From positions 7,896 through 71,895 of the forward strand of contig URTF01000001.1 in assembly GCA_900550695.1 (NCBI GenBank): a stretch of 64,000 nt of DNA. Reading direction: 5' to 3'. Positions 1 to 64,000 of the stretch are shown piece by piece. The position numbers and the translations under genes are program-made. This DNA comes from an uncultured Ruminococcus sp. (lineage in GTDB: Bacteria; Bacillota; Clostridia; Oscillospirales; Ruminococcaceae). Under the pieces are notes generated by a model, which saw nothing but the letters and a program-made list of their open reading frames with translations, ran no database searches and had not been told where the DNA came from. Within the stretch, counting starts at the first letter, position 1. Every line of letters begins with the position of its first letter.

Positions 1-1
1 G

Positions 2-1204
2 GAAACTCTCAACAGCATGACACCTATCTGGCGCAAGAACAAGAACGAACTCACCGATGAGGACTACAACAAGTTCTACAAGGAAAAATACTACGATTAC
101 AGCGATCCGCTCTGCCATATCCACGTCAAGACAGAGGGTACTGCGACCTATGATGCGCTCCTTTACGTTCCTGCAAATACCCCTATGGATTTCTACACGA
201 AGAACTTCAAAAAGGGACTTCAGCTCTATTCGAGCGGTGTTCTCATCATGGACAAGTGCGAGGACCTTATCCCCGACCATTTCTGCTTCGTTAGAGGTCT
301 TGTCGATTCGCAGGATCTTTCGCTCAACATCTCCCGTGAAATGCTCCAGCACGACAGACAGCTCAAACTTATCGCAAAGTCGCTTGAAAAGACAATCAAG
401 AACGAATTGAAGAAGATGCTTACCAACGAGCGTGAGAAGTATGAACAGCTCTGGAAGAACTTCGGTATGCAGATAAAGTTCGGCGTTTACAACGGTTACG
501 GCGCAAACAAAGACCTGCTCAAAGACCTCCTTATGTTCTATTCTTCAAACGAGAAAAAGCTTGTAACGCTTGATGAATACACTCAGAGAATGAAGGAAGA
601 CCAGAAGTATATCTACTATGCCGCAGGCGAAACTGTAGACAAGGTAGATGCTCTCCCTCAGACCGAGGTTGTTAAGGACAAGGGTTACGAAATTCTTTAT
701 CTTACAGAAAGCGTTGACGAGTTCGCACTCAAGGTTCTTGAACAGTATAACGACAAGCCGTTCAAGTCTGTTTCGGACGCAGACCTCGACCTTGATACTC
801 CCGAGGAAAAGGAAGAATTCAAGAAGCTTTCCGAAGAGAGCAAGGATATGCTTGACGAGATAGCAAAGGCTCTCGACGGCAAGGTAAACTCCGCTAAGCT
901 TTCCGAAAGACTTAAATCCCACCCTGTCTGCATCACGAACGAGGGTGAAATTTCGCTCGAAATGGAAAAGACCTTTGCCGCAATGCCGACCGACCAGAAC
1001 GTAAAGGCTCAGAAGGTTCTCGAGATCAACCCTAACCACCCGATCTTCGGCGTTCTCAAAGACCTCTACTCAAACAACAAGGAAAAGCTTGCCGACTACA
1101 GCAAGATACTCTACACCGAAGCACTTCTTATCGAGGGTATGCCGATAGAAGACCCGCTCGCATTCTCGAACCTTGTTTGCTCGCTTATGGTGGAGAAAAA
1201 ATAA
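2..1204 (+). CDS. htpG: Molecular chaperone HtpG (Hsp90), C-terminal ~400 aa; 5' end lies outside the window
   Basis: The frame is open from the window edge. The translation (IWRKNKNELTDEDYNKFYKE, LLYVP, DLSLNISREMLQ) fits the middle and C-terminal domains of bacterial Hsp90. Confidence 0.9.
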   Translation, partial: ETLNSMTPIWRKNKNELTDEDYNKFYKEKYYDYSDPLCHIHVKTEGTATYDALLYVPANTPMDFYTKNFKKGLQLYSSGVLIMDKCEDLIPDHFCFVRGLVDSQDLSLNISREMLQHDRQLKLIAKSLEKTIKNELKKMLTNEREKYEQLWKNFGMQIKFGVYNGYGANKDLLKDLLMFYSSNEKKLVTLDEYTQRMKEDQKYIYYAAGETVDKVDALPQTEVVKDKGYEILYLTESVDEFALKVLEQYNDKPFKSVSDADLDLDTPEEKEEFKKLSEESKDMLDEIAKALDGKVNSAKLSERLKSHPVCITNEGEISLEMEKTFAAMPTDQNVKAQKVLEINPNHPIFGVLKDLYSNNKEKLADYSKILYTEALLIEGMPIEDPLAFSNLVCSLMVEKK

Positions 1205-1221
1205 ATGCGTAATGCGTAATT
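1202..1221 (+). repeat. TAATGCG-type heptamer array starting at the htpG stop codon (TAAATGCGTAATGCGTAATT)
   Basis: Read directly. Same motif and same sense orientation as at five other gene ends in this window. Confidence 0.7.
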
Positions 1222-1286
1222 ATTATACGATAAATATACAGCAATTGGGTGAGTTTTGTATTCACTCAATTGCTTGCAGAAAATGC

Positions 1287-1315
1287 TTGACATATCTGTC
1301 AAAAAGGTATATAAT
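1287..1315 (+). promoter_or_regulatory. Consensus sigma-A promoter (TTGACA-17 nt-TATAAT) for putative antitoxin sRNA, copy 1
   Basis: TTGACA at 1287-1292 and TATAAT at 1310-1315, with an exact 17-nt spacer. Confidence 0.6.
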
Positions 1316-1321
1316 ATAAAC

Positions 1322-1411
1322 ATAAAGAGGGCATACCGATAGACGGTCGCTCCCGTGATTAAGTTAAAGAATAACCGTCACATTTAGAGCGTGGGGCGGT
1401 TATTTCTTTTT
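1322..1411 (+). ncRNA. Candidate ~90-nt antisense (antitoxin-like) sRNA, copy 1
   Basis: Runs from the consensus promoter to an intrinsic terminator (stem about 1370-1405, then T-run to 1411). Its 3' end overlaps the stop codon and 3' end of the minus-strand peptide ORF. It has no credible ORF of its own. Confidence 0.45.
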
Positions 1412-1486
1412 GTTATTGCTGTTCTGCACTAATTGTATTACAGCGCAAATAAGTAGTCCCAAGGTAAGTACCTCCATGACACCCAT
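1400..1486 (-). CDS. 28-aa hydrophobic peptide with lysine tail (MGVMEVLTLGLLICAVIQLVQNSNNKKK); candidate type I toxin
   Basis: ATG at 1486 lies 7 nt downstream of SD AAAGGGGG, and the TAA stop is at 1400-1402. Predicted single TM helix plus a KKK tail. It has its own consensus promoter, and a diverged paralogue lies 340 bp downstream. The ORF is below the ORF-track size cutoff. Confidence 0.5.
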   Translation of the reverse strand: MGVMEVLTLGLLICAVIQLVQNSNNKKK

Positions 1487-1551
1487 AGCAACGCCCCCTT
1501 TCAGGGAGCTAAAGATTGACCGCCTACCGTTCTGGTATGCCCATAGGTGAT

Positions 1552-1580
1552 ATTATAGCATCTATGTTGGATTTTGTCAA
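1552..1580 (-). promoter_or_regulatory. Consensus sigma-A promoter (TTGACA-17-TATAAT on minus strand) for the peptide mRNA
   Basis: Minus-strand TTGACA at 1580-1575 and TATAAT at 1557-1552, with a 17-nt spacer. It converges on the plus-strand promoter at 1287. Confidence 0.6.
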
Positions 1581-1625
1581 TATTTGCTATTTAATACACC
1601 TGTTTAGCGTATCATTTGGAATTGC

Positions 1626-1654
1626 TTGACATATTATTAAAATAAGTATATAAT
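1626..1654 (+). promoter_or_regulatory. Consensus sigma-A promoter for putative antitoxin sRNA, copy 2
   Basis: TTGACA at 1626-1631 and TATAAT at 1649-1654, with a 17-nt spacer. The flanks are homologous to copy 1. Confidence 0.55.
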
Positions 1655-1660
1655 AAAAAT

Positions 1661-1750
1661 ATAGAGAGCATACCGATAGACAGGTGCTCCCTATTAATGT
1701 GTTTAAAGAATAATCGTTAAGTTGGTAGCTTGGGGCAGTTATTTCTTTTT
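1661..1750 (+). ncRNA. Candidate antisense sRNA, copy 2
   Basis: Homologous to 1322-1411 (gagcataccgatagacaggtgctccc core). Ends in a weaker hairpin plus T-run at 1741-1750. Confidence 0.35.
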
Positions 1751-1837
1751 ATTGTTGCAATCAAACATTATCTGAATCATTATCCGGATAATATTGCAGA
1801 TAAATAATCCCAAAGTTAAAACTTCTGTGATACTCAA
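1739..1837 (-). pseudogene. Diverged paralogue of the 28-aa peptide ORF (..SITEVLTLGLFICNIIRIMIQIMFDCNNKKK); no ATG, SD or promoter seen
   Basis: The frame was chosen by paralogy (EVLTLGL-x-IC and NNKKK-stop shared with copy 1). Only TTG codons are available as starts, and an intrinsic terminator sits immediately upstream. Confidence 0.3.
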
Positions 1838-1850
1838 TAAAAGAAAATGC

Positions 1851-1897
1851 AAAAACAACGGCGAGGTCGCAAAAACGTGACCTCGCCGTTGTTTTTT
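1851..1897. terminator. Bidirectional intrinsic terminator
   Basis: 13-bp perfect stem caacggcgaggtc/gacctcgccgttg, flanked by an A-run and a T-run. Confidence 0.7.
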
Positions 1898-1925
1898 GCA
1901 AAGCGGCAGAACTTACTGCATTTTC

Positions 1926-1954
1926 TTGACAAAATCCATCGTTCAGTGTATAAT
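1926..1954 (+). promoter_or_regulatory. Sigma-A promoter (TTGACA-17-TATAAT) upstream of the TSUP gene
   Basis: TTGACA at 1926-1931 and TATAAT at 1949-1954. The first 13 nt (TTGACAAAATCCA) are identical to the minus-strand toxin promoter of copy 1, but here in the opposite orientation. Confidence 0.6.
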
Positions 1955-1968
1955 AATGCTGAAAAAGT

Positions 1969-2781
1969 GTGCAAAGAGGTAAATATATAGAAAAGGAAGT
2001 TTTTGTCATTCTTTACAAATTCATCATCTGCTTTATCGCAGGCATCGGTGCAGGTCTCGGAACGGGATTCGCAGGAATGAGTGCTGCTGCCGTTATCACG
2101 CCTATGCTCGTTGCTTTTCTCGGAATGGATCCTTATATGGCGGTCGGCATCGCCCTTGCCTCGGACGTGCTTGCAAGTGCAGTTTCCGCTTACACCTACG
2201 GCAAAAACAAGAACCTCGACATTCGCAACGGTCTTATCATGATGGTCACGGTGCTTGTGTTCACTATGGTCGGCAGTTATGTTTCGAGCCTTGTACCGAG
2301 CGGCACTATGGGCAATTTCTCACTGATAATGACGACATTCCTCGGCGTAAAATTCCTTGTGAAGCCTGTCATGACGACAAAGGAAAAAATGGCGCAGACC
2401 GACCCGAAAAAGCGTGTTGTCCAGTCGATCGTATGCGGAATGCTCATCGGCTTTATCTGCGGATTTGTCGGCGCAGGCGGAGGAATGATGATGCTCCTGA
2501 TACTCACCTCCGTGCTTGGGTATGAGCTTAAAACTGCAGTCGGAACGAGCGTATTTATTATGGCCTTCACGGCTTTGACGGGTTCTTTGAGCCACTTTGC
2601 ACTCGGCGGCGCACCCGATATATGGGCGCTCGTATTCTGCATTTTAAGCACGCTTTTATGGGCAAGGATAGCCGCCGTTTTCGCAAACAAGGCAGAGCCT
2701 AAGACGCTCAACCGTGCGGTCGGCATTGTGCTTATCGTGCTTGGCATCGGCATTTTTGCTTTTAAATTGATAACAGGTTAA
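1969..2781 (+). CDS. TauE/SafE (TSUP, DUF81) family anion exporter-like membrane protein; start uncertain
   Basis: Polytopic hydrophobic protein with duplicated G-rich TM motifs (GIGAGLGTGFAG and GFVGAGGGMMM). The GTG at 1969 lies only about 8 nt from the predicted TSS, so the true start is probably a non-ATG codon about 30-40 nt downstream. Confidence 0.75.
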   Translation: MQRGKYIEKEVFVILYKFIICFIAGIGAGLGTGFAGMSAAAVITPMLVAFLGMDPYMAVGIALASDVLASAVSAYTYGKNKNLDIRNGLIMMVTVLVFTMVGSYVSSLVPSGTMGNFSLIMTTFLGVKFLVKPVMTTKEKMAQTDPKKRVVQSIVCGMLIGFICGFVGAGGGMMMLLILTSVLGYELKTAVGTSVFIMAFTALTGSLSHFALGGAPDIWALVFCILSTLLWARIAAVFANKAEPKTLNRAVGIVLIVLGIGIFAFKLITG

Positions 2782-2803
2782 ATCGAAAGAAGTAATTTTA
2801 ACT

Positions 2804-3277
2804 ATGAATAAAACAAACGCAATGCGGCAGCTTGAGACCGCAAAAATAAATTTCCGCACGGCTGAATATGAAGTTGACGAAAACGACCTCTCGGGCGTTC
2901 ACGTTGCAAAGGAACTCGGTCAGCCGCCCGAACAGGTATTTAAAACGCTCGTTTTAAAGGGCGAACGGACGGGATTTTTCGTCTGCTGCATACCCGTTGA
3001 CAAGGAGCTTGACCTCAAAAAAGCAGCGAAAGCCGCTCACGACAAGAAAGCCGAAATGCTTCCGCTGAAAGACCTTCTCCCGACGACGGGATATATCCGA
3101 GGCGGCTGTTCGCCTATCGGAATGAAGAAGAAATTCCCGACATTTATCGATGAAACGGCAATTCTTTTTGACGAAATAGCCGTCAGCGCAGGCATAAGGG
3201 GCGCACAGATAATCGTAAACGGCGAAACTCTTGCCGAATATCTCGGTGCAGAGCTTATCGATCTTGTTCAGGACTAA
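2804..3277 (+). CDS. ybaK: Cys-tRNA(Pro)/Cys-tRNA(Cys) deacylase YbaK
   Basis: 157 aa. N-terminal NAMRQLE, VFKTLV and GYIRGGCSPIG motifs are typical of YbaK/EbsC. Confidence 0.85.
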   Translation: MNKTNAMRQLETAKINFRTAEYEVDENDLSGVHVAKELGQPPEQVFKTLVLKGERTGFFVCCIPVDKELDLKKAAKAAHDKKAEMLPLKDLLPTTGYIRGGCSPIGMKKKFPTFIDETAILFDEIAVSAGIRGAQIIVNGETLAEYLGAELIDLVQD

Positions 3278-3305
3278 TACTGATTTTTAATCAAAGGGCA
3301 GAATT

Positions 3306-3752
3306 ATGACATCATTCGTTATCGCAGCCGCAGCTTTTGTATTATCTGCAGCTCTGCTTATACTCGGGGCGAAGCTTTCCGAACGCAGGAAAAAGTATCT
3401 TCGGGGACTGGAAGATTTTATGCAGAAATGCAGGCACTACAAGGCTTCGGTACTCGATGTAAAGGACGTTCCCGTTGACCGTGAGGGCAACACCGTAAGC
3501 GCAGTAATTCTCCAGTTCCGTGACGAGGAGCGCAGAAGCACCATAGTTCACCGCTACACCGAAAGCCGTGGAAAACACTATCTTCGGGGCGATGAGGTGG
3601 AGCTTTACTACTGCGATGAAACGGACACCGCCTGCATAAAGGGTGATAATCCTTTTGACCGAAAAGCACGTCAGCTCAGTGCGTTCACCGTTCTTTGCAG
3701 GACAGCGGCGGCACTTGGGATAGCCGCAGCGGTGCTCGTTCTGATTGTATAA
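3306..3752 (+). CDS. Small membrane protein with N- and C-terminal TM helices around a soluble beta-rich core (DUF3592-like topology)
   Basis: Topology read from the translation. No specific family is recognised with certainty. Confidence 0.5.
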   Translation: MTSFVIAAAAFVLSAALLILGAKLSERRKKYLRGLEDFMQKCRHYKASVLDVKDVPVDREGNTVSAVILQFRDEERRSTIVHRYTESRGKHYLRGDEVELYYCDETDTACIKGDNPFDRKARQLSAFTVLCRTAAALGIAAAVLVLIV

Positions 3753-3807
3753 TCCTATAAAAAACGGAAATAATACCGCCAAAGACTTGTAAGTCGGAGG
3801 CGAAAAA

Positions 3808-5721
3808 ATGAAAAAAGAAACTGACTTTCAGCCGTACATTCCATCTTCAAAAGCGACAGCGGAATTTACGGCTTCTTCCATTATTACGGGCATCATAACC
3901 GCCATTGTTTTCAGCGCATCGAACGCCTATCTCGGACTGCGTGTGGGAATGACGGTTTCCGCATCGATACCTGCGGCGGTCATTGCGATGAGCGTTATGA
4001 AAATGCTTTCGGGGAAAAATTCCGTACTCGAAAGCAACATCGTTCAGACTATAGGCTCGGCGGGCGAATCGATAGCTTCGGGTTCGATCTTCACGCTGCC
4101 TGCGCTTTTTTTATGGGCGGCGCAGGGGACGGGTGAACGTCCGTCAATACTTGAAATTACGATAATTGCTGTGATAGGCGGTCTGCTCGGCGTGTTTTTT
4201 ATGATACCTCTGCGAAATGCGCTCATCGTCCGTGAGCATGGGACGCTGCCTTATCCCGAGGGTACAGCCTGTGCGCAGGTTCTTCTTGCAGGAGAAAAAG
4301 GTGGAACGGGGGCTTCGGCAGTGTTCGGCGGAATGGGCGCAGGTGCGTTCTTCAAGCTGCTCATTGACGGACTGAAAGCCGTCCCCGAGGAGCTTTCGCT
4401 TCGTCTGAAAAGCTTCGGCGGAGAGATAGGAACGCAGCTTTATCCTGCTGTTATGAGCGTTGGGTATATATGCGGCTTTCGCATTTCTTCCTATATGCTC
4501 GCAGGAGGGATTTTCAGCTGGCTGGTGCTTATCCCCGTTATCGTGAATTTCGGGGGAGCAACGATAATGTACCCGTCCGAAACCGCATCGGTAGCGGAGC
4601 TTTATGCTGAGGGCGGTGCATCTGCGATATGGCAGAATTATATCCGCTACATCGGCGCAGGCGCACTTGCCGCAGGGGGACTTATCAGTCTTATACGCTC
4701 GCTGCCGCTTATTTTCGGGACGTTCCGTGCTGCGCTTTCGGGCGTTGGACGGAACGGAAAAAGCACAAAGCGAACCGAACGTGAACTGGATCTTCGCTTC
4801 GTTATTGCGGCGGTGGCAGTCCTTACGCTTGCGCTGTGGCTTATCCCCGTTATCCCCGTGACGTTTGTCGGTGCGCTGATAACGGTGGTGTTCGGCTTCT
4901 TTTTTGCGGCTGTTTCATCACGAATGGTCGGACTTGTCGGCAGTAGCAACAACCCAGTTTCGGGAATGACGATAGCAACGCTGCTTGCGGCTTCGATGCT
5001 GCTCAAAGCAATGGGAATGGGCGGCGCAGAGGGAATGACCGCCGCTATTGCGATAGGCTCGGTGATAAGCATTATAGCATCGGTCGCAGGTGACACCTCA
5101 CAGGACTTGAAAACGGGTTATATCCTCGGCGCAACTCCGAAAAAGCAGCAGATAGGCGAGATCATCGGCACAACTGCCGCTTCACTCGTCATAGGCGGAA
5201 CTCTCTATCTGCTCGATGCGGCGTGGGGATTCGGTTCTCCCGAGCTTGCCGCACCGCAGGCAACACTAATGAAGATGATAACCGAGGGCGTTATGAGCGC
5301 ACAGCTCCCGTGGAACTTGGTTTTCATCGGTGCATTTGCGGCTGTTTTCGCAGAGATAATAGGTATCCCCGTCCTGCCTTTTGCGATAGGCTCGTATCTG
5401 CCCGTTCAGCTTTCCGCCTGCATCTTCATCGGCGGAGTTATACGTTACTTTGCGGAGCGTGTCAGGGCTGATGATGAAACAAAGGAAAAAGCGATAAACA
5501 AGGGCGTTCTCTTCTCCTCGGGAATGATCGCAGGAGAGGGACTTGTCGGGATATTGCTCGCAGTTGCGGCTGTTTTCGGTGTGAACGGATATCTTGACAT
5601 CTCCGAATACACGGAAAAATATTCGTCCGTTCCGATAGTTCTCGGCTTGCTCGTGCTGGCTTCGATAATACTTCTGCTTGTGAAGTTTTCACGCCCGTCA
5701 AAGGAAGTGAGGTCGGAATGA
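3808..5721 (+). CDS. OPT-family oligopeptide transporter
   Basis: 637-aa polytopic protein. Length and sequence character match bacterial OPT transporters. SD GGAGG lies upstream of the ATG. Confidence 0.8.
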   Translation: MKKETDFQPYIPSSKATAEFTASSIITGIITAIVFSASNAYLGLRVGMTVSASIPAAVIAMSVMKMLSGKNSVLESNIVQTIGSAGESIASGSIFTLPALFLWAAQGTGERPSILEITIIAVIGGLLGVFFMIPLRNALIVREHGTLPYPEGTACAQVLLAGEKGGTGASAVFGGMGAGAFFKLLIDGLKAVPEELSLRLKSFGGEIGTQLYPAVMSVGYICGFRISSYMLAGGIFSWLVLIPVIVNFGGATIMYPSETASVAELYAEGGASAIWQNYIRYIGAGALAAGGLISLIRSLPLIFGTFRAALSGVGRNGKSTKRTERELDLRFVIAAVAVLTLALWLIPVIPVTFVGALITVVFGFFFAAVSSRMVGLVGSSNNPVSGMTIATLLAASMLLKAMGMGGAEGMTAAIAIGSVISIIASVAGDTSQDLKTGYILGATPKKQQIGEIIGTTAASLVIGGTLYLLDAAWGFGSPELAAPQATLMKMITEGVMSAQLPWNLVFIGAFAAVFAEIIGIPVLPFAIGSYLPVQLSACIFIGGVIRYFAERVRADDETKEKAINKGVLFSSGMIAGEGLVGILLAVAAVFGVNGYLDISEYTEKYSSVPIVLGLLVLASIILLLVKFSRPSKEVRSE

Positions 5722-6050
5722 AGCGGATAGACGAAAGCGTTGTTCCTCTTCGCTCGGAAAGCATAAACTGGTCGGCGGACGGGAACGGACTTGTGACCAT
5801 TACAATGGAGAACAGCGGCTTTTTCAACAAGGCTTTGCAGCTGCTTATGAAAAAACCGAAGCGTTCCTTTATCCGCCTTGACGAAAAGGGCAGCTTTTTC
5901 TGGCTCAAAGCAGACGGTTCTCACACCCTGGAAGAAATAGCGGTGGGTTCGGCTGAAAGATTCGGAGAAACGCCCGACATCAGCCTTACGGCAGCAGAAA
6001 AATTTCTTGAAATTCTCTGCGGCTGCGGATTTTATTCTTATAAAAAATAA
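5718..6050 (+). CDS. PqqD-family (RRE-like) small protein, translationally coupled to the OPT gene
   Basis: ATGA start/stop overlap with the OPT gene. The segment LDEKGSFFWLKADGSHTLEEIA....AEKFLEIL matches the PqqD-fold signature. Confidence 0.6.
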   Translation: MKRIDESVVPLRSESINWSADGNGLVTITMENSGFFNKALQLLMKKPKRSFIRLDEKGSFFWLKADGSHTLEEIAVGSAERFGETPDISLTAAEKFLEILCGCGFYSYKK

Positions 6051-6159
6051 AAATTTTTCCGAAAATGAAAAATTATAGGCTTTTAAATTGTATTATATAT
6101 AGAGGATATCCAGGGCTTTCCGAAAGGAGGTCTTGGACGTTCCTTTGCAGGAGAAAATT

Positions 6160-6675
6160 ATGACGACTGAAAACCACGGTGAAAAATTCGGCAGCAGTGC
6201 GCATATCGAGCGTGTACTTGCGGAATATTCCGACAGCATCATAAAGCTTTGCTATACATACACGAAAAATATCCACGATGCGGAGGATATTACGCAGGAA
6301 ACCTTTATCGCACTGATACAGCACGGCGAAGCCTTTGAAAGCGCCGAGCATGAAAAGGCGTGGCTGCTGAGGACGGCGGTAAACAAATGCAAAAACCACG
6401 TTAAGTCGGGCTGGGTGAAGAACACCGTTCCGATCGATGAAACAACGGAAGAACCCTCGCAGGATTTTGACCCCGATGAGGGCAGCGAAGTCCTCGAAGC
6501 GGTGCAAAAGCTCCCAGAAAAGTACCGACTGCCGATACATCTTTTTTATTACGAAGGCTATTCGATAAACGATATTGCAGGCATCATCGGCAAAAAGCCT
6601 GCAACGGTCGGGACGCTGCTCGCAAGGGCGAGAGAACGGCTCAAAGAAATTCTGAAAGGAGGAAATTCCAACTGA
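6160..6675 (+). CDS. ECF-type sigma-70 family RNA polymerase sigma factor
   Basis: Region 2 (DAEDITQETFIAL) and region 4 (YEGYSINDIAGIIGKKPATVGTLLARARERLK) are recognisable. ATG at 6160 has SD AGGAG 6 nt upstream. Confidence 0.85.
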   Translation: MTTENHGEKFGSSAHIERVLAEYSDSIIKLCYTYTKNIHDAEDITQETFIALIQHGEAFESAEHEKAWLLRTAVNKCKNHVKSGWVKNTVPIDETTEEPSQDFDPDEGSEVLEAVQKLPEKYRLPIHLFYYEGYSINDIAGIIGKKPATVGTLLARARERLKEILKGGNSN

Positions 6676-6681
6676 GTTGGA

Positions 6682-7797
6682 ATGATAATTATGGATATAA
6701 ACAGAGAAAATTATACAAGATCACTTAAAAATATCAGACCCTCCGAGAAATTTCTCGCCGAAACGAAGAAGCTTATGCTCGAAGAAGCGGCAAAGACCGA
6801 GAAAGTCGTAAAACCGAGCCGCAAGCCGTTCATAATGAAGCTTACGCCTTTTGCCGCTGCGGCTGCCTGCATCGCGCTTATTGCGGTTGTCGGCGTGAAC
6901 ACGCTCAAAGATAAGGGCGTTGAAACGGCTCAGGCGGACGACAGTATTTATACCGCTCTTGCGGAAAATAGCGAAGAAATCACCGAAATAACTTCTTCCG
7001 ATGAAGCAGATGAAAATAAAGCCCCTGCAAATGATGAAGACTTTGATGAGGCTTTGTCCGAAGAGAGCATTGCGGACGAAGCCGAGAAAGCCGTATCAAA
7101 TGAAGTTCCCGAAACCGAACCGAGTGCTGACGAGCCTGCAGCTTTTGCAGTGCAGGGGGTCTGGGACGAGGAAAACGCAGACGACAGTGCTTGTTGCGAT
7201 GAAGCCGAAATGCCTGCGAGCGATGAAGACGAGGACACGGCGCAAGGAACGAACAGCTATGTTGACGGCGGCTTTGAATATACCGAAAAACCGTCTGCCG
7301 ATGACGTCGACGCTGACGGCAACGCTGGTACAGACACCGATGATGACATTTGTGACGATACAGAAGATATAAATGGCGGCAATAAGCCCGTTTCGCCTGC
7401 ATTTACGAAGCTTTCGGGCGGAAATGCCTTGGCTTATCCCGATTTTTCGCCGACAGATACGGAAAAGCTTTGTGAATTCCTCGCTCTTGCTTCGCAGGAC
7501 GATATAAACGCCGAGGTCACGGCTTCGGACGGTGAAAGCACCGATATTTTCGGCGAAAAGGCGCATAAACTGAATGACGCTTTCGCAAATGCGGCTGAAA
7601 AGCTTACACAAAGCGGCGGAGAAAGCTTCGTACCGATACTTTCGTTCATCGTTTTTGACAATGTGAGCGGCGAAACGCTCTACACCGTCCAAACAGACGG
7701 AAACATTATCTCCGTGCAGATAAAAAATGGCGAAACGGTTTATTTTACCGCTGATAAAGCCGCTATCGAAAGCATTGTTTCGGCAGCGAAATGGTAA
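6682..7797 (+). CDS. Putative cognate anti-sigma factor: N-terminal cytoplasmic helix, one TM, long D/E-rich linker, C-terminal globular domain
   Basis: Lies immediately downstream of the ECF sigma gene. TM segment LTPFAAAAACIALIAVVGV. Highly acidic region at about aa 95-235. Confidence 0.6.
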   Translation: MIIMDINRENYTRSLKNIRPSEKFLAETKKLMLEEAAKTEKVVKPSRKPFIMKLTPFAAAAACIALIAVVGVNTLKDKGVETAQADDSIYTALAENSEEITEITSSDEADENKAPANDEDFDEALSEESIADEAEKAVSNEVPETEPSADEPAAFAVQGVWDEENADDSACCDEAEMPASDEDEDTAQGTNSYVDGGFEYTEKPSADDVDADGNAGTDTDDDICDDTEDINGGNKPVSPAFTKLSGGNALAYPDFSPTDTEKLCEFLALASQDDINAEVTASDGESTDIFGEKAHKLNDAFANAAEKLTQSGGESFVPILSFIVFDNVSGETLYTVQTDGNIISVQIKNGETVYFTADKAAIESIVSAAKW

Positions 7798-7813
7798 TAC
7801 ACTTATATTAAAC

Positions 7814-7855
7814 AAAAAGTTTACGTCCGCATTTCAAGCGAGCGTAAACTTTTTT
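7814..7855. terminator. Bidirectional intrinsic terminator between convergent genes
   Basis: Stem aaagtttacg/cgtaaacttt flanked by an A-run and a T-run. Confidence 0.7.
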
Positions 7856-7859
7856 ATAT

Positions 7860-8540
7860 TTATTTTTCCGCCGCAAAACCAAACTGCTCCGCAAGTTCTT
7901 CCGCAGTCATTTTCCGATCAAAGACAATGCTTTTTATATCGAGTGCGGAAAGGATATTTTTCTCCCTTTTCCGTCTTTCTTCAAGACATTTTATGTAGCC
8001 GTCATATCCCGTCAGTCCGTTCTGCTTTCCGTAGCCCTGTGAAACGTGGTAGTCGATAACTGCGTTGAGCCAGTCGTTTCCGCGCTCGTCAAGAACTGCA
8101 TCTATGGCGGCTCGGACATTTGGTTGGTCGATATATACGATGACAGGGGAGAGCGGTTTTATTATTTCCGCTATCTCGCCGATGTACCGCCCGGAAGCCT
8201 TTTCGTCCATTCCGAAGCGCATCATCGTTTCGCACATAGGATTTTGCAGGAAGATACAGTTGAAAACGTACACGGTTTCATTGTCAGCATTTTTTACAAA
8301 CGAACGCCATTTTTCAAGTATCTTTTCACGCTCGGTTTCAAAGTCGGGAAAATCATAGTCGGCATAATCGGCAGGGTGGTCGGTTACGCCCTCATCGATG
8401 CACACGACCTTTGCTCCCTTTTTCTCAAGCTCCTGCGCTATCATAGCTGCGGTGGTGCTTTTTCCGCTGCCGGGAAGTCCCTCTGTTATTATAATACTAA
8501 ACACCAATAAAATACAGGAAAAAATCTGCGCCGAAATCAC
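7860..8540 (-). CDS. P-loop NTPase/kinase-like protein whose 5' end is interrupted by a MITE (possibly pseudogenised or re-initiated inside the element)
   Basis: Walker A motif GLPGSGKST is close to the N-terminus. The first ~15 codons of the called ORF (QIFSCILLVFS) are MITE sequence. The ancestral SD and TTG start lie at 8610-8624 on the other side of the element. Possible restarts are GTG 8504, TTG 8507 and GTG 8540. Confidence 0.55.
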   Translation of the reverse strand: MISAQIFSCILLVFSIIITEGLPGSGKSTTAAMIAQELEKKGAKVVCIDEGVTDHPADYADYDFPDFETEREKILEKWRSFVKNADNETVYVFNCIFLQNPMCETMMRFGMDEKASGRYIGEIAEIIKPLSPVIVYIDQPNVRAAIDAVLDERGNDWLNAVIDYHVSQGYGKQNGLTGYDGYIKCLEERRKREKNILSALDIKSIVFDRKMTAEELAEQFGFAAEK

Positions 8541-8594
8541 ATATATCCAAGATTGTCGGCTTGATTTTTTCCAAATTTTAAATGGTGTTTAGTA
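8495..8594. mobile_element. MITE-like palindromic element, copy A (100 bp, short form lacking the central loop)
   Basis: Termini TACTAAACACCA...TGGTGTTTAGTA, flanked by direct TAA/TAA. Homologous to copies at 19.1, 24.9 and 33.3 kb. Confidence 0.75.
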
Positions 8595-8812
8595 TAAGAT
8601 TTGTTTTCAAACTAACTCCTCCCCTCGTTGCTATGTTTATTTTATATCGTGCAAAGCCGAATGTCAAGCACACTCTTTGCACGATACATTTTTTCCGTTG
8701 CGAAAAGCAGATGTTTGTCAAAGTTATTTTACAAAATGACAATTTTTACCACATAGTTATTCTATAATTATATTGATGATATCTGCAGCACTAACGGAAA
8801 GGACGTATAAAT

Positions 8813-11149
8813 ATGATCGTAAAAGAAAAAATAAGCAGCTTTTTTGATATCGCAAAATCAGATCTTTCCCGCAAAAAAGCCCGAAACAGCGACAGTGATG
8901 TTCGGCTCGGGGTCATAAAATGGACGTTCGCATTTTTATGCGGAATGATCTTCAGCACATCAAAGGGATTCATACCTATATCACCTGCGCTGACGGCGGC
9001 ACTGCCTGCGGCTTTTTCATCGGCGGTGTTTGCAGGCTCGGCGGCAGGCATTATCACGCTCGGACGGGCTGACAGCCTTGTAACGGAAACGCTTGCAATG
9101 GCTGTGATGCTTGCGCTGAAACTAATCGTGTGCAGGTTTACCGAAAGGCGGCTCGGCTCGGCAGGGACGGGTATCTATGCGGCGGCGGTCTACATACTCT
9201 CGGGAGCGGTCGCTTCGCTGTCGGCGAAAATAACGGCGGTACTTGCGGCGGCGGTGTTTTTCAGGGGAATTATCTGCGGCATAACGGCATATTTTATTTC
9301 GTGCGAAATGCGTTCGATAAAAGAAAGCGGACGGATAAGCGTCATCGGGGCGAACAGCCTTTGCACGGCTGTGCTGTATGTAACGGGGATATCTGTGCTG
9401 TTCGGAGTTTCGGCAGGGACTTTTTCACTCGGACGGGCTGTGGGGATATTCGTTATCCTTGCGGCAGGCGGACGATTCGGCGGCACAGGCGGTGCGATAA
9501 TGGGTGTTCTGACGTCGCTCGGCGCAATTCTCGGCTGTTCGGGCGGCGAAGAGATATCCGAGCTTTCACGGAGCATGGCTGTTGTCGGCTGTGCAGGACT
9601 CATCGGCGGGATCATCTCGAAACGTGGAAAAATATTTTCGGCGGTCGGTTTCACCGTTGTTTCGCTCTTCCTGACGCTTTTTATGGGAAAGCTTTCGTGG
9701 GCGGCGGCACTTATGACGGACACGCTCACTGCGGCTGCGCTTTACACTCTCATACCCGACAAAATTTATATGAAAGCTGTCAACACCGCCATTGAGAGCC
9801 GATCTGCTGTGACGGATCATCTTGCACGAAGGATCTCATTCGGGGCGGAGTGTTTTGCGAAGATAGGCGACTGCACCGACAGAGCCTCCGAGCTTCTTGC
9901 CGAAAAAAACAGCTCCCGAACAGACATAAGCGAAACCGTCTGCAGGAAGATATGCGGAGAATGCCGCAACCGTGATTTCTGCTGCAAAAGCGACGGGAAC
10001 CGTATCCGTGCGGCGTTCGTCCCGTGCGAAAAGCTTCTCCTCGCAAAAGGCTTTATCACCGTTCCCGAGCTGCCGAGATGCATCGAAAGCTGCACAAAAA
10101 AAGCCGAGATCGCCGAGCTTATGAACAGGCTTTTCTCGCAGAACGCTTCACTTATGCGCAAAAGCGAGAACCACAGCCGTGCGCACGAAATATTCAGCGA
10201 GCAGCTTTCCGCTTCGGTTAAATTTATGGACGAACTCGGGGATCTTTATTCGGGCGGCAGGATATATGACGGCAATCTTTCCGAACGTGCAGGCGAAATT
10301 ATACGAAGATACGGCGGAAAAGATCCGAAAGCGGCTGTATTCTTCGATAAGGGCGGCAACCTTTTTATCTCCTGCTTTTATGACGGAAAGCTTGAAGTTC
10401 CGCCCGAAGATGTGACGGAAAAGCTCTCCTCGCTGACCGACCGTGAGCTTGAACAGCCTGAATTTTTCAGCGAAGCCGACCATATCCACGCTTGCTGGCA
10501 CGAACCTGCGGCATTTGAGATAGAGGTCGGAAAGGCGGTCTTATGCGGCAGGGAAAGCGTGAGCGGCGACAGCTCGGTGCAGTTCACGGACGGTTTGGGC
10601 GGCGTTTACTTCCTCATTGCGGACGGAATGGGCAGCGGCAGCCGTGCCGCACTCGAAAGCAGTATGGCTTGCTCGCTCATATCGAAGCTTATCCATGCAG
10701 GCTCGGACGGTGTGACTGCGTTTCGGATAGTCAATTCGCTGCTCATCTCGAAGTCTGCGGACGAGGTTTTCACGACCGCCGATATGCTCCGCATCGATCT
10801 TTTCACGGGAAAAGCCGACTTTTTCAAGGCAGGCGCAGCGCAAAGCTTCGTCAGAACAGGAGGAACTGTCAGCACTGTTGAGAATTCCGCTTTTCCGCTC
10901 GGGATAATCCCCAAAACGGAATTGAAACCTTTTTCCGTGCGGCTTTCGGACGGCGACAGCGCTGCGTTATTCAGCGACGGCATACCCGAAACAAGTTTTC
11001 CGAAGCTCCGTGAGCTGCTCCTTTCGGACGGATATTCGCCATCACGCTGTGCCGATACGGTAATTGAGCTTGACAGACCCGAAAAGGGCGCTTTCAATGA
11101 TTTTTCCGATGACAGAACAATTATTGTATTAAAGCTGCATAAATTGTAA
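8813..11149 (+). CDS. spoIIE: Stage II sporulation protein E (membrane-anchored PP2C phosphatase)
   Basis: 778 aa. About 10 N-terminal TM segments, a central domain, and a C-terminal PP2C motif (FLIADGMGSGSRAALESS ... DDRTIIVLKL). Confidence 0.9.
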   Translation: MIVKEKISSFFDIAKSDLSRKKARNSDSDVRLGVIKWTFAFLCGMIFSTSKGFIPISPALTAALPAAFSSAVFAGSAAGIITLGRADSLVTETLAMAVMLALKLIVCRFTERRLGSAGTGIYAAAVYILSGAVASLSAKITAVLAAAVFFRGIICGITAYFISCEMRSIKESGRISVIGANSLCTAVLYVTGISVLFGVSAGTFSLGRAVGIFVILAAGGRFGGTGGAIMGVLTSLGAILGCSGGEEISELSRSMAVVGCAGLIGGIISKRGKIFSAVGFTVVSLFLTLFMGKLSWAAALMTDTLTAAALYTLIPDKIYMKAVNTAIESRSAVTDHLARRISFGAECFAKIGDCTDRASELLAEKNSSRTDISETVCRKICGECRNRDFCCKSDGNRIRAAFVPCEKLLLAKGFITVPELPRCIESCTKKAEIAELMNRLFSQNASLMRKSENHSRAHEIFSEQLSASVKFMDELGDLYSGGRIYDGNLSERAGEIIRRYGGKDPKAAVFFDKGGNLFISCFYDGKLEVPPEDVTEKLSSLTDRELEQPEFFSEADHIHACWHEPAAFEIEVGKAVLCGRESVSGDSSVQFTDGLGGVYFLIADGMGSGSRAALESSMACSLISKLIHAGSDGVTAFRIVNSLLISKSADEVFTTADMLRIDLFTGKADFFKAGAAQSFVRTGGTVSTVENSAFPLGIIPKTELKPFSVRLSDGDSAALFSDGIPETSFPKLRELLLSDGYSPSRCADTVIELDRPEKGAFNDFSDDRTIIVLKLHKL

Positions 11150-11326
11150 AAATGTAACTTTATTACATTGTTGAAAATACATAAAAATGTGGAAAATTAT
11201 GTACATTTTGATACAAATTTTTTCTTGGTTAGCTTTTATCGTTTTAGTAGGTGGAAAAAAATTGTACAATTTACACAACCTTTACCTGATTTTTACGTTT
11301 AACATATAAAAATATTACAAAAACAC

Positions 11327-11355
11327 TTGCAATGTGATACATAATCTGTTAAAAT
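11327..11355 (+). promoter_or_regulatory. Probable sigma-A promoter of the glg operon (TTGCAA-17-TAAAAT)
   Basis: Hexamers with 17-nt spacing, about 95 nt upstream of the glgB ATG. Confidence 0.45.
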
Positions 11356-11448
11356 ATATATAGAATTAATAGTGTGGCTATGAGCGTTCAAAGCATCGTG
11401 CAGATGCTTTGTTTCTCCCGAATGCCCGCTAAGAAGGAGTATGAAATT

Positions 11449-13596
11449 ATGCCGAACAGCAGAAAGAAAACTGCAGTATCCGAAGAGATCGACTGCCGCT
11501 TCCCTCTCCATATCTTCCATGAGGGAACTTCGGTCGAGGCTTACGATTTCTTCGGTGCCCATAAGGGTACAAAGGACGGCAAAAAAGGCGTTTATTTCCG
11601 AGTTTGGGCGCCTCATGCCGCATCTGTGTCCCTTGTTGGCGATTTCAACGATTGGGACAGGCGCAAAAACCCGATGACAAAGCTCGTCGATGACGAAACA
11701 TGGGTATGCTTTGTCGAAAACGTTGAACAGTATTTTACATATAAATACAGCATCGAAACCCGGCATCAGAGCATTCTGCTCAAATCCGATCCTTACGGAA
11801 CCCACATGGAAACACGTCCTGCAACGGCTACGAAATATTTCGATATCGACGGCTTCAAATGGACAGACAAGGCTTGGTACGATACAAAAGCCAAGACGAA
11901 CGTGTATAAAAGTCCGATGAACATTTACGAGGTCCATCTCGGCTCATGGAAAACCTACGAGGACGGCGAGCCTTTCAGCTATGTTAAATTCGCCGAGGAA
12001 ATGGTTCCCTACCTCAAGGATATGAGCTATACCCACATCGAGCTTATGCCGCTTGCGGAGTATCCTTATGACGGCTCATGGGGCTATCAGATAATCGGCT
12101 ACTATGCGCCGACTTCACGATACGGAACACCGTTCGATTTCATGAAGATGATCGACATTTTCCATAAAAACAACATCGGCGTTATCCTTGACTGGGTGCC
12201 TGCACACTTCCCGAAAGATGCGGCAGGACTTTTCGAGTTTGACGGTGACTGCTGTTACGAATATTCCGATCCGCTCAAAAAGGAGCATACATCATGGGGA
12301 ACAAGAGTTTTCGACTTCGGCAGGAACGAGGTGCGCTCTTTCCTCATTTCCAACGCTTTGTACTGGATAGAAAAATTCCACGTTGACGGTCTGCGTGTTG
12401 ATGCAGTCGCTTCAATGCTCTATCTCGATTACGACAGACGTGACGGCGAATGGCGACCCAACAAGGACGGCGGACGTGAGAATTACGAAGCCGTTGAATT
12501 CCTGCGCAGCCTTAATACGGCTGTATTCGGACGAAACCCGAACACACTTATGATCGCAGAGGAATCCACCGCCTGGCCGCTCGTTACAAAGCCTGCCGAT
12601 GTCGGCGGACTCGGATTCAACTTCAAGTGGAATATGGGCTGGATGAATGACAGCCTTGACTATATGAAGCTTGACCCTATCTACCGTGCAAACAATCACG
12701 GCAAGCTCACCTTCTCATTCTTCTACTGCTTCAGCGAAAACTACATTCTCCCGATCTCGCACGATGAGGTCGTTCACGGAAAATGTTCGCTCTGGCGCAA
12801 GATGAGCGGTGCTTACAATACAGATAAGTTCTCCACGCTGCGCACATTTATGACATATATGGCGATGCACCCCGGCAAGAAGCTCTCATTTATGGGCAAC
12901 GAGTTCGGTCAGGAGAACGAATGGAACTATGAAAAGGCTCTCGACTGGTATCTGCTCGACACTCCCGAACACGCACAGATCGAACAGTTCAGCAAAGACC
13001 TCAACAGGTTCTACCTCGAAAACCCTCCGCTCTGGCAGCATGACGATGACTGGAACGGCTTCGCCTGGATATGTCACGATGACTATCTCCAGAGCGTTAT
13101 CTCGTTCCGAAGAATAGATGATGAGGGCAATGAAGTCATCATCGTCTGCAACTTCGTGCCTGTCAAGCGTGAAAACTACCGCATAGGCGTTCCCCGTGAG
13201 GGCTGCTGGCAGCAGGTTCTTTCCACCGATGAAGCAAAATATGGCGGATCGGGAACTGTCAACAACAAAAAGAAGAAAACCGAGGATTATTCGATGCACG
13301 GCTGCGAGCAGTCGATAGTTATCGATATCGCTCCGCTTTCCGCAATGCTGTTCAAGTTCGTTCCTGCCAAAAAGCGCACACCGAAAGAGGAAAAAACGCC
13401 TGCAAAGACGGCCAAGACCGCAAAGGCTTCAAAAACCTTGAAAAAGGCAGAAACGCCTGCGGCAAAGACAGCTGTTTCGGAAAAGCCTGAACCGAAAACG
13501 GCAAAACCAAAGACGAGTGCAGCAGGGGCAAAAAGCAGCACAGCTAAGGCATCAGCAAAAACGGTCACAAAGTCCCCTGAAAAAATAAAAAAGTAA
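11449..13596 (+). CDS. glgB: 1,4-alpha-glucan branching enzyme GlgB with a ~75-aa K/A/T/P-rich C-terminal tail
   Basis: GH13 branching-enzyme motifs are present (DWVPAHF, GLRVDAVASMLY, EESTAW, SHDEVVHGK). ATG at 11449 follows SD AAGGAG. The longer ORF from 11374 lacks an RBS. Confidence 0.9.
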   Translation: MPNSRKKTAVSEEIDCRFPLHIFHEGTSVEAYDFFGAHKGTKDGKKGVYFRVWAPHAASVSLVGDFNDWDRRKNPMTKLVDDETWVCFVENVEQYFTYKYSIETRHQSILLKSDPYGTHMETRPATATKYFDIDGFKWTDKAWYDTKAKTNVYKSPMNIYEVHLGSWKTYEDGEPFSYVKFAEEMVPYLKDMSYTHIELMPLAEYPYDGSWGYQIIGYYAPTSRYGTPFDFMKMIDIFHKNNIGVILDWVPAHFPKDAAGLFEFDGDCCYEYSDPLKKEHTSWGTRVFDFGRNEVRSFLISNALYWIEKFHVDGLRVDAVASMLYLDYDRRDGEWRPNKDGGRENYEAVEFLRSLNTAVFGRNPNTLMIAEESTAWPLVTKPADVGGLGFNFKWNMGWMNDSLDYMKLDPIYRANNHGKLTFSFFYCFSENYILPISHDEVVHGKCSLWRKMSGAYNTDKFSTLRTFMTYMAMHPGKKLSFMGNEFGQENEWNYEKALDWYLLDTPEHAQIEQFSKDLNRFYLENPPLWQHDDDWNGFAWICHDDYLQSVISFRRIDDEGNEVIIVCNFVPVKRENYRIGVPREGCWQQVLSTDEAKYGGSGTVNNKKKKTEDYSMHGCEQSIVIDIAPLSAMLFKFVPAKKRTPKEEKTPAKTAKTAKASKTLKKAETPAAKTAVSEKPEPKTAKPKTSAAGAKSSTAKASAKTVTKSPEKIKK

Positions 13597-13616
13597 ATCC
13601 ATGGGAGGAATAACGA

Positions 13617-14819
13617 ATGTACACTAAAAAAGAATGCGTTGCAATGCTCCTTGCAGGAGGTCAGGGCAGCCGCTTATACGCTCTCACTCACGATATGGCA
13701 AAGCCTGCCGTTCCTTACGGCGGCAAATACAGGATCATCGATTTCCCGCTTTCCAACTGCGTAAACTCGGGTATCGACACGGTCGGCGTTCTTACACAGT
13801 ATCAGCCGCTCGTTCTTCATGATTACATCGGCAACGGTCAGCCTTGGGATCTTGACAAGCAGTACGGCGGCGCACACTGTCTGCCTCCTTACCAGACAGC
13901 TCTCGGCGCTGAATGGTATAAGGGCACAGCGAACGCTATTTACCAGAACATCTCTTTCGTTGACAGATATGACCCCGAATATGTTGTTATCCTTTCGGGC
14001 GACCATATCTACAAGATGGATTATAATGATATGCTCGAACACCATAAGAAAAAGAATGCCGATGCAACTATCGCTGTTCTTGATGTTCCTATGGAGGAAG
14101 CTTCACGTTTCGGCATTATGATAACAAACGATGAGGGCGATATCGTTGACTTTGAGGAAAAGCCGAAGCACCCACGCTCCACGCTTGCTTCAATGGGTAT
14201 CTACATATTCACATGGTCGAAGCTCAAGAAATACCTCATCGAAAATGAAAACAACGAGGCTGAGGACAAGGACTTCGGCAAGGCTATCATTCCTAATATG
14301 ATGAAAGCCGGCGAAAAGCTCGTTGCTTACGCATTCGACGGCTACTGGAAGGACGTTGGAACACTTGACTCCCTCTGGGAAGCAAATATGGATCTTCTCA
14401 ATCCGAACATTCCTATCGACCTTTACGATCCCGACTGGAAGATGTATTCCAGAAACCCCGTTCTTCCTCCTCAGTATATCGGCGAGAACGCAGTTGTTGA
14501 GAACTCCATGATAACCGACGGCTGCGACGTTGAGGGAACAGTTGATTTCTCCGTTATTTTTGAGGGCGTTAAGATCGAGCCGGGTGCAACGGTCACCGAT
14601 TCGATCATTATGCCCGGTTCGGTCATCAAATCGGGCGCAGTAGTTGAATACGCTATCGTCGGCGAGAACTGCGTTGTAGGCGAGGGCGCACAGATCGGTG
14701 CAAGACCCGAGACCTTCGACAACAGAGATGACTGGGGCATTGCAGTCGTAGGTCACAACATTACGATATCCGAAAATGCAAAGGTTCTTCCGAAGCAGAT
14801 CATTTCGGAAAATGTTTAA
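13617..14819 (+). CDS. glgC: Glucose-1-phosphate adenylyltransferase GlgC
   Basis: [23 protein letters not shown] and a left-handed beta-helix C-terminus. SD GGGAGG. Confidence 0.92.
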
Positions 14820-14839
14820 AATAAGGAGGAACTTTTACA

Positions 14840-15964
14840 ATGAGCAGAAATAAAAAGGTTTTGGGACTTATTTTCTCAAATATGCATGACAATTCGATCT
14901 CCGATCTTACAAAAGAAAGAACTATGGGCAGTGTTCTTTTCGGCGGACGCTACAGATTCATTGATTTTCCTCTTTCCAGCATGGTAAACAGCGGCATCGA
15001 TGAAGTCGGCGTTATCACAAAGTCAAATTATCAGTCACTTCTCGATCACCTCGGTTCGGGACGTGAATGGGATCTCGCAAGCAAGAACGGCGGACTTCAC
15101 CTCCTCCCTCCTTTCAGCCACGTTTCAAGCGGTATGTACAGAGGCAGACTTGAAGCTCTCTACGGCGTCTGGGATTTCATCAAGACCTCCGATGCCGATT
15201 ATGTGGTTCTTTCCGACTGCGACGTTGTTGCAAACGTTGATTTCAGTTCTATAGTTGATTCCCACATCTCTTCCGGCGCAGACATCACAGCAGTTTATGC
15301 GAACGATGTTGTTACCGTTGAGCAGGCTCAGAAGGCTACTGTTTTCGGTATCAATGACGAGGGCAGAGTTGTTGATGTTCTCACAAATCCATACATCAGT
15401 GGTGCCTGCAACGTTTCACTCAATATGTTCGTTCTCTCCAAGGAATTTTTGAAGAACCTCGTTCTTGAAGCAAATTCAAGAGGTCTTGTAAGCTTTGAAA
15501 AGGATATTCTCCAGGCAAGAACACATGACTACAAGATCATGGGCTATCGTTTTGACGGCTACTTCAGCAAGATCACCTCGATGGATACCTTCTACAAGGC
15601 AAATATGAACCTTCTCAACACAGAAAACAGAAACAAGCTCTTTATCGCAAACCGTCCTATCTATACAAAGGTCAGAGATAATCCTCCTGCAAAGTTCGGC
15701 ATCGGCGCAAAGGTAAAGAACTCCCTTATCGGTGACGGCTGTATCATTGAGGGTACAGTTGAAAACAGCGTTCTCTTCCGAGGCGTTAAGGTAGGCAAGG
15801 GCGCAGTTGTCAAGAATTGTATCCTTATGCAGGACACAAACGTTGGCGCAAAGTGCGAGGTTTCCTGCGTAATTTCCGACAAGAATGTAAAGATCGGCGA
15901 TATGCGTATGCTCACAGGTTCGGAGAACTATCCTCTTTACCTCGGCAAGGGCGCAGAAATTTAA
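14840..15964 (+). CDS. glgD: Glucose-1-phosphate adenylyltransferase regulatory subunit GlgD
   Basis: GlgC paralogue lacking the catalytic GGxGxRL loop. Sits in the usual Firmicute glgC-glgD position. Confidence 0.85.
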   Translation: MSRNKKVLGLIFSNMHDNSISDLTKERTMGSVLFGGRYRFIDFPLSSMVNSGIDEVGVITKSNYQSLLDHLGSGREWDLASKNGGLHLLPPFSHVSSGMYRGRLEALYGVWDFIKTSDADYVVLSDCDVVANVDFSSIVDSHISSGADITAVYANDVVTVEQAQKATVFGINDEGRVVDVLTNPYISGACNVSLNMFVLSKEFLKNLVLEANSRGLVSFEKDILQARTHDYKIMGYRFDGYFSKITSMDTFYKANMNLLNTENRNKLFIANRPIYTKVRDNPPAKFGIGAKVKNSLIGDGCIIEGTVENSVLFRGVKVGKGAVVKNCILMQDTNVGAKCEVSCVISDKNVKIGDMRMLTGSENYPLYLGKGAEI

Positions 15965-16102
15965 CTTCCAAATAAAGCAAGCCAATTTGTTTCAGCCGTG
16001 TGAAAGTTGATAAGCCTTTCACACGGCGAAACTGCGGTTTCAAGGAAACGCTGTACCAACTTGTTTCCTATGACAAAAAATTCAATCGAAAGGATTCTTT
16101 TT

Positions 16103-17521
16103 ATGAAGATTTTATATGCAGCTTCCGAAGCACTCCCTTATGCAGCCTCGGGCGGACTTGCAGATGTTGCAGGTTCACTTCCTGCCGCTTTCGTCAAGGC
16201 AGGTCACGATGCAAGAGTTGTTCTTCCCCTTTATAAAAACGTTAAGCCCGAGCTTCGCAGCCAGCTCGAATTCATCACGAACTTCACCGTTGATGTAGGC
16301 TGGAGAAAGCAGTACTGCGGCGTTTTCAAGGGCAATGTCAACGGCGTTACATACTATCTCCTCGACAACGAATACTACTTCGGCAGAGATGGACTTTACG
16401 GCTTCTATGATGACTGCGAGCGTTTCGTATTCCTCTCCAGAGCAATTATGGAAATGCTCAAATATATCGGCTGGAAGCCCGATGTTATCAACTGCAATGA
16501 CTGGCAGACAGCTCTCGTTCCCGTTTATTACAACATTTTCTATAAGTATCAGTACGGCTTTGACAATATCAAGACCGTGTTCACTATCCACAATATCCAG
16601 TATCAGGGCAAGTACGGCATGGAAGTTATCAACGAAGTGCTTGGTATCCCGATGTATCATACAAAGCTGCTCGAATATGACGGCTGCGTAAACCTTATGA
16701 AAGCCGCATTTGAAACAGCGGACAAGATCACTACCGTTTCACCGAGCTATGCTTGGGAAATTCTTGACCCGTGGTATTCTCATGGACTTGACAGAGCGCT
16801 CGCAGACAAGCAGTATAAGCTCTGCGGCTTCCTCAACGGCATCGATACAGCTCTCTACAACCCGGAGACCGATCCGCTTATCCCGAAGAATTTCAGCGTT
16901 AAAAACACCAAGGGCAAGGAAGAATGTAAGAAAGCGCTCCTTTCCGAGCTTAATCTTCAGGACGGCGACGAGCCTGTTATCGGTATCGTTACACGTTTCG
17001 TTTCCCATAAGGGCATCGACCTTATCAAGTATGTATTCGAGGATATGCTGAACCTCGGCTACAAGTTCGCTATCGTTGGTTCGGGCGAAAAGATCTATGA
17101 AGATTTCTTCAAGGAAATGGCTTGGAGACACCCCGATAAGGTAAGCGCAACTATCGGCTTTATCCCTGCACTCGCAAGAAGAGTTTATGCAGGCGTTGAT
17201 ATGTTCCTTATGCCATCACAGAGCGAACCCTGCGGACTTGCTCAGATGATCTCTCTCCGCTACGGTACTATCCCGATAGTCCGTGAAACTGGCGGTCTGC
17301 GTGACAGCATCAAGGACGCAGGCGATGAGGACGGCAACGGCTTTACATTCAAGACCTACAACGCACACGATATGCTCGATGCAACAAGACGTGCAAGAGA
17401 AGCATACAACGATAAGAAGCGTTGGAAGTACATTATGCACACTGCAATGACTACCGACTGCAGCTGGGATACCTCGGCTGAACTCTACCTCGGACTCTAC
17501 CGTGAGCTTGTCGGAGAGTAA
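16103..17521 (+). CDS. glgA: Glycogen synthase GlgA
   Basis: N-terminus MKILYAASEALPYAASGGLADV is the canonical GlgA start. The upstream extension in the ORF track has no RBS. Confidence 0.92.
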   Translation: MKILYAASEALPYAASGGLADVAGSLPAAFVKAGHDARVVLPLYKNVKPELRSQLEFITNFTVDVGWRKQYCGVFKGNVNGVTYYLLDNEYYFGRDGLYGFYDDCERFVFLSRAIMEMLKYIGWKPDVINCNDWQTALVPVYYNIFYKYQYGFDNIKTVFTIHNIQYQGKYGMEVINEVLGIPMYHTKLLEYDGCVNLMKAAFETADKITTVSPSYAWEILDPWYSHGLDRALADKQYKLCGFLNGIDTALYNPETDPLIPKNFSVKNTKGKEECKKALLSELNLQDGDEPVIGIVTRFVSHKGIDLIKYVFEDMLNLGYKFAIVGSGEKIYEDFFKEMAWRHPDKVSATIGFIPALARRVYAGVDMFLMPSQSEPCGLAQMISLRYGTIPIVRETGGLRDSIKDAGDEDGNGFTFKTYNAHDMLDATRRAREAYNDKKRWKYIMHTAMTTDCSWDTSAELYLGLYRELVGE

Positions 17522-17524
17522 TTT

Positions 17525-17543
17525 TAATGCATAATGCGTAATT
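17525..17543 (+). repeat. Heptamer motif TAATGCATAATGCGTAATT, 4 nt after the glgA stop
   Basis: Read directly. Sense orientation relative to glgA. Confidence 0.65.
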
Positions 17544-17553
17544 GAAATATTGA

Positions 17554-17600
17554 TAAAAAAACAGCGTATATCACGAGATTATGTGATATACGCTGTTTTA
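17554..17600. terminator. Bidirectional intrinsic terminator (glgA / convergent secreted-protein gene)
   Basis: 14-bp stem acagcgtatatcac/gtgatatacgctgt with an A-run before and a T-run after. Confidence 0.75.
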
Positions 17601-17611
17601 TTGTATTTTCT

Positions 17612-18958
17612 TTATTCAACTTCAATGCTGTAGATATGGAGATTGCCCTTGTTTTCTCCGCTTGACTTGTTTGCAGCCCAGTAAACCTTGCCGCTTACAT
17701 AAACAGGCATACGACATGGGTTGAGCTTTGCACTGTCGGAGAATTTTTTTGCTTCCGAAATGACCTCTCCCCTCTTATCAAGCACCATATAATAAACACC
17801 GCTGTTTTTTTCCTTGGCGTCCTTGAGTTCATAAAGAATAACGATGTTTCCGCTGTCCGTAGCAACAGCCTGCGGATCGCTTACAGTCTTGTCCTTATAG
17901 TCAGTGAGCCACTTTACACCGAGATCCTTAACATTTTCAGTACCGTTGTTGCCGCCAAGACCGCTGCGTTCGCCCTTTGTCACGAATGCGGAAGAACTGT
18001 CAAGAGCCGCTGTCGGGTCAAATATCTGTATGAAAAGCTGCTCTTTTTCTTTTTTGGCGGAAGAACTGAGCGATTTTACCGATGTTCCGACGAGTGCGGC
18101 ATACTTGTCATTGATATTGACAAGTCCGCCCATATGCGCAAAATTATTGTTCACGGTGAACATATCATATCGGTCAAATGCACCCTTTTCGACCCAGAAA
18201 TGGAAGATGTTGTAGGACTTTTTTCCGAGCATATTTACAGTAAAGGCACGATCGTAACAGTCGCCCTCGCTGGCAAGCACAAAAGAATCATTGAACGGAA
18301 CGACTCTCTGCGCAAAGGAATGAGAATTGTAGCTTTCGCCCGACGAGACCTTGCTCATTGTATTGATATTTATTGCAAAAACGGAGTTGCTCTGGTGTCC
18401 GCTGTACATTTCACGGGCATAGTTTACACAAAGGGTGTCACCGTTTATAGCCACATCGCAGTTGCCCGCATCAAACGGTATCTTTGTATAAAAATCCTTG
18501 CCGTAATAATATGCAAGGCTTGAACTGCCGTTGTCGCCGACAGTCTTTATATGCTTTCCGCTGCTGTCATATTTGGATATGAATACGGTGTTGACGGAAG
18601 TATCATTCGAGCTGTTCTCTTCACCCGTAATGAGATAGAAATTACCCTTTTTGTCACAAATAACATTGCCGAATACAGGGTGCTTTTTTTCAAGCTTTAT
18701 CTTTTTCTTCAAAGCAGCCGTGCCGTTTGTCTTTACAACGGTAACATACTTATCTCCGTCATAAGCAAAGCAGAATTTTCCGTTCGGACCTATAAACTGA
18801 GCCACATTGGAAGTGCCGTCCCAGTTTATGTACCGGTCACAATCAACTGCGACCTGCACCGAGGTCTTTTTTATGCTTTCGGTATAAGCGCAGACGTTAA
18901 TGACCGCAGCATTTGCAGCGAGCGCCGCACAAACAAGGATCGAAACTATTTTTTTCAT
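17612..18958 (-). CDS. Secreted protein of unknown function (signal peptide; repetitive beta-rich sequence)
   Basis: Start set at MKKIVSILVCAALAANAAV (ATG 18958). The 65 upstream codons in the ORF track run through MITE copy B and AT-rich spacer. No family is recognised. Confidence 0.65.
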   Translation of the reverse strand: MKKIVSILVCAALAANAAVINVCAYTESIKKTSVQVAVDCDRYINWDGTSNVAQFIGPNGKFCFAYDGDKYVTVVKTNGTAALKKKIKLEKKHPVFGNVICDKKGNFYLITGEENSSNDTSVNTVFISKYDSSGKHIKTVGDNGSSSLAYYYGKDFYTKIPFDAGNCDVAINGDTLCVNYAREMYSGHQSNSVFAININTMSKVSSGESYNSHSFAQRVVPFNDSFVLASEGDCYDRAFTVNMLGKKSYNIFHFWVEKGAFDRYDMFTVNNNFAHMGGLVNINDKYAALVGTSVKSLSSSAKKEKEQLFIQIFDPTAALDSSSAFVTKGERSGLGGNNGTENVKDLGVKWLTDYKDKTVSDPQAVATDSGNIVILYELKDAKEKNSGVYYMVLDKRGEVISEAKKFSDSAKLNPCRMPVYVSGKVYWAANKSSGENKGNLHIYSIEVE

Positions 18959-19116
18959 TGTTATCCCCCATTTAATAGTATTTATTAATATTATATTGCA
19001 TTTTTTAGAAAAAATCAAGAGGAAAAGGCAATAAATCTCAAAATAAAAATTGCAGTATGTTTTTTGACAGACTGCTGCGGATACAGAACCGTCGCTGCGT
19101 TTTATTAATACTAATA

Positions 19117-19233
19117 TACTAAACACCAATAAAATACAGGAAAAAATCTGCACCGAGATCCTATATAAACCTGTTAAAAACAGCTACAAGATTGTCGGCT
19201 TGATTTTTCCAAATTTTAAAATGGTGTTTAGTA
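19117..19233. mobile_element. MITE-like palindromic element, copy B (117 bp; 125 bp if an 8-bp terminal duplication from 19109 is included)
   Basis: Same termini and core as copies C and D. TAA/TAA flanks if the left end is taken at 19109. Confidence 0.75.
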
Positions 19234-19325
19234 TAATTTTTTGCGGATATAAATAATTACGTATTAATTCTTCACTTTCCGAATACAATTATAGAAAACG
19301 ATATTGTTTTGTATTGAAAGGAACG

Positions 19326-19607
19326 ATGAATATGAATGACGTAAACGAAAAAGCTCACAGTATAATCGCCGAGAACCGAGGAAAGCTCTCTGTTTCGGGT
19401 GTTACGGATATTGACAGTTTTGACGAAAATACTGTCCTGCTGTATACCACAATGGGTGAGCTGACGATAAAGGGCAGCGATCTTCACATCAACGATCTGT
19501 CCGTAACGAACGGCGAGATGAACATTGAAGGAAACATTGACGCTATCATTTACGGCGACAAGGATCTGCGCTCGCCTCTCTCCTTTCTCGGCAGGCTTTT
19601 CAGATAA
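19326..19607 (+). CDS. yabP: Sporulation protein YabP
   Basis: HSIIAENRGKLSVSGVTDIDSFDENTVLLYTTMGELTIKGSDLHI is the YabP signature. ATG at 19326 follows AAAGGAA. Confidence 0.8.
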   Translation: MNMNDVNEKAHSIIAENRGKLSVSGVTDIDSFDENTVLLYTTMGELTIKGSDLHINDLSVTNGEMNIEGNIDAIIYGDKDLRSPLSFLGRLFR

Positions 19608-19628
19608 TATTGGATCGAGGGTGTATTT

Positions 19629-20006
19629 TTGGATCTTGAAACTTTTTTTACCGTTTCCGAGCAGTGCTCTTTATTTCTGCTGTCGGTCGTCCTCGGACTT
19701 GGCATCGGTGTTTTTTATGATGTTTTCCGAACGCTTCGCATCGTCTTTCCTCCTGCCGCAAAGAAGAATGCCGTATTCGCCGAGGACATTGTTTTTATGG
19801 CAGTTTCGGGTGCGGCGATTTTTCTTTACTCTGCCGTTTTATGCAGAGGGCAGGTACGCTTTTTCTGTGTTATCGGGACATTCCTCGGCTTTTTGTTATA
19901 CATTGCAACGGTCGGAAGTCTTATTGTGGGCATACTGCGCCTGACAGCATCGTCAATTGCAAAATTCTTCCGCAGATTTAAGAAAAAAAGCGAAAATACC
20001 GTCTGA
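19629..20006 (+). CDS. yabQ: Spore cortex biosynthesis protein YabQ
   Basis: Small 3-4 TM protein immediately after yabP. TTG start with GAGGG upstream. Confidence 0.7.
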   Translation: MDLETFFTVSEQCSLFLLSVVLGLGIGVFYDVFRTLRIVFPPAAKKNAVFAEDIVFMAVSGAAIFLYSAVLCRGQVRFFCVIGTFLGFLLYIATVGSLIVGILRLTASSIAKFFRRFKKKSENTV

Positions 20007-20230
20007 TATCATAAATACAAAAAGTATATTCAAGACGGAATGAACTTGCTGTATTTTTTGATAATAGAATTTATCTAAAATACCTTAACAAATTTGTGCA
20101 TACCTATAAAAAATTTTTTAATGTGGGAAAAAAGCTTGAAAATCAATGCCCGTATGTAGTATAATGTTATCATCTGGAAGTGACGATAAATTTTTATTTC
20201 GGAATTGTAAAGGAACGGAGGTGCAGCAGA

Positions 20231-20581
20231 ATGGGAAAGACCTACAAGGCTTATGTCAAGGAAAAAGAAAAACAGCAGCGTTCGGAAAACCGAAAAAAAA
20301 ACGGCGGACCTTTTATGCGCAGTCTGGCTTCGCTCGCAGGAGCGGCGGTCATCGTTTATTCTGTATGCTCATTTGTTGCAACTCAGGCCGACATTGCCGA
20401 AAAGAAAAAAAAGCTTTCTCAGCTCGAGGAAAAGGCTGCACAGCTTGAAGCGGAAAATGATGAATACGCTTCTATCCTCGCCGAAGACGATGAGCGGGCT
20501 TATATGGAAAAGATCGCTATTGAAGTTCTCGGCTTTGCCTATCCGAACGAGCGCCGCTTCTATGATACAACAAGGAACTAA
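20231..20581 (+). CDS. divIC: Septum formation initiator DivIC/FtsB family
   Basis: Basic N-terminus, one TM, and a coiled coil (KLSQLEEKAAQLEAENDEY). ATG at 20231 has SD GGAGG. Confidence 0.75.
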   Translation: MGKTYKAYVKEKEKQQRSENRKKNGGPFMRSLASLAGAAVIVYSVCSFVATQADIAEKKKKLSQLEEKAAQLEAENDEYASILAEDDERAYMEKIAIEVLGFAYPNERRFYDTTRN

Positions 20582-20644
20582 AGCGGCATCGCTTGACGAA
20601 AACGCTTTTAGAATATAAAAATCAGAGAGGTTAAAATTCTTTTT

Positions 20645-21097
20645 ATGCAGCTTGAAGTTGGAAACATTTACGAAGGAAAAGTTACGGGCATCACAAAATT
20701 CGGCGCATTCGTCGAGCTTGAACCCGGAACGACAGGAATGGTACATATCAGCGAGGTCGCTAACAGTTTCGTAAACGAAATAAGAGATCATCTCACCGAG
20801 GGTCAGACCGTTAAGGTAAAGGTGCTTGCCATCGGCGATAACGGCAAGATCTCTCTTTCGATAAAAAAGGCTGTCGATAATCCCCCGCCGCAGCACCGTG
20901 ACAACGGCGGCAGAAAGCCCTACAACGGTGGGCGCAGCGGCGACCGCAGACCTGCGCAGCAGGATAAGACTCCAATGACCCCCGAGGCAGCGTTCGAGGA
21001 TATGATGAACCGCTTCAAGCAGAGCTCCGAAGAGCGTATGAGCGACATCAAAAAGAATGTTGACAACAAGCGCAGGAGCCAGTCACGCAGAAAGTGA
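20645..21097 (+). CDS. yabR: S1 RNA-binding domain protein (YabR-like) with R/G/K-rich tail
   Basis: S1 motif GNIYEGKVTGITKFGAFVEL....GMVHISE. Conserved position after divIC. Confidence 0.8.
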   Translation: MQLEVGNIYEGKVTGITKFGAFVELEPGTTGMVHISEVANSFVNEIRDHLTEGQTVKVKVLAIGDNGKISLSIKKAVDNPPPQHRDNGGRKPYNGGRSGDRRPAQQDKTPMTPEAAFEDMMNRFKQSSEERMSDIKKNVDNKRRSQSRRK

Positions 21098-21106
21098 ATA
21101 TGTATT

Positions 21107-21143
21107 TATGACCGCAGACTTTATGGGTTTGCGGTCATTTTTG
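21107..21143. terminator. Intrinsic terminator
   Basis: Stem tgaccgca/tgcggtca followed by TTTTT. Confidence 0.65.
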
Positions 21144-21148
21144 TCGGT

Positions 21149-21997
21149 TTACTGCCTGAGGGATCTCTGCCTTTGGAGGACACATTCCGCCGCGCGGTCG
21201 GATATTATCCCTCTGTCGCGCTCGGGATAGAATCCGAGCATCGGTGCAAGCAGGTCTTTTATCTGCGATTTTGTAAAGTGCGGAATATAAAGCTGCTGAC
21301 CGAACAAGGCTTCGGCACTTCGCATCTGACGTGTAAAGGTCGTGCCGAACGGTCGGGCAGTCACTGCGGAAATAAGCGCTTTCGGCTCGATATCCATTTG
21401 CGAAAGCTGCGTATTTGACAAAAGCGCAGCGCCGTTGTCAAATATCGGGCAGTAGGAATATTCCCCGTCCTCTTCAATGACCGCTATATTGTTAAGGTGG
21501 CGGTCGTCATTGAGGAAAAGCGCATCAACTTCAAAAATCAGCGTGAGGTATTCGGGAAAATGCACCAGTCCCGTGAACTCGGCTGTCTTTTCGGCAAGAA
21601 ATTGTATCCGCTTTTTGTCGCTGGAAAGGCGGCTCAGTTTTTCTTTTAGCGGTTCGTCAAGCACTCTGTTCAGCAGGTGGCTCAATGTTATTATCGACTG
21701 ATTTTTCGCAAGAAAATTCCTGCTTGAACAGCCTGTACGCCTGCGGTCATGGGCAAAAACGCTCTCCATTTCATAGCGCACAAAATCAAACGGCGTGTCG
21801 GCTTCGATATTGCTGAATTCAAGCATTGCGGAAACGGCGCACTCGCTCAATGCTTCATAGCCGAATTGGTCGAGCTTGAACCAGCGGTCGGAAGCTTCAT
21901 CATACCATTTTTCCTGATTGCCCTTTGATGAAGTTTCGGCGATTTTTTCATCGGTCGCAAAATATAGCTCCGTTACAGCTTTTCGATCTTTATCCAT
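21149..21997 (-). CDS. HipA-like Ser/Thr kinase core (short, HipT-like; lacks the HipA N-terminal subdomain)
   Basis: Gly-rich loop SSKGNQEKW near the N-terminus. Catalytic LNDDRHLNN and downstream PIFDNGAAL match HipA_C motifs. Only 282 aa. Confidence 0.7.
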   Translation of the reverse strand: MDKDRKAVTELYFATDEKIAETSSKGNQEKWYDEASDRWFKLDQFGYEALSECAVSAMLEFSNIEADTPFDFVRYEMESVFAHDRRRTGCSSRNFLAKNQSIITLSHLLNRVLDEPLKEKLSRLSSDKKRIQFLAEKTAEFTGLVHFPEYLTLIFEVDALFLNDDRHLNNIAVIEEDGEYSYCPIFDNGAALLSNTQLSQMDIEPKALISAVTARPFGTTFTRQMRSAEALFGQQLYIPHFTKSQIKDLLAPMLGFYPERDRGIISDRAAECVLQRQRSLRQ

Positions 21998-22560
21998 TGG
22001 TTATCCTCCGCCATTCTGCCGTTTGTTTTGGCGATGATCTCAAACGGCAGATATCCGTCAACACCGATAGCTTCAAGGTATTCACGAAGTCCGCTTCTTC
22101 CTCTCGGGACGCAGCGTTCCTCGATAAATTTGCAGAAATTCTCCCAAGTGGGAAATTTATTTTTACCGAAAGCAGTTTTTACGATATTTTCGGTAAAGTT
22201 TTCGGCAAAAATCGTTTTGTCAGTCATGTCGGCATAGATAACGGTGCACAGCTTTTCATTATCATAAAGAGAATATTTTTTCAAATCGTGACCGAGCTGC
22301 TTTTTTGAGTTCACAAAAGCAGCAGCGGTCTGTTTTTTTCTTATGCATATAGTCTGACCATCAAAGCAAAGCTCCGCATTGCGTTCGTTTTTGTCCAATC
22401 CAAGCTCTTTTATCCACGCTGTGGGGAGAGATATTTTGCAGGAAAGTGCGTTTTTTCCTGCCGTTCCGCCCGATGATGAATGGATTATCCGTACATTCCG
22501 TGTTTCCGTAATATCACTTCCTTTTTTAAATATTATAGCATATTCGTACCGAATAGTCAA
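21973..22560 (-). CDS. Fusion protein: AbrB/SpoVT-like swapped-hairpin DNA-binding segment plus HipA N-terminal-subdomain-like (HipS-like) segment; putative antitoxin/regulator of the downstream kinase
   Basis: KISLPTAWIKELGLDKNERNAELCFDGQTICIRK resembles AbrB/MazE. The C-terminal FIEERCVPRGRSGLREYLEAIGVDGYLPFEIIAKTNGRMAEDNQWI resembles the N-terminal subdomain of long HipA-like proteins. It overlaps the kinase gene by 25 nt. Confidence 0.5.
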   Translation of the reverse strand: MTIRYEYAIIFKKGSDITETRNVRIIHSSSGGTAGKNALSCKISLPTAWIKELGLDKNERNAELCFDGQTICIRKKQTAAAFVNSKKQLGHDLKKYSLYDNEKLCTVIYADMTDKTIFAENFTENIVKTAFGKNKFPTWENFCKFIEERCVPRGRSGLREYLEAIGVDGYLPFEIIAKTNGRMAEDNQWIKIEKL

Positions 22561-22589
22561 GGTTCTGCAATTAATGTTTCTGTTATATG

Positions 22590-22949
22590 AAACGAGTGGA
22601 TATGGAATACGTCACGACAGAAATTTTTGGGTTATATTCATATCCGGTTGCCGTTCATTTTACGTTGAAACGCAAATGCACTCACTTCGTTCGTGTATTT
22701 GTGCTTCAAGGATAGTTATTCTGTAGATAAAGAATAGGCGCAATTCACATTTTTTAGGTTTACGAAACGGATTTCTCACATTCCGTTTTACCTTTTTGTG
22801 TGAATTGCGCCTTTTTATTTGTTACTGATTACGTTATTGCAACAACGCCTTAGCTGTTAGTTTAGGGAATTTCGCTCTCTGCGGAGAGCGACAAGGGACG
22901 CTGTCCCCTTGACCCCTGCAAGCCTTTAAAAAGGCTTGACCTAAACTTT
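22590..22949 (+). repeat. ~360-nt multi-hairpin repeat R, copy 1 (candidate structured ncRNA or 3'-UTR element)
   Basis: Homologous over its whole length to the reverse complement of 32450-32814. Contains a 13-bp-stem hairpin plus T-run at 22737-22816. Confidence 0.6.
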
Positions 22950-22988
22950 AGTTGGCTTCGCTTTGCCGAACAAATGTCAGCTATGCAA

Positions 22989-23021
22989 AATTACGCATTA
23001 CGAATTACGAATTACGCATTA
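22989..23021 (-). repeat. Heptamer array TAATGCGTAATTCGTAATTCGTAATGCGTAATT beginning with the helicase TAA stop codon
   Basis: Read directly on the minus strand. The stop codon is the first TAA of the array. Confidence 0.75.
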
Positions 23022-24755
23022 ATTATATTGTTTTCTTTTCTTATTCTGCGAGCCGTCAAATTTTCTTGCTCTGCCTGTATTTTTTCTGCGGAGGCTGCGG
23101 TAGTCCTTTTCGCCGCCCGAACGTCTGCGGTCGGAGCTGCCGTTTTGTCTGCCCTCGCTCTGCTTGCCCTCATAGCGCTTGATCTTTATCTTCTGACCGT
23201 TTATCTTCGTTCCCGTCATGGAATCGATGATATGGTCGAGGTCGGCTTCGGGGACTTCCACTGTTGTATAGCGGTCGTAGATATCGATCTTGCCGAAGTT
23301 TTTGCCTGCCATTCCCGTTGCGTCAACGAGTGCGCCGAGGATAAAGTTCGGTGCGATGCGGTTCTGTCTGCCGAGTGAGATCTCGATCTTGCAGGAGCTG
23401 CCCTTTGATCTGCCCTTTTCGTCACGTGGACGGAACACAGGCTTGATGAACTCGGGGACAGTGCGTGTTTCCTTGGAAATTCTCATTCCGAGGAGAGTTG
23501 CGGCGATCTGCTCCGCCGTAAAGCCACGCTCTGTAAGGCGTTCGAGAAGCTCTGCGCCGTTCGGATATTTCTCCGTTGTGGTATAGTCGCAGACTTTATC
23601 GAGAACCCGCTGTGTTTTCTTTTCGATAACGTCATCTCTTGTTGGGAGTTCGCAGCGGATAATATCAGCCTTTGTGAATCGTGCGATATCCTTAAGCTCG
23701 TAGACCTGCTTTCTGCCGCTCACTATCGTATAAGCCGAACCCGAACGACCTGCTCTGCCTGTTCGGCCGATACGGTGGATATAGTATTCATTGTCCTGCG
23801 GAATATCATAGTTGAAAACTGCATCGACATCGTCAACGTCGATGCCTCTTGCGGCAACGTCGGTCGCAATGAGGATATTTATTCTGCCGCTCTTGAAAGC
23901 GTTAAGCACCTGAGTTCTGCTCTGCTGCTTCATATCGCCGTGAAGACCTGCCGCTTTGAAACCCTTTGCAACGAGGTTTTCGGTAAGCTCATCTACCATT
24001 GCTTTTGTGTTGCAGAAAATCATCGAAAGCTTAGGCTCAAATGCGATAAGGAGCATCTGGAGCGCATCTGTCTTTCTTCCCATAGGAACTTCGTAATAGA
24101 ACTGCGCAACGCTCTCAACTGTGCGGCTTTTCTGCTCAACGCCGACAACGATCGGGTCACGCTGATATTCGCCCGTGATAGCCATTATCTGCGGCGGCAT
24201 TGTTGCCGAGAAAAGCACGGTCTGACGTTCTTCGGGGATATACTGCAAAATTTCTTCGATATCCTCACGGAAACCCATATTGAGCATCTCGTCAGCCTCG
24301 TCAAGAATCACCGAGCGGAGTTCTTCAAGGTGAAGCGTATGACGGCGGATATGATCCATTACACGTCCGGGAGTTCCGACAACGATATTTGCGCCCTTTT
24401 TGAGCTGAACTATCTGGCGTTCGATGTCAGCACCGCCGTAGATAGCGCAGGACTTTACATACGGAAGATATTTAGAGAATTTTTCGATTTCCTGCGAAGC
24501 CTGCATCGCAAGCTCTCTTGTCGGACAGAGTATGAGCGTTTGCACACGGCGATAGCCCTCAGGGTCTATCATTGCAACTGCGGGAAGTCCGAAAGCGGCT
24601 GTCTTTCCCGTACCCGTCTGCGAACGTCCCACAACGTCCTTTCCTTCGAGAAGAAGCGGAATGGCCTTAGCCTGAATTTCCGTAGCCTCCTCATATCCCA
24701 TTTCTTCGACCGCACGGACGATCTCCTGCGGCAATCCGAGTTCACTAAAAAGCAT
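23019..24755 (-). CDS. DEAD-box ATP-dependent RNA helicase with DbpA-type C-terminal RNA-binding domain and R/G/K-rich tail
   Basis: Q motif, AQTGTGKT-like GRSQTGTGKT, DEADEM, SAT and HRIGRTGRAG are present. The C-terminal IEISLGRQNRIAPNFILGAL fits a DbpA RBD. Start at MLFSELGL (ATG 24755). Confidence 0.9.
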   Translation of the reverse strand: MLFSELGLPQEIVRAVEEMGYEEATEIQAKAIPLLLEGKDVVGRSQTGTGKTAAFGLPAVAMIDPEGYRRVQTLILCPTRELAMQASQEIEKFSKYLPYVKSCAIYGGADIERQIVQLKKGANIVVGTPGRVMDHIRRHTLHLEELRSVILDEADEMLNMGFREDIEEILQYIPEERQTVLFSATMPPQIMAITGEYQRDPIVVGVEQKSRTVESVAQFYYEVPMGRKTDALQMLLIAFEPKLSMIFCNTKAMVDELTENLVAKGFKAAGLHGDMKQQSRTQVLNAFKSGRINILIATDVAARGIDVDDVDAVFNYDIPQDNEYYIHRIGRTGRAGRSGSAYTIVSGRKQVYELKDIARFTKADIIRCELPTRDDVIEKKTQRVLDKVCDYTTTEKYPNGAELLERLTERGFTAEQIAATLLGMRISKETRTVPEFIKPVFRPRDEKGRSKGSSCKIEISLGRQNRIAPNFILGALVDATGMAGKNFGKIDIYDRYTTVEVPEADLDHIIDSMTGTKINGQKIKIKRYEGKQSEGRQNGSSDRRRSGGEKDYRSLRRKNTGRARKFDGSQNKKRKQYN

Positions 24756-24947
24756 AATTTTTCCTTTCCATAACATGGCATTGGACAAAACACGCTCTCT
24801 GACAAAACTCTCCTGCCCTACGCCGACACATAATTATAATTTTTACAAAACAGAAATTAATTATAACACATTGCATAGCAAATTGTCAACTGCTTTTTTC
24901 TGTTATTTTTTTAATAAAAAAGCTTGTTCACGTTTAATGTAAACAAT

Positions 24948-25063
24948 ACTAAACACCAATAAAATAAAGGAAAAAATCTGCGCCGAAATCCTATATAAAC
25001 CTGTTTTCAACAGCTACGAGATTGTCGGCTTGATTTTTTCCAAATTTTAAATGGTGTTTAGTA
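24948..25063. mobile_element. MITE-like palindromic element, copy C (116 bp)
   Basis: Termini TACTAAACACCA/TGGTGTTTAGTA flanked by perfect 3-bp direct repeat CAA/CAA. Confidence 0.8.
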
Positions 25064-25088
25064 CAAGCGGTATTTTTTATCTTAAATT

Positions 25089-26087
25089 TTACAGTAAGTT
25101 ATATGCTCTCTGCATATTTATCTCCGAATACTCAACGCCTTTGGAGAAAAGCTTTGCACCGTTTATCCTGTCACGGAGCGTCAGAGCGCTGCTCTCATAA
25201 AGATAAGCGCCCCAGAACATCTTCACAGCCGAAACCGCAAAGTATGCAAAGTAAGCCTTTGAAACGATATCTCCGTCCGAGAGCGACTCGGGAAAATGTC
25301 GGAAAATAAAGTATTCCGCAAGCCGCCGCATTTCGTTTTCTGATGAAAAGTCGGTTTTATACTCGCCGCTTTCAAGCTTTTTCAGCATTTCGTCCCATTC
25401 GGGCGAGATGCTTTCCATTGCTTTGAGCACGGTGATAACTTCTTTGTCGGAAATTTCCTCTATGGCGAATGAATATCCCGAAAAATGCTCATACAATTCG
25501 GAAATCCCCGAAAAATCACTCTCCGCAAGCATATCCTGAGCATCTATCGCAAGCGCACAGCATTTTCTCAGTGCAATAAAAGGCTCATCACGCTCACAAA
25601 GCTTAAAAAGCATTTCACGTATCTGCAAAACGGCTTTTTCAAGCGCATTATCGGGAAAATCTGCTTCGGGAACGATATGTACAGGCTTTTCCTCGGTCAG
25701 AATTATTTCGGCGGCGGCTTCACAGCAAAGTCCGATGCCGATCTCCGTCCTGTCCGAAAGAAAGCTTCGGAAGCGTGGGTGGTCGGTGCATATTCCGCAG
25801 AGCGATTCTTCGCCGAGGGCAATGTAAAGGTCGCAGAGGTTCGAGCTGTTCAGAAAGGGGCATCGGTCATCTTCCGCAAGGATAAAATGTGCGCCGTCAC
25901 CGTCGATCGTGATGTTTTCGGAAAGGCGCTGACCTATTGCACCGCCAACGGAGCGGTATCTTCCGAGCGAATCTTCGTCAATACATATCTCCCAGCCTTG
26001 ACAGCAGGTATCACTGCATTTATCGGCAATGCATTTGAAGCGAGGGTAATAATCGGGGTAAAAAAGTCCGTTTCCGCCGTTCTGCAT
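25089..26087 (-). CDS. Cys-rich FliB-like protein (flagellin lysine-N-methylase family)
   Basis: N-terminal YPRFKCIADKCSDTCCQGWEICIDEDSLGRY matches the FliB/YkgJ-type cysteine cluster. Confidence 0.6.
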   Translation of the reverse strand: MQNGGNGLFYPDYYPRFKCIADKCSDTCCQGWEICIDEDSLGRYRSVGGAIGQRLSENITIDGDGAHFILAEDDRCPFLNSSNLCDLYIALGEESLCGICTDHPRFRSFLSDRTEIGIGLCCEAAAEIILTEEKPVHIVPEADFPDNALEKAVLQIREMLFKLCERDEPFIALRKCCALAIDAQDMLAESDFSGISELYEHFSGYSFAIEEISDKEVITVLKAMESISPEWDEMLKKLESGEYKTDFSSENEMRRLAEYFIFRHFPESLSDGDIVSKAYFAYFAVSAVKMFWGAYLYESSALTLRDRINGAKLFSKGVEYSEINMQRAYNLL

Positions 26088-26090
26088 AGC

Positions 26091-26366
26091 TTAAAGTCCC
26101 TTGCAGGTCTTGCTGTAAAGCACGAACGAGAGGATAACGCAGATTATCTGCGCAGCGTTGACGGAAAGCGTAAATCCGAACGCAAGCTTGAAAACGATGA
26201 GGTCAAGCACCAACGGGCTGTTCGTGTCCAGTCCGACAGACAGCGTGTAGGAAAGCCACGAAAGGTAAGGGACACCCTCGCAGATATTTCCGAGTATCGT
26301 TCCGAGTAAAATTCCTGCAAGAAGAAAAAAGAGAAATGCGATAGTGCGTTTTAAACCGCTGCTCAT
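26091..26366 (-). CDS. Small membrane protein (DUF4321-like)
   Basis: 91 aa with two TM segments. The motif LVLDLIVFKLAFGFTL is typical of the family. Confidence 0.55.
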   Translation of the reverse strand: MSSGLKRTIAFLFFLLAGILLGTILGNICEGVPYLSWLSYTLSVGLDTNSPLVLDLIVFKLAFGFTLSVNAAQIICVILSFVLYSKTCKGL

Positions 26367-27805
26367 GAGTTTGCTCCTTTATCGGTAATTTTTCTGAATG
26401 CAAAGCCGCAGAGTATCCAGAATATCGGTGCGCAGAGGACAGAGCTGAAGCTGAAAAAGCTTTGGATAATGTAAGCCGCAATAGCGACAAACATCGCAGT
26501 ATCCTGCCATTCGGCGCCCTTTATCGAAGCCTTGAACTTGCCGAATGAGCTTTTGAGCGAAGCTGCGAGGAAAACGGCAAATGCGGCAGCGGCAGGAATT
26601 CCTCGTGTTGCGGCAACATAAACGATCTCGTTGTAGCTTCGGTCGATAGAGCAAAGCGAAAGCGTGTCGTTCGCCATCTGGTATTTTGCCATAAGGTCGG
26701 GGCCTATACCAAAGAGCGTATGTTCCTTTATAAAGTACAGGCTCTTTTCAAGTCCGATGCCGTAAAGCGACTGAGCGTTTGCAACGGAGTAGTTCGTAAC
26801 GATATAAAGGCGGAAGAATGCGTCATAGTAAGCAATTGCCTTGTCACGGATATAAATGCCCTGGAATATCCATATCAGCGCAAAGATAACAGCCATTCCG
26901 ACAGCGACTGCAGCGTATCTGTAAACGGAGCTTTTAAGTATTCCGTTTTCAAACGCAGTCGGCTTTGAAGCGAAAATCATTATCGATACGATGACAAACA
27001 CCGCCGACATTCCTATTATCGGAACTATGGACGAAGTGAAGAAACCGACGAGCCAGAAAAGCATTGAAGCTGCACCGTAAATCCTTGCACGGAGGATATT
27101 TTTTTCATAGACCGCACCCGTTAAAGCTGCGGCGAATACGATAGTGAGGAACGTTCCGAAAACGATAGGATTTTCCGAAAGTCCGTGCGAAAGCATTACA
27201 TCTTTGAGTGCGACCGTTGGAAGATCGGCGAAGTTCGGCATAAAACGAAGCTTCGGGATATGCTGAAAAACTGCGAAAAGCGACTGTACAACGCCGACTG
27301 CGACGATAGTATCCATGATGATGCGAACCGTCTTTGTGCGTGTTACGCAGGCTGCAAGGCAGAAGATACCGAAGTAGCCGAGCAGTGAGAGCAGACCCTC
27401 ATATCGTCCTATCTCGCCTGCGAGCGCAGTGTTAACGACCTCAGAGGCAACATTCGGGCGGAGGACAACGCAGTAATACGAAGCGAACGCCCAGACCGCC
27501 ATAAAAACGATGAGCCAGAGTATCTTGTCTTTTTTGAACGAAAGGCAGCCCTTTATCATTGCGATAAGGAAGAAAAGTATGCAGGAAAATCCCGTGAAGT
27601 ACAGTCCCGCACTCATAAATGCAGGCGAAGCATTCACGCCGTAAACGAGGAATCCCGTTATCTGCGGTACGATAACGCAGGCTGCGAGCAGAGCCGCTAT
27701 CCAGTTCTGGAGCGTTTCCTGCTTCATATTTAGGATAAAGTTCGATTTGCTGGTTGTACCGAATATGGTTTTCGGCTGTTTTTTCGTCTGATTTGGTGTG
27801 TCCAT
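26363..27805 (-). CDS. O-antigen ligase-like (Wzy_C) polytopic membrane protein
   Basis: About 480 aa with more than 10 TM segments. ATG at 27805 has SD GGAG. 4-nt overlap with the downstream gene. Confidence 0.55.
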   Translation of the reverse strand: MDTPNQTKKQPKTIFGTTSKSNFILNMKQETLQNWIAALLAACVIVPQITGFLVYGVNASPAFMSAGLYFTGFSCILFFLIAMIKGCLSFKKDKILWLIVFMAVWAFASYYCVVLRPNVASEVVNTALAGEIGRYEGLLSLLGYFGIFCLAACVTRTKTVRIIMDTIVAVGVVQSLFAVFQHIPKLRFMPNFADLPTVALKDVMLSHGLSENPIVFGTFLTIVFAAALTGAVYEKNILRARIYGAASMLFWLVGFFTSSIVPIIGMSAVFVIVSIMIFASKPTAFENGILKSSVYRYAAVAVGMAVIFALIWIFQGIYIRDKAIAYYDAFFRLYIVTNYSVANAQSLYGIGLEKSLYFIKEHTLFGIGPDLMAKYQMANDTLSLCSIDRSYNEIVYVAATRGIPAAAAFAVFLAASLKSSFGKFKASIKGAEWQDTAMFVAIAAYIIQSFFSFSSVLCAPIFWILCGFAFRKITDKGANS

Positions 27806-27900
27806 AAATAAAACTCCATTCAGAAAAATATCCCTGCGATTTGCGCCGCAGGGATAATTATTGCTTTCGTGTTTACAGGCTGTAATATACACAATGTATA

Positions 27901-29463
27901 TTACTTAGCGTATTCAACTACGCGGCTTTCACGAATGATATTAACTTTGATCTGTCCGGGGTAGTCCATTTCGTCCTCGATACGCTTGGCAATATCTCTT
28001 GCAACAATGACCATCTTTTCATCGTTGATCTTGTCGGGATAAACCATGATGCGGACTTCACGGCCTGCCTGGATAGCGAAGGATTTTTCAACACCCTCAT
28101 AGGAGCAGCAGATCTCTTCGAGCTTTTCAAGACGCTTGATGTAGTTCTCGTAGTTCTCGCTTCTTGCGCCCGGTCTTGCCGCTGAAATAGCATCGGCAGC
28201 CTGAACGAGAGCAGCGACAACGGAGTGTATCTCAACATCGCCGTGGTGAGCCTCGACTGCGTGAATGACCTCAGGGCTTTCCTTGTACTTGCGGCAGACA
28301 TCAACGCCGATCTGGACGTGTGAACCCTCGATCTCGTAGCTGAGAGCCTTACCGATATCGTGGAGAAGTCCTGCTCTTCGTGCGAGGTTTGCGTCAACGC
28401 CAAGCTCGGAAGCCATAATTCCTGCGAGATGTGCGACCTCGATAGAATGGTTGAGTACGTTCTGGCGGTAGGAGGTTCTGTAATGAAGTCGTCCGAGGAG
28501 GCGTACAAGCTCGTGATTAAGACCGTGTACGTTGGTTTCGAGAACGGCTCTGTCACCCTCCTGCTTCATGATATGCTCGACTTCACGGCGAGCCTTGTCG
28601 ACCATTTCTTCGATACGGGACGGGTGGATCCTACCGTCTGCGATAAGCTTTTCAAGTGCGATACGGGCAACCTCACGGCGAGCCTGATCGAAGCAGGAAA
28701 GCGTGATAGCTTCGGGTGTATCGTCGATGATAAGGTCAACGCCCGTGAGCGTTTCGAGTGCCTTTATGTTTCTGCCCTCACGTCCGATGATCCTGCCCTT
28801 CATTTCGTCATTCGGCAGAGGAACAACGGAAACTGCAGATTCGGATACCTGATCTGCGGAGCATTTTGAAATTGCAAGGGAAATAAGATTTCTTGCCTTT
28901 TCCTCACATTCGTCCCTGAGCTGCTGCTCATAAGACTGTATCTTGAGAGCCTTTTCATGTACAAGCTCATTTTCGAGCATTGAAAGCAGGTGTTCCTTAG
29001 CCTGATCCATAGTGAACTGTGAGATCTTTTCGAGGGTTTCCATCTGCTGCTTTTTGATATTGTCGGCTTCTTCAAGCTTTTCGTCAGCCTGCTTGATCTT
29101 TTTCTGGAGTATTTCGTCCTTTTTATCAAGGCTGTCGTTCTTTTTGTCGAGATTGTCTTCCTTCTGCTGGATCCTGCGCTCCTGACGGGAAATTTCTCCG
29201 CGGCGCTCTTTGAGTTCCTTATCAAGCTCGGAACGGCTCTTCTGGATCTCCTCCTTTGCATCGAGAAGTGCGATCTTTTTTTGATTTTCTGCTTCTGTCT
29301 TTGCTGCTTCGACAAGTCTTTCGGCTTCCTTTTCCGCCGAACCTATCGCTGCCTCGGCCTGCTTTTTGCGGTGGTTTATACCTGCGGCGAAGAATATCGC
29401 TCCACCGACAGCGAAGCCTGCAATAAGCGCAATGACAGCCGCAATGATAGCTGCTGTGTTCAA
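27901..29463 (-). CDS. rny: Ribonuclease Y
   Basis: N-terminal TM, long K/E coiled coil, KH domain ([11 protein letters not shown]) and HD domain (LLHDIGKA). TTG start with SD GGGGAGG. Confidence 0.92.
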
Positions 29464-29691
29464 GTCCTTGACCTCCCCAAAATTATATTATCGCTCGGAG
29501 GGCCTGAACGAGAGGATTTCACATTCCGCAGTAAGAATTTCTCTGCGAAAACGGTGAAAAACGAAAATATCCCTGCCTTTCTCAATACTTTAAACGTTTA
29601 AGCCGAACCGTTTGCAAAAAACGATATCAGCCGAGTAAAACGCCGAAGCGGCAGAGAGATATGTTATCGTTACCCCGAATATTATCCTCAA

Positions 29692-29720
29692 TTGACAATT
29701 TTCACTACATAACGTATAAT
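29692..29720 (+). promoter_or_regulatory. Orphan perfect sigma-A promoter (TTGACA-17-TATAAT) with no obvious downstream gene
   Basis: Hexamers at 29692-29697 and 29715-29720. The next 350 nt on the plus strand lack a credible RBS-preceded ORF. Confidence 0.5.
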
Positions 29721-30124
29721 TTTATCCGAAAAATACAATCTGTAAAGAATAACTGAACCCATAAAACGGGTTTGATAATGATAATGAATATATGAAACCT
29801 CTGTTCAAAGCGACAGAGCGAGTGAAAAATGAACTGCAATTTATCAAGCCGGCACCGTTCGCCGTCAAAAGACCATTCCGCATAAGCGAGCAGAACAGCG
29901 TATGAACCGCATACGGCAGCCGCCTTAGTGACAAACCTGCGAGCCTTTTTATCGGCAGGCAGAATTACCTCATATTGCATTTACTTTATTATTGTAATAT
30001 AAATCATTAATAATGTCAAGGTTATTTTAACATTTTCACACTTTTTAATAAGAAAAAAGCCTCTTAACTGTGAAAAAAGACGATTGACAAATTCCGAGAA
30101 GTGTGATAACATAAACACATAATA

Positions 30125-30375
30125 ACATAAAAACGTTGATAAAGGAAGGCAACCCTCCGTTGAGGACTTTCAGAGAGCGGCAGTCATCGGCTGAAAACTG
30201 CGGCAGGTTCGGGAGCTTTGCACACCGCCTTTTGAGTGCGCTCAATCTGCGCCGTCAGCCTGCGTTAAAGGCATTAATGAGGTGTGTTTTTCAGGGAAAA
30301 GCGCATAAATTAAGGTGGAAACACGGTTTTTATCGTCCTTAGTGCTTGTAAAAAAGCGTTAAGGACGTTTTTGTT
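30125..30375 (+). promoter_or_regulatory. T-box riboswitch leader of thrS (probable Thr ACC specifier about 30224-30226) with terminator at about 30335-30375
   Basis: AGAGA box, T-box sequence aaattaaGGTGGaaACacGG at about 30308-30326, and terminator stem cgtccttag/ttaaggacg plus TTTTT. Candidate promoter TTGACA at 30084. Confidence 0.75.
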
Positions 30376-30442
30376 TTCTTAAAAAGGATAAAAAACGAAT
30401 TTTATGTTAAAATTACTATAATATATGTGGAGGTAAACGAAA

Positions 30443-32389
30443 ATGGTAAAGCTCACACTTAAAGACGGAAGCGTTAAGGAATGTGAAAAGGGCACAGCCG
30501 CAGCAGATGTTATCAAGGGCATCGGAATGGGTCTTTATAAGGCTGCATGTGCTGTAAAGCTCGGCGGAAAGGTATGCGATATCCGCACACCTATTGAAGA
30601 GGACTGCGAATTTGAAGTTCTCACATTCGATTCCGAAGACGGCAAAAAGACTTTCAACCACACAGCATCGCATATCCTTGCTCAGGCTGTAAAGCGCCTT
30701 TACCCCGAGGTAAAGCTTGCTATCGACCCTGCAATTCAGGATGGATTCTACTACGATTTCGATGCGCCTAAAGCATTCACACCCGATGACCTCGCAAAGA
30801 TCGAAGCCGAGATGAAGAAGATCGCCAAGGAGGGCATCGAGCTTGAAAAGTTCGAGCTTTCCCCCGAGGAAGCTATCAAGAAGCTTGAAGAAATGGGCGA
30901 ACCTTATAAAGTCGAACTCTGTCGGGAACACGCAGGCAAGGGCGAACCTATCTCATTCTATAAGCAGGGTGACTTCATCGACCTCTGCGCAGGTCCTCAC
31001 CTCGCTTCGACTGCTCCTGTAAAGGCTGTAAAGCTTCTCTCCTGTACAGGTGCTTACTGGAGAGGCGACTCAAAGGGCAAGCAGCTCTGCCGTGTTTACG
31101 GTACAGCATTCCCCAAGGCAAGCGAACTCGAAGCATACCTCGCAGCAAGAGAAGAAGCTCAGAAGCGTGACCACAACAAGCTCGGCCGTGAGCTTGAATA
31201 TTTCACAACGGTTGACTGCATCGGTCAGGGACTTCCCGTTCTTCTTCCAAAGGGCGCAAAGGTTATCCAGATACTTCAGCGCTGGGTAGAAGATGTTGAA
31301 GCTTCAAAGGGCTGTATGCTCACAAAAACTCCGCTTATGGCAAAGCGTGACCTCTATAAAATTTCGGGACACTGGGATCACTACCTTGATGGTATGTTTA
31401 TCCTCGGCGACCCTTACGATGAGGAAAAGGAATGTTTCGCACTCCGTCCGATGACCTGCCCGTTCCAGTATCAGGTATACCTCAACCGTGCAAGATCGTA
31501 CCGTGATCTCCCAATGCGTCTTACCGAAACCTCCACACTTTTCAGAAATGAGGACAGCGGCGAAATGCACGGTCTTATCCGTGTCCGTCAGTTCACAATT
31601 TCCGAGGGTCACTATATCCTTCGCCCCGAACAGCTCGAAGATGAGTTCAGAGGCTGCCTTGAGCTTGCAAAGTATATGCTCGATACAGTAGGACTTCTCG
31701 AGGACTGCACATTCAGATTCTCCCAGTGGGACCCCGCAAACCCGAAGAATAAGTACGAGGGTACAGCGGAACAGTGGGAACACGCTCAGTCCGCAATGAA
31801 AACTATCCTCGACGACCTCGGCGTTGAATATTCTATCGGTATCGACGAAGCCGCATTCTATGGCCCTAAGCTCGATATCCAGTATAAGAACGTATTCGGC
31901 AAGGAAGATACACTCGTAACTATCCAGATCGATATGCTCCTCGCAGAAAAGTTCGGTATGGAATATACCGATGTTGACGGCAAGAAGCGCAGACCTTATA
32001 TCATCCACAGAACATCACTCGGCTGCTATGAGCGTACACTCGCATACCTCATCGAAAAGTATGCAGGCGTGTTCCCGCTCTGGCTCGCTCCCGAGCAGGT
32101 AAGAATTCTCCCTATCGGCGAAGCTCATCAGGCTTATGCTCAGGAGATCGCAGATAAGATCACAGCACACGGAATGAGAGTAACTGTCGATAAGCGTGAC
32201 GAAAATATCGGTACAAAGATCAAGGCATCACGTCTTGAAAGAATCCCATATACCTTTATCATCGGCGATAAGGAAACAGAAAACAAGTCCGTTACTATCC
32301 GCTCGAGAAAAGAGGGCGAGCTTCCCGACGTTAAAATTGACGAAGCACTCGCTAAGATCTTTGAGGAGAATGATACTAAGGCAAAATAA
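30443..32389 (+). CDS. thrS: Threonine--tRNA ligase
   Basis: 648 aa with TGS, editing (HTASHILA), class II core and anticodon-binding domains. Confidence 0.95.
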   Translation: MVKLTLKDGSVKECEKGTAAADVIKGIGMGLYKAACAVKLGGKVCDIRTPIEEDCEFEVLTFDSEDGKKTFNHTASHILAQAVKRLYPEVKLAIDPAIQDGFYYDFDAPKAFTPDDLAKIEAEMKKIAKEGIELEKFELSPEEAIKKLEEMGEPYKVELCREHAGKGEPISFYKQGDFIDLCAGPHLASTAPVKAVKLLSCTGAYWRGDSKGKQLCRVYGTAFPKASELEAYLAAREEAQKRDHNKLGRELEYFTTVDCIGQGLPVLLPKGAKVIQILQRWVEDVEASKGCMLTKTPLMAKRDLYKISGHWDHYLDGMFILGDPYDEEKECFALRPMTCPFQYQVYLNRARSYRDLPMRLTETSTLFRNEDSGEMHGLIRVRQFTISEGHYILRPEQLEDEFRGCLELAKYMLDTVGLLEDCTFRFSQWDPANPKNKYEGTAEQWEHAQSAMKTILDDLGVEYSIGIDEAAFYGPKLDIQYKNVFGKEDTLVTIQIDMLLAEKFGMEYTDVDGKKRRPYIIHRTSLGCYERTLAYLIEKYAGVFPLWLAPEQVRILPIGEAHQAYAQEIADKITAHGMRVTVDKRDENIGTKIKASRLERIPYTFIIGDKETENKSVTIRSRKEGELPDVKIDEALAKIFEENDTKAK

Positions 32390-32449
32390 ATTTGCCTCGC
32401 TAAGTAAATTATCCTCGGCTAAGCAAAAGGTTTAGCTATGCAAAAAAAT

Positions 32450-32814
32450 AAAGTTTACGTCCACGCTTTTCAAAGGGTGGCAGGGGTCAAGGGGACGGAG
32501 TCCCATTGTCGCTCTCCGCAGAGAGCGAAATTCCCCAAACTGACAGCATAACCGCCGGTTGCAATAGCGAAATCAGCAGCAAATAAAAAGGCGCAATTCA
32601 CACCAAAACGTAAAACAGAACGTGAGAAATCAGTTTTGTAAACATTAAAAATGTGAATTGCGCCCATTCTGTTTTCCTAAAACAAACTGTCCTCTGACAG
32701 CAAATATACGAACGAAGTGAGCATATTTGCTGTCAGACATAATATGAACAGCTATGGAAAATGACTGCGAACCATACAGTTTGCGCTATGATATGATTTC
32801 ATATCCGTCCGTTT
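32450..32814 (-). repeat. ~365-nt multi-hairpin repeat R, copy 2 (inverted relative to copy 1)
   Basis: Its reverse complement aligns with 22590-22949 (roughly 75-80 percent by eye). The shared 13-bp hairpin is at 32590-32664. Confidence 0.6.
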
Positions 32815-32865
32815 GAGCAATAATTATTCATTGAAACTATAACCTGTACAAAGTGAGGGATAACT

Positions 32866-33315
32866 ATGATCGAATACAAAAAGCTTACGGAAAAAGAGCT
32901 TGACCGCTTTATCGAAATGCGGATAGCGCAGCTCCGTGAGGAGGGCGCAAAGGAGGATATCGACCTGCGCCCTGCGCTGAGAGATTATTACGAACGCCAC
33001 ATAAAGGACGGGACCTTCGTTTCGTGGCTCGCTTTTGACGGGGACGAAATTATCGGCACAAGCGGAATGTCGTTCGTAGAAAAGCCGCCGTATTTCGGCT
33101 GTCCGAGCGGCAGGATCGGCTTGCTTTCGAGTATGTTCACCGACAGCCGCTACAGAAGAAAGGGCATTGCGACCGAGCTTTTAAACCGTGTTATCAGCGA
33201 GGCGCGAAGCTACGGCTGCGGAACGGTGCAGATAACCGCTTCCGATATGGGCGTGAAGCTTTATTCTTCGTATGGCTTTGTGCATAATGAGAATTTTATG
33301 CAGTTTAAAATTTAA
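32866..33315 (+). CDS. GNAT family N-acetyltransferase
   Basis: 149 aa. Acetyl-CoA motif RRKGIATELL and C-terminal YSSYGF. Confidence 0.8.
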   Translation: MIEYKKLTEKELDRFIEMRIAQLREEGAKEDIDLRPALRDYYERHIKDGTFVSWLAFDGDEIIGTSGMSFVEKPPYFGCPSGRIGLLSSMFTDSRYRRKGIATELLNRVISEARSYGCGTVQITASDMGVKLYSSYGFVHNENFMQFKI

Positions 33316-33328
33316 CACATAATACTAA

Positions 33329-33445
33329 TACTAAACACCAATAAAATACAGGAAAAAATCTGCGCCGAAATCGCATATAAACCTGTTAAAAACAGCTACA
33401 AGATTATCGGCTTGATTTTTTCCAAATTTTAAATGGTGTTTAGTA
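33329..33445. mobile_element. MITE-like palindromic element, copy D (117 bp)
   Basis: Same termini as the other copies. Flanked by TAA/TAA. Confidence 0.8.
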
Positions 33446-33455
33446 TAAAAAAGAT

Positions 33456-33499
33456 AAAAACGAGCAGATCGGTTCAACTGTGACTGATCTGCTCGTTTT
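33456..33499. terminator. Bidirectional intrinsic terminator
   Basis: Stem aaaacgagcagatc/gatctgctcgtttt. Confidence 0.7.
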
Positions 33500-33504
33500 A
33501 CTTT

Positions 33505-33581
33505 TGGTGCACCCGACGGGATTCGAACCCACGGCCTTCAGAGTCGGAGTCTGACGCTCTATCCAGCTGAGCTACAGGTGC
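33505..33581 (-). tRNA. tRNA-Arg (anticodon CCG), CCA encoded
   Basis: A 77-nt cloverleaf was folded by hand: acceptor GCACCTG/CGGGTGC, D-arm GCTC..GAGC, anticodon stem TCAGA/TCTGA with loop CTCCGAC, T-loop GGTTCGAATCC. The T-stem base has two G-U pairs. Confidence 0.9.
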
Positions 33582-33637
33582 GGAAGCATCACTCCAAAAA
33601 ACTTCGGGAGCAATGCTGTTGTTATATTTTATGATCT

Positions 33638-34111
33638 TTAATTGGAAATATTCAGCTTTCTTCCCTTGCTGACGTCTGCAGCATTTGACGATGAACAATA
33701 ATCTGCGACCTGCTTGCTTTTTGCCGCCTCGTCAAGCTTTGACTTGATCTCGTCACGCTGCTTTGCAAGACGGTCATACGCTTTTTTGTCGTTGCGATTT
33801 ATTTCCTCACGCAGCTCCTGAACACGCTTGATCTTGTCCTGCAGCTGCATAAGATCGCCGTTGAGATCGTCTATCTGTTCAAATCGGAGGAGGGCATTTA
33901 TCTTATCCATTCTCTCGATCGACTGCTCACTGACATACTGCTTGACTGCGACCGAAATGCCGTCCATATTGGTGAGTATCTGCTGACGCTCCGCAATAAG
34001 GTCACCGACTCCGTCGATGCTGTCCTCGGTGATTATACGGGAAGTTATTTCGTTGTAATGTTCAAGCTGGTGGATCTTATCGTCCATCAGATCGATAATG
34101 GTTCTGTTCAA
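33638..34111 (-). CDS. Coiled-coil protein of unknown function, last gene of the flagellar operon (FliT/FlgN-like position)
   Basis: TTG start with SD AAGGGGG 7 nt upstream. Helical heptad-rich sequence. Assignment is by position only. Confidence 0.45.
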   Translation of the reverse strand: MNRTIIDLMDDKIHQLEHYNEITSRIITEDSIDGVGDLIAERQQILTNMDGISVAVKQYVSEQSIERMDKINALLRFEQIDDLNGDLMQLQDKIKRVQELREEINRNDKKAYDRLAKQRDEIKSKLDEAAKSKQVADYCSSSNAADVSKGRKLNISN

Positions 34112-34219
34112 GTGAACACCCCCTTAATGCCGGAAAGCTGTGCGGCGAATCCACGCCGAGCATCACTTCGTTTGAGTAAAATGAGTTCAGAGGTGACCTT
34201 AAGATACTGCTTTCTTGGA

Positions 34220-34585
34220 TCAGATCTTTTTGCTCGCCTCAAAAAAGGCATCACGGAGTTCCTGAAAAAACGGGATAAGTCCTTCAAGTATCTCCTTGTC
34301 CTTTTTCATATTTGCCTGAATGATCTGTTCACGGAAATACTGATAGAGTGATGCAAGGTTATCTGTGATCTCATAGTTTTCCTTTAAGCTTGCGTCGAGC
34401 GCATCAATGATATCTCCTACTCTTGTTATTGAATTATGAGCCTTGGGGATATCCTTGTCCTCGATATAGATTATTGCTTTTTTCAGTTCGGTTATAGCCT
34501 TGTCATAAAGCGCAATAAGCAGCTGCGCAGGGGTCATTGTCGTAACGACATTGTTCATGTATTTCTGATATGGATTTGGTACCAT
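34220..34585 (-). CDS. fliS: Flagellar export chaperone FliS
   Basis: NPYQKYMNNVVTTMTPAQLLIALYDKAI is the FliS N-terminal signature. Confidence 0.85.
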   Translation of the reverse strand: MVPNPYQKYMNNVVTTMTPAQLLIALYDKAITELKKAIIYIEDKDIPKAHNSITRVGDIIDALDASLKENYEITDNLASLYQYFREQIIQANMKKDKEILEGLIPFFQELRDAFFEASKKI

Positions 34586-34648
34586 GAAAACACCGCCCAT
34601 TAGTTATTTGAGGGTGAGCTTCGTGTATTCAAAGCTCACCGTTCGTTA

Positions 34649-36526
34649 TTATGAATCCGAGCCGAAGATGGAAGACTGGCTCTGCATATTGCTCATATAA
34701 GTTTCAAGAGTTGTGAACTGCTTCCAGTAACGCTCCATTTCGTTCTCATATCTTGTCTGGAGGTTATTGATAAGGGTCTGCATATTGTTGATCTGCGAAT
34801 AGAGAGCGTTGTCTTTTTCGGTCGTTGTGTTCTCGATGCCTGCAATGCCCGAAAGATAGCCGACCTTTTTATCTCTTGTGGAGATAGCTCTGTCGATCTC
34901 ATTGTTGAGCGTTGCCGCAAGTCCCTTGTCGGAATCAACAAAGAAGCTTGTTACCTTGTCGCCATAGGTGTTGATAGCGTTTTCAAGCTTATCCTCGTCA
35001 ACAACGAGCTTGCCGTTGCTCTTCCAGTCGGTAGCAAGGCTTATGCCGAGGTCATAAAGCGTGAATCCGTCCACCTTTGCGGAGGACATTGCTCCTCTGA
35101 TGCTCGAAACGAAAGTGGTAAGATAGTTATCCTGATAGAGGAGTCCCTTTTTAGCCTCGTTGTTCCACTTTTCGATCTCGTCCGACTTCATTTCTTCTTC
35201 CTGCTCATCGGTAAGAGGATCGTAGTAAGAGCCGTTCTTCTTCGGACGTGAGGTCTGGATCTCGCCGTAAACATCATCGAGGAGCTGATTGTAAGCGTCG
35301 ATGAACTTTATAACGGTATCTTTTATAGAAGAAGTGTCTTTTTCTGTAGTTACGGTTATCTCGTCAACGCCATCAACGGAGGAATCGAAGTTGCCGAGCT
35401 TGGCAATGTTGAAGGTCGTGCCGTCAAAGCTGTACTCGTTGCTTGCACTTGTGTAGGTGGTATAGTTTTCACCGTCTGTGCTGATAGTAATAGTACCGTT
35501 CTTGCCGTAAGCGTCCTTTTTGGTGAAATCATCACTGCTGTTGAACAGTGAGTTGAGAAGATTTCCGTTTGTCTGTTCAATGTTCAGCTTTCCTGCAGTA
35601 CCCGTTTCGGTCGATTCGAGCTTAAAGCTCTGCGTCATTGTGCTGAACGAAGCTTTTACACCGATATCAGCCTTGTTTATGGCATTTATGACATCACCGA
35701 TAGTATTGCTCTTTTCAAAGGTGAATTTTTCGCCGTTTATGGAGAACTCAAACTTATCACCGTTGAGTGCGGTATTGAAAGCCGCATCACTGAGCTTTGT
35801 CGTTGTACCCATCGTGCTGCCGACAGTGTTTGAAAGACCTACAGCTTCGCTGTTGTACTTGATGCTGAATGTATGTCTTATGCCATCATTTGCATTGTTG
35901 AAAACGAGGGTCGACGTTCCGTCCTTGAATTCAAAGCCCTGAGCGTCAGTCTTGATATCCTTGAAGGTATTGTTTGCGGCTTCAAGGAAGTTTGCCTTTG
36001 CTGTGTCTGCATCGGTGCTTCCCTTAAATGTCACATCTCTCGTTGTGCCGTTGTAGGTCATCTGTACGGTGTATTCCTTGCCGTCAACGTTCTTGCTGAA
36101 ATCAAGATTGATACGGTCGGTCGATATCGAACCTGCAGACTTTACCTGAGCAGCCGAAGCCGCTGTTGATGCGCTGATGTAATAAGTAGCAGGCGTAGCC
36201 GATGAGTTTGCGGAAACTGCAAGCTTGTCATTCGTGGATTCAGCCTTGTACTTGTTCATAACGGAGTTTGCCTTTATCGAGGTATCGCTGCCCCAGTCAA
36301 GGAACTTCTTCTGAAAATCGGAAATTTTGGAAATGCTTGAACGATAAGCCTCCTGCTTCCACTGTAAGGTCTGAAGCTTCTGCTTTTTCGTGTTAAGTCT
36401 GTTCTTTGTGTTTGCAGCCATTGATTTAACAAGGCTTTCGGTGTCAAGTCCCGACATAAGACCCGACATTCTGTTATTGCTCCATAAGCTGGAGGTCGAT
36501 GATGTTGAAGATGTGCTGCTTGCCAT
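34649..36526 (-). CDS. fliD: Flagellar filament capping protein FliD (start ambiguous: GTG 36544, ATG 36532 or ATG 36526)
   Basis: N-terminal SGLMSGLDTESLVKSM and C-terminal FliD_C-like region (RYWKQFTTLETYMSNMQSQSS). Confidence 0.85.
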   Translation of the reverse strand: MASSTSSTSSTSSLWSNNRMSGLMSGLDTESLVKSMAANTKNRLNTKKQKLQTLQWKQEAYRSSISKISDFQKKFLDWGSDTSIKANSVMNKYKAESTNDKLAVSANSSATPATYYISASTAASAAQVKSAGSISTDRINLDFSKNVDGKEYTVQMTYNGTTRDVTFKGSTDADTAKANFLEAANNTFKDIKTDAQGFEFKDGTSTLVFNNANDGIRHTFSIKYNSEAVGLSNTVGSTMGTTTKLSDAAFNTALNGDKFEFSINGEKFTFEKSNTIGDVINAINKADIGVKASFSTMTQSFKLESTETGTAGKLNIEQTNGNLLNSLFNSSDDFTKKDAYGKNGTITISTDGENYTTYTSASNEYSFDGTTFNIAKLGNFDSSVDGVDEITVTTEKDTSSIKDTVIKFIDAYNQLLDDVYGEIQTSRPKKNGSYYDPLTDEQEEEMKSDEIEKWNNEAKKGLLYQDNYLTTFVSSIRGAMSSAKVDGFTLYDLGISLATDWKSNGKLVVDEDKLENAINTYGDKVTSFFVDSDKGLAATLNNEIDRAISTRDKKVGYLSGIAGIENTTTEKDNALYSQINNMQTLINNLQTRYENEMERYWKQFTTLETYMSNMQSQSSIFGSDS

Positions 36527-36540
36527 ATCCATTCGTCCTT

Positions 36541-36771
36541 TCACTTAGTGTTTTTGTCAAGCAAAGCTGCGAGAATGTCGATGGAAGGCTTATTTATCGC
36601 AGCCTGCATATTGAATTTTTCCGTATCGTAAAGCTCGCTTCGCGCGATCTTGACATTTTCGGGAGCGTCAACGCCTATCCTTATGCGGTCTTTCGATATT
36701 TCAACGACCGTGACCTTGATATTGTCGCCGATGATGATGCTCTCGTCTTTTTTTCTCGAAACGACCAGCAT
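36541..36771 (-). CDS. csrA: Carbon storage regulator CsrA
   Basis: MLVVSRKKDESIIIGDNIKVTVVEI...IRIGVDAP. Confidence 0.92.
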   Translation of the reverse strand: MLVVSRKKDESIIIGDNIKVTVVEISKDRIRIGVDAPENVKIARSELYDTEKFNMQAAINKPSIDILAALLDKNTK

Positions 36772-37203
36772 TTAAGCGCCCTCCTTTTTAAAAGCAGGGA
36801 ACTTCAGCGGATAATTCTCCGCTGCGATGACCTGAACGCCCTTTTTTTCAGCGGAATTTATCACGATCGGGCTTTTGAGATTGAGCGTTGTGTTGATATA
36901 TTCATTCGGAACGACCGCCATGCAGAGAAAATCAAGCTCTGTGCTGTTTCCGCCGAGGAGCTTTTTTGTTTCTGCGTCAAGCTCGACCGAATAATCGGGA
37001 ACGAACTCTCTCGGGTCGAAAACGATGAAGCAAAGGTTCGGATTATCAACGCTTTGCAGCCACATCGGATATTTATCCTCTCCGCATGGCGAAAGCAGCA
37101 CGAACCGCTTGTTTTCTTCAAATGCGTAAACTCCGTTCGGGAAATCTATGATAACTTCCTCGGAAATTTCCTCTTCGCCGAAATCTCTTGTTTTAATAAT
37201 CAT
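36772..37203 (-). CDS. fliW: Flagellar assembly factor FliW
   Basis: 143 aa with the FliW fold signature (IDFPNGVYAFE, FVLL). Directly abuts csrA. Confidence 0.9.
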   Translation of the reverse strand: MIIKTRDFGEEEISEEVIIDFPNGVYAFEENKRFVLLSPCGEDKYPMWLQSVDNPNLCFIVFDPREFVPDYSVELDAETKKLLGGNSTELDFLCMAVVPNEYINTTLNLKSPIVINSAEKKGVQVIAAENYPLKFPAFKKEGA

Positions 37204-37218
37204 ATAAAGATCCTCATT

Positions 37219-37815
37219 TTAGGCTATAACGTCAACTTCACCCTTATAATTCGGGTCTGCGCTTCTCGGGAAATAGAGCGGATCGCCGAGATATTCTATT
37301 TCAAGGTCAGGCATCTGGCTGACTATGAACTCGATATCGCCCGGAATAAACTCAAAGCCGTTTTTAAGATCGGATATCGAGCCGATATCGGAGCTGCTGT
37401 CGCTGCCGATCATACTGTAATTGATGCTGAGTGTTCCGTCATTGTAGCTGATGCTGCTCTCCTTTGATTTCGGGAGCTTGCTGAGAATGGCTTCGATGCT
37501 CTGCGAAGAACTGCGTGAAACGGCTGTTGTGTTCGCAGCCGAAGCTGCTGTGCCGTCCGTGCCGCTCATTTTCGCAACCGCATCATAAGTGAGCGTAAGC
37601 TTGCTCGGCTGAACGTTCGTCGGAACATAGCTGTCGAGCCTCGGAGACGAGATATCGACCTTGTAAGGCTGCGCCGCAACCTTTACTCCGTCCGAACCCC
37701 TTGAGATCTTTACAGACGGCTCGAGCGGATCTGCCTCTCTCGGCTTGAGCTGTGCATTGGTCACATTGACTTCAATTTTAATAGGAATATGCTTGATACT
37801 TAGAAGCTGATCCAT
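37219..37815 (-). CDS. YviE-like protein (DUF6470-type) between flgL and fliW
   Basis: Same position as B. subtilis yviE. No enzymatic motif. Confidence 0.5.
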   Translation of the reverse strand: MDQLLSIKHIPIKIEVNVTNAQLKPREADPLEPSVKISRGSDGVKVAAQPYKVDISSPRLDSYVPTNVQPSKLTLTYDAVAKMSGTDGTAASAANTTAVSRSSSQSIEAILSKLPKSKESSISYNDGTLSINYSMIGSDSSSDIGSISDLKNGFEFIPGDIEFIVSQMPDLEIEYLGDPLYFPRSADPNYKGEVDVIA

Positions 37816-37841
37816 AATTTATCCCCTGCCTTTTGTCTTAA

Positions 37842-39347
37842 TCAACTGATGAAATCAAATATGCTCCTTGGAAGTACATTTGCGCTCAGCTGGAGCATAG
37901 CATTGTATGCAGCCTGCATCGCATTCATGTTGGTTATTTCTTCATTCATATCGCAGCCCTCAACGTCGTTCTGACGCTCGAGGAGGCTTGATTTGTATTC
38001 TTCGTCCTTGTCGAGATAGAATTCTGTGCTCTTATACTTTGAGCCGAGCGTTGTGATCTCGGTAAGAACTCCCGTATTGGCACGGTCGAGAAGATCTATC
38101 GTCGCATTCGCACGGGAAACATCGCCCGAACGGAGTGCGTCAGCCGCATCATATATAAGCTGAACAAAGTTGTTGCTGAACTGCATATCATAAGTAGCCT
38201 TGGAGAACGGATCATCCTTGTTATAGCTTGAATTTACGGCAGAATCAACGGTCGTTGAGCCCGTGCCTGTGATCTTCGCACCGTTCATGCTCACATCAAT
38301 GGCTGTTCCTTCCTGAACCTCGCCCTTGTCATTATACTTAATGCCAAGACCGATATCAACATATATCGGTTTGCAGCCGCCTACCTCGCCCGTGTAGATC
38401 TTAAAGTAGTTATTTCCGTCCTTTATAACAGTTCCGTCGCCCTTGGAAGCGTTGTAGTCGTCCTCGGTAGCGGCTTCCTTTGTATAATAGCGGAAGCCCT
38501 TTTCGTAATATTTTGTGACCGTTTCGGTCTTGTAAAACTTTCCGTCCTTTGTGCTGTAAGCAGGATCGTTGGGGTTGTATTCATCGGCGGAAACTTCCTT
38601 TGTGATATCGTGTGATTCTTTTCTTACGGCGTCGGGGTCAGCGGCATTTGCACCCTTTCCGTTGACGATATCGTTATACTCCGCTTCGGTGATCTCCTTG
38701 TCATAGCCCTGATCGCAGGCTATTCTCATAACGGTATCATTATCGCCCGCTTTTACGGCAGCGTAATAATCGTCCTTGGAGATACGGTTCATATAATGAG
38801 TGCCGTCTGCGCTGATATCATCAACAGGGATACCGTTGTATGTAACGATCTTGTGTCCCGTTACGGGGTCAAGAACGTCTGTGATGCCGTCAGCTTCCTT
38901 CAGAGTTCCGAATGCAGGTGAGGAGTTGTTCGTACCGCCAAAAAGTCTGCGCTCGGCATAATCGGAGTTGAGAGTTTTTATAGCACTGTCAGCATACTGG
39001 TCAAGCTCATGTGCGATGATGTCAAGCTGTGTCTGATCGTAAGTGCCGTTGCACGCCTGATCGAGCTTTGTGGAAACATCGATATAGACCTTGTTTGCGA
39101 CTGTGTAAAGATTCTGCTCGGCAGCCTCGTAAAGACCCTTTGTGAGCTTGAGGTTGGAGTCATACATTGAAAGATCCTGAAGATTCTTGCGGACGGTCAT
39201 AGCCTTGCTCGCATTTATCGCATTGTCGGAGGCTCTGAAATAGTCCATCTGCGATTCGATCTTGAGCATACTTTTGGTGTAGCCCGATAAAAGTCTGCTG
39301 CTGTTTTTAAGGTATTTTCTGTCTGCAAAATTCTGCGTTATTCTCAT
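37842..39347 (-). CDS. flgL: Flagellar hook-associated protein 3 FlgL (long form, 501 aa)
   Basis: Flagellin-like N-terminus (MRITQNF) and C-terminus (LQLSANVLPRSIFDFI). Confidence 0.85.
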   Translation of the reverse strand: MRITQNFADRKYLKNSSRLLSGYTKSMLKIESQMDYFRASDNAINASKAMTVRKNLQDLSMYDSNLKLTKGLYEAAEQNLYTVANKVYIDVSTKLDQACNGTYDQTQLDIIAHELDQYADSAIKTLNSDYAERRLFGGTNNSSPAFGTLKEADGITDVLDPVTGHKIVTYNGIPVDDISADGTHYMNRISKDDYYAAVKAGDNDTVMRIACDQGYDKEITEAEYNDIVNGKGANAADPDAVRKESHDITKEVSADEYNPNDPAYSTKDGKFYKTETVTKYYEKGFRYYTKEAATEDDYNASKGDGTVIKDGNNYFKIYTGEVGGCKPIYVDIGLGIKYNDKGEVQEGTAIDVSMNGAKITGTGSTTVDSAVNSSYNKDDPFSKATYDMQFSNNFVQLIYDAADALRSGDVSRANATIDLLDRANTGVLTEITTLGSKYKSTEFYLDKDEEYKSSLLERQNDVEGCDMNEEITNMNAMQAAYNAMLQLSANVLPRSIFDFIS

Positions 39348-39364
39348 TTTCTATCGTCCTTCCG

Positions 39365-41536
39365 TTACCTGCCGACAACGCCCATGTCGTTGATTATCTT
39401 ATCAAGTGCCTCGTCAAGGGTTGTTACCATTCTTGCGATAGCGTTGTACCATTTCTGATAGTTGAGCATATTGATGCCCTCTTCGTTGACGGAAACGCCC
39501 ATTATCTCATCTCTGGCATCCGAAACGGATTCGAGCATGATGTCGGTCGTTTTGAGTATCTTCGCATTGCCCTCGATCTGTGTGCCGAGGTTGTCGGAGA
39601 TGTGTGAAACGAACTTTTCAAGCGTCATTTTGAGCGGATCTTTCTTGCCTGTTTCATCGTTGCCATATTCGAGTGAAACATTTTCAAATATTGCAAGACA
39701 CTTGTGGATAAAATCGTTGTTGAGTTCATCCATATCGTCTTCCGAGCCATCGTCCTTTGTGAACTGTTCCGGCTGTGCAAGAAGACTCGGGAGCTTTCTC
39801 CAGGTTTCTGTGACCTTTATATCTGCGGCAGCTGTGCGGAAGTTCTTGCTGCCGTTGTCCTTTTCGTATGTGAAAAGTTCAAGCGGATTTCCGTCAGCGT
39901 CCTTGAAATCCTTGTAGATATCGTTGAACGATTTTGTGAGCGTTGCCGTGAACGCATTGAGCATATCACGGTAGTATTCAATGCCCTGAAAATCGTTTGC
40001 ATATTCGGATTGGAGTTTCAAACCTACATTTATATGAGTGAGCGCATTGCCAAGCTTGCTGCCGCTCGGATATTCGTGTGAGTCGGTGGGGAGGTCGACA
40101 CTGTCGTTCCTTACCGTATTTTCGATAGCTTCCTCATCTCCGACAGCGTCCCAGGCAGCCTCGTTTCTCGTTCCGTCCGAGATCACGAAGGCGAGGTTTG
40201 ACGGATCGTCCGGGTCTTTTATGGCTATCTGTGCATAACCGTTTCCGTCAACGGCTGTCTTTCCGCAGAATTTAACGGTAAAATCATCTTCATTGAATTC
40301 AGCGCTGCCGTAATTTTCAAGCTTTCTCAAAGCTGAATTGAGATCTGCTCTGCTGGCAGCATTTCCGTTTTTGACTTCGTTAACGTATTTGCTGACTTCC
40401 TTGATGATCTCATTTACTTCACTCGGATAGAACTTGATCTCCGAGTCGAACTTCGTAGTATCGGGGGCATTGAAAACGCCTTCGCCGTTGTATACGTCAA
40501 GATAGCCTCGGAGCGCACCGCCCTTGAGCTTGTCTGTACCGGTTATATTTATGGCGCTTGCGGTCTTATTGGCATATTCTCTGTTGGTCATGCCCTTATC
40601 AGCGGCAAGCTTTTTCCAGAGGTCGGCATTCATAAGTCCGTCATAGCGGTCTTCTTTTTTGATATAAGTGCCTGCGTCCGTGATCTTGAAGCCCATATAA
40701 AGCGGATCGGGATCTTCAACGATCATTGCCATCTGTGCATATTCATCATTATGTACAGCGACCTGACCTGCAAAGGTAACAGTGAACGAACCGTTGCTCT
40801 CTTCATTGAATGTAACGTCACCGAACGAAGCAAGCTCATCTATAAGGAGGTTCATCTGGTCTTTGAGTTCAAGAGGGCCATAGTCGTTATCGACCTGATA
40901 GCTGTTTGCGGTCATCTCCATATAGTTCATCTGAACATAGCTGTTTGTGATCTGCTTGTTGAGGTTAGCCATGCTCTCAAAGATCCTGTTCACACGGTCA
41001 ACGGAGATATTCGCATCGCTTTTCGTCTGTTCTGATATATCGTCAAGACGGGAATTCATATAGCGGATCTGCTGTGTAACGGATTCAGCCGCACGGAATG
41101 TAACGTTCGCAAGCTCTTTTCTGTTTGCCTCGTCTGTAGCAAAGCTCTGAAGAGCTGACTTGAAGTTAGCAAGGTTAGCGGCGAAACCGTATACTTTGGA
41201 TTCAATGTTGTCGAGAGCGGTCTCGACATCTTTCATAACAACGTCTTTGATATTGTAGTTGTTGTCAAGGGTTGTATAGCTTCTTACCTTTTCATCGATA
41301 AGAGCATCTCTGTACTGACCTACACCTACATTGTCAACGCCCTGTCCGGCGAGGCTCACGCCCGTATTGTACAGAAGATTGTAGCCCGTGTTAGCTATGG
41401 AGCAAACGTCAAGTCTCTGACGGGAATAACCTGCCGTTTTAACGTTGCTGATGTTGTTGCCTGTTATATCAAGAGCCTTCTGCGCAGAATTGAGTGCTTC
41501 TCTCTGCACATACAGTCCCATAAAGCTCGAAGCCAT
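39365..41536 (-). CDS. flgK: Flagellar hook-associated protein 1 FlgK
   Basis: N-terminal SFMGLYVQREALNSAQKALDITGNNISNVKTAGYSRQ and the conserved C-terminal helix. Confidence 0.88.
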   Translation of the reverse strand: MASSFMGLYVQREALNSAQKALDITGNNISNVKTAGYSRQRLDVCSIANTGYNLLYNTGVSLAGQGVDNVGVGQYRDALIDEKVRSYTTLDNNYNIKDVVMKDVETALDNIESKVYGFAANLANFKSALQSFATDEANRKELANVTFRAAESVTQQIRYMNSRLDDISEQTKSDANISVDRVNRIFESMANLNKQITNSYVQMNYMEMTANSYQVDNDYGPLELKDQMNLLIDELASFGDVTFNEESNGSFTVTFAGQVAVHNDEYAQMAMIVEDPDPLYMGFKITDAGTYIKKEDRYDGLMNADLWKKLAADKGMTNREYANKTASAINITGTDKLKGGALRGYLDVYNGEGVFNAPDTTKFDSEIKFYPSEVNEIIKEVSKYVNEVKNGNAASRADLNSALRKLENYGSAEFNEDDFTVKFCGKTAVDGNGYAQIAIKDPDDPSNLAFVISDGTRNEAAWDAVGDEEAIENTVRNDSVDLPTDSHEYPSGSKLGNALTHINVGLKLQSEYANDFQGIEYYRDMLNAFTATLTKSFNDIYKDFKDADGNPLELFTYEKDNGSKNFRTAAADIKVTETWRKLPSLLAQPEQFTKDDGSEDDMDELNNDFIHKCLAIFENVSLEYGNDETGKKDPLKMTLEKFVSHISDNLGTQIEGNAKILKTTDIMLESVSDARDEIMGVSVNEEGINMLNYQKWYNAIARMVTTLDEALDKIINDMGVVGR

Positions 41537-41548
41537 TGTTTTTCCTCC

Positions 41549-42004
41549 TCAGACTTTATTCATTATCGCCGAATGTGTGGCGTGTTCGGTCTTAACTCCG
41601 CCCTTGCCGTCATAGGTGTCCAGCTCGGCGGTCTTTCGTTCAACTCTTTTGAGCCTGCCCGTGATGATGACATTTGCAAGATCGTTGAGTTCCTTTATCT
41701 TCATAACGCAGGCGGAAAGCTCCTCGTACTGTCCCTCCAGCCTTTTCCTGCAGGAGATCGGAGCTTTTTCGATTATTTCCTTAAAAGTGAGATCCTTATC
41801 CTCTCCGAGGATCTCGATGCGCTTTTTCTCCATTGAATTGGACTTCATTATAAGCGCCTGCTCCTTGGAAAGGCTTCGGCTCAGTTCTTCAATTTTATCA
41901 TTGTTGATCATATCGAGCTTGCTGTATTCAAAATCGAGCAGTTCCTTGTAATGAACGATATATTCATTAAAGAACCGAACAAGCTTAAAGTAATCCGCAG
42001 CCAA
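41549..42004 (-). CDS. flgN: FlgN-family flagellar chaperone
   Basis: 151-aa helical protein between flgM and flgK. Confidence 0.65.
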   Translation of the reverse strand: MAADYFKLVRFFNEYIVHYKELLDFEYSKLDMINNDKIEELSRSLSKEQALIMKSNSMEKKRIEILGEDKDLTFKEIIEKAPISCRKRLEGQYEELSACVMKIKELNDLANVIITGRLKRVERKTAELDTYDGKGGVKTEHATHSAIMNKV

Positions 42005-42038
42005 ATCAATTCACCCTTTCCAAAGTATTCGGGAAAAA

Positions 42039-42335
42039 TTATCCCTCAAATATCGATGCCGCAACGCTTTCGGGGGAAACGCTGTAGCTTCCGTCAGCTA
42101 TCCTGCTCCTGAGCGAAGCGATCCTGTCTGCCGAAGCCTCGCTGTCGGCGAACTTCTTTGCGGAAGCCTTTGCAGCTCCCACGCCTGCCGCTCTTGCGCC
42201 TGCGGACATTTCAAACGTATCGACTCTCTTTGCGGAGGAAACGGATACCTTTTTGCCGTCCTTGACACCCGACTTGTAGCTGTTTTCCATCTTTCTGTAT
42301 ATGCCCATTGCATTACCGAGTTTACCAACTTCCAT
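42039..42335 (-). CDS. flgM: Anti-sigma-28 factor FlgM
   Basis: C-terminal IASLRSRIADGSYSVSPESVAASIF. ATG at 42335 lies 7 nt after SD GGGAGG. Confidence 0.8.
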   Translation of the reverse strand: MEVGKLGNAMGIYRKMENSYKSGVKDGKKVSVSSAKRVDTFEMSAGARAAGVGAAKASAKKFADSEASADRIASLRSRIADGSYSVSPESVAASIFEG

Positions 42336-42406
42336 AAAACAGCCTCCCATCATAATTTACTCGATCATCTGCACCTTATCAAAGGCGCTTTTTATCTCTA
42401 TTATTT

Positions 42407-42433
42407 TTATCGGCAGCAACTTTAAAAACTTTA
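42407..42433 (-). promoter_or_regulatory. Sigma-28 (SigD/FliA)-type promoter TAAA-N15-GCCGATAA upstream of flgM
   Basis: Minus-strand cTAAAgtttttaaagttgctGCCGATAA, about 70 nt upstream of flgM. Confidence 0.55.
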
Positions 42434-42571
42434 GCGTCTTTTCTCTCATTTAAAATAAATTTAACATTTTACCGCCTGCAAAAAGCCTATACTGCCCCTT
42501 ACGGAGATATTTTGAAGCAAAATTTGTTCAAACAGCACAAAACATCAGCTGTGCAGCTGCGATTTTTTGTA

Positions 42572-43378
42572 TCAAAGCAAACGCATTTCGGGCTTTCTCT
42601 TCTTGTAGACGGCGTAATATTTAAAGCCGCAGCTTTTTAGCAGTTCACCGCAGTGATCGAATCTGTCGCCGAGCGTTTCGGGAGTGTGAGCGTCCGAGCC
42701 GAGCGTTATAAGCTCGCCGCCAAGCTCCTTAAATCGCCTTAAAACGTCCGTGTTCGGGTTAGGCTCGTCCATTCCCCGTGAAAAAGCACCGCTGTTGCAT
42801 TCAAGAGCCTTTCCGTCCGACACAAGCACACGGAGTATCTCATCGATATAGTCCGAATATTTGCGGTAAGAGTAGCTAAGGCCGTGCTTCTGACCGTAGC
42901 GGACGATATAATCGAGGTGTCCGAGGCTGTCATAGCATTTTATCCGTTTTATGCGTTCGAGCGTGACCTTGAAATAGCGTTCGTAGGAATCAGTGCCGTG
43001 CTTTTCAAAAAACTCGGGAAAATAAGGGTCAATGCCGTCGATAACGTGGTGTGAACCGATGATAAAATCGAGCCAATCATATTTTTTCACAAGTTCATCA
43101 AGATATTCGGCAATGTGAAGCTGCAGACCAAGCTCAACGCCTATCGAAATATCGATAATGCCGCTGTATTTCTCTTTCAATTCGCTCATCTTCGCATAAT
43201 AAGCGTCAAAATCAAGGTTGAAATCAACGTCCGAGACCATATCGTAATCGTGGTGGTCGGTAACGCATATCTCCGTCATTCCGAGCGAGAGCGCACGCTT
43301 GATTTGCTCCTCGGGCGGAGTGTCGCTGTCGCCCGAAAAGCTTGTATGAAAATGCTGGTCGGCATAGTATCTATCCAT
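42572..43378 (-). CDS. PHP-family histidinol-phosphatase (HisJ/HisK type)
   Basis: N-terminal DQHFHTSFSGDS and TDHHD, and C-terminal GSDAH metal motifs. Confidence 0.8.
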   Translation of the reverse strand: MDRYYADQHFHTSFSGDSDTPPEEQIKRALSLGMTEICVTDHHDYDMVSDVDFNLDFDAYYAKMSELKEKYSGIIDISIGVELGLQLHIAEYLDELVKKYDWLDFIIGSHHVIDGIDPYFPEFFEKHGTDSYERYFKVTLERIKRIKCYDSLGHLDYIVRYGQKHGLSYSYRKYSDYIDEILRVLVSDGKALECNSGAFSRGMDEPNPNTDVLRRFKELGGELITLGSDAHTPETLGDRFDHCGELLKSCGFKYYAVYKKRKPEMRLL

Positions 43379-43512
43379 TGAAAAGACCCTTTCGCAGTGA
43401 AATTTTCTTTATTATACCATATTTATGTTGGTTTGGCAAATAAAAACTTGCATTTGCTCCAAAAATATGATATACTTATTAATAAATTCAATCAAAAAGG
43501 AGCTGCTGTATT

Positions 43513-44391
43513 ATGAGCAAAGTGAAAATTATGACCGACTCCGCAAGCGACATTTCGCTTGAGCAGGCAGAAAAATATGATATTGCCCTCGTTAATTTCT
43601 GGATAATCGTAGGTGAACGCAGCCTTCGTGAACACGTTGAATATTCGACCAAGGAATTCTATAAGCTTATGGACGAAGTGGACGAAATGCCCCACACCTC
43701 GCAGATACGCGTTGAAGACTATATCGGCGAGTATGAGAAGCAGTATAACGACGGCGTTACCGACCTCATCAATGTCGTTATCGCTTCTATCGGCTCGAAT
43801 TCGTTCAACAATGCCAATGCCGCAAAGGAAAAGTTCTACGAGCTTCACCCCGAAGCAAAGGATAAAATGAACATCACCGTTATGGACAGCAAGGGTTACA
43901 CGGGCGTTTACGGACTTCCCGTTATGCAGGCGGCAAAGAAGATACAGAAGGGTGCGTCCGCCGATGAGATCATCGCATACCTCACCGACTGGTTCGACAG
44001 CGGCATAATCATCTGCACGGCATATACCCTTAAATATGCGAAGAAATCGGGACGTGTTGGCTGTGCGACCGCATTCGTAGGCGAAATGCTCGGACTGAAG
44101 CCTATCATCACATTCACGGACGCAGTTTCTGAGACCGTTGCAAAGATAAGAGGAGAAAAAGCCGTTCTCCCGAAAATGGTAGAGTATGCGACCGAGCATA
44201 TGATCCCGGGAACAGCTTATGCTATCCTCGACGGCAGCCGCCCCGAGCTTACGGAAGAATTAACAAAGCTTATGAAAAAAGCTGTCGGCTATGACCCCGA
44301 GGAGATATGCGAAGTCGGAGCGACTATCTCCTGCCATCTCGGACACGAAGTATCGGGAATCATTGTTAAATGCCCGAACAGAAAGACGTAA
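43513..44391 (+). CDS. DegV family fatty-acid-binding protein
   Basis: KIMTDSASDIS start and typical DegV length and sequence. Confidence 0.88.
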   Translation: MSKVKIMTDSASDISLEQAEKYDIALVNFWIIVGERSLREHVEYSTKEFYKLMDEVDEMPHTSQIRVEDYIGEYEKQYNDGVTDLINVVIASIGSNSFNNANAAKEKFYELHPEAKDKMNITVMDSKGYTGVYGLPVMQAAKKIQKGASADEIIAYLTDWFDSGIIICTAYTLKYAKKSGRVGCATAFVGEMLGLKPIITFTDAVSETVAKIRGEKAVLPKMVEYATEHMIPGTAYAILDGSRPELTEELTKLMKKAVGYDPEEICEVGATISCHLGHEVSGIIVKCPNRKT

Positions 44392-44396
44392 GAAAA

Positions 44397-44427
44397 ATTC
44401 GGAATTCGGAATGAGGAATTCGGAATT
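44397..44427 (+). repeat. AATTCGG-type short tandem repeat just after the degV stop
   Basis: aattcggaattcggaatgaggaattcggaatt. Related in form to the TAAT(G/T)CG arrays. Confidence 0.6.
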
Positions 44428-44585
44428 ATTTATATTCTGCATATTTGTCACGAAAACCTTAATTCCGTAGGGGCGGATTCCATATCCGCCAGTTGCAAGC
44501 CCTTTATTTTAGGCAAAGTTTCTGTATGGGACGTGTTTCCCGTCCCAATTTGCGAAACGATTTTCGGCAGCAATTATTCACAAAG

Positions 44586-44640
44586 AAAACACCCCTGTTT
44601 TCATCGGATAAAACCGTTGAAAACAGGGGTGTTCGTTTAT
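44586..44640. terminator. Strong intrinsic terminator hairpin in convergent intergenic region
   Basis: 15-bp stem aacacccctgttttc/gaaaacaggggtgtt. Confidence 0.65.
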
Positions 44641-44707
44641 TGTGAAACACATTGCGGCGTGGTACGGGAAATCTGTCCCTACGATCTGCGGCAATTTACG
44701 GAGCAAA

Positions 44708-44724
44708 CTAATTACGAATTATCA
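44708..44724 (-). repeat. TGATAATTCGTAATTAG motif at the stop codon of the FapA-like gene
   Basis: Read directly on the minus strand. Confidence 0.55.
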
Positions 44725-46113
44725 ATACGGTGTAGCTGCGATCTCACCGTCAGCACCGACAGAAACCATGCTGTGCGCATATTCCGTATCGGCTTTGAAA
44801 ATATTGTCGTTGATAGTTATCCTTGTTCCGGGGTAGATATAACCCTTGCAGCGGACCCAGAGCTGCTGTTTTGTACCCAGATATATATTGATCTCATCGA
44901 TGCGCTTCTGACTGGTCTTGATCTCAACATTGAGAAGAACACGCTGTCTTACTGCCGTTGCAAGCATCTCTTCCTTGTCATCGGGCAGTTTGCGCAGCTC
45001 CTTTTTCTTCTCGTTGAGGAAGTTTACGATCATTGTGAGGTCTTCTATCTTCTTCTGTGCGGCGGCTATCTTCATTTCAAGCTGCGTTTTTTCAGCGGCA
45101 AGGATAGCGTTGTCACCGATAGTGATATCGGTCGGGGTGTAGTTTTTTGAGCCGATATTTGACGCCTCGAGCGAATTGAGAATGGTGTATTTTCCTCCGA
45201 TGATACTTCCGTTGCTGGCTTTCGTGGTGAGCTCGCCCGCACAGTAAACGTCGCAGATAACAAAGTTCTGTGCAGAGATGTTTCCGTCGCAGTTTATGGT
45301 GCTTCGCTCGCAGAAAAGTGCGCTCACGTTCCCGTGGCAGGTTATCTTTGCGAAAACGCAGCCCTGCTTTATCGTGATATCTCCGCCTGCCTCAAGAGTT
45401 GCGCCGTTGACCTGACCCGAAACAGTGATATTCGTTGCGGACGATACCTTGAAGCCTTCGCAGACATTGCCCTTGACGATAACATCGCCGATAAAGCTTA
45501 TATTTCCGACTGATGCGTCAACATCACCTTTTATAACGACCGTCGTATCGACTGAGAATGTATTGTTCCTGTAAACAAGCTGACCGTCAACAGCCGCAAC
45601 GATATGCTGTTCGTCCTCGGTTATTTTTGTATTCATACCGAGAGTAAACTGCGCCTTTTTGCCGGGGTACTGTGCGATCCTTCCTCCCCTGACGTCAATG
45701 CCGGGTTCGCCCTCGGTCGGTAGGGTGATATCGGCAATAACATCGCCCGTCCGAATGACCCTGATAAGCCCGAGATCCTTATAGTCAACGAAGCCCTTTT
45801 CGTTTTCGGTCGGGGCAGCAGCGACTTTTTTATCAAATTTATATGTTATTGAACCGCTCACACCGTCTATCGGCAGCTGTGCAACGGCGACGCAGAGCCT
45901 TTGAGAATATTTCTTTTCGTCTGCGATCATTTTTATAACGTCCTCACGAAGACCGAAAACAACATTGCCCGCCTTCAATGCGGCTTTGATGCCGTCAACG
46001 GTCACGCCCTTTCCCGTTCCCGACGGAGGAGTAATGAAAATGAACGCCTCCTTGTTTCCGGTCGAAACCGAAACGTCGTATGTACAATCAACGTTTGCGA
46101 TGATATCTGCCAT
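44722..46113 (-). CDS. FapA (DUF342) family protein
   Basis: Beta-helix repeats (GNISFIGDVIVKGNV, ITVSGQVNGATLEAGGDITI) and a C-terminal coiled coil, typical of DUF342/FapA. Confidence 0.75.
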   Translation of the reverse strand: MADIIANVDCTYDVSVSTGNKEAFIFITPPSGTGKGVTVDGIKAALKAGNVVFGLREDVIKMIADEKKYSQRLCVAVAQLPIDGVSGSITYKFDKKVAAAPTENEKGFVDYKDLGLIRVIRTGDVIADITLPTEGEPGIDVRGGRIAQYPGKKAQFTLGMNTKITEDEQHIVAAVDGQLVYRNNTFSVDTTVVIKGDVDASVGNISFIGDVIVKGNVCEGFKVSSATNITVSGQVNGATLEAGGDITIKQGCVFAKITCHGNVSALFCERSTINCDGNISAQNFVICDVYCAGELTTKASNGSIIGGKYTILNSLEASNIGSKNYTPTDITIGDNAILAAEKTQLEMKIAAAQKKIEDLTMIVNFLNEKKKELRKLPDDKEEMLATAVRQRVLLNVEIKTSQKRIDEINIYLGTKQQLWVRCKGYIYPGTRITINDNIFKADTEYAHSMVSVGADGEIAATPY

Positions 46114-46133
46114 GTCTTAACTCCTTTCGTCAT

Positions 46134-46997
46134 TTATCCGATCCGGACTGTGAATGTGAACGCATATTTTTCGTTCGGCATAAGCTTCTTAGCATCAGGC
46201 ATTTCGGTAAGCTCGGTCACACCGCTCTCATAAACGGGTACGCTCGACCACGGTTCAAGGCAGACGAACTCTGCCGCATTTGTCTTTTCCCCGTCCTCGA
46301 ACCAGGACGACCAGACTGCGATGCAACCGTTTTTATCATAAGAAAGCGTTACCTTGTGATCGTGAGTCTTGCTTGCAAGAGCCACCCAGGAGGAATTCGG
46401 CTTGTTCTTCATGAAAACATCGTTTTTGAAGAGGTCGTGTCTGAGCGGGACCTTGTTTGCGTTGTCAAGAACTACATCATTTTCATTGCGTGCGATGCTT
46501 TCATTCTTCTCGAATTCAACATAGTAATCGGTGAAGCTTTCATCATCACCGACAGGGCAGCGGAATGCAGGGTGTCCGCCGAGGAAGAAATACATCGGCT
46601 TGTCGTCCTTGTTTTCGGCGGTGTATGTCACTTTGAGAGCATTGCCTTCAAGGGTGTAATTTGCGTAAAGTCCGAATTTGTAGGGGTAAATTCCGAGCGT
46701 TTCATCGCTGTAGCCAAGGTAGAATTCAGCGGAGCTTTCCTTTGCATAAAGAAGCTCGAACTCGCTGTCACGGGCGAAGCCGTGGTTGGAAAGAGCATAT
46801 TCCTTTCCGTCAACGGTGTATTTTTTTGAAGCTGTATTGCAGATAAACGGGAAAAGCACGGGCGCATGACGCTTCCAGACCTTTTCGTCAGCCTGCCAGA
46901 GGTACTCCGTATCGTTGCAGTCCTTTACGGAATGAAGCTCTGCGCCGAATGTGTCTATCGTTACCTTTAATATATCGGAAGAAATAGTTGTAAGCAT
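46134..46997 (-). CDS. Aldose 1-epimerase family protein
   Basis: LSNHGFARDSEFEL and LEPW motifs of mutarotase-like proteins. Confidence 0.8.
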   Translation of the reverse strand: MLTTISSDILKVTIDTFGAELHSVKDCNDTEYLWQADEKVWKRHAPVLFPFICNTASKKYTVDGKEYALSNHGFARDSEFELLYAKESSAEFYLGYSDETLGIYPYKFGLYANYTLEGNALKVTYTAENKDDKPMYFFLGGHPAFRCPVGDDESFTDYYVEFEKNESIARNENDVVLDNANKVPLRHDLFKNDVFMKNKPNSSWVALASKTHDHKVTLSYDKNGCIAVWSSWFEDGEKTNAAEFVCLEPWSSVPVYESGVTELTEMPDAKKLMPNEKYAFTFTVRIG

Positions 46998-47012
46998 AAA
47001 AATTACTCCTTT

Positions 47013-48062
47013 TTATTCAAAATCTGCGTTCTGATGCTTGCCGTATTCGGCGGCATAATCAACGAAGCTTATGTTCATATCGACATAACCGTCAATGCCG
47101 TCCACACTGCCGTCGCTTGCATACTGCCACATCTGAAGCTCGTACGGATAGCTCGGCGGATTATGACCGTCCTTGTATTCAACGTACCAGAAATCATAAG
47201 CACTCAGGGTCTGCATATCGTATTTGGTCAGTGCCATTTTCAGATTGCTGTAAAGCATCGCCGTATAACCTCGGTCGGTTATCTCTTGGCAGAAAGCCGC
47301 CGCACATTTGTTGAGCGTTTCTGTAGTCGTTCCGAGTGTTCTCGCCTCACTGTCATCGGGCAGCTCCCAATCGAAAACAACGGGATATTTTATCTCGCTG
47401 TCCTTTATGAGCTCACAGACATAGACCGCCTCTTCACGGGCCTCGGCTTCGCTTACCGCCTGCGAATAGAAGTACACGCCGACATCAATGCCTGCCGCCT
47501 GCGCACCGCTGATATAGCTTTCGGAAAGCTCATCACGATGCATAATGCCCTTTTCATAGCCTCGGTAGCCAATGCGTATCATCGCAAAATCGATACCGTC
47601 AGCTGCGACCCTTTCCCAGTCGATGTCGCCCTGATGATAGGAAACGTCAATTCCCGTCTTTGAAACAGCCTCGCCGTTTTCATAATATGTATAGCGGTTG
47701 TCCTCGCCGAGTTCAAGGTTTTCCCAGTCAAGAGTATTGAGCGGGACACCATCAAGCGGCTCTGCGGAAAAATCGCCGTAAATATCATCGTGATAAAGCA
47801 TACTGCCATCGGGATCGGGATATTCGTCAACATTCGTATTCATTGCCGCTATGTAGCTTTCGCTGTCTGCAAGCCGCTGCTCAAGCTCATTGATGTTCTT
47901 CCGGAGCTTTGCGACCTTCATGAAAAGCACAGCAATAAGAACAGCAAAGGCGGCAAACAACACAGCAGCAATAAGCCGGACGTTCAGAGGTCTGTTCTTT
48001 CTGACGGCCGTTTCCGCCGGGTTTTCAGGCGGTCGGCTGTCTTGGATATTGCTGTCTATCAT
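47013..48062 (-). CDS. Membrane-anchored GH25 muramidase (lysozyme)
   Basis: N-terminal TM. The GH25 core GIDVSYHQGDIDWERVAADGIDFAMIRIGYRG is present. Confidence 0.8.
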   Translation of the reverse strand: MIDSNIQDSRPPENPAETAVRKNRPLNVRLIAAVLFAAFAVLIAVLFMKVAKLRKNINELEQRLADSESYIAAMNTNVDEYPDPDGSMLYHDDIYGDFSAEPLDGVPLNTLDWENLELGEDNRYTYYENGEAVSKTGIDVSYHQGDIDWERVAADGIDFAMIRIGYRGYEKGIMHRDELSESYISGAQAAGIDVGVYFYSQAVSEAEAREEAVYVCELIKDSEIKYPVVFDWELPDDSEARTLGTTTETLNKCAAAFCQEITDRGYTAMLYSNLKMALTKYDMQTLSAYDFWYVEYKDGHNPPSYPYELQMWQYASDGSVDGIDGYVDMNISFVDYAAEYGKHQNADFE

Positions 48063-48199
48063 TTTTTACTTCCTTTTATAAAAAATCATAATTATCTAAT
48101 ATATAAGTATAACACTTTTTATGCTATGTTGCAACAACTAATAACAAATTTTATATAAAATTGACTAATTTTCGCCTTTTTTGATGTTATAATGACAAT

Positions 48200-48316
48200 T
48201 TTTTAATGCGTAATGCGTAATGCGTAATGCGTAATTAATGCAATGCAGAGCATTGCATACAAATTAAGAATTGTAAAAAAATGCGTTCACAATTTTTTTC
48301 GTGAACGCATTTTTTA
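48200..48316 (+). ncRNA. Candidate ~115-nt sRNA made of four TAATGCG units, a 9-bp hairpin and an intrinsic terminator
   Basis: Extended -10 promoter TGtTATAAT at 48185-48193. Array at 48204-48235, hairpin at 48238-48258, and terminator stem atgcgttcac/gtgaacgcat (48281-48310) plus T-run. No ORF. Confidence 0.35.
48204..48235 (+). repeat. (TAATGCG)x4 + TAAT heptamer array
   Basis: Perfect 4-unit tandem repeat. It is the only array in the window not preceded by a same-strand gene. Confidence 0.8.
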
Positions 48317-48338
48317 ATATTCTAACGAAACAGCGAAG

Positions 48339-48376
48339 CTAATTACGCATTACGCATTACGAATTACGCATTATCA
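48339..48376 (-). repeat. Heptamer array TGATAATGCGTAATTCGTAATGCGTAATGCGTAATTAG starting at the pncB stop
   Basis: Read directly on the minus strand. It forms an inverted repeat with 48204-48235. Confidence 0.75.
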
Positions 48377-49825
48377 AAGCGCCATCGCCTTTTCAAGCAG
48401 TTCATTCTTCTTTTTCCAAAGCTTCGGAGAAAGGTCAACGTAGTATTTGTGCGGATATTCAAAACGCTTAAGCTCGTCCCAGAGCATATCGATCTGTTCT
48501 GCGCAGAACTGCTTTATCTGCTCGGCTGACGGTGAAGTATATACGCACTTTCCGTTGTCGAATATGCGCTTCATAAGCTTTTCCGCACGGAAATTCGTCA
48601 CCATTTTGCGCTTGTAGGTGTGTTCGGGGTCGAAAATTTCGTATGGTCTGCTCTCGTCTATGGTTTCATCTGCGCAGGTGAGAACGTCTGCGATAGCTTT
48701 TCCGCTTGAACAGTCATACAAACGCCATACCGTCTTGAAGTCGGGGTTCGTTATCTTTGCAACGTTCTCCGAAACCTTTATCTTCGGGATTATCTCGCCG
48801 TCTTTCTCCACTGCGGCAAGCTTGTAAACGCCGCCGAAAACAGGCTCGGAACGCGATGTGATAAGTCTTTCGCCCACGCCGAAGCTGTCGAGCTTTGCAC
48901 CTTGCAGCAGGAGGTCACGGATAATATATTCATCGAGCGAATTTGAAGCAACTATCTTAACATTCGGGAAGCCCTCATCATCGAGCATCTGACGTGCGCG
49001 CTTTGAAAGGTATGTTATGTCGCCGCTGTCGATACGGATTCCCGCAGGCTCTTCACCCCTTGCGCGCATCTCCTTGAACACGGTTATAGCGTTCGGAACG
49101 CCCGATTTGAGGACGTTATAGGTGTCAACGAGCAGAGTTGTTCCCTTTGGATAGCACTTCGCATAAGCACGGAAAGCTTCAAGCTCGCTGTCAAACATCT
49201 GTATCCACGAGTGAGCCATTGTGCCGAGAGCAGGCGTTCCCATAAGCTTGTCGGAGATCGTGCAGGCTGTTCCGCAGCAGCCGCCTATGTAAGCGGCTCT
49301 TGCACCATAAACAGCGCCGTCAAAACCCTGCGCTCTTCGTGAGCCGAACTCCATAACGGGTCTGCCGTCTGCGGCACGGACGATACGGTTCGCCTTTGTT
49401 GCGATTAGGCTCTGGTGGTTGATGCAGATAAGGAGCATCGTTTCAACGAACTGCGCCTGAATTGCAGGGCCTCTCACCGTTACAACGGGCTCATACGGGA
49501 AGATTGGCGTTCCCTCGGGAATTGCCCAGACGTCGCAGCTGAATCTGAAATGGCGGAGATATTCAAGGAAATCCTCGGAGAAGATACCCTTTCCCCGAAG
49601 ATAATCGATATCGCTCTCGGAAAAGCTCAGATCGCTCAGGTAGTCGATAGCCTGCTCAAGACCTGCCATTATCGCAAAGCCGCCGTTATCGGGGATATTG
49701 CGGAAGAAAAGGTCAAAGTAAGATATAGTTTCGCCCATACCGTTTTCAAAGTAGCCGTTAGCCATTGTAAGCTCATAAAAATCGGTGAGCATTGTTAAAT
49801 TTCTGTCGTAATTTTCCATATCCAT
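48374..49825 (-). CDS. pncB: Nicotinate phosphoribosyltransferase
   Basis: 483 aa. LTDFYELTMANGYF start and the conserved GTMAHSWIQ motif. Confidence 0.92.
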   Translation of the reverse strand: MDMENYDRNLTMLTDFYELTMANGYFENGMGETISYFDLFFRNIPDNGGFAIMAGLEQAIDYLSDLSFSESDIDYLRGKGIFSEDFLEYLRHFRFSCDVWAIPEGTPIFPYEPVVTVRGPAIQAQFVETMLLICINHQSLIATKANRIVRAADGRPVMEFGSRRAQGFDGAVYGARAAYIGGCCGTACTISDKLMGTPALGTMAHSWIQMFDSELEAFRAYAKCYPKGTTLLVDTYNVLKSGVPNAITVFKEMRARGEEPAGIRIDSGDITYLSKRARQMLDDEGFPNVKIVASNSLDEYIIRDLLLQGAKLDSFGVGERLITSRSEPVFGGVYKLAAVEKDGEIIPKIKVSENVAKITNPDFKTVWRLYDCSSGKAIADVLTCADETIDESRPYEIFDPEHTYKRKMVTNFRAEKLMKRIFDNGKCVYTSPSAEQIKQFCAEQIDMLWDELKRFEYPHKYYVDLSPKLWKKKNELLEKAMAL

Positions 49826-49832
49826 ACTTCCT

Positions 49833-50501
49833 TTATTCTATTGCCGAAACGAAGCGAACGCCGCAGTCCATCATCAGCTTATAAGCCGCAAGATCGGCAA
49901 ATGCCGCATTATGATAAGGCGCATCGTAGGTTTCGACCGCATTTATCGGAACAATGATGTTCAGCGGCTTGTTTTCCTTGTTGAAAAGCGTTTTTAGCGA
50001 AAGGCAGAACTGGAGAACGCATATATCCGTGCAGTCGCCGCAGACGATGAATGTGTCAGCCTGCCTGTGTTCGTCAAGGAAAGCCCTGAAAGCTTCTTCG
50101 TGACAGCCGTTGGTCGAATTCTTTTCGATGAGTGTGTAGCCGCCGATGCTTTTCAACTCGTCCACTATCTCGGATTCGCTCGTGCCTTTTACGCAGTGTT
50201 CGGGGAAAGAAGTGAACTCCGCACAGCCTTTTTCATGGCAGTCGGCAAAAGCAAAAGCGGCAATGCCTGCGTTTTTACATTCGGAAAGAAGCTTTGCCGA
50301 CGGTCCGATGATACTTTCAACGCTGTCGGAATGCATTGCGCCCTCACGGATAAAGCCGTTGATAATGTCAACAAGTGCAAGAACGGTCTTGTCCTTATCG
50401 AAATCGGAAAGCTTTGCGGCAGTGAGCGAATTTATCCCGTCCGCAAGCTCATTCACATAAGCAGCGGCGGAAGAAACTGCGTTTTTATCAAATTTTTTCA
50501 T
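49833..50501 (-). CDS. Isochorismatase-family cysteine hydrolase (nicotinamidase-like)
   Basis: LALVDIINGF and CGDCTDICV catalytic-Cys region. ATG at 50501 has SD GGAG. Adjacent to pncB. Confidence 0.75.
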   Translation of the reverse strand: MKKFDKNAVSSAAAYVNELADGINSLTAAKLSDFDKDKTVLALVDIINGFIREGAMHSDSVESIIGPSAKLLSECKNAGIAAFAFADCHEKGCAEFTSFPEHCVKGTSESEIVDELKSIGGYTLIEKNSTNGCHEEAFRAFLDEHRQADTFIVCGDCTDICVLQFCLSLKTLFNKENKPLNIIVPINAVETYDAPYHNAAFADLAAYKLMMDCGVRFVSAIE

Positions 50502-50559
50502 AAAAACAACTCCTATAACGAAGCCGCACAGCTTTAAAATTGTGCGGCAAAAGATCCAC

Positions 50560-51030
50560 TTACTTCTTGATAGTTCCGTTGGAGGGAACGTTTCGTACAG
50601 CCTGCTTGGTCTTGCGGACATCGGTGAGAGCCGCCTGAAGTGCGCTCTCCGACTGGGTAAGGATATCATCGATATACTTGTTTGCGGCGTTCTTTACGTC
50701 CTTTGCACGAGCCTGAGCCTGATTGAGTATCTCGACCGCCTGTGCCTTTGCAGCCTTGGTTATCTCATCGTTGGAAACGATGATCTTTGCCCGCTCCTCT
50801 GCCTTGCGGATTATCTGTTCAGCCTCTTTGTTCGCAGTGTTCACTATGTCTTTTCGGTCACTGACAATGTTCCTTGCATCGTGCAGCTCATTTGGGAGGT
50901 TAAGACGAAGATCGTTTATGCAGCCTCTCATTTTTTCAACGTCGATAGTGCCTTTTTTGCTGTTGAACGGGATAGTTCCCGCATCGTCGAGCATATCGTC
51001 CATCATATCAAGAATTTCGTCAATAATCAT
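50560..51030 (-). CDS. Coiled-coil protein of unknown function (ATP synthase b/H-like helical repeat)
   Basis: The A/K/E-rich helix AEQIIRKAEERAKIIV...AQARAKDV. No catalytic motif. Confidence 0.55.
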   Translation of the reverse strand: MIIDEILDMMDDMLDDAGTIPFNSKKGTIDVEKMRGCINDLRLNLPNELHDARNIVSDRKDIVNTANKEAEQIIRKAEERAKIIVSNDEITKAAKAQAVEILNQAQARAKDVKNAANKYIDDILTQSESALQAALTDVRKTKQAVRNVPSNGTIKK

Positions 51031-51081
51031 TTTCTTTTTCCTTTCCGAATGATCTCAAATGTGGTCTGACCGCAGATGATA

Positions 51082-51594
51082 TCACTCATGCTGTAATTTT
51101 TTCGGAACGAGCCTTTCGGTTATGTCTTTTAAGATACATTCGGGGACGAAGTGGCTTATATCACCGCCGAATGATGCTATCTGCTTTACAACGCTTGAAG
51201 AAAGATACATATTCTCCGAGCTTGTTGTGAGAAAGACGGTTTCCGCCTCATCGTAAAGCATCTTGTTTGCAAGCGCCATCTGAAATTCATATTCAAAGTC
51301 GGAAACGGCACGCAGACCCTTTATAATTGCTATCGCACCGACCTGCTTTATGTAATCCACAAGCAGTCCGTCCCAGATATCGATAACGACATTTTCAAGG
51401 TCAAGTCCGTCAACGACCTTTGTTATAAGCTTTACTCGCTCAACGGAAGAGAACGAGGGACTTTTTACGGCATTGACCGAAACGAGAACTATCACCTTGT
51501 CGAAAAGGCGTGACGCTCTGCGGATAATATCTGTATGACCGTTCGTTACGGGGTCAAAGCTTCCCGGATAAACGGCAATTCTTGGTTTACTCAT
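51082..51594 (-). CDS. coaD: Phosphopantetheine adenylyltransferase
   Basis: AVYPGSFDPVTNGHTDII, with the typical length. Confidence 0.92.
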   Translation of the reverse strand: MSKPRIAVYPGSFDPVTNGHTDIIRRASRLFDKVIVLVSVNAVKSPSFSSVERVKLITKVVDGLDLENVVIDIWDGLLVDYIKQVGAIAIIKGLRAVSDFEYEFQMALANKMLYDEAETVFLTTSSENMYLSSSVVKQIASFGGDISHFVPECILKDITERLVPKKLQHE

Positions 51595-51618
51595 AAATTT
51601 TCATCTCCATAGAGATAA

Positions 51619-51752
51619 TACTAATTTTTAATCAAAGTGTAGACAAAAAATCGGCGCAAAATCCATTTAAACCTGTTTTCAACATCAAGCTGTTTTCAAC
51701 AGCTACGAGATTTTGCTTGATTTTTTGTACACTTTCAGTTTATAAATTAGTA
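51619..51752. mobile_element. MITE-like element, divergent subfamily copy E (134 bp), inserted between rsmD and coaD
   Basis: Shares the termini TACTAA/TTAGTA and the core aaacctgttttcaacagctacgagatt with copies B-D. The arm sequences differ but remain self-complementary. Confidence 0.65.
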
Positions 51753-51757
51753 TAGGA

Positions 51758-52312
51758 TTATTCGGCATCATCGCCGAAAGGCGTTACAAAAACCGTTACT
51801 TCGATCTTTCCGTATTTGTAGGTGCGCTTTTTGATAAGTGCGCCGTAGCTTTCGGGAAGAACAAGACCCGTTTCGTGTTCGCAGACGATTATGCCCCTGT
51901 CGGACATCTTCTCCGCAAGCAGAGGAAGTACCTTTTCAAGTATGCCCTTATTATACGGCGGATCGAGGAACGCAAGGTCAAATTTCCTGCGGCAGGTGCG
52001 AAGATAACCTATGCTCTCCGTGTTGAGGATATCGGCGGAGTCTGCAAATCCGCAGTTCCTGACGTTCTCGGTCGTGACTTTTATCGAATTGCGGGATTCG
52101 TCAACGAATGTACAGCGCTTTGCACCTCTTGAAAGCGCCTCAATGCCGAGCTGACCCGAGCCTGCAAAGAGGTCAAGTATCTCCGAGCCGTTTATATCAA
52201 ACTGAACGATAGAAAAAATAGCTTCTTTGACCTTATCGGTGGTCGGGCGGACATCGCTGCCATCAAGGGTCATGAGCTTTCTTCCACGTGCTGAACCTGT
52301 AATTACTCTCAT
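51758..52312 (-). CDS. rsmD: 16S rRNA (guanine966-N2)-methyltransferase RsmD
   Basis: MRVITGSARGRKL, DLFAGSGQLGIEALSRGA and DPPY motifs. Confidence 0.9.
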   Translation of the reverse strand: MRVITGSARGRKLMTLDGSDVRPTTDKVKEAIFSIVQFDINGSEILDLFAGSGQLGIEALSRGAKRCTFVDESRNSIKVTTENVRNCGFADSADILNTESIGYLRTCRRKFDLAFLDPPYNKGILEKVLPLLAEKMSDRGIIVCEHETGLVLPESYGALIKKRTYKYGKIEVTVFVTPFGDDAE

Positions 52313-52443
52313 AAAACTTTCCTTTTCGATGTTTGTTTATGTTTATTCTTTTATATTATAACTCAAAACGCTCCGAATGTCTATACAAAATTTCATTTTT
52401 TTGCCGAGAAAACACCGCTTGCCAAAAAAATTTACAAAACCTC

Positions 52444-52503
52444 TTGACAAAGCATATAAACAGTGCTATAGTGTGTATATAGTGATATATACAGTATATA
52501 CAC
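52444..52503 (+). promoter_or_regulatory. Sigma-A promoter (TTGACA-17-TATAGT) overlapped by inverted repeat GTGTATATA-N13-TATATACAC (likely GntR/YtrA operator)
   Basis: Hexamers at 52444-52449 and 52467-52472. Inverted-repeat arms at 52473-52481 and 52495-52503. Confidence 0.55.
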
Positions 52504-52517
52504 ATCCTGGAGGTGAT

Positions 52518-52895
52518 ATTATCAAAATAACGCTGAACAACACGAGCGACAAACCGATGTATGAGCAGATAAAAGAAGCCGTGCGCAGTGCCATTCTGAG
52601 CGGAGAGCTTTCGGAAAACACACTTCTCCCGAGCGTCCGTCAGCTTGCGGCTGACCTTAATGTGAGCGCAATAACGACAAAGCGAGCCTACTCCGACCTC
52701 GAACACGAGGGGCTTATCTACACCTCATCGGGAAAGGGTACATTTGTAAAGTCGCCCGACAAAAATATGATAATGGAGCAGTACCGTCAGCGGCGGCTTG
52801 CGGAATTCTCACGGAACGCCGAAGCACTTCTCAGCGAGGGCTTCACCGAGGAAGAACTTATTAATGCTATAAAAACGATCAGTGAAAGGAAATGA
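52518..52895 (+). CDS. GntR-family (YtrA subfamily) transcriptional regulator; probable non-ATG (ATT/ATC) start after GGAGG
   Basis: PMYEQIKEAVRSAILSGEL....LPSVRQLAADLNVSAITTKRAYSDLEHEGLI is the wHTH of GntR/YtrA. The short C-terminus is typical of YtrA. Confidence 0.8.
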   Translation: MIKITLNNTSDKPMYEQIKEAVRSAILSGELSENTLLPSVRQLAADLNVSAITTKRAYSDLEHEGLIYTSSGKGTFVKSPDKNMIMEQYRQRRLAEFSRNAEALLSEGFTEEELINAIKTISERK

Positions 52896-53764
52896 CTTCT
52901 ATGGACAGCTTAAACATACTCGAAATACGCGATCTGAAGAAAAGCTTTGCGGACGATTTTGTTATCGATATCCCCGAGCTTGATATCCCGTCGGGCGCAA
53001 TAGTCGGAATGATCGGCGAAAACGGCGCAGGCAAGACCTCCGTTCTCCGCATTATAATGAATATCTACGGCAGAGAAAGCGGAAGCATAAAAGGCTTCGG
53101 CGGCATTGACAATGTTTCGGACGAGGCAAAATTCAAGAACCTTGTCGGCTTCGTCCCCGATGAGGACTATCTGAACATCGCCTTAACTCCCGAAAAAACG
53201 GCAAAGGCATTTGCGGCAGTGTTCGGCAAATGGGACAGCGGCGTTTTCTCAAAGTATGTGAAAATGTGGCAGATCGACACGAAAAAGAAATGCGGCACAC
53301 TTTCCAAAGGCACGAAAACAAAGGTGATGCTTGCCCTCGCACTTGCGCACGACCCGAAGCTTCTTATCCTTGACGAACCGACGGCAGGACTTGACCCTGC
53401 GGCAAGGCTGGAGATACTCGATATCCTCCGTGAATTCGTTTCGGACGGCGAGCGCTCGGTCATATTCTCGACGCACATCACGGGCGACCTTGACAAGACT
53501 GCTGACTACATCGCAATGATGATAGACGGAAAGCTGAACGAGATGCTCTCCGCTGATGAAGCGCAGGAAAAATACGCCGTAGTTTCGGGCGAAAGACCTG
53601 CTCCGACGAGATATCTTATCGGGGAAAAGGAAACCTCACTCGGCTATGAAGCACTCGTCCTCCGAAAGGATATCCCCTCGCTCGGCAATGTCAGCGTCCG
53701 CACACCGAATTATGAGGATATTCTCGTGCATACGATACTCCAAAACCGTGAGAACCGAAAGTAA
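52892..53764 (+). CDS. ABC transporter ATP-binding protein
   Basis: Walker A GENGAGKTS, signature LSKGTKTK and Walker B LLILDEP. 4-nt overlap with the regulator gene. Confidence 0.9.
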   Translation: MTSMDSLNILEIRDLKKSFADDFVIDIPELDIPSGAIVGMIGENGAGKTSVLRIIMNIYGRESGSIKGFGGIDNVSDEAKFKNLVGFVPDEDYLNIALTPEKTAKAFAAVFGKWDSGVFSKYVKMWQIDTKKKCGTLSKGTKTKVMLALALAHDPKLLILDEPTAGLDPAARLEILDILREFVSDGERSVIFSTHITGDLDKTADYIAMMIDGKLNEMLSADEAQEKYAVVSGERPAPTRYLIGEKETSLGYEALVLRKDIPSLGNVSVRTPNYEDILVHTILQNRENRK

Positions 53765-53774
53765 GGTGACATTT

Positions 53775-54524
53775 ATGAAATACTTAAAAGCTACAATAGC
53801 CGCTTATCGAAGAACGGGTATGAACACCATTCATTATATGATGAATGTGTTTTCGGTCATCGGTCTGATACTGATTATATTCTGCGCTTTCAGCCGTTCC
53901 GATAATGCCGCTCATACAATGATGATCTCTATCGGACTTATCGGAATGACCGCTTTCTACTCACGCACGGAAGCGGTAAACAGATACGGAATTTTTTTCG
54001 GCGGCAAAAAGTTTGAGTCAAGGGGTCTTATTGTTTTTGACGAACGCCCGCAGAGAACACTTCAGCTTATGCCCTTTTCCCGTGAGGACGCAGTGCGCTC
54101 GTTCATAAATTTCGAGCGTTTTACGAACGCGCTCATCATCATTGCGGCAATTGTTTTTGCAGTAAAAGCATTTACGCTTACCCTGTATACATCCGGTGTG
54201 ATCGTTGGAAGTATATTATTTATAGTTTTAACGGCAGGATTTTATGTGTATGAAAAGGCTTTGCTTACATACGATATGAATATTTTAACGAACAGGCACA
54301 GCCTCAATACAGCATTTTATACATTGTTCTTTATAAATGTACTGTGGGTCGAAAAGCTCACCAAAATTGAGTTTGGTATGCCCGTTCTTTCCGTAATATT
54401 TGCGGTATTGACATTGGTTTCGTGCATTATATTCATCATCGGCTCGGAAAAGGTACACAAACAGCTCATAGCCGACTGCGGCAGCCGTTCATTCACGGGC
54501 GAACCTATCGGAGGTGCGGAATGA
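53775..54524 (+). CDS. Polytopic membrane protein (putative ABC permease-like partner)
   Basis: ATG at 53775. Multiple TM segments. Sits in the operon. Confidence 0.55.
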   Translation: MKYLKATIAAYRRTGMNTIHYMMNVFSVIGLILIIFCAFSRSDNAAHTMMISIGLIGMTAFYSRTEAVNRYGIFFGGKKFESRGLIVFDERPQRTLQLMPFSREDAVRSFINFERFTNALIIIAAIVFAVKAFTLTLYTSGVIVGSILFIVLTAGFYVYEKALLTYDMNILTNRHSLNTAFYTLFFINVLWVEKLTKIEFGMPVLSVIFAVLTLVSCIIFIIGSEKVHKQLIADCGSRSFTGEPIGGAE

Positions 54525-55231
54525 TGAAAAAATACTATTCCGAGGTTTTTAACGGCTTTTTAAAATTCGTTTTCTGTTTTCTTTTTATAATGGATATCCT
54601 TGCACCGATAGCAATGGTTCTTCCGATATACTTCGATGACACGGGAAGAATTATCAATTTATGGGCATCTATCTTTTGCCACGCATCACTTTACACGGCA
54701 TTTGCGCTGAATTTCGGCTTTAAAGGTCCTTTGCCGTCCGACAAAAAGAGTATGAGCTATTTTACGGAAATGTATAACTCTGTAAACGGCAATCCGACCG
54801 ATTATTTTATGAGCTGTGTGATACCTGCGAAAAGAAAGGAACTGATCGATCTCCCTGTAAAGCTTATCCTTTCGGCAACAGCCGTGCATTGCCTTTCCCT
54901 GCTTGCGATACCGCTTTTTGGCGGAGCGGAAACAGCCAAAGCACACACTATTACAGTTATTTTTGAAACGCTTTTTATAATAATGCTGCCTTTTTGCCTT
55001 ATGTCGGTCAAAAGGAACTATATCGCCGTAAAGGTAATAATGTCTGTTCTTTCCGCCGCATTGGCAGGTATTCTTTTTGTATCAATGTTCGACGGACTTC
55101 CTGCATTCCCGATACTTCCCCTGCCAATAAGAATTGCGATCTCTATAACAGCATTTTTGAGCAATATCCTCTTTTTCCGCTCGACCGTTTACAAGGGCGA
55201 GTTTGCGAGAAACGGGGAGAAGATAAGATAA
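54521..55231 (+). CDS. Polytopic membrane protein (second partner)
   Basis: ATGA overlap with the previous gene. SD GGAGG. Multiple TM segments. Confidence 0.55.
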   Translation: MMKKYYSEVFNGFLKFVFCFLFIMDILAPIAMVLPIYFDDTGRIINLWASIFCHASLYTAFALNFGFKGPLPSDKKSMSYFTEMYNSVNGNPTDYFMSCVIPAKRKELIDLPVKLILSATAVHCLSLLAIPLFGGAETAKAHTITVIFETLFIIMLPFCLMSVKRNYIAVKVIMSVLSAALAGILFVSMFDGLPAFPILPLPIRIAISITAFLSNILFFRSTVYKGEFARNGEKIR

Positions 55232-55233
55232 AT

Positions 55234-56043
55234 CTACGACCTGCCGAAGCTTTGAACGGTTTCGAGCAGGTCGCTTTCGGATATGTCCCTCGGCGTTACG
55301 ATAAGTCCCCTGTCTGCATCAATATCATATCCGTAATATGCGAAAGCAAGCCAAACAAGGTGGGCGCACTGCGTTCCTGCGATGTTCTCACGGTCGGAAT
55401 ATTTCGGAGAAAAAACACCCGTCAGCAGGCGGTACGGCTTTTCGCAGAGAAGCTCTTTCGCCGTGTCTGCGATATCGGAGCGGAGCTGTGCGTCTGCGCC
55501 CTTTAACCGCAGGACAAGGAAGTTCGGATAGTGCCGCCACTTTTCGATGTTCTGCAGGCAGGTGTCCTGCCCGATAACGACAGCTTCGAGCGTTTCGCCA
55601 TTCTCCGCATCGGTGACAATGGCGGCGTGACCGTTTCTCCACGAGAACACGCTTGACGAATGTGTGATAAGAATATCCCCTTTTTCGATGAAATCGAGCG
55701 AAAGATTCGGGTACTCAACATATTCCTCGCGCGAAATGACAGAATTGGTGAATTCGATATAGTCCACCTCGGCAAAATACTGCTCCTGATAGGTTTCAAG
55801 CGCTTTAAGGGCGGGCATTTTCATTACAGCAGCTTTTCCGAGACCCGTCTGCGCAAAAATAAGCTCGAATTCGCTCCCGGTGAGCGTTTCGGGCGTTTTT
55901 CGTTCGATATTTTCAAGGCTTATCCGCTCGGCTTTGGGGTAAATGTGTGCCATAGGCTCGATATAGAGCAGTGATGAGGAATACATTGCCAGCACAAGGC
56001 ATATCCAGAGCAGCCAGAGCGTTATTTTTCTTCCGTTTTTCAT
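55234..56043 (-). CDS. Membrane-anchored permuted papain-like (YiiX/C92, NlpC/P60-related) hydrolase
   Basis: N-terminal TM. KGDILITHSSSVFSWRNGHAAIV (His) precedes AGTQCAHLVWLAFAYYGYDI (Cys), which is the permuted order. Confidence 0.55.
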   Translation of the reverse strand: MKNGRKITLWLLWICLVLAMYSSSLLYIEPMAHIYPKAERISLENIERKTPETLTGSEFELIFAQTGLGKAAVMKMPALKALETYQEQYFAEVDYIEFTNSVISREEYVEYPNLSLDFIEKGDILITHSSSVFSWRNGHAAIVTDAENGETLEAVVIGQDTCLQNIEKWRHYPNFLVLRLKGADAQLRSDIADTAKELLCEKPYRLLTGVFSPKYSDRENIAGTQCAHLVWLAFAYYGYDIDADRGLIVTPRDISESDLLETVQSFGRS

Positions 56044-56107
56044 TGTGATTATCTCATTTGCGGTTTATTTGTGATTATTATATCCGTGCTGAGATTTTTT
56101 ATAAATG

Positions 56108-56183
56108 AAAAAGGCGCAATTCACATAATAGATTGAACGAATCAGGTTTCGTAAACCTTAAAATGTGAATTGCGCCTTTTTTT
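56108..56183. terminator. Bidirectional terminator that is a third copy of the repeat-R hairpin (stem GGCGCAATTCACA/TGTGAATTGCGCC)
   Basis: 13-bp stem identical to those at 22737-22811 and 32590-32664. About 38-nt loop containing aggtttacgaaac. Flanked by an A-run and a T-run. Confidence 0.7.
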
Positions 56184-56189
56184 GCTAAT

Positions 56190-56201
56190 AATTACGCATT
56201 A
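56190..56201 (-). repeat. TAATGCGTAATT motif whose first TAA is the pyk stop codon
   Basis: Minus strand reads ...ACA ATA AAA TAA TGCGTAATT. Confidence 0.6.
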
Positions 56202-57620
56202 TTTTATTGTGTCTACCTTGAGCATATTGGTTTTGCCCGCAACGCCGAGGGGGATACCTGCGGTGATAACAACAATGTCGTCCTTTTCAACAAGTCCGTG
56301 GCTTTTTGCGGCGTCGATAGCGGCGCTGAAAAGTTCATCGGTGCTGCTCTTTTCGTCCATTTTTACGGGAACTACGCCCCAGCTGAGACTCATCTGACGG
56401 TGAACGGTATCATCGGGCGTACAGCCGATTATCATACAGGTCGGGCGGTACTTTGAAATGTTCTTTGCGGTCGAACCCGACTTTGTTACAGTGATAACAG
56501 CTTTTGCGCCGAGGTCGTGAGCTGTTGTAACTGCGGCGTGGGCAATAGCATTCGTGCTGTCGATACCTTTCTGCATCGGACGCTTGGAAAGACGTGCGAT
56601 GTAGTTGATATCCTTTTCCGTTGTTTCGGCGATGAGAGCCATTGTCTTTACGGCTTCAACAGGGTGCTTGCCTGCGGCAGTTTCGCCCGAGAGCATAATT
56701 GCGGAAGTGCCGTCATAGATAGCGTTAGCAACGTCGGTTATCTCGGCTCTTGTCGGACGGAGGTTGGTTATCATCGATTCGAGCATCTGAGTTGCGGTGA
56801 TGACCTGCTTTCCGCTCATATAGCCCTTTTCGATGATCTCTTTCTGGATAGCAGGTATCTGCTCGAAAGGTATCTCAACGCCCATATCTCCTCTTGCGAC
56901 CATGATTCCGTCGGAAACATCGATGATCTCGTCGATGTTGTTCACACCGTCCATATTTTCGATCTTGGAGATTATTCTCGGAGTTGTCCAACCGAGGCTC
57001 TTTGTGAACTTTTTAAGGTAATTTATATCTGCGGAAGAGCGGACGAACGAAGCCGCAATGAAGTCGAAGCCCATTTTTGCGCCGAATTCAAGGTCGTTCA
57101 TATCACGCTCGGAAAGATACGGCATGGAAAGCTCAACGCCGGGAACGTTGATGCCCTTGTTGTTGGAAAGAGTACCGCCGTGAACTACCGTGCAGACGAT
57201 ATCCGTGTCGGTTATCTTTTCTGCTCTGAGTTCAACTGCGCCGTCATTTATAAGGATAGTTGTGCCGACGCTTACGTCCTTCGGCAGGTTTTTGAAGTTG
57301 ATGTAAGCCTTTTTTGCGGTACATTCGCACTCGATAGTTGTGAGTGTGATAGTATCGCCGTCGTCAACATCGACAGGCTTGTTGTCAACAAACTGTCCGA
57401 GTCTTATTTCAGGGCCTTTTGTATCGAGCATTGTGGCAATGGGCAGACCGAGTTCGTTTCTCAAACGTGTTACCTGCTCAAAGCGGCGCTTGTGTATCTC
57501 ATAATCGCCGTGTGAAAAGTTGAAACGAGCAACATCCATGCCCGAGAGCATCATTTCACGCAAAATGTTGTCGTCGTCCGTAGCAGGACCTACTGTGCAG
57601 ACTATCTTTGTTTTTCTCAT
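56199..57620 (-). CDS. pyk: Pyruvate kinase
   Basis: MRKTKIVCTVGPA start. The MVARGDMGVEIP motif is present. 473 aa. Confidence 0.95.
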   Translation of the reverse strand: MRKTKIVCTVGPATDDDNILREMMLSGMDVARFNFSHGDYEIHKRRFEQVTRLRNELGLPIATMLDTKGPEIRLGQFVDNKPVDVDDGDTITLTTIECECTAKKAYINFKNLPKDVSVGTTILINDGAVELRAEKITDTDIVCTVVHGGTLSNNKGINVPGVELSMPYLSERDMNDLEFGAKMGFDFIAASFVRSSADINYLKKFTKSLGWTTPRIISKIENMDGVNNIDEIIDVSDGIMVARGDMGVEIPFEQIPAIQKEIIEKGYMSGKQVITATQMLESMITNLRPTRAEITDVANAIYDGTSAIMLSGETAAGKHPVEAVKTMALIAETTEKDINYIARLSKRPMQKGIDSTNAIAHAAVTTAHDLGAKAVITVTKSGSTAKNISKYRPTCMIIGCTPDDTVHRQMSLSWGVVPVKMDEKSSTDELFSAAIDAAKSHGLVEKDDIVVITAGIPLGVAGKTNMLKVDTIK

Positions 57621-57953
57621 AAACTGACCATACTTGGATTAAGTATGTGTCCTCCTCTCATAACAGCAAAAAGCCTTTGAAAATTCTTTTAAGGAAAATT
57701 TAAAACTTTTCCCATTATATATATTAACATATTAATTTATAAAAATCAATACAAAAATTACACATTTTTGAAAAAGTGCAAAATTTCTTAAGAATACGTT
57801 TTCTGTAAACCATTACTGTACGAAAGCGGAAAAAACGTCCCGAAAAACCTCGAAAATACTGTCGTTTTGGATATGGAAACAAAAAATAAGGTATGATATA
57901 ATTAAATTATAGTGCAAAACCGTATTTTTTCAAATGTATCGGAGGTTAATTTT

Positions 57954-59168
57954 ATGTTTAATATAGCTGTCGCACAGTCGGGCGGTCCAACAGCCGCTAT
58001 AAACTCCTCGCTTTCGGGCGTTTTCTCGGGCGCATCGTCCTGCCGTGATATTGACGGCATCTACGGCTCGATAAACGGCATTGAGGGTGCGATAAACGGA
58101 AACTTTATCGACCTGACAAAAATTCTCACCTCGGAATATGACATTGACCTTCTCAAAAAAACGCCGTCAACTATCCTCGGCTCATGCCGCTACAAGCTTA
58201 AGGACTACAACGAGGACAGCTCCGATTACGAAAAGATAGCCGAAAACTTCCGCAGCCACGATATAAAAGCGTTCTTCTACATCGGCGGCAACGATTCAAT
58301 GGACACCGTTATGAAGCTTGACGCTTATTTCAGGGAAACGGGCATCGACATAAAGGTCATCGGCGTTCCCAAAACTATCGACAACGATGTAATGAACACC
58401 GACCACACTCCGGGCTTCGGTTCTGCCGCAAAGTATGTCGCTGCGACCTTGCAGGAGATAATCCGTGACAGCCGTGTTTATTCTATCCCGTCCGTGACAA
58501 TAGTTGAAATTATGGGCAGAGATGCAGGCTGGCTCACGGCTTCGTCCTGCGTACTCCGTGCGAACGGCGAACCTGCTCCGCACCTCATATATCTTCCCGA
58601 AGCGCCGTTTTCGACCGATAAATTTCTCGCCGATGTAAAGGAAGCGCAGACACGTTATAAAGCCGTTATCGTAGCTGTTTCCGAGGGTATACGCTGCGAA
58701 AACCGTCAGACGGGATTCTCCTCCGAGCTTACGGACGCATTCGGTCACAAATTTCTTTCGGGCGTGGGAAAATATCTCGAAAACATCACCGCTGCAAATG
58801 TCGGCTGCAAAGTCCGTTCTATCGAGCTTAACGTTATGCAGAGATGCTCCTCGCACATCGCTTCGCTCACCGATATAAACGAGGCCGCACAGATAGGCAG
58901 CGCCGCAGTTGAAGCCGCAATGAACGGCGAGAGCGGCAAGATGATGGTCTTCCACAGAATAAGCAACAATCCGTACCGTGTTGAGATACTTTCCTCCGAT
59001 ATAAAGGGCATCGCAAACAAGGAGAAGAAGTTCCCGACCGAATGGATCTCAAAGGACGGAAACAACGTCACGACAGATGCACTCAACTACTTCCTGCCTC
59101 TCATTCAGGGCGAAGTCCACCCCGAGTACAGAAACGGGATCCCCGTACACTTCCGACTTGACCAGTGA
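57954..59168 (+). CDS. pfp: Phosphofructokinase, probably pyrophosphate-dependent (PFP-type residues)
   Basis: The protein has GGNDS in place of GGDGS, and PKTIDND with Lys in place of PGTIDND. These are the residues known to distinguish PPi- from ATP-dependent enzymes. ATG at 57954 follows GGAGG. Confidence 0.85.
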   Translation: MFNIAVAQSGGPTAAINSSLSGVFSGASSCRDIDGIYGSINGIEGAINGNFIDLTKILTSEYDIDLLKKTPSTILGSCRYKLKDYNEDSSDYEKIAENFRSHDIKAFFYIGGNDSMDTVMKLDAYFRETGIDIKVIGVPKTIDNDVMNTDHTPGFGSAAKYVAATLQEIIRDSRVYSIPSVTIVEIMGRDAGWLTASSCVLRANGEPAPHLIYLPEAPFSTDKFLADVKEAQTRYKAVIVAVSEGIRCENRQTGFSSELTDAFGHKFLSGVGKYLENITAANVGCKVRSIELNVMQRCSSHIASLTDINEAAQIGSAAVEAAMNGESGKMMVFHRISNNPYRVEILSSDIKGIANKEKKFPTEWISKDGNNVTTDALNYFLPLIQGEVHPEYRNGIPVHFRLDQ

Positions 59169-59184
59169 TAATGAAAATCTGATA

Positions 59185-59228
59185 AAAAAGACCTGTTTTT
59201 CAATATTTCAATGAAAAACAGGTCTTTT
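59185..59228. terminator. Intrinsic terminator after pfp
   Basis: Stem aagacctgttttt/aaaaacaggtctt followed by a T-run. Confidence 0.7.
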
Positions 59229-59351
59229 GCTTTTTTTGATGCGATTTGAGCTAAAAAATTTCTGTAACCCCTTGAAAAAATCGAATAAATGTGCTATAAT
59301 TTTAAAAAGAACATTTGTTGCTTTGAAAATCCGATAAAGGAGCGTTTTGCT

Positions 59352-59888
59352 ATGCATCTTCAGGAAAAAACAGTTGAAACAGAGCCGATCTTTGACGGCA
59401 GGATCATAAAAGTACGCAAGGATAAGGCAGAGCTTGAAAACGGTGCAATAGTTACCCGTGAGCTTGTTATCCACCCCGGCGGTGTCTGCGTTGTTCCCGT
59501 GAACGAAAAGGGTGAGGTCTACCTCGTAAAGCAGTTCCGCTATCCTTTTCAGGAGGTGCTGACGGAGATACCCGCAGGAAAGCTTGAAGTCGGCGAGGAT
59601 CACCGCAGTGCGGGTCTGCGCGAGCTTAAAGAGGAAGTCGGTGCGGAGTGTGAAAGCTTTGAGTATCTCGGCGTGATGTACCCCTCGGTCGCTTATCTTA
59701 CCGAAAAGATACATATGTATCTTGCGACCGGACTTTCCTTCGGCGAACAGCATCTTGACGAGGACGAATTCCTTGACGTTGAGAAAATGCCGCTTTCGCA
59801 GGCTGTTGAAATGGTCTTGGACGGCAGGATAAAGGACGGAAAGACCCAGAGCGCACTTCTCCTTGCCGCAAGAAAGCTTGGAATATAA
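59352..59888 (+). CDS. NUDIX hydrolase (ADP-ribose pyrophosphatase-like)
   Basis: Nudix box GKLEVGEDHRSAGLRELKEEVG. ATG at 59352 follows AAAGGAG. Confidence 0.85.
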   Translation: MHLQEKTVETEPIFDGRIIKVRKDKAELENGAIVTRELVIHPGGVCVVPVNEKGEVYLVKQFRYPFQEVLTEIPAGKLEVGEDHRSAGLRELKEEVGAECESFEYLGVMYPSVAYLTEKIHMYLATGLSFGEQHLDEDEFLDVEKMPLSQAVEMVLDGRIKDGKTQSALLLAARKLGI

Positions 59889-59896
59889 GGATCAAA

Positions 59897-59926
59897 TAAA
59901 AAAGCCGTCCCCAAGAAAGGGACGGC
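59897..59926 (-). terminator. Intrinsic terminator of spoVG
   Basis: Stem gccgtccc/gggacggc with a T-run on the minus strand. Confidence 0.6.
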
Positions 59927-59942
59927 GGAGGTTACGGTTTTA

Positions 59943-60245
59943 TCAGAGGATAGTGCCTGACTGTTCTGCTTCGAGTTCAGCCTGCATAAGCTCGATATGA
60001 CGGGTGTAAGCGTCAAGGATCTGACCTTCGATGCTTCCTCTTGCTTCGGGGGAGATGGGGTGAACGATATCACGGAACATTCCGTTTTCGTCACGTCTGC
60101 TCGGCATTGCAACGAAAAGACGCTCATCACCCTGAACTACCTTGATGTCGTGGATAGCGAGCATATCATCGATAGTGATGGAGATGATGGCACGGAGTCT
60201 GCCCTCGGGAATTATTTTTCTGATTTTGATGTCTGTAATGTTCAT
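59943..60245 (-). CDS. spoVG: Septation/sporulation regulator SpoVG
   Basis: MNITDIKIRKI...AIISITIDDMLAIHDIKVVQG..LFVAMPSRR. Confidence 0.92.
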   Translation of the reverse strand: MNITDIKIRKIIPEGRLRAIISITIDDMLAIHDIKVVQGDERLFVAMPSRRDENGMFRDIVHPISPEARGSIEGQILDAYTRHIELMQAELEAEQSGTIL

Positions 60246-60630
60246 AATAGGTTTCTCCTTTTGTGATGATCAAAAGCCTGTGCCGTTTTCCGTCGGCAAG
60301 GTCATTGACAAAAATTATGACAGGCAGCCGCTCCGAGATAACGGAGTTGAGCAGGAAGATTATGTATCTATTTTGCTCTATTCATGATGATTTTATACTG
60401 CGAATGAAGCCAGAAGCGGACATTCCGGTAAAAAATGATCTGTTTATTGCATATCACAGCTTATAATATAACATATTATAGTTAAGTATTTCTGAATGTT
60501 AAATGATTTAGTTGTGAATTTGGATTGATTTTTTGTAAATATTTTTTCTGCGGAAATTTTACTGAAAATGAAACAAAAGCAACATTTAGGCGAAGTATGG
60601 AAAAAACGGCTTTTTTTGGAGGGGATAAGA

Positions 60631-61110
60631 ATGAAGCTTTATATAAAACAGCGTTTGTTCAGCTGGACGGACAGCTTTGATATTTACGATGAAAATATGG
60701 ACAAAAAATATACAGCAAAGGCTGATTTTCTCAGCATTGGACACAGGATACGGGTCTTTGACCGTTTCGGCGGTGAGATCGGCTATATACAGGAAAAGCT
60801 TCTTCGTATATTTGCCGAATTTGATGTTCATATCGGCGGAAGATACCTCGGCAGGATAAAGAGAAAGATCACCTTTTTTATTCCTAAGTATGACATTGAC
60901 TACAACGGCTGGAGCATAGAGGGCGATTTTTTCGGCTGGAATTATAGTGTAAGACAGCCGAACGGTCTTGTTGCCGCCAATATCACAAGGGAGCTTTTTC
61001 ACCTTACCGATACATACGCTATTGAAATTTTTGACGATTCCGATGAGATAAACGTTCTTATGCTCGTGCTGGCCATCGATGCGGCGAACTGCAGCAAAAA
61101 TAATTCGTAA
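60631..61110 (+). CDS. LURP-one-related / YxjI (tubby-like fold, DUF567) family protein
   Basis: MKLYIKQRLFSWTDSFDIYDENMDKKY and the later repeat of the same pattern. ATG at 60631 follows GGAGGGG. Confidence 0.65.
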   Translation: MKLYIKQRLFSWTDSFDIYDENMDKKYTAKADFLSIGHRIRVFDRFGGEIGYIQEKLLRIFAEFDVHIGGRYLGRIKRKITFFIPKYDIDYNGWSIEGDFFGWNYSVRQPNGLVAANITRELFHLTDTYAIEIFDDSDEINVLMLVLAIDAANCSKNNS

Positions 61111-61207
61111 TTCTGCAGATCGCAATATCCGGCGAGTGCACAATGAAAAACAATGACAAGTAGTTATTGTTTTATGCGATAAAGAGGAATTTAATGGTGA
61201 GAAATAT

Positions 61208-61720
61208 ATGAAAAAAATTCTTGGTTCATGGAGCGGTATGAGAAAATATCTTGAACATGAAATGCTCGCCGAATCATTGCGTGGCAGGATCAGGTATGGA
61301 TGCACTGCTTATGTCGGTATGGACGGATGCCATATTTTTGAAGTGTGTATAGATAATATACAAGTGAAGCGATTCTCTTTGGAAACGGTAAATACTTATT
61401 TTATTGACAGCGGCTATACAACAAACCCTGTTCCGAGCGGCATCAGTGAGTATTGGGCAGAATTTTGGACATTATTGGATAAATATTCTATTGATAGGCG
61501 CACGGAATATACCGATGAAGAATTTTGCGAGGCTTTAAAGATGTACCGCAATCAAAATATACAAAAGAGTGTATTTTCAGAAAATCCCATTGTCAGAATG
61601 TTTGCAGTATTTGATAGGAGAATCGGAAAAGCAACACTCAGGAAAATACAAGACACAATTGAAGATCAGCCTGAGTGGCTGCGTCAATTATACTTGTTGA
61701 GAATAATGGCAGAAAATTGA
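61208..61720 (+). CDS. Conserved hypothetical protein
   Basis: 170-aa ORF with good coding character. No motif recognised with confidence. Confidence 0.5.
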   Translation: MKKILGSWSGMRKYLEHEMLAESLRGRIRYGCTAYVGMDGCHIFEVCIDNIQVKRFSLETVNTYFIDSGYTTNPVPSGISEYWAEFWTLLDKYSIDRRTEYTDEEFCEALKMYRNQNIQKSVFSENPIVRMFAVFDRRIGKATLRKIQDTIEDQPEWLRQLYLLRIMAEN

Positions 61721-61785
61721 ATCAATAAACTCCGACGAATTTGACTGCCCAGTATAATTTCACATCAGACAAAAGGAGAAAAGCT

Positions 61786-63195
61786 TTGGAAAAATACGAT
61801 AAGTCCGTCCTTGACGGAAAGAAGCATATACATTTTATCGGTATCGGCGGCTCGGGAATGTACCCGTTGGCGCAGATACTTCATTCAAAGGGTTATTATC
61901 TTAGCGGCTCGGATAACAACGAAACAGATACGCTTGCGGCGGTAAGAGCAATGGGTATCCCCGTTTTTCTCGGTCAGAGGGCTGAGAATATTGAGGGCGC
62001 TGATCTTATCGTCCACACGGCGGCGATAATGGCTGATAATCCCGAGCTTATTGCGGCAAAGGCGAGCGGTGTTCCCGTACTTGAACGAAGCGACCTGCTC
62101 GCTATCATCACTGCGCAGTTCGGGAACACGGTCTGCGTGAGCGGTACGCACGGCAAGACGACCACAAGCTCGATGATAACGCAGATTTTGAAGAAAAAGG
62201 GCATCGACATCACCGCTGTTATCGGCGGAAAGCTGCCTTTGATACACGGAAGCGGCATTGCAGGAAAGTCCGATATTATGGTCTGCGAAGCCTGCGAGTT
62301 TATGGATCATTTTCTGAAGCTTTCGTCCGATGTGAGCGTTATCCTCAACGTTGACGCTGATCATCTTGACTATTTCGGCAGTCTTGAAAACGTGATAAAG
62401 TCGTTTCATACATTTGCGGAGCAGACCTCCCGTGCTGTTATCGTCAACGGCAGTGATGAAAATTCGATGAAAGCCGTCAGCGGTCTTGAAAACAAGTGCG
62501 AGATAATTACTTTCGGCAAGGACAAAAGCTGCGATTACTACCCCGAAAATATCCGTCACATAAGCGGACTGGAAACGGCTTTCGACCTTATGCACAAGGG
62601 CGAAAAGCTTGGTGAGATAATCATTCACGTTCCGGGTGAACACAATGTTCTCAACGCAGTTGCGGCTGCTGCGGCTTCGATATACGAGGGCGCAACGGCG
62701 GAGGACGTTCGCATCGGACTTTCCGATTTTCACGGCTCGCAGAGACGTTTTGAGAAGTACGGCGAGGTCGGCGGAGTTACTGTTGTCGATGATTACGGTC
62801 ATCACCCTGCTGAAATCGCTGTCACACTCAAAGCCGCAAAGGGACTTGGCTACAAGCGGGTATGGGCGGTTCACCAGCCGTTCACATTCTCACGCACGGC
62901 AATGCTCACGGACGATTTTGCAAAGGCGCTTTCCATTGCTGACAAGGTAGTGCTTACTTCGATAATGGGTTCAAGGGAAAAGAACACCTATGGCATACAC
63001 ACGAGTGCGCTCGGCGAAAAGATAGACGGCGCAAAGTGGTTCGATGAAGAAGAACACGACAGGAATTTCGAGCTTTGCGCCGAATACGTTGCGGAAAATG
63101 CGCAGGTGGGTGACCTTGTTGTAACGCTCGGCTGCGGCGACGTAAACAAACTTGCACGTCTGATACTGAAAAAGTTGGAAGAAAAGGAGCAGTAA
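61786..63195 (+). CDS. murC: UDP-N-acetylmuramate--L-alanine ligase
   Basis: HFIGIGGSGMYPLAQIL and GTHGKTTTSSM motifs are present. Probable TTG start at 61786, 7 nt after AAGGAG. The ORF stays open back to 61741. Confidence 0.9.
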   Translation: MEKYDKSVLDGKKHIHFIGIGGSGMYPLAQILHSKGYYLSGSDNNETDTLAAVRAMGIPVFLGQRAENIEGADLIVHTAAIMADNPELIAAKASGVPVLERSDLLAIITAQFGNTVCVSGTHGKTTTSSMITQILKKKGIDITAVIGGKLPLIHGSGIAGKSDIMVCEACEFMDHFLKLSSDVSVILNVDADHLDYFGSLENVIKSFHTFAEQTSRAVIVNGSDENSMKAVSGLENKCEIITFGKDKSCDYYPENIRHISGLETAFDLMHKGEKLGEIIIHVPGEHNVLNAVAAAAASIYEGATAEDVRIGLSDFHGSQRRFEKYGEVGGVTVVDDYGHHPAEIAVTLKAAKGLGYKRVWAVHQPFTFSRTAMLTDDFAKALSIADKVVLTSIMGSREKNTYGIHTSALGEKIDGAKWFDEEEHDRNFELCAEYVAENAQVGDLVVTLGCGDVNKLARLILKKLEEKEQ

Positions 63196-63196
63196 A

Positions 63197-63775
63197 ATGA
63201 ACGATAAGGAAAAAAGAGTTTTTGATTTTGTCAAGGAGAGGGTCGAAAACGGCATCGCTCCGTCAATAAGGGAAATCTGCGCTGCTCTTGATATCCGCTC
63301 GACCTCAACGGCGGCGAGATATGTGAACACGCTCGTTGCGGAGGGTTATCTTGAAAAGGTGGACGGCTGCAACAGAGCGATAAAGCTTGCAGGCAGAGGC
63401 GCTTCAAAGATACCTCTTGTCGGAACTATAACGGCAGGTCAGCCTATCACGGCGGTTCAGGATATCACCGAATATATCAACTTCCATGAGGAAAAAAGCT
63501 ACAGCGGTGAGCTTTTCGCACTCAAAGTAAGGGGCGAAAGCATGATAAACGCCGCAATTCTCAACGGTGATATCGTTGTAGTTGAGAAATGCTCGTCCGC
63601 ACACAACGGCGAGATAGTTGCAGCTCTCGTAAACGGCGAAGAAGCGACCGTAAAGACTTTCTACAAGGAAAACGGACACTATCGTTTACAGCCCGAGAAC
63701 GACACAATGGATCCTATCATCGTTGATAACTGCGAGATCATCGGCAGAGTTGTTGCCGTAATGAGGTACTTATAA
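63197..63775 (+). CDS. lexA: LexA repressor
   Basis: N-terminal wHTH (IAPSIREICAALDIRSTSTAARYV). S24 peptidase Ser in VRGESM and Lys in ATVKTFY. Confidence 0.9.
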   Translation: MNDKEKRVFDFVKERVENGIAPSIREICAALDIRSTSTAARYVNTLVAEGYLEKVDGCNRAIKLAGRGASKIPLVGTITAGQPITAVQDITEYINFHEEKSYSGELFALKVRGESMINAAILNGDIVVVEKCSSAHNGEIVAALVNGEEATVKTFYKENGHYRLQPENDTMDPIIVDNCEIIGRVVAVMRYL

Positions 63776-63777
63776 TA

Positions 63778-64000
63778 ATGACGGAAAATGACGTGATCTT
63801 TGACAGAGATATCGCCCCCGACCGTGCGGAGCGAAAAAAGCTCCGCAGGCTTTACAACAAAGTCGGCGGTGCGATGGTTTTGCAGTATGTTCTGCTGTAT
63901 GTGATTTATTTTCTGCTCACGGTTCTGCTCACGCCGTTCATCACCGAGGAAACAAACCCCGAAACGGGACTGGAGATAGTCGGCTGGGCGGAAGAGCTTG
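63778..64000 (+). CDS. Hypothetical membrane protein, 5' part only (continues past window end)
   Basis: ATG at 63778 with an open frame to the window edge. A hydrophobic segment (MVLQYVLLYVIYFLLTVLL) is present. The ORF is not in the ORF track because it has no stop. Confidence 0.35.
   Translation, partial: MTENDVIFDRDIAPDRAERKKLRRLYNKVGGAMVLQYVLLYVIYFLLTVLLTPFITEETNPETGLEIVGWAEEL

What the first reader, a model, noticed from the sequence alone, without database searches (positions are those of the whole stretch)
33329..33445. Undescribed-looking MITE family: five copies in 64 kb with long hairpin potential and 3-bp target duplications
Copies lie at 8495-8594 (100 bp), 19117-19233, 24948-25063, 33329-33445 and, as a divergent subfamily, 51619-51752.

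All copies begin TACTAA(ACACCA) and end (TGGTGT)TTAGTA. The two arms are complementary almost end to end, for example ggaaaaaatctgcgccgaaatc against gattgtcggcttgattttttcc. They surround a conserved core, aaacctgtt(aaaa/ttc)aacagctac(a/g)agatt, which itself contains a ctgtt/aacag mini-hairpin.

The flanking trinucleotides are direct repeats: TAA/TAA (copy A), CAA/CAA (copy C) and TAA/TAA (copy D). Copy B gives TAA/TAA if its left end includes an 8-bp terminal duplication starting at 19109. Copy E gives TAA/TAG. That pattern indicates transposition with a 3-bp TSD, not replication slippage.

No transposase gene is in the window, so the elements are non-autonomous. The A-run/hairpin/T-run layout means each copy could also act as a bidirectional terminator or an RNA stability element. 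The element also creates an artefactual peptide (QIFSCILLVFS) in two ORF-track entries.
Basis: seen in the sequence. Interest (0 to 1): 0.62.

Follow-up and report, generated by a model that had tools for sequence, protein, structure and literature searches.

The report
IS630-derived hairpin MITEs, gut Oscillospiraceae
The five repeats are real, recently mobile miniature transposons (MITEs) that have lost their transposase gene and borrow one from an IS630-family insertion sequence found in related gut bacteria: a well-known kind of element, here in a family I could not find described.

Summary
There are five copies, at 8495-8594, 19117-19233, 24947-25063, 33329-33445 and 51619-51752. Their ends are TACTAA...TTAGTA, they fold end to end, and they carry 3-nt flanking direct repeats.

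The MITE interpretation is supported, and three window copies now have empty sites in relatives. Copy A has a single TTA, copy C a single TTG (=CAA), and copy E a single CTA. Two further sites are empty in the window but filled in relatives.

The autonomous partner is not IS5/ISL2-like. It is an IS630-family insertion sequence of about 1.07-1.14 kb, with an HTH OrfA, a DDE_3 OrfB and an A7 frameshift site. Its first 18 nt are the same and its first ~30 nt are similar. None lies in the window.

The duplication is T-N-A (3 bp), not the canonical IS630 TA. Three copies of a cyanobacterial relative show the same pattern.

The family occurs in many uncultured Ruminococcus/Oscillospiraceae/Acutalibacteraceae genomes and in two viral contigs. 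The 100-bp form is the most common. A 17-bp loop module varies from 0 to 3 copies in situ. Copy A interrupts a coding sequence.

One point is unexplained: in the short MITEs the central base of the duplication is almost perfectly locked to element orientation.

Any terminator or RNA role is untested. Verdict: a new member of a known kind, of moderate interest.

The parts
8495..8594 (+). Copy A, the 100-bp form with no loop module. TSD TAA at 8492-8494 and 8595-8597. It lies inside the 5' end of a minus-strand P-loop NTPase CDS, separating the native RBS and TTG start plus 5 codons (8598-8625) from the rest of the gene (7860-8492).
   Evidence: The empty site in L227/L226 reads 'aaatcTTAtaataac', with an intact 215-aa gene P0135 at 95% identity.
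19117..19233 (+). Copy B, the 117-bp form with one 17-bp loop module. Flanks ATA/TAA. It is preceded at 19106-19116 by TAATACTAA+TA, a footprint-like partial end. It is intergenic, about 160 bp upstream of the real start (MKKIV...) of the minus-strand gene and upstream of yabP.
24947..25063 (+). Copy C, the 117-bp form, with TSD CAA/CAA. It is inserted in the ascending arm of the terminator hairpin of the upstream minus-strand operon, 58 bp from the consensus promoter of the DEAD-box helicase gene.
   Evidence: The empty site at L129:10757-10761 reads 'ccgcTTGtttac'.
33329..33445 (+). It is preceded at 33320-33328 by TAATACTAA, which reads as TSD + TAC + TSD (footprint-like). It lies between the GNAT gene stop (33315) and the terminator and tRNA-Arg(CCG) on the minus strand.
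51619..51752 (+). Copy E, the 134-bp form with two loop modules, from a different subfamily (ends TACTAATTTTT.../...AAATTAGTA). Flanks TAA/TAG. It is intercistronic, 6 nt after the rsmD stop and 24 nt before the coaD ATG on the minus strand.
   Evidence: [quoted passage not shown] Its ends resemble the IS that carries P0071.
3278..3302 (+). Solo fragment resembling the left end of the E subfamily (TACTGATTTTTAATCAAAGGGCAGA). It is preceded by TAA, which is the stop codon of the tRNA_edit-domain gene, and it fills the 28-nt spacer to the next ORF.
   Evidence: (repeat D20; 25 of 28 identical to 51616-51643)
21150..21152 (.). Unoccupied TTA target in the window. The same site is filled by a 117-bp MITE in a related strain.
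   Evidence: L127:1303-1419 is filled ('ggtTTA[MITE]TTAGTATTActg'). The window reads 'ggtTTActg'.
24843..24845 (.). Unoccupied TTA target in the window. The same site is filled by a 100-bp-class MITE in a strain about 96% identical.
   Evidence: L129:1932-2034 is filled ('attttTTA[TAATAAACACC...GTTTAGTA]TTAcaaac'). The window reads 'atttTTAcaaaac'.

Best explanation
The five copies are non-autonomous miniature inverted-repeat transposable elements. Each consists of little more than the two ~30-bp terminal inverted repeats of an IS630-family insertion sequence joined by a short loop.

I infer that they are moved in trans, by cut-and-paste, by the OrfAB transposase of that IS. OrfA is an HTH protein and OrfB carries a DDE_3 domain; the two are probably fused by a -1 frameshift on an A7 run. 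The IS is present in related Oscillospiraceae genomes but not in this window.

Insertion goes into T-N-A, mostly TAA/TTA in AT-rich spacers, and duplicates all three bases.

Shown here: the repeat family, the hairpin potential, the 3-bp duplication with empty sites, insertion polymorphism between close strains, and an IS630-family IS with identical termini.

Inferred: trans-mobilisation by that transposase, and the chemistry. The TSD+TAC+TSD motifs next to some copies look like mariner-type excision footprints followed by reinsertion, which would imply 5' cleavage 3 nt inside the element.

Consequences are incidental. Copy A splits a coding sequence. Copy C splits a terminator stem. Copy E adds a stable hairpin inside the rsmD-coaD operon.
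For: Family and significance:
- 8 hits of the 12-mer against 0.09 expected.
Most are in uncultured Ruminococcus/Oscillospiraceae/Acutalibacteraceae MAGs, with a minority of single chance-looking matches in unrelated taxa.
- Those loci plus the window give 44 complete copies, 41 with identical 3-nt flanks. After adding more loci, 69 of 81 distinct insertions have identical flanks: TAA 40, TTA 27, TGA 1, TTG 1.

Empty sites:
- Copy A, copy C, copy E.
- Reciprocal cases, empty in the window and filled in relatives.

Partner IS:
- L022 carries a truncated IS with a TACTAAACACCA end next to a DDE_3 ORF.
- L206-L215 carry a 1128-bp IS with ends TACTAAACACCAATTAAACTATAGAC / TACTAAACACCATTTAAAAGCAGGA.
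- L125 carries a 1072-bp IS with TACTAAACACCATTTAAA at both ends and TAA/TAA flanks.
- L118 (TTA/TTA) and L122 (TAA/TAA) are further examples.
- The fused OrfAB scores 227.8 bits on NF033545, IS630 family transposase, against a cutoff of 100. The A7 slippery run is visible.

T-N-A duplication as a clade trait: Acaryochloris relatives at ~39% identity have TACC...GGTA ends flanked by TGA/TGA, TAA/TAA and TCA/TCA.

Recent activity:
- 100-bp copies from different MAGs, which the genome collection treats as different species, are on average 97% identical per column.
- Many contigs break inside the element.
- Metagenome word depth over the MITE is 80-350 times that of its flanks.
Against: - No transposase lies in the 64-kb window. 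I could not show that the partner IS is present in this very genome.
- No transposition was observed directly.
- The TSD is 3 bp (T-N-A), not the canonical TA of IS630.
- Flanks of the full-length IS in short metagenome contigs are often discordant, probably from chimeric assembly, so IS-level TSDs rest on few clean cases.
- Copy E (TAA/TAG, empty site TAG) fits a 3-bp duplication only with one later substitution. It would fit a TA duplication plus one element-borne A without any substitution.
Confidence: 0.9

Rival explanations
1. The copies are Tourist-like MITEs of an IS5-family parent (ISL2, IS1031 or IS427 group) or a PIF/Harbinger-like parent, as the first reader suggested from the TAA/TTA 3-bp duplication.
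For: A 3-bp TWA/TNA duplication is what I recall for those groups (my own knowledge, not tested here). TAA and TTA dominate the flanks.
Against: Every full-length element found with these termini encodes HTH + DDE_3 proteins that score as IS630 family. No IS5-type (DDE_Tnp_1) element with TACTAA ends was seen. IS630-family relatives in Acaryochloris show the same T-N-A duplication.
Confidence: 0.03
2. The hairpins are conserved host regulatory elements, such as bidirectional terminators or RNA-stability hairpins. On this view they are vertically inherited at fixed loci and are not mobile DNA.
For: The folds are very stable on both strands. An A-run/T-run flanks the inner stem. Several copies lie at gene ends.
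Against: Presence/absence polymorphism with exact 3-bp duplications occurs at five sites between strains 92-100% identical in neighbouring genes. One copy lies inside a CDS. The termini are identical to those of an IS. The terminator scan does not call them. Covariation is not above control, with 1 compensatory pair and 47 of 500 shuffles as high. No Rfam family matches.
Confidence: 0.03
3. The elements move as single strands or by site-specific recombination, in the manner of IS200/IS605-type PATEs, REP/RAYT or IS110/IS607. One 'TAA' would belong to the element, which would explain why the flank is orientation-locked.
For: In the short subfamilies the central base is locked to orientation. 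Subfamily 1 end-1 is flanked by TAA in 41 of 47 cases and never by TTA. End-2 is flanked by TTA in 44 of 45. Subfamily 2 shows 7/7 and 8/8, and subfamily 3 shows 10/10.
Against: Off-consensus flanks co-vary on both sides (CAA/CAA, TGA/TGA, TCA/TCA), and empty sites carry exactly one copy of the trinucleotide. The ends are perfect terminal inverted repeats shared with a DDE transposon. No RAYT, TnpA(Y1), serine or DEDD recombinase was associated with any copy.
Confidence: 0.04

Closest known systems
RUP (repeat unit of pneumococcus) and IS630-Spn1 in Streptococcus pneumoniae
   Same: A ~100-bp AT-rich MITE whose terminal inverted repeats pair into one tight hairpin. It has TIRs like those of a resident IS630-family IS, which is proposed to move it in trans. 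It is present at ~110 copies and occasionally disrupts genes (PMC3049150, PMC3184786).
   Different: The host clade differs (Oscillospiraceae versus Streptococcus). The duplication is T-N-A (3 bp); from memory, RUP and IS630 duplicate TA. A 17-bp loop module is variable in copy number. The copies appear recently active across many species, whereas RUP is described as largely dormant.
IS630 family insertion sequences (IS630 / Tc1 / mariner superfamily)
   Same: The partner transposase matches NF033545 over 295 of 299 model positions, with HTH + DDE_3 architecture. After the first TA, the element continues CTAAAC..., like the IS630 end CTAAATAGC quoted in PMC11544213.
   Different: The terminal TA is part of the element, because it is absent from empty sites. 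The duplicated target is T-N-A rather than TA. The transposase is encoded as two ORFs with an A7 frameshift site.
Correia elements (CREE/NEMIS) of Neisseria
   Same: Hairpin-forming MITEs of ~100-160 bp at high copy number, with length variants produced by an internal segment. They insert near genes and can affect transcripts (PMC3184786).
   Different: The termini are unrelated. The TA duplication is from memory. No autonomous partner is known for Correia, whereas one is identified here.
Tourist / mPing-type MITEs (PIF/Harbinger; IS5-related)
   Same: They have a 3-bp TAA/TTA target duplication; the mPing direct repeat TAA is quoted in PMC6042816.
   Different: The transposase superfamily differs. 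Here the partner is IS630-family, not IS5/Harbinger.

Membership tests
Bacterial MITE | Small (<~300 bp) with no coding capacity | tested here: met
   Copies are 100-134 bp in the window and 49-158 bp across the family. ORF overlaps are read-through artefacts or a gene interruption.
Bacterial MITE | Terminal inverted repeats | tested here: met
   A perfect 12-bp TIR, TACTAAACACCA/TGGTGTTTAGTA, in copies A-D, with arms paired almost end to end.
Bacterial MITE | Target-site duplication verified against empty sites | tested here: met
   Empty sites with a single trinucleotide were found for copies A, C and E, plus two reciprocal sites. 69 of 81 insertions have identical 3-nt flanks.
Bacterial MITE | An autonomous element with the same TIRs encoding a transposase | tested here: met
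   ISs of 1072-1136 bp with TACTAA... ends were found. Two of them carry the exact TACTAAACACCA termini (L125, L206).
IS630-family derivative | Partner transposase belongs to the IS630 family (HTH + DDE_3) | tested here: met
   NF033545 scores 227.8 bits against a cutoff of 100. PF13358 DDE_3 gives E=3e-16. HTH_23/28/29/33 hit OrfA.
IS630-family derivative | TA dinucleotide target duplicated (canonical for IS630/Tc1/mariner) | tested here: not met
   The duplication is 3 bp, T-N-A. The terminal TA of TACTAA is absent from empty sites. The same T-N-A pattern occurs in three copies of an Acaryochloris IS630-family IS. This is therefore a variant subgroup, not the canonical behaviour.
IS630-family derivative | Transposase actually mobilises the MITE | not testable with these tools
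   This needs a transposition assay.
   All full-length elements with these termini are IS630-family.
IS200/IS605-derived PATE or REP/RAYT | No target duplication; subterminal hairpins rather than TIRs; Y1 transposase or RAYT partner | tested here: not met
   True duplications co-vary on both sides (CAA/CAA, TGA/TGA, TCA/TCA). The ends are perfect TIRs and the partner is a DDE transposase.
RUP of S. pneumoniae | Sequence similarity to the RUP consensus or to the IS630-Spn1 TIRs | not tested
The resemblance is architectural only.
Any Rfam RNA family | Covariance-model match at gathering score | tested here: not met
   Only tRNA-Arg was found in the window.

The most novel reading that the evidence does not exclude
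In the short hairpin MITEs the central base of the T-N-A duplication is almost perfectly tied to element orientation. The counts are 41/47 and 44/45 in subfamily 1, with 7/7, 8/8 and 10/10 in the two others. Full-length ISs with the same termini, and the 157-bp subfamily, show no such lock.

This could mean the flanking trinucleotide is inherited from the donor site. The excised MITE might carry donor-flank overhangs that must pair with the new target, as in piggyBac-like seamless transposition. Alternatively, short MITEs might integrate through an intrinsically asymmetric or single-strand hairpin intermediate.

Copy E fits a carry-over model without needing a mutation: its flanks are TAA/TAG and its empty site is TAG.
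Probability: 0.12. Interest if true: 0.65.

Novelty: new member of a known kind. Interest (0 to 1): 0.4.

Why it matters
For annotation, the family explains a recurrent ~100-134-bp hairpin in uncultured gut Oscillospiraceae. It breaks assemblies, since many contigs end inside it. It also creates spurious ORF extensions, and at copy A it interrupts a gene.

Its insertion polymorphism between strains more than 92% identical makes it a usable strain marker. It is also a likely contributor to rearrangements: an 8.4-kb inversion has both breakpoints within tens of bases of copies C and D.

For transposon biology, it gives a well-populated natural data set for an IS630 subgroup that duplicates T-N-A rather than TA. 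That data set includes footprint-like scars and an unexplained orientation lock, both of which can be tested in a simple transposition assay.

Tried and rejected
- An Rfam gathering scan of the window found only tRNA-Arg.
- Literature searches for the terminal sequence, for MITEs in Ruminococcus, and for IS630 with TAA/TNA/3-bp duplications found no description of this family or of a T-N-A rule.
- Nezha/ISNpu3 was considered as an analogue and dropped. Its direct repeat is quoted as 10 bp.
- A search of the 102 genome loci for TACTAA...TTAGTA pairs 250-4000 bp apart found only pairs of separate MITEs. The IS was found instead through a truncated copy in L022.
- RNA evidence was uninformative. 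The available RNA-like runs are low-depth contigs with no coverage across copy C and ambiguous multi-copy signal at copy D.
- The covariation test on 20 distinct 100-bp copies lacked power. They are 97% identical, with one compensatory pair.
- The consensus terminator and promoter scan did not flag the copies, apart from one weak 9/12 promoter-like site in copy D.
- The site of copy B could not be compared, because its left flank is not syntenic in the relatives fetched.
- The site of copy D could not be compared cleanly because of the inversion.
- A TA duplication plus one element-borne base was considered. It explains the orientation lock and copy E. It was judged less likely because the third flank base is A in 36 of 36 subfamily-1 copies and N varies (G, A, C) in the Acaryochloris copies.

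Full report
**1. Observation.**
The 12-mer TACTAAACACCA occurs eight times, once at each end of copies A-D, against 0.09 expected from shuffles. A profile built from the five copies finds only these five in the window.

Copies A-D are 89-100% alike. A is 100 bp. B-D are 117 bp because of a 17-bp insertion in the loop that forms the CTGTT...AACAG mini-hairpin. E is 134 bp, with two such modules and different termini: TACTAATTTTT... and ...AAATTAGTA.

All copies fold end to end. As DNA the z-scores are -4.3 for B and -7.9 to -9.6 for the others. As RNA, both strands of A and D give -8.0 to -9.4. All five lie on the + strand.

**2. The family outside the window.**
Most are from uncultured Ruminococcus, Oscillospiraceae and Acutalibacteraceae MAGs. 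A minority are single, chance-looking matches in unrelated taxa. Many contigs end inside the element.

Among 44 complete copies, the 100-bp form dominates (26) and the 117-bp form comes next (5).

Several subfamilies share only the first ~18 nt and differ internally. All keep arm-to-arm complementarity.

Twenty distinct 100-bp copies from different MAGs are on average 97% identical per column. The genome collection holds one genome per species, so these are treated as different species. RNase Y in related loci drops to 73-84% protein identity. This points to recent spread rather than old vertical inheritance.

Word depth over the MITE in four metagenomes is 80-350 times that of the flanking single-copy DNA. 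This is a rough upper bound on copies per genome, because co-resident species may also carry the element.

Two predicted viral contigs carry complete copies: L108 (100 bp) and L107 (117 bp).

**3. Target duplication and empty sites.**
41 of 44 complete copies, and 69 of 81 distinct insertions after more loci were added, have identical 3-nt flanks. The counts are TAA 40, TTA 27, TGA 1 and TTG (=CAA) 1.

Empty sites were found for three window copies.
- Copy A: L227/L226 read gaggggaggagttagtTTGaaaacaaatcTTAtaataacagag. The window's minus strand has ...aaatcTTA[MITE]TTAtaataac....
- Copy C: L129 reads ccgcTTGtttac where the window's minus strand has ccgcTTG[MITE]TTGtttac.
- Copy E: among strains with an identical CoaD protein, L232 has a 26-nt rsmD-coaD spacer (TCCTATCTCTATGGAG...). 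Nine other loci and the window have the element there.

There are also reciprocal cases. The window is empty at 21150-21152, while L127 carries a 117-bp copy there. The window is empty at 24843-24845, while L129 carries a copy there.

In every case the terminal TA of TACTAA is absent from the empty site. The element boundaries and a 3-bp duplication are therefore established.

**4. The autonomous partner.**
One unpaired terminus (L022) abuts a DDE_3 ORF with the IS630-type ...PPYTPEMNPIEQIW motif. Its homologues are ~166-aa OrfB proteins that follow a ~160-177-aa HTH OrfA on contigs of ~1.1 kb.

Full elements are as follows.
- L206-L215: 1128 bp, with ends TACTAAACACCAATTAAACTATAGACAA and TACTAAACACCATTTAAAAGCAGGATAA.
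- L125: 1072 bp, with TACTAAACACCATTTAAA at both ends and TAA/TAA flanks.
- L118: 1136 bp, TTA/TTA. L122: 1108 bp, TAA/TAA.
- The IS carrying P0071 (1108 bp) has ends TACTATTTTTCAATAAAAAGTAGACAAA and TACTAATTTTCAATTAAAAC. These resemble copy E and the solo fragment at 3278-3302.

The MITE arms match the IS ends over ~30 nt. Subfamily 1 (copies A-D) looks like the right end on both arms. Another subfamily looks like the left end on both arms.

The two ORFs overlap at an A7 run, which suggests a -1 frameshift. The fused protein scores 227.8 bits on NF033545, 'IS630 family transposase', against a cutoff of 100 and covering 295 of 299 model positions. No such gene lies in the window.

**5. T-N-A versus TA.**
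Canonical IS630/Tc1/mariner elements duplicate TA. That is established knowledge, and IS630's own end is quoted as CTAAATAGC... in PMC11544213. Here the sequence after the first TA is CTAAAC..., yet the TA belongs to the element and T-N-A is duplicated.

This is not peculiar to the MITE. An Acaryochloris IS630-family IS (~39% identical transposase, also two ORFs) has TACC...GGTA ends. In three copies from complete plasmids, its flanks are TGA/TGA, TAA/TAA and TCA/TCA. I found no paper describing this rule. ISfinder was not available, so I cannot say it is unrecorded.

An alternative reading is a TA duplication plus one element-borne A. It fits the empty sites equally well, and it fits copy E (TAA/TAG, empty site TAG) without a mutation. 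It does not explain two things:
- The third flank base is A in 36 of 36 subfamily-1 copies.
- N varies in the Acaryochloris copies.

**6. Two unexplained or inferred features.**
(a) Orientation lock. Viewed from each end, subfamily-1 end-1 is preceded by TAA in 41 of 47 cases and never by TTA. End-2 is preceded by TTA in 44 of 45. Two other short subfamilies show 7/7, 8/8 and 10/10.

The full-length IS with the same termini and the 157-bp subfamily show mixed N (IS flanks from short contigs may be chimeric). The extended target is only weakly asymmetric, with A at +4 in 21 of 36. I have no tested explanation for the lock.

(b) Footprint-like scars. Copy D is preceded by TAA-TAC-TAA. Copy B is preceded by TAATACTAA+TA. 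These are the only TAATACTAA occurrences in the window apart from the junctions themselves. Four other copies in other genomes have T-N-A+TAC directly before the left duplication. L127 has the mirror image, TTA-GTA-TTA, as six extra bases relative to the window's empty site.

This is what excision with 5' cuts 3 nt inside the element would leave, as I recall for mariner, if it were followed by reinsertion into the regenerated T-N-A. That is inference. The enrichment is modest: TAC ties with GAT as the commonest trinucleotide at that position, 6 of 81 each.

**7. Loop module.**
At the copy E site, the same insertion occurs with 0, 1, 2 or 3 copies of the 17-bp module in different strains. Element lengths are 100, 117 and 134 bp. 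The 3-module allele and one 2-module allele also carry an 11-nt deletion of the right terminus. Module number therefore changes in place, presumably by slippage. Length classes are not separate insertion events. Terminal deletions show copies becoming immobile.

**8. What each window copy does locally.**
- Copy A interrupts a P-loop NTPase CDS after codon 5. The native RBS and TTG start now lead into a stop inside the MITE. The body of the gene stays open into the MITE, which is the source of the '...QIFSCILLVFS' peptide. An intact 215-aa orthologue exists at 95% identity. One metagenome strain lacks 8092-8691 altogether.
- Copy B is intergenic. The ORF extension there is an artefact, and the true start is MKKIV....
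- Copy C splits the ascending arm of a terminator hairpin, 58 bp from a perfect TTGACA-18-TATAAT promoter.
- Copy D lies between convergent 3' ends, those of the GNAT gene and of tRNA-Arg.
- Copy E lies between rsmD and coaD, 11 nt upstream of the coaD Shine-Dalgarno sequence.

**9. RNA or terminator role.**
This role is not supported, and it is not excluded as a side effect.
- The simple terminator scan does not call the copies.
- There is no Rfam match.
- Covariation is not above control.
- The RNA-like runs were too thin and too multi-mapped to show transcript ends.

**10. Comparison and novelty.**
The closest described analogue is RUP/IS630-Spn1 of S. pneumoniae (PMC3049150, PMC3184786). 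Like RUP, this is a ~100-bp tightly folded MITE with IS630-type TIRs. It differs in host clade, in the T-N-A duplication, in the variable loop module and in signs of recent activity.

I file it as a new member of a known kind. The T-N-A rule and the orientation lock are the only aspects that might interest a transposon specialist.

**11. Limits.**
- The host genome is known only as a MAG-like window. It is identical to GCA_900772515.1 in three flanking proteins and in the four 400-nt flanks of copies C and D.
- Co-occurrence of the IS with the MITE in that genome is unproven.
- All mechanistic statements are inferred from sequence.

Noticed in passing
window 25064-33328 (between copies C and D): This 8.4-kb segment (332-aa gene ... 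RNase Y ... ThrRS, GNAT) is inverted relative to the DEAD-helicase side in related strains L126, L127 and L129 (92-96% identical). The same is seen in metagenome contigs, with joints 24839<->33451, 24843<->33315 and 24921<->33317 on opposite strands. Both breakpoints lie within tens of bases of copies C and D, yet both copies have intact duplications in the window. The cause is unresolved.
   Followed up: partly
window 22640-23000 and 32400-32760; also 56113-56177: A second multi-copy composite repeat occurs in inverted copies. It contains a long hairpin, AAAAAGGCGCAATTCACA...TGTGAATTGCGCCTTTTT, and a GGGGACGGAGTCCC...CTCTCCGCAGAGAGCG motif. Metagenome depth there is about 25 times that of the flanks.
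   Followed up: no
window 22989-23035, 48327-48373, 44396-44428: Short tandem heptamer arrays, AATTACG(C/A) and AATTCGG, lie in intergenic DNA (repeat D4).
   Followed up: no
window 1281-1419 and 1620-1758: A tandem duplicate of a ~339-bp unit. Each copy has a consensus TTGACA...TATAAT promoter, a conserved ~60-nt stretch and a terminator-like hairpin. This may be a pair of small RNAs or leaders. There was no Rfam hit at gathering score.
   Followed up: no
window 3275-3305: The 28-nt spacer between the tRNA_edit-domain gene stop and the next ORF consists of TAA plus a 25-nt fragment of the E-subfamily MITE end. The fragment includes the purine-rich stretch just before the ATG.
   Followed up: partly
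L126:14382-14548; L233 and L235:2236-2398 (absent in L232 and others): Another hairpin repeat, (TACTAA)GAACCTGTCTTCA...TGAAGACAGGTTC(TTAGTA), is insertion-polymorphic between strains. In L126 it ends in TTAGTA+TAA, so it probably belongs to the same TACTAA superfamily.
   Followed up: partly
L108:7086-7185 and L107:5995-6111 (IMG/VR contigs of 46.6 and 114 kb): Complete MITE copies with TAA/TAA flanks sit in predicted viral or proviral contigs. These are a possible vehicle for spread between species.
   Followed up: no
window 8092-8691: One metagenome strain (run X10) replaces this 600-bp stretch with 24 unrelated bases. The stretch holds the 5' part of the interrupted NTPase gene plus copy A. 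The locus therefore appears to be decaying or dispensable.
   Followed up: no
L035:3622-3689: A nested insertion: an element with a TACTAATTCC... end sits in the TAA of another copy's ATTTAAA arm (TACTAAACACCATT-TAA-TACTAATTCC...). The elements therefore target one another's AT-rich arms.
   Followed up: no
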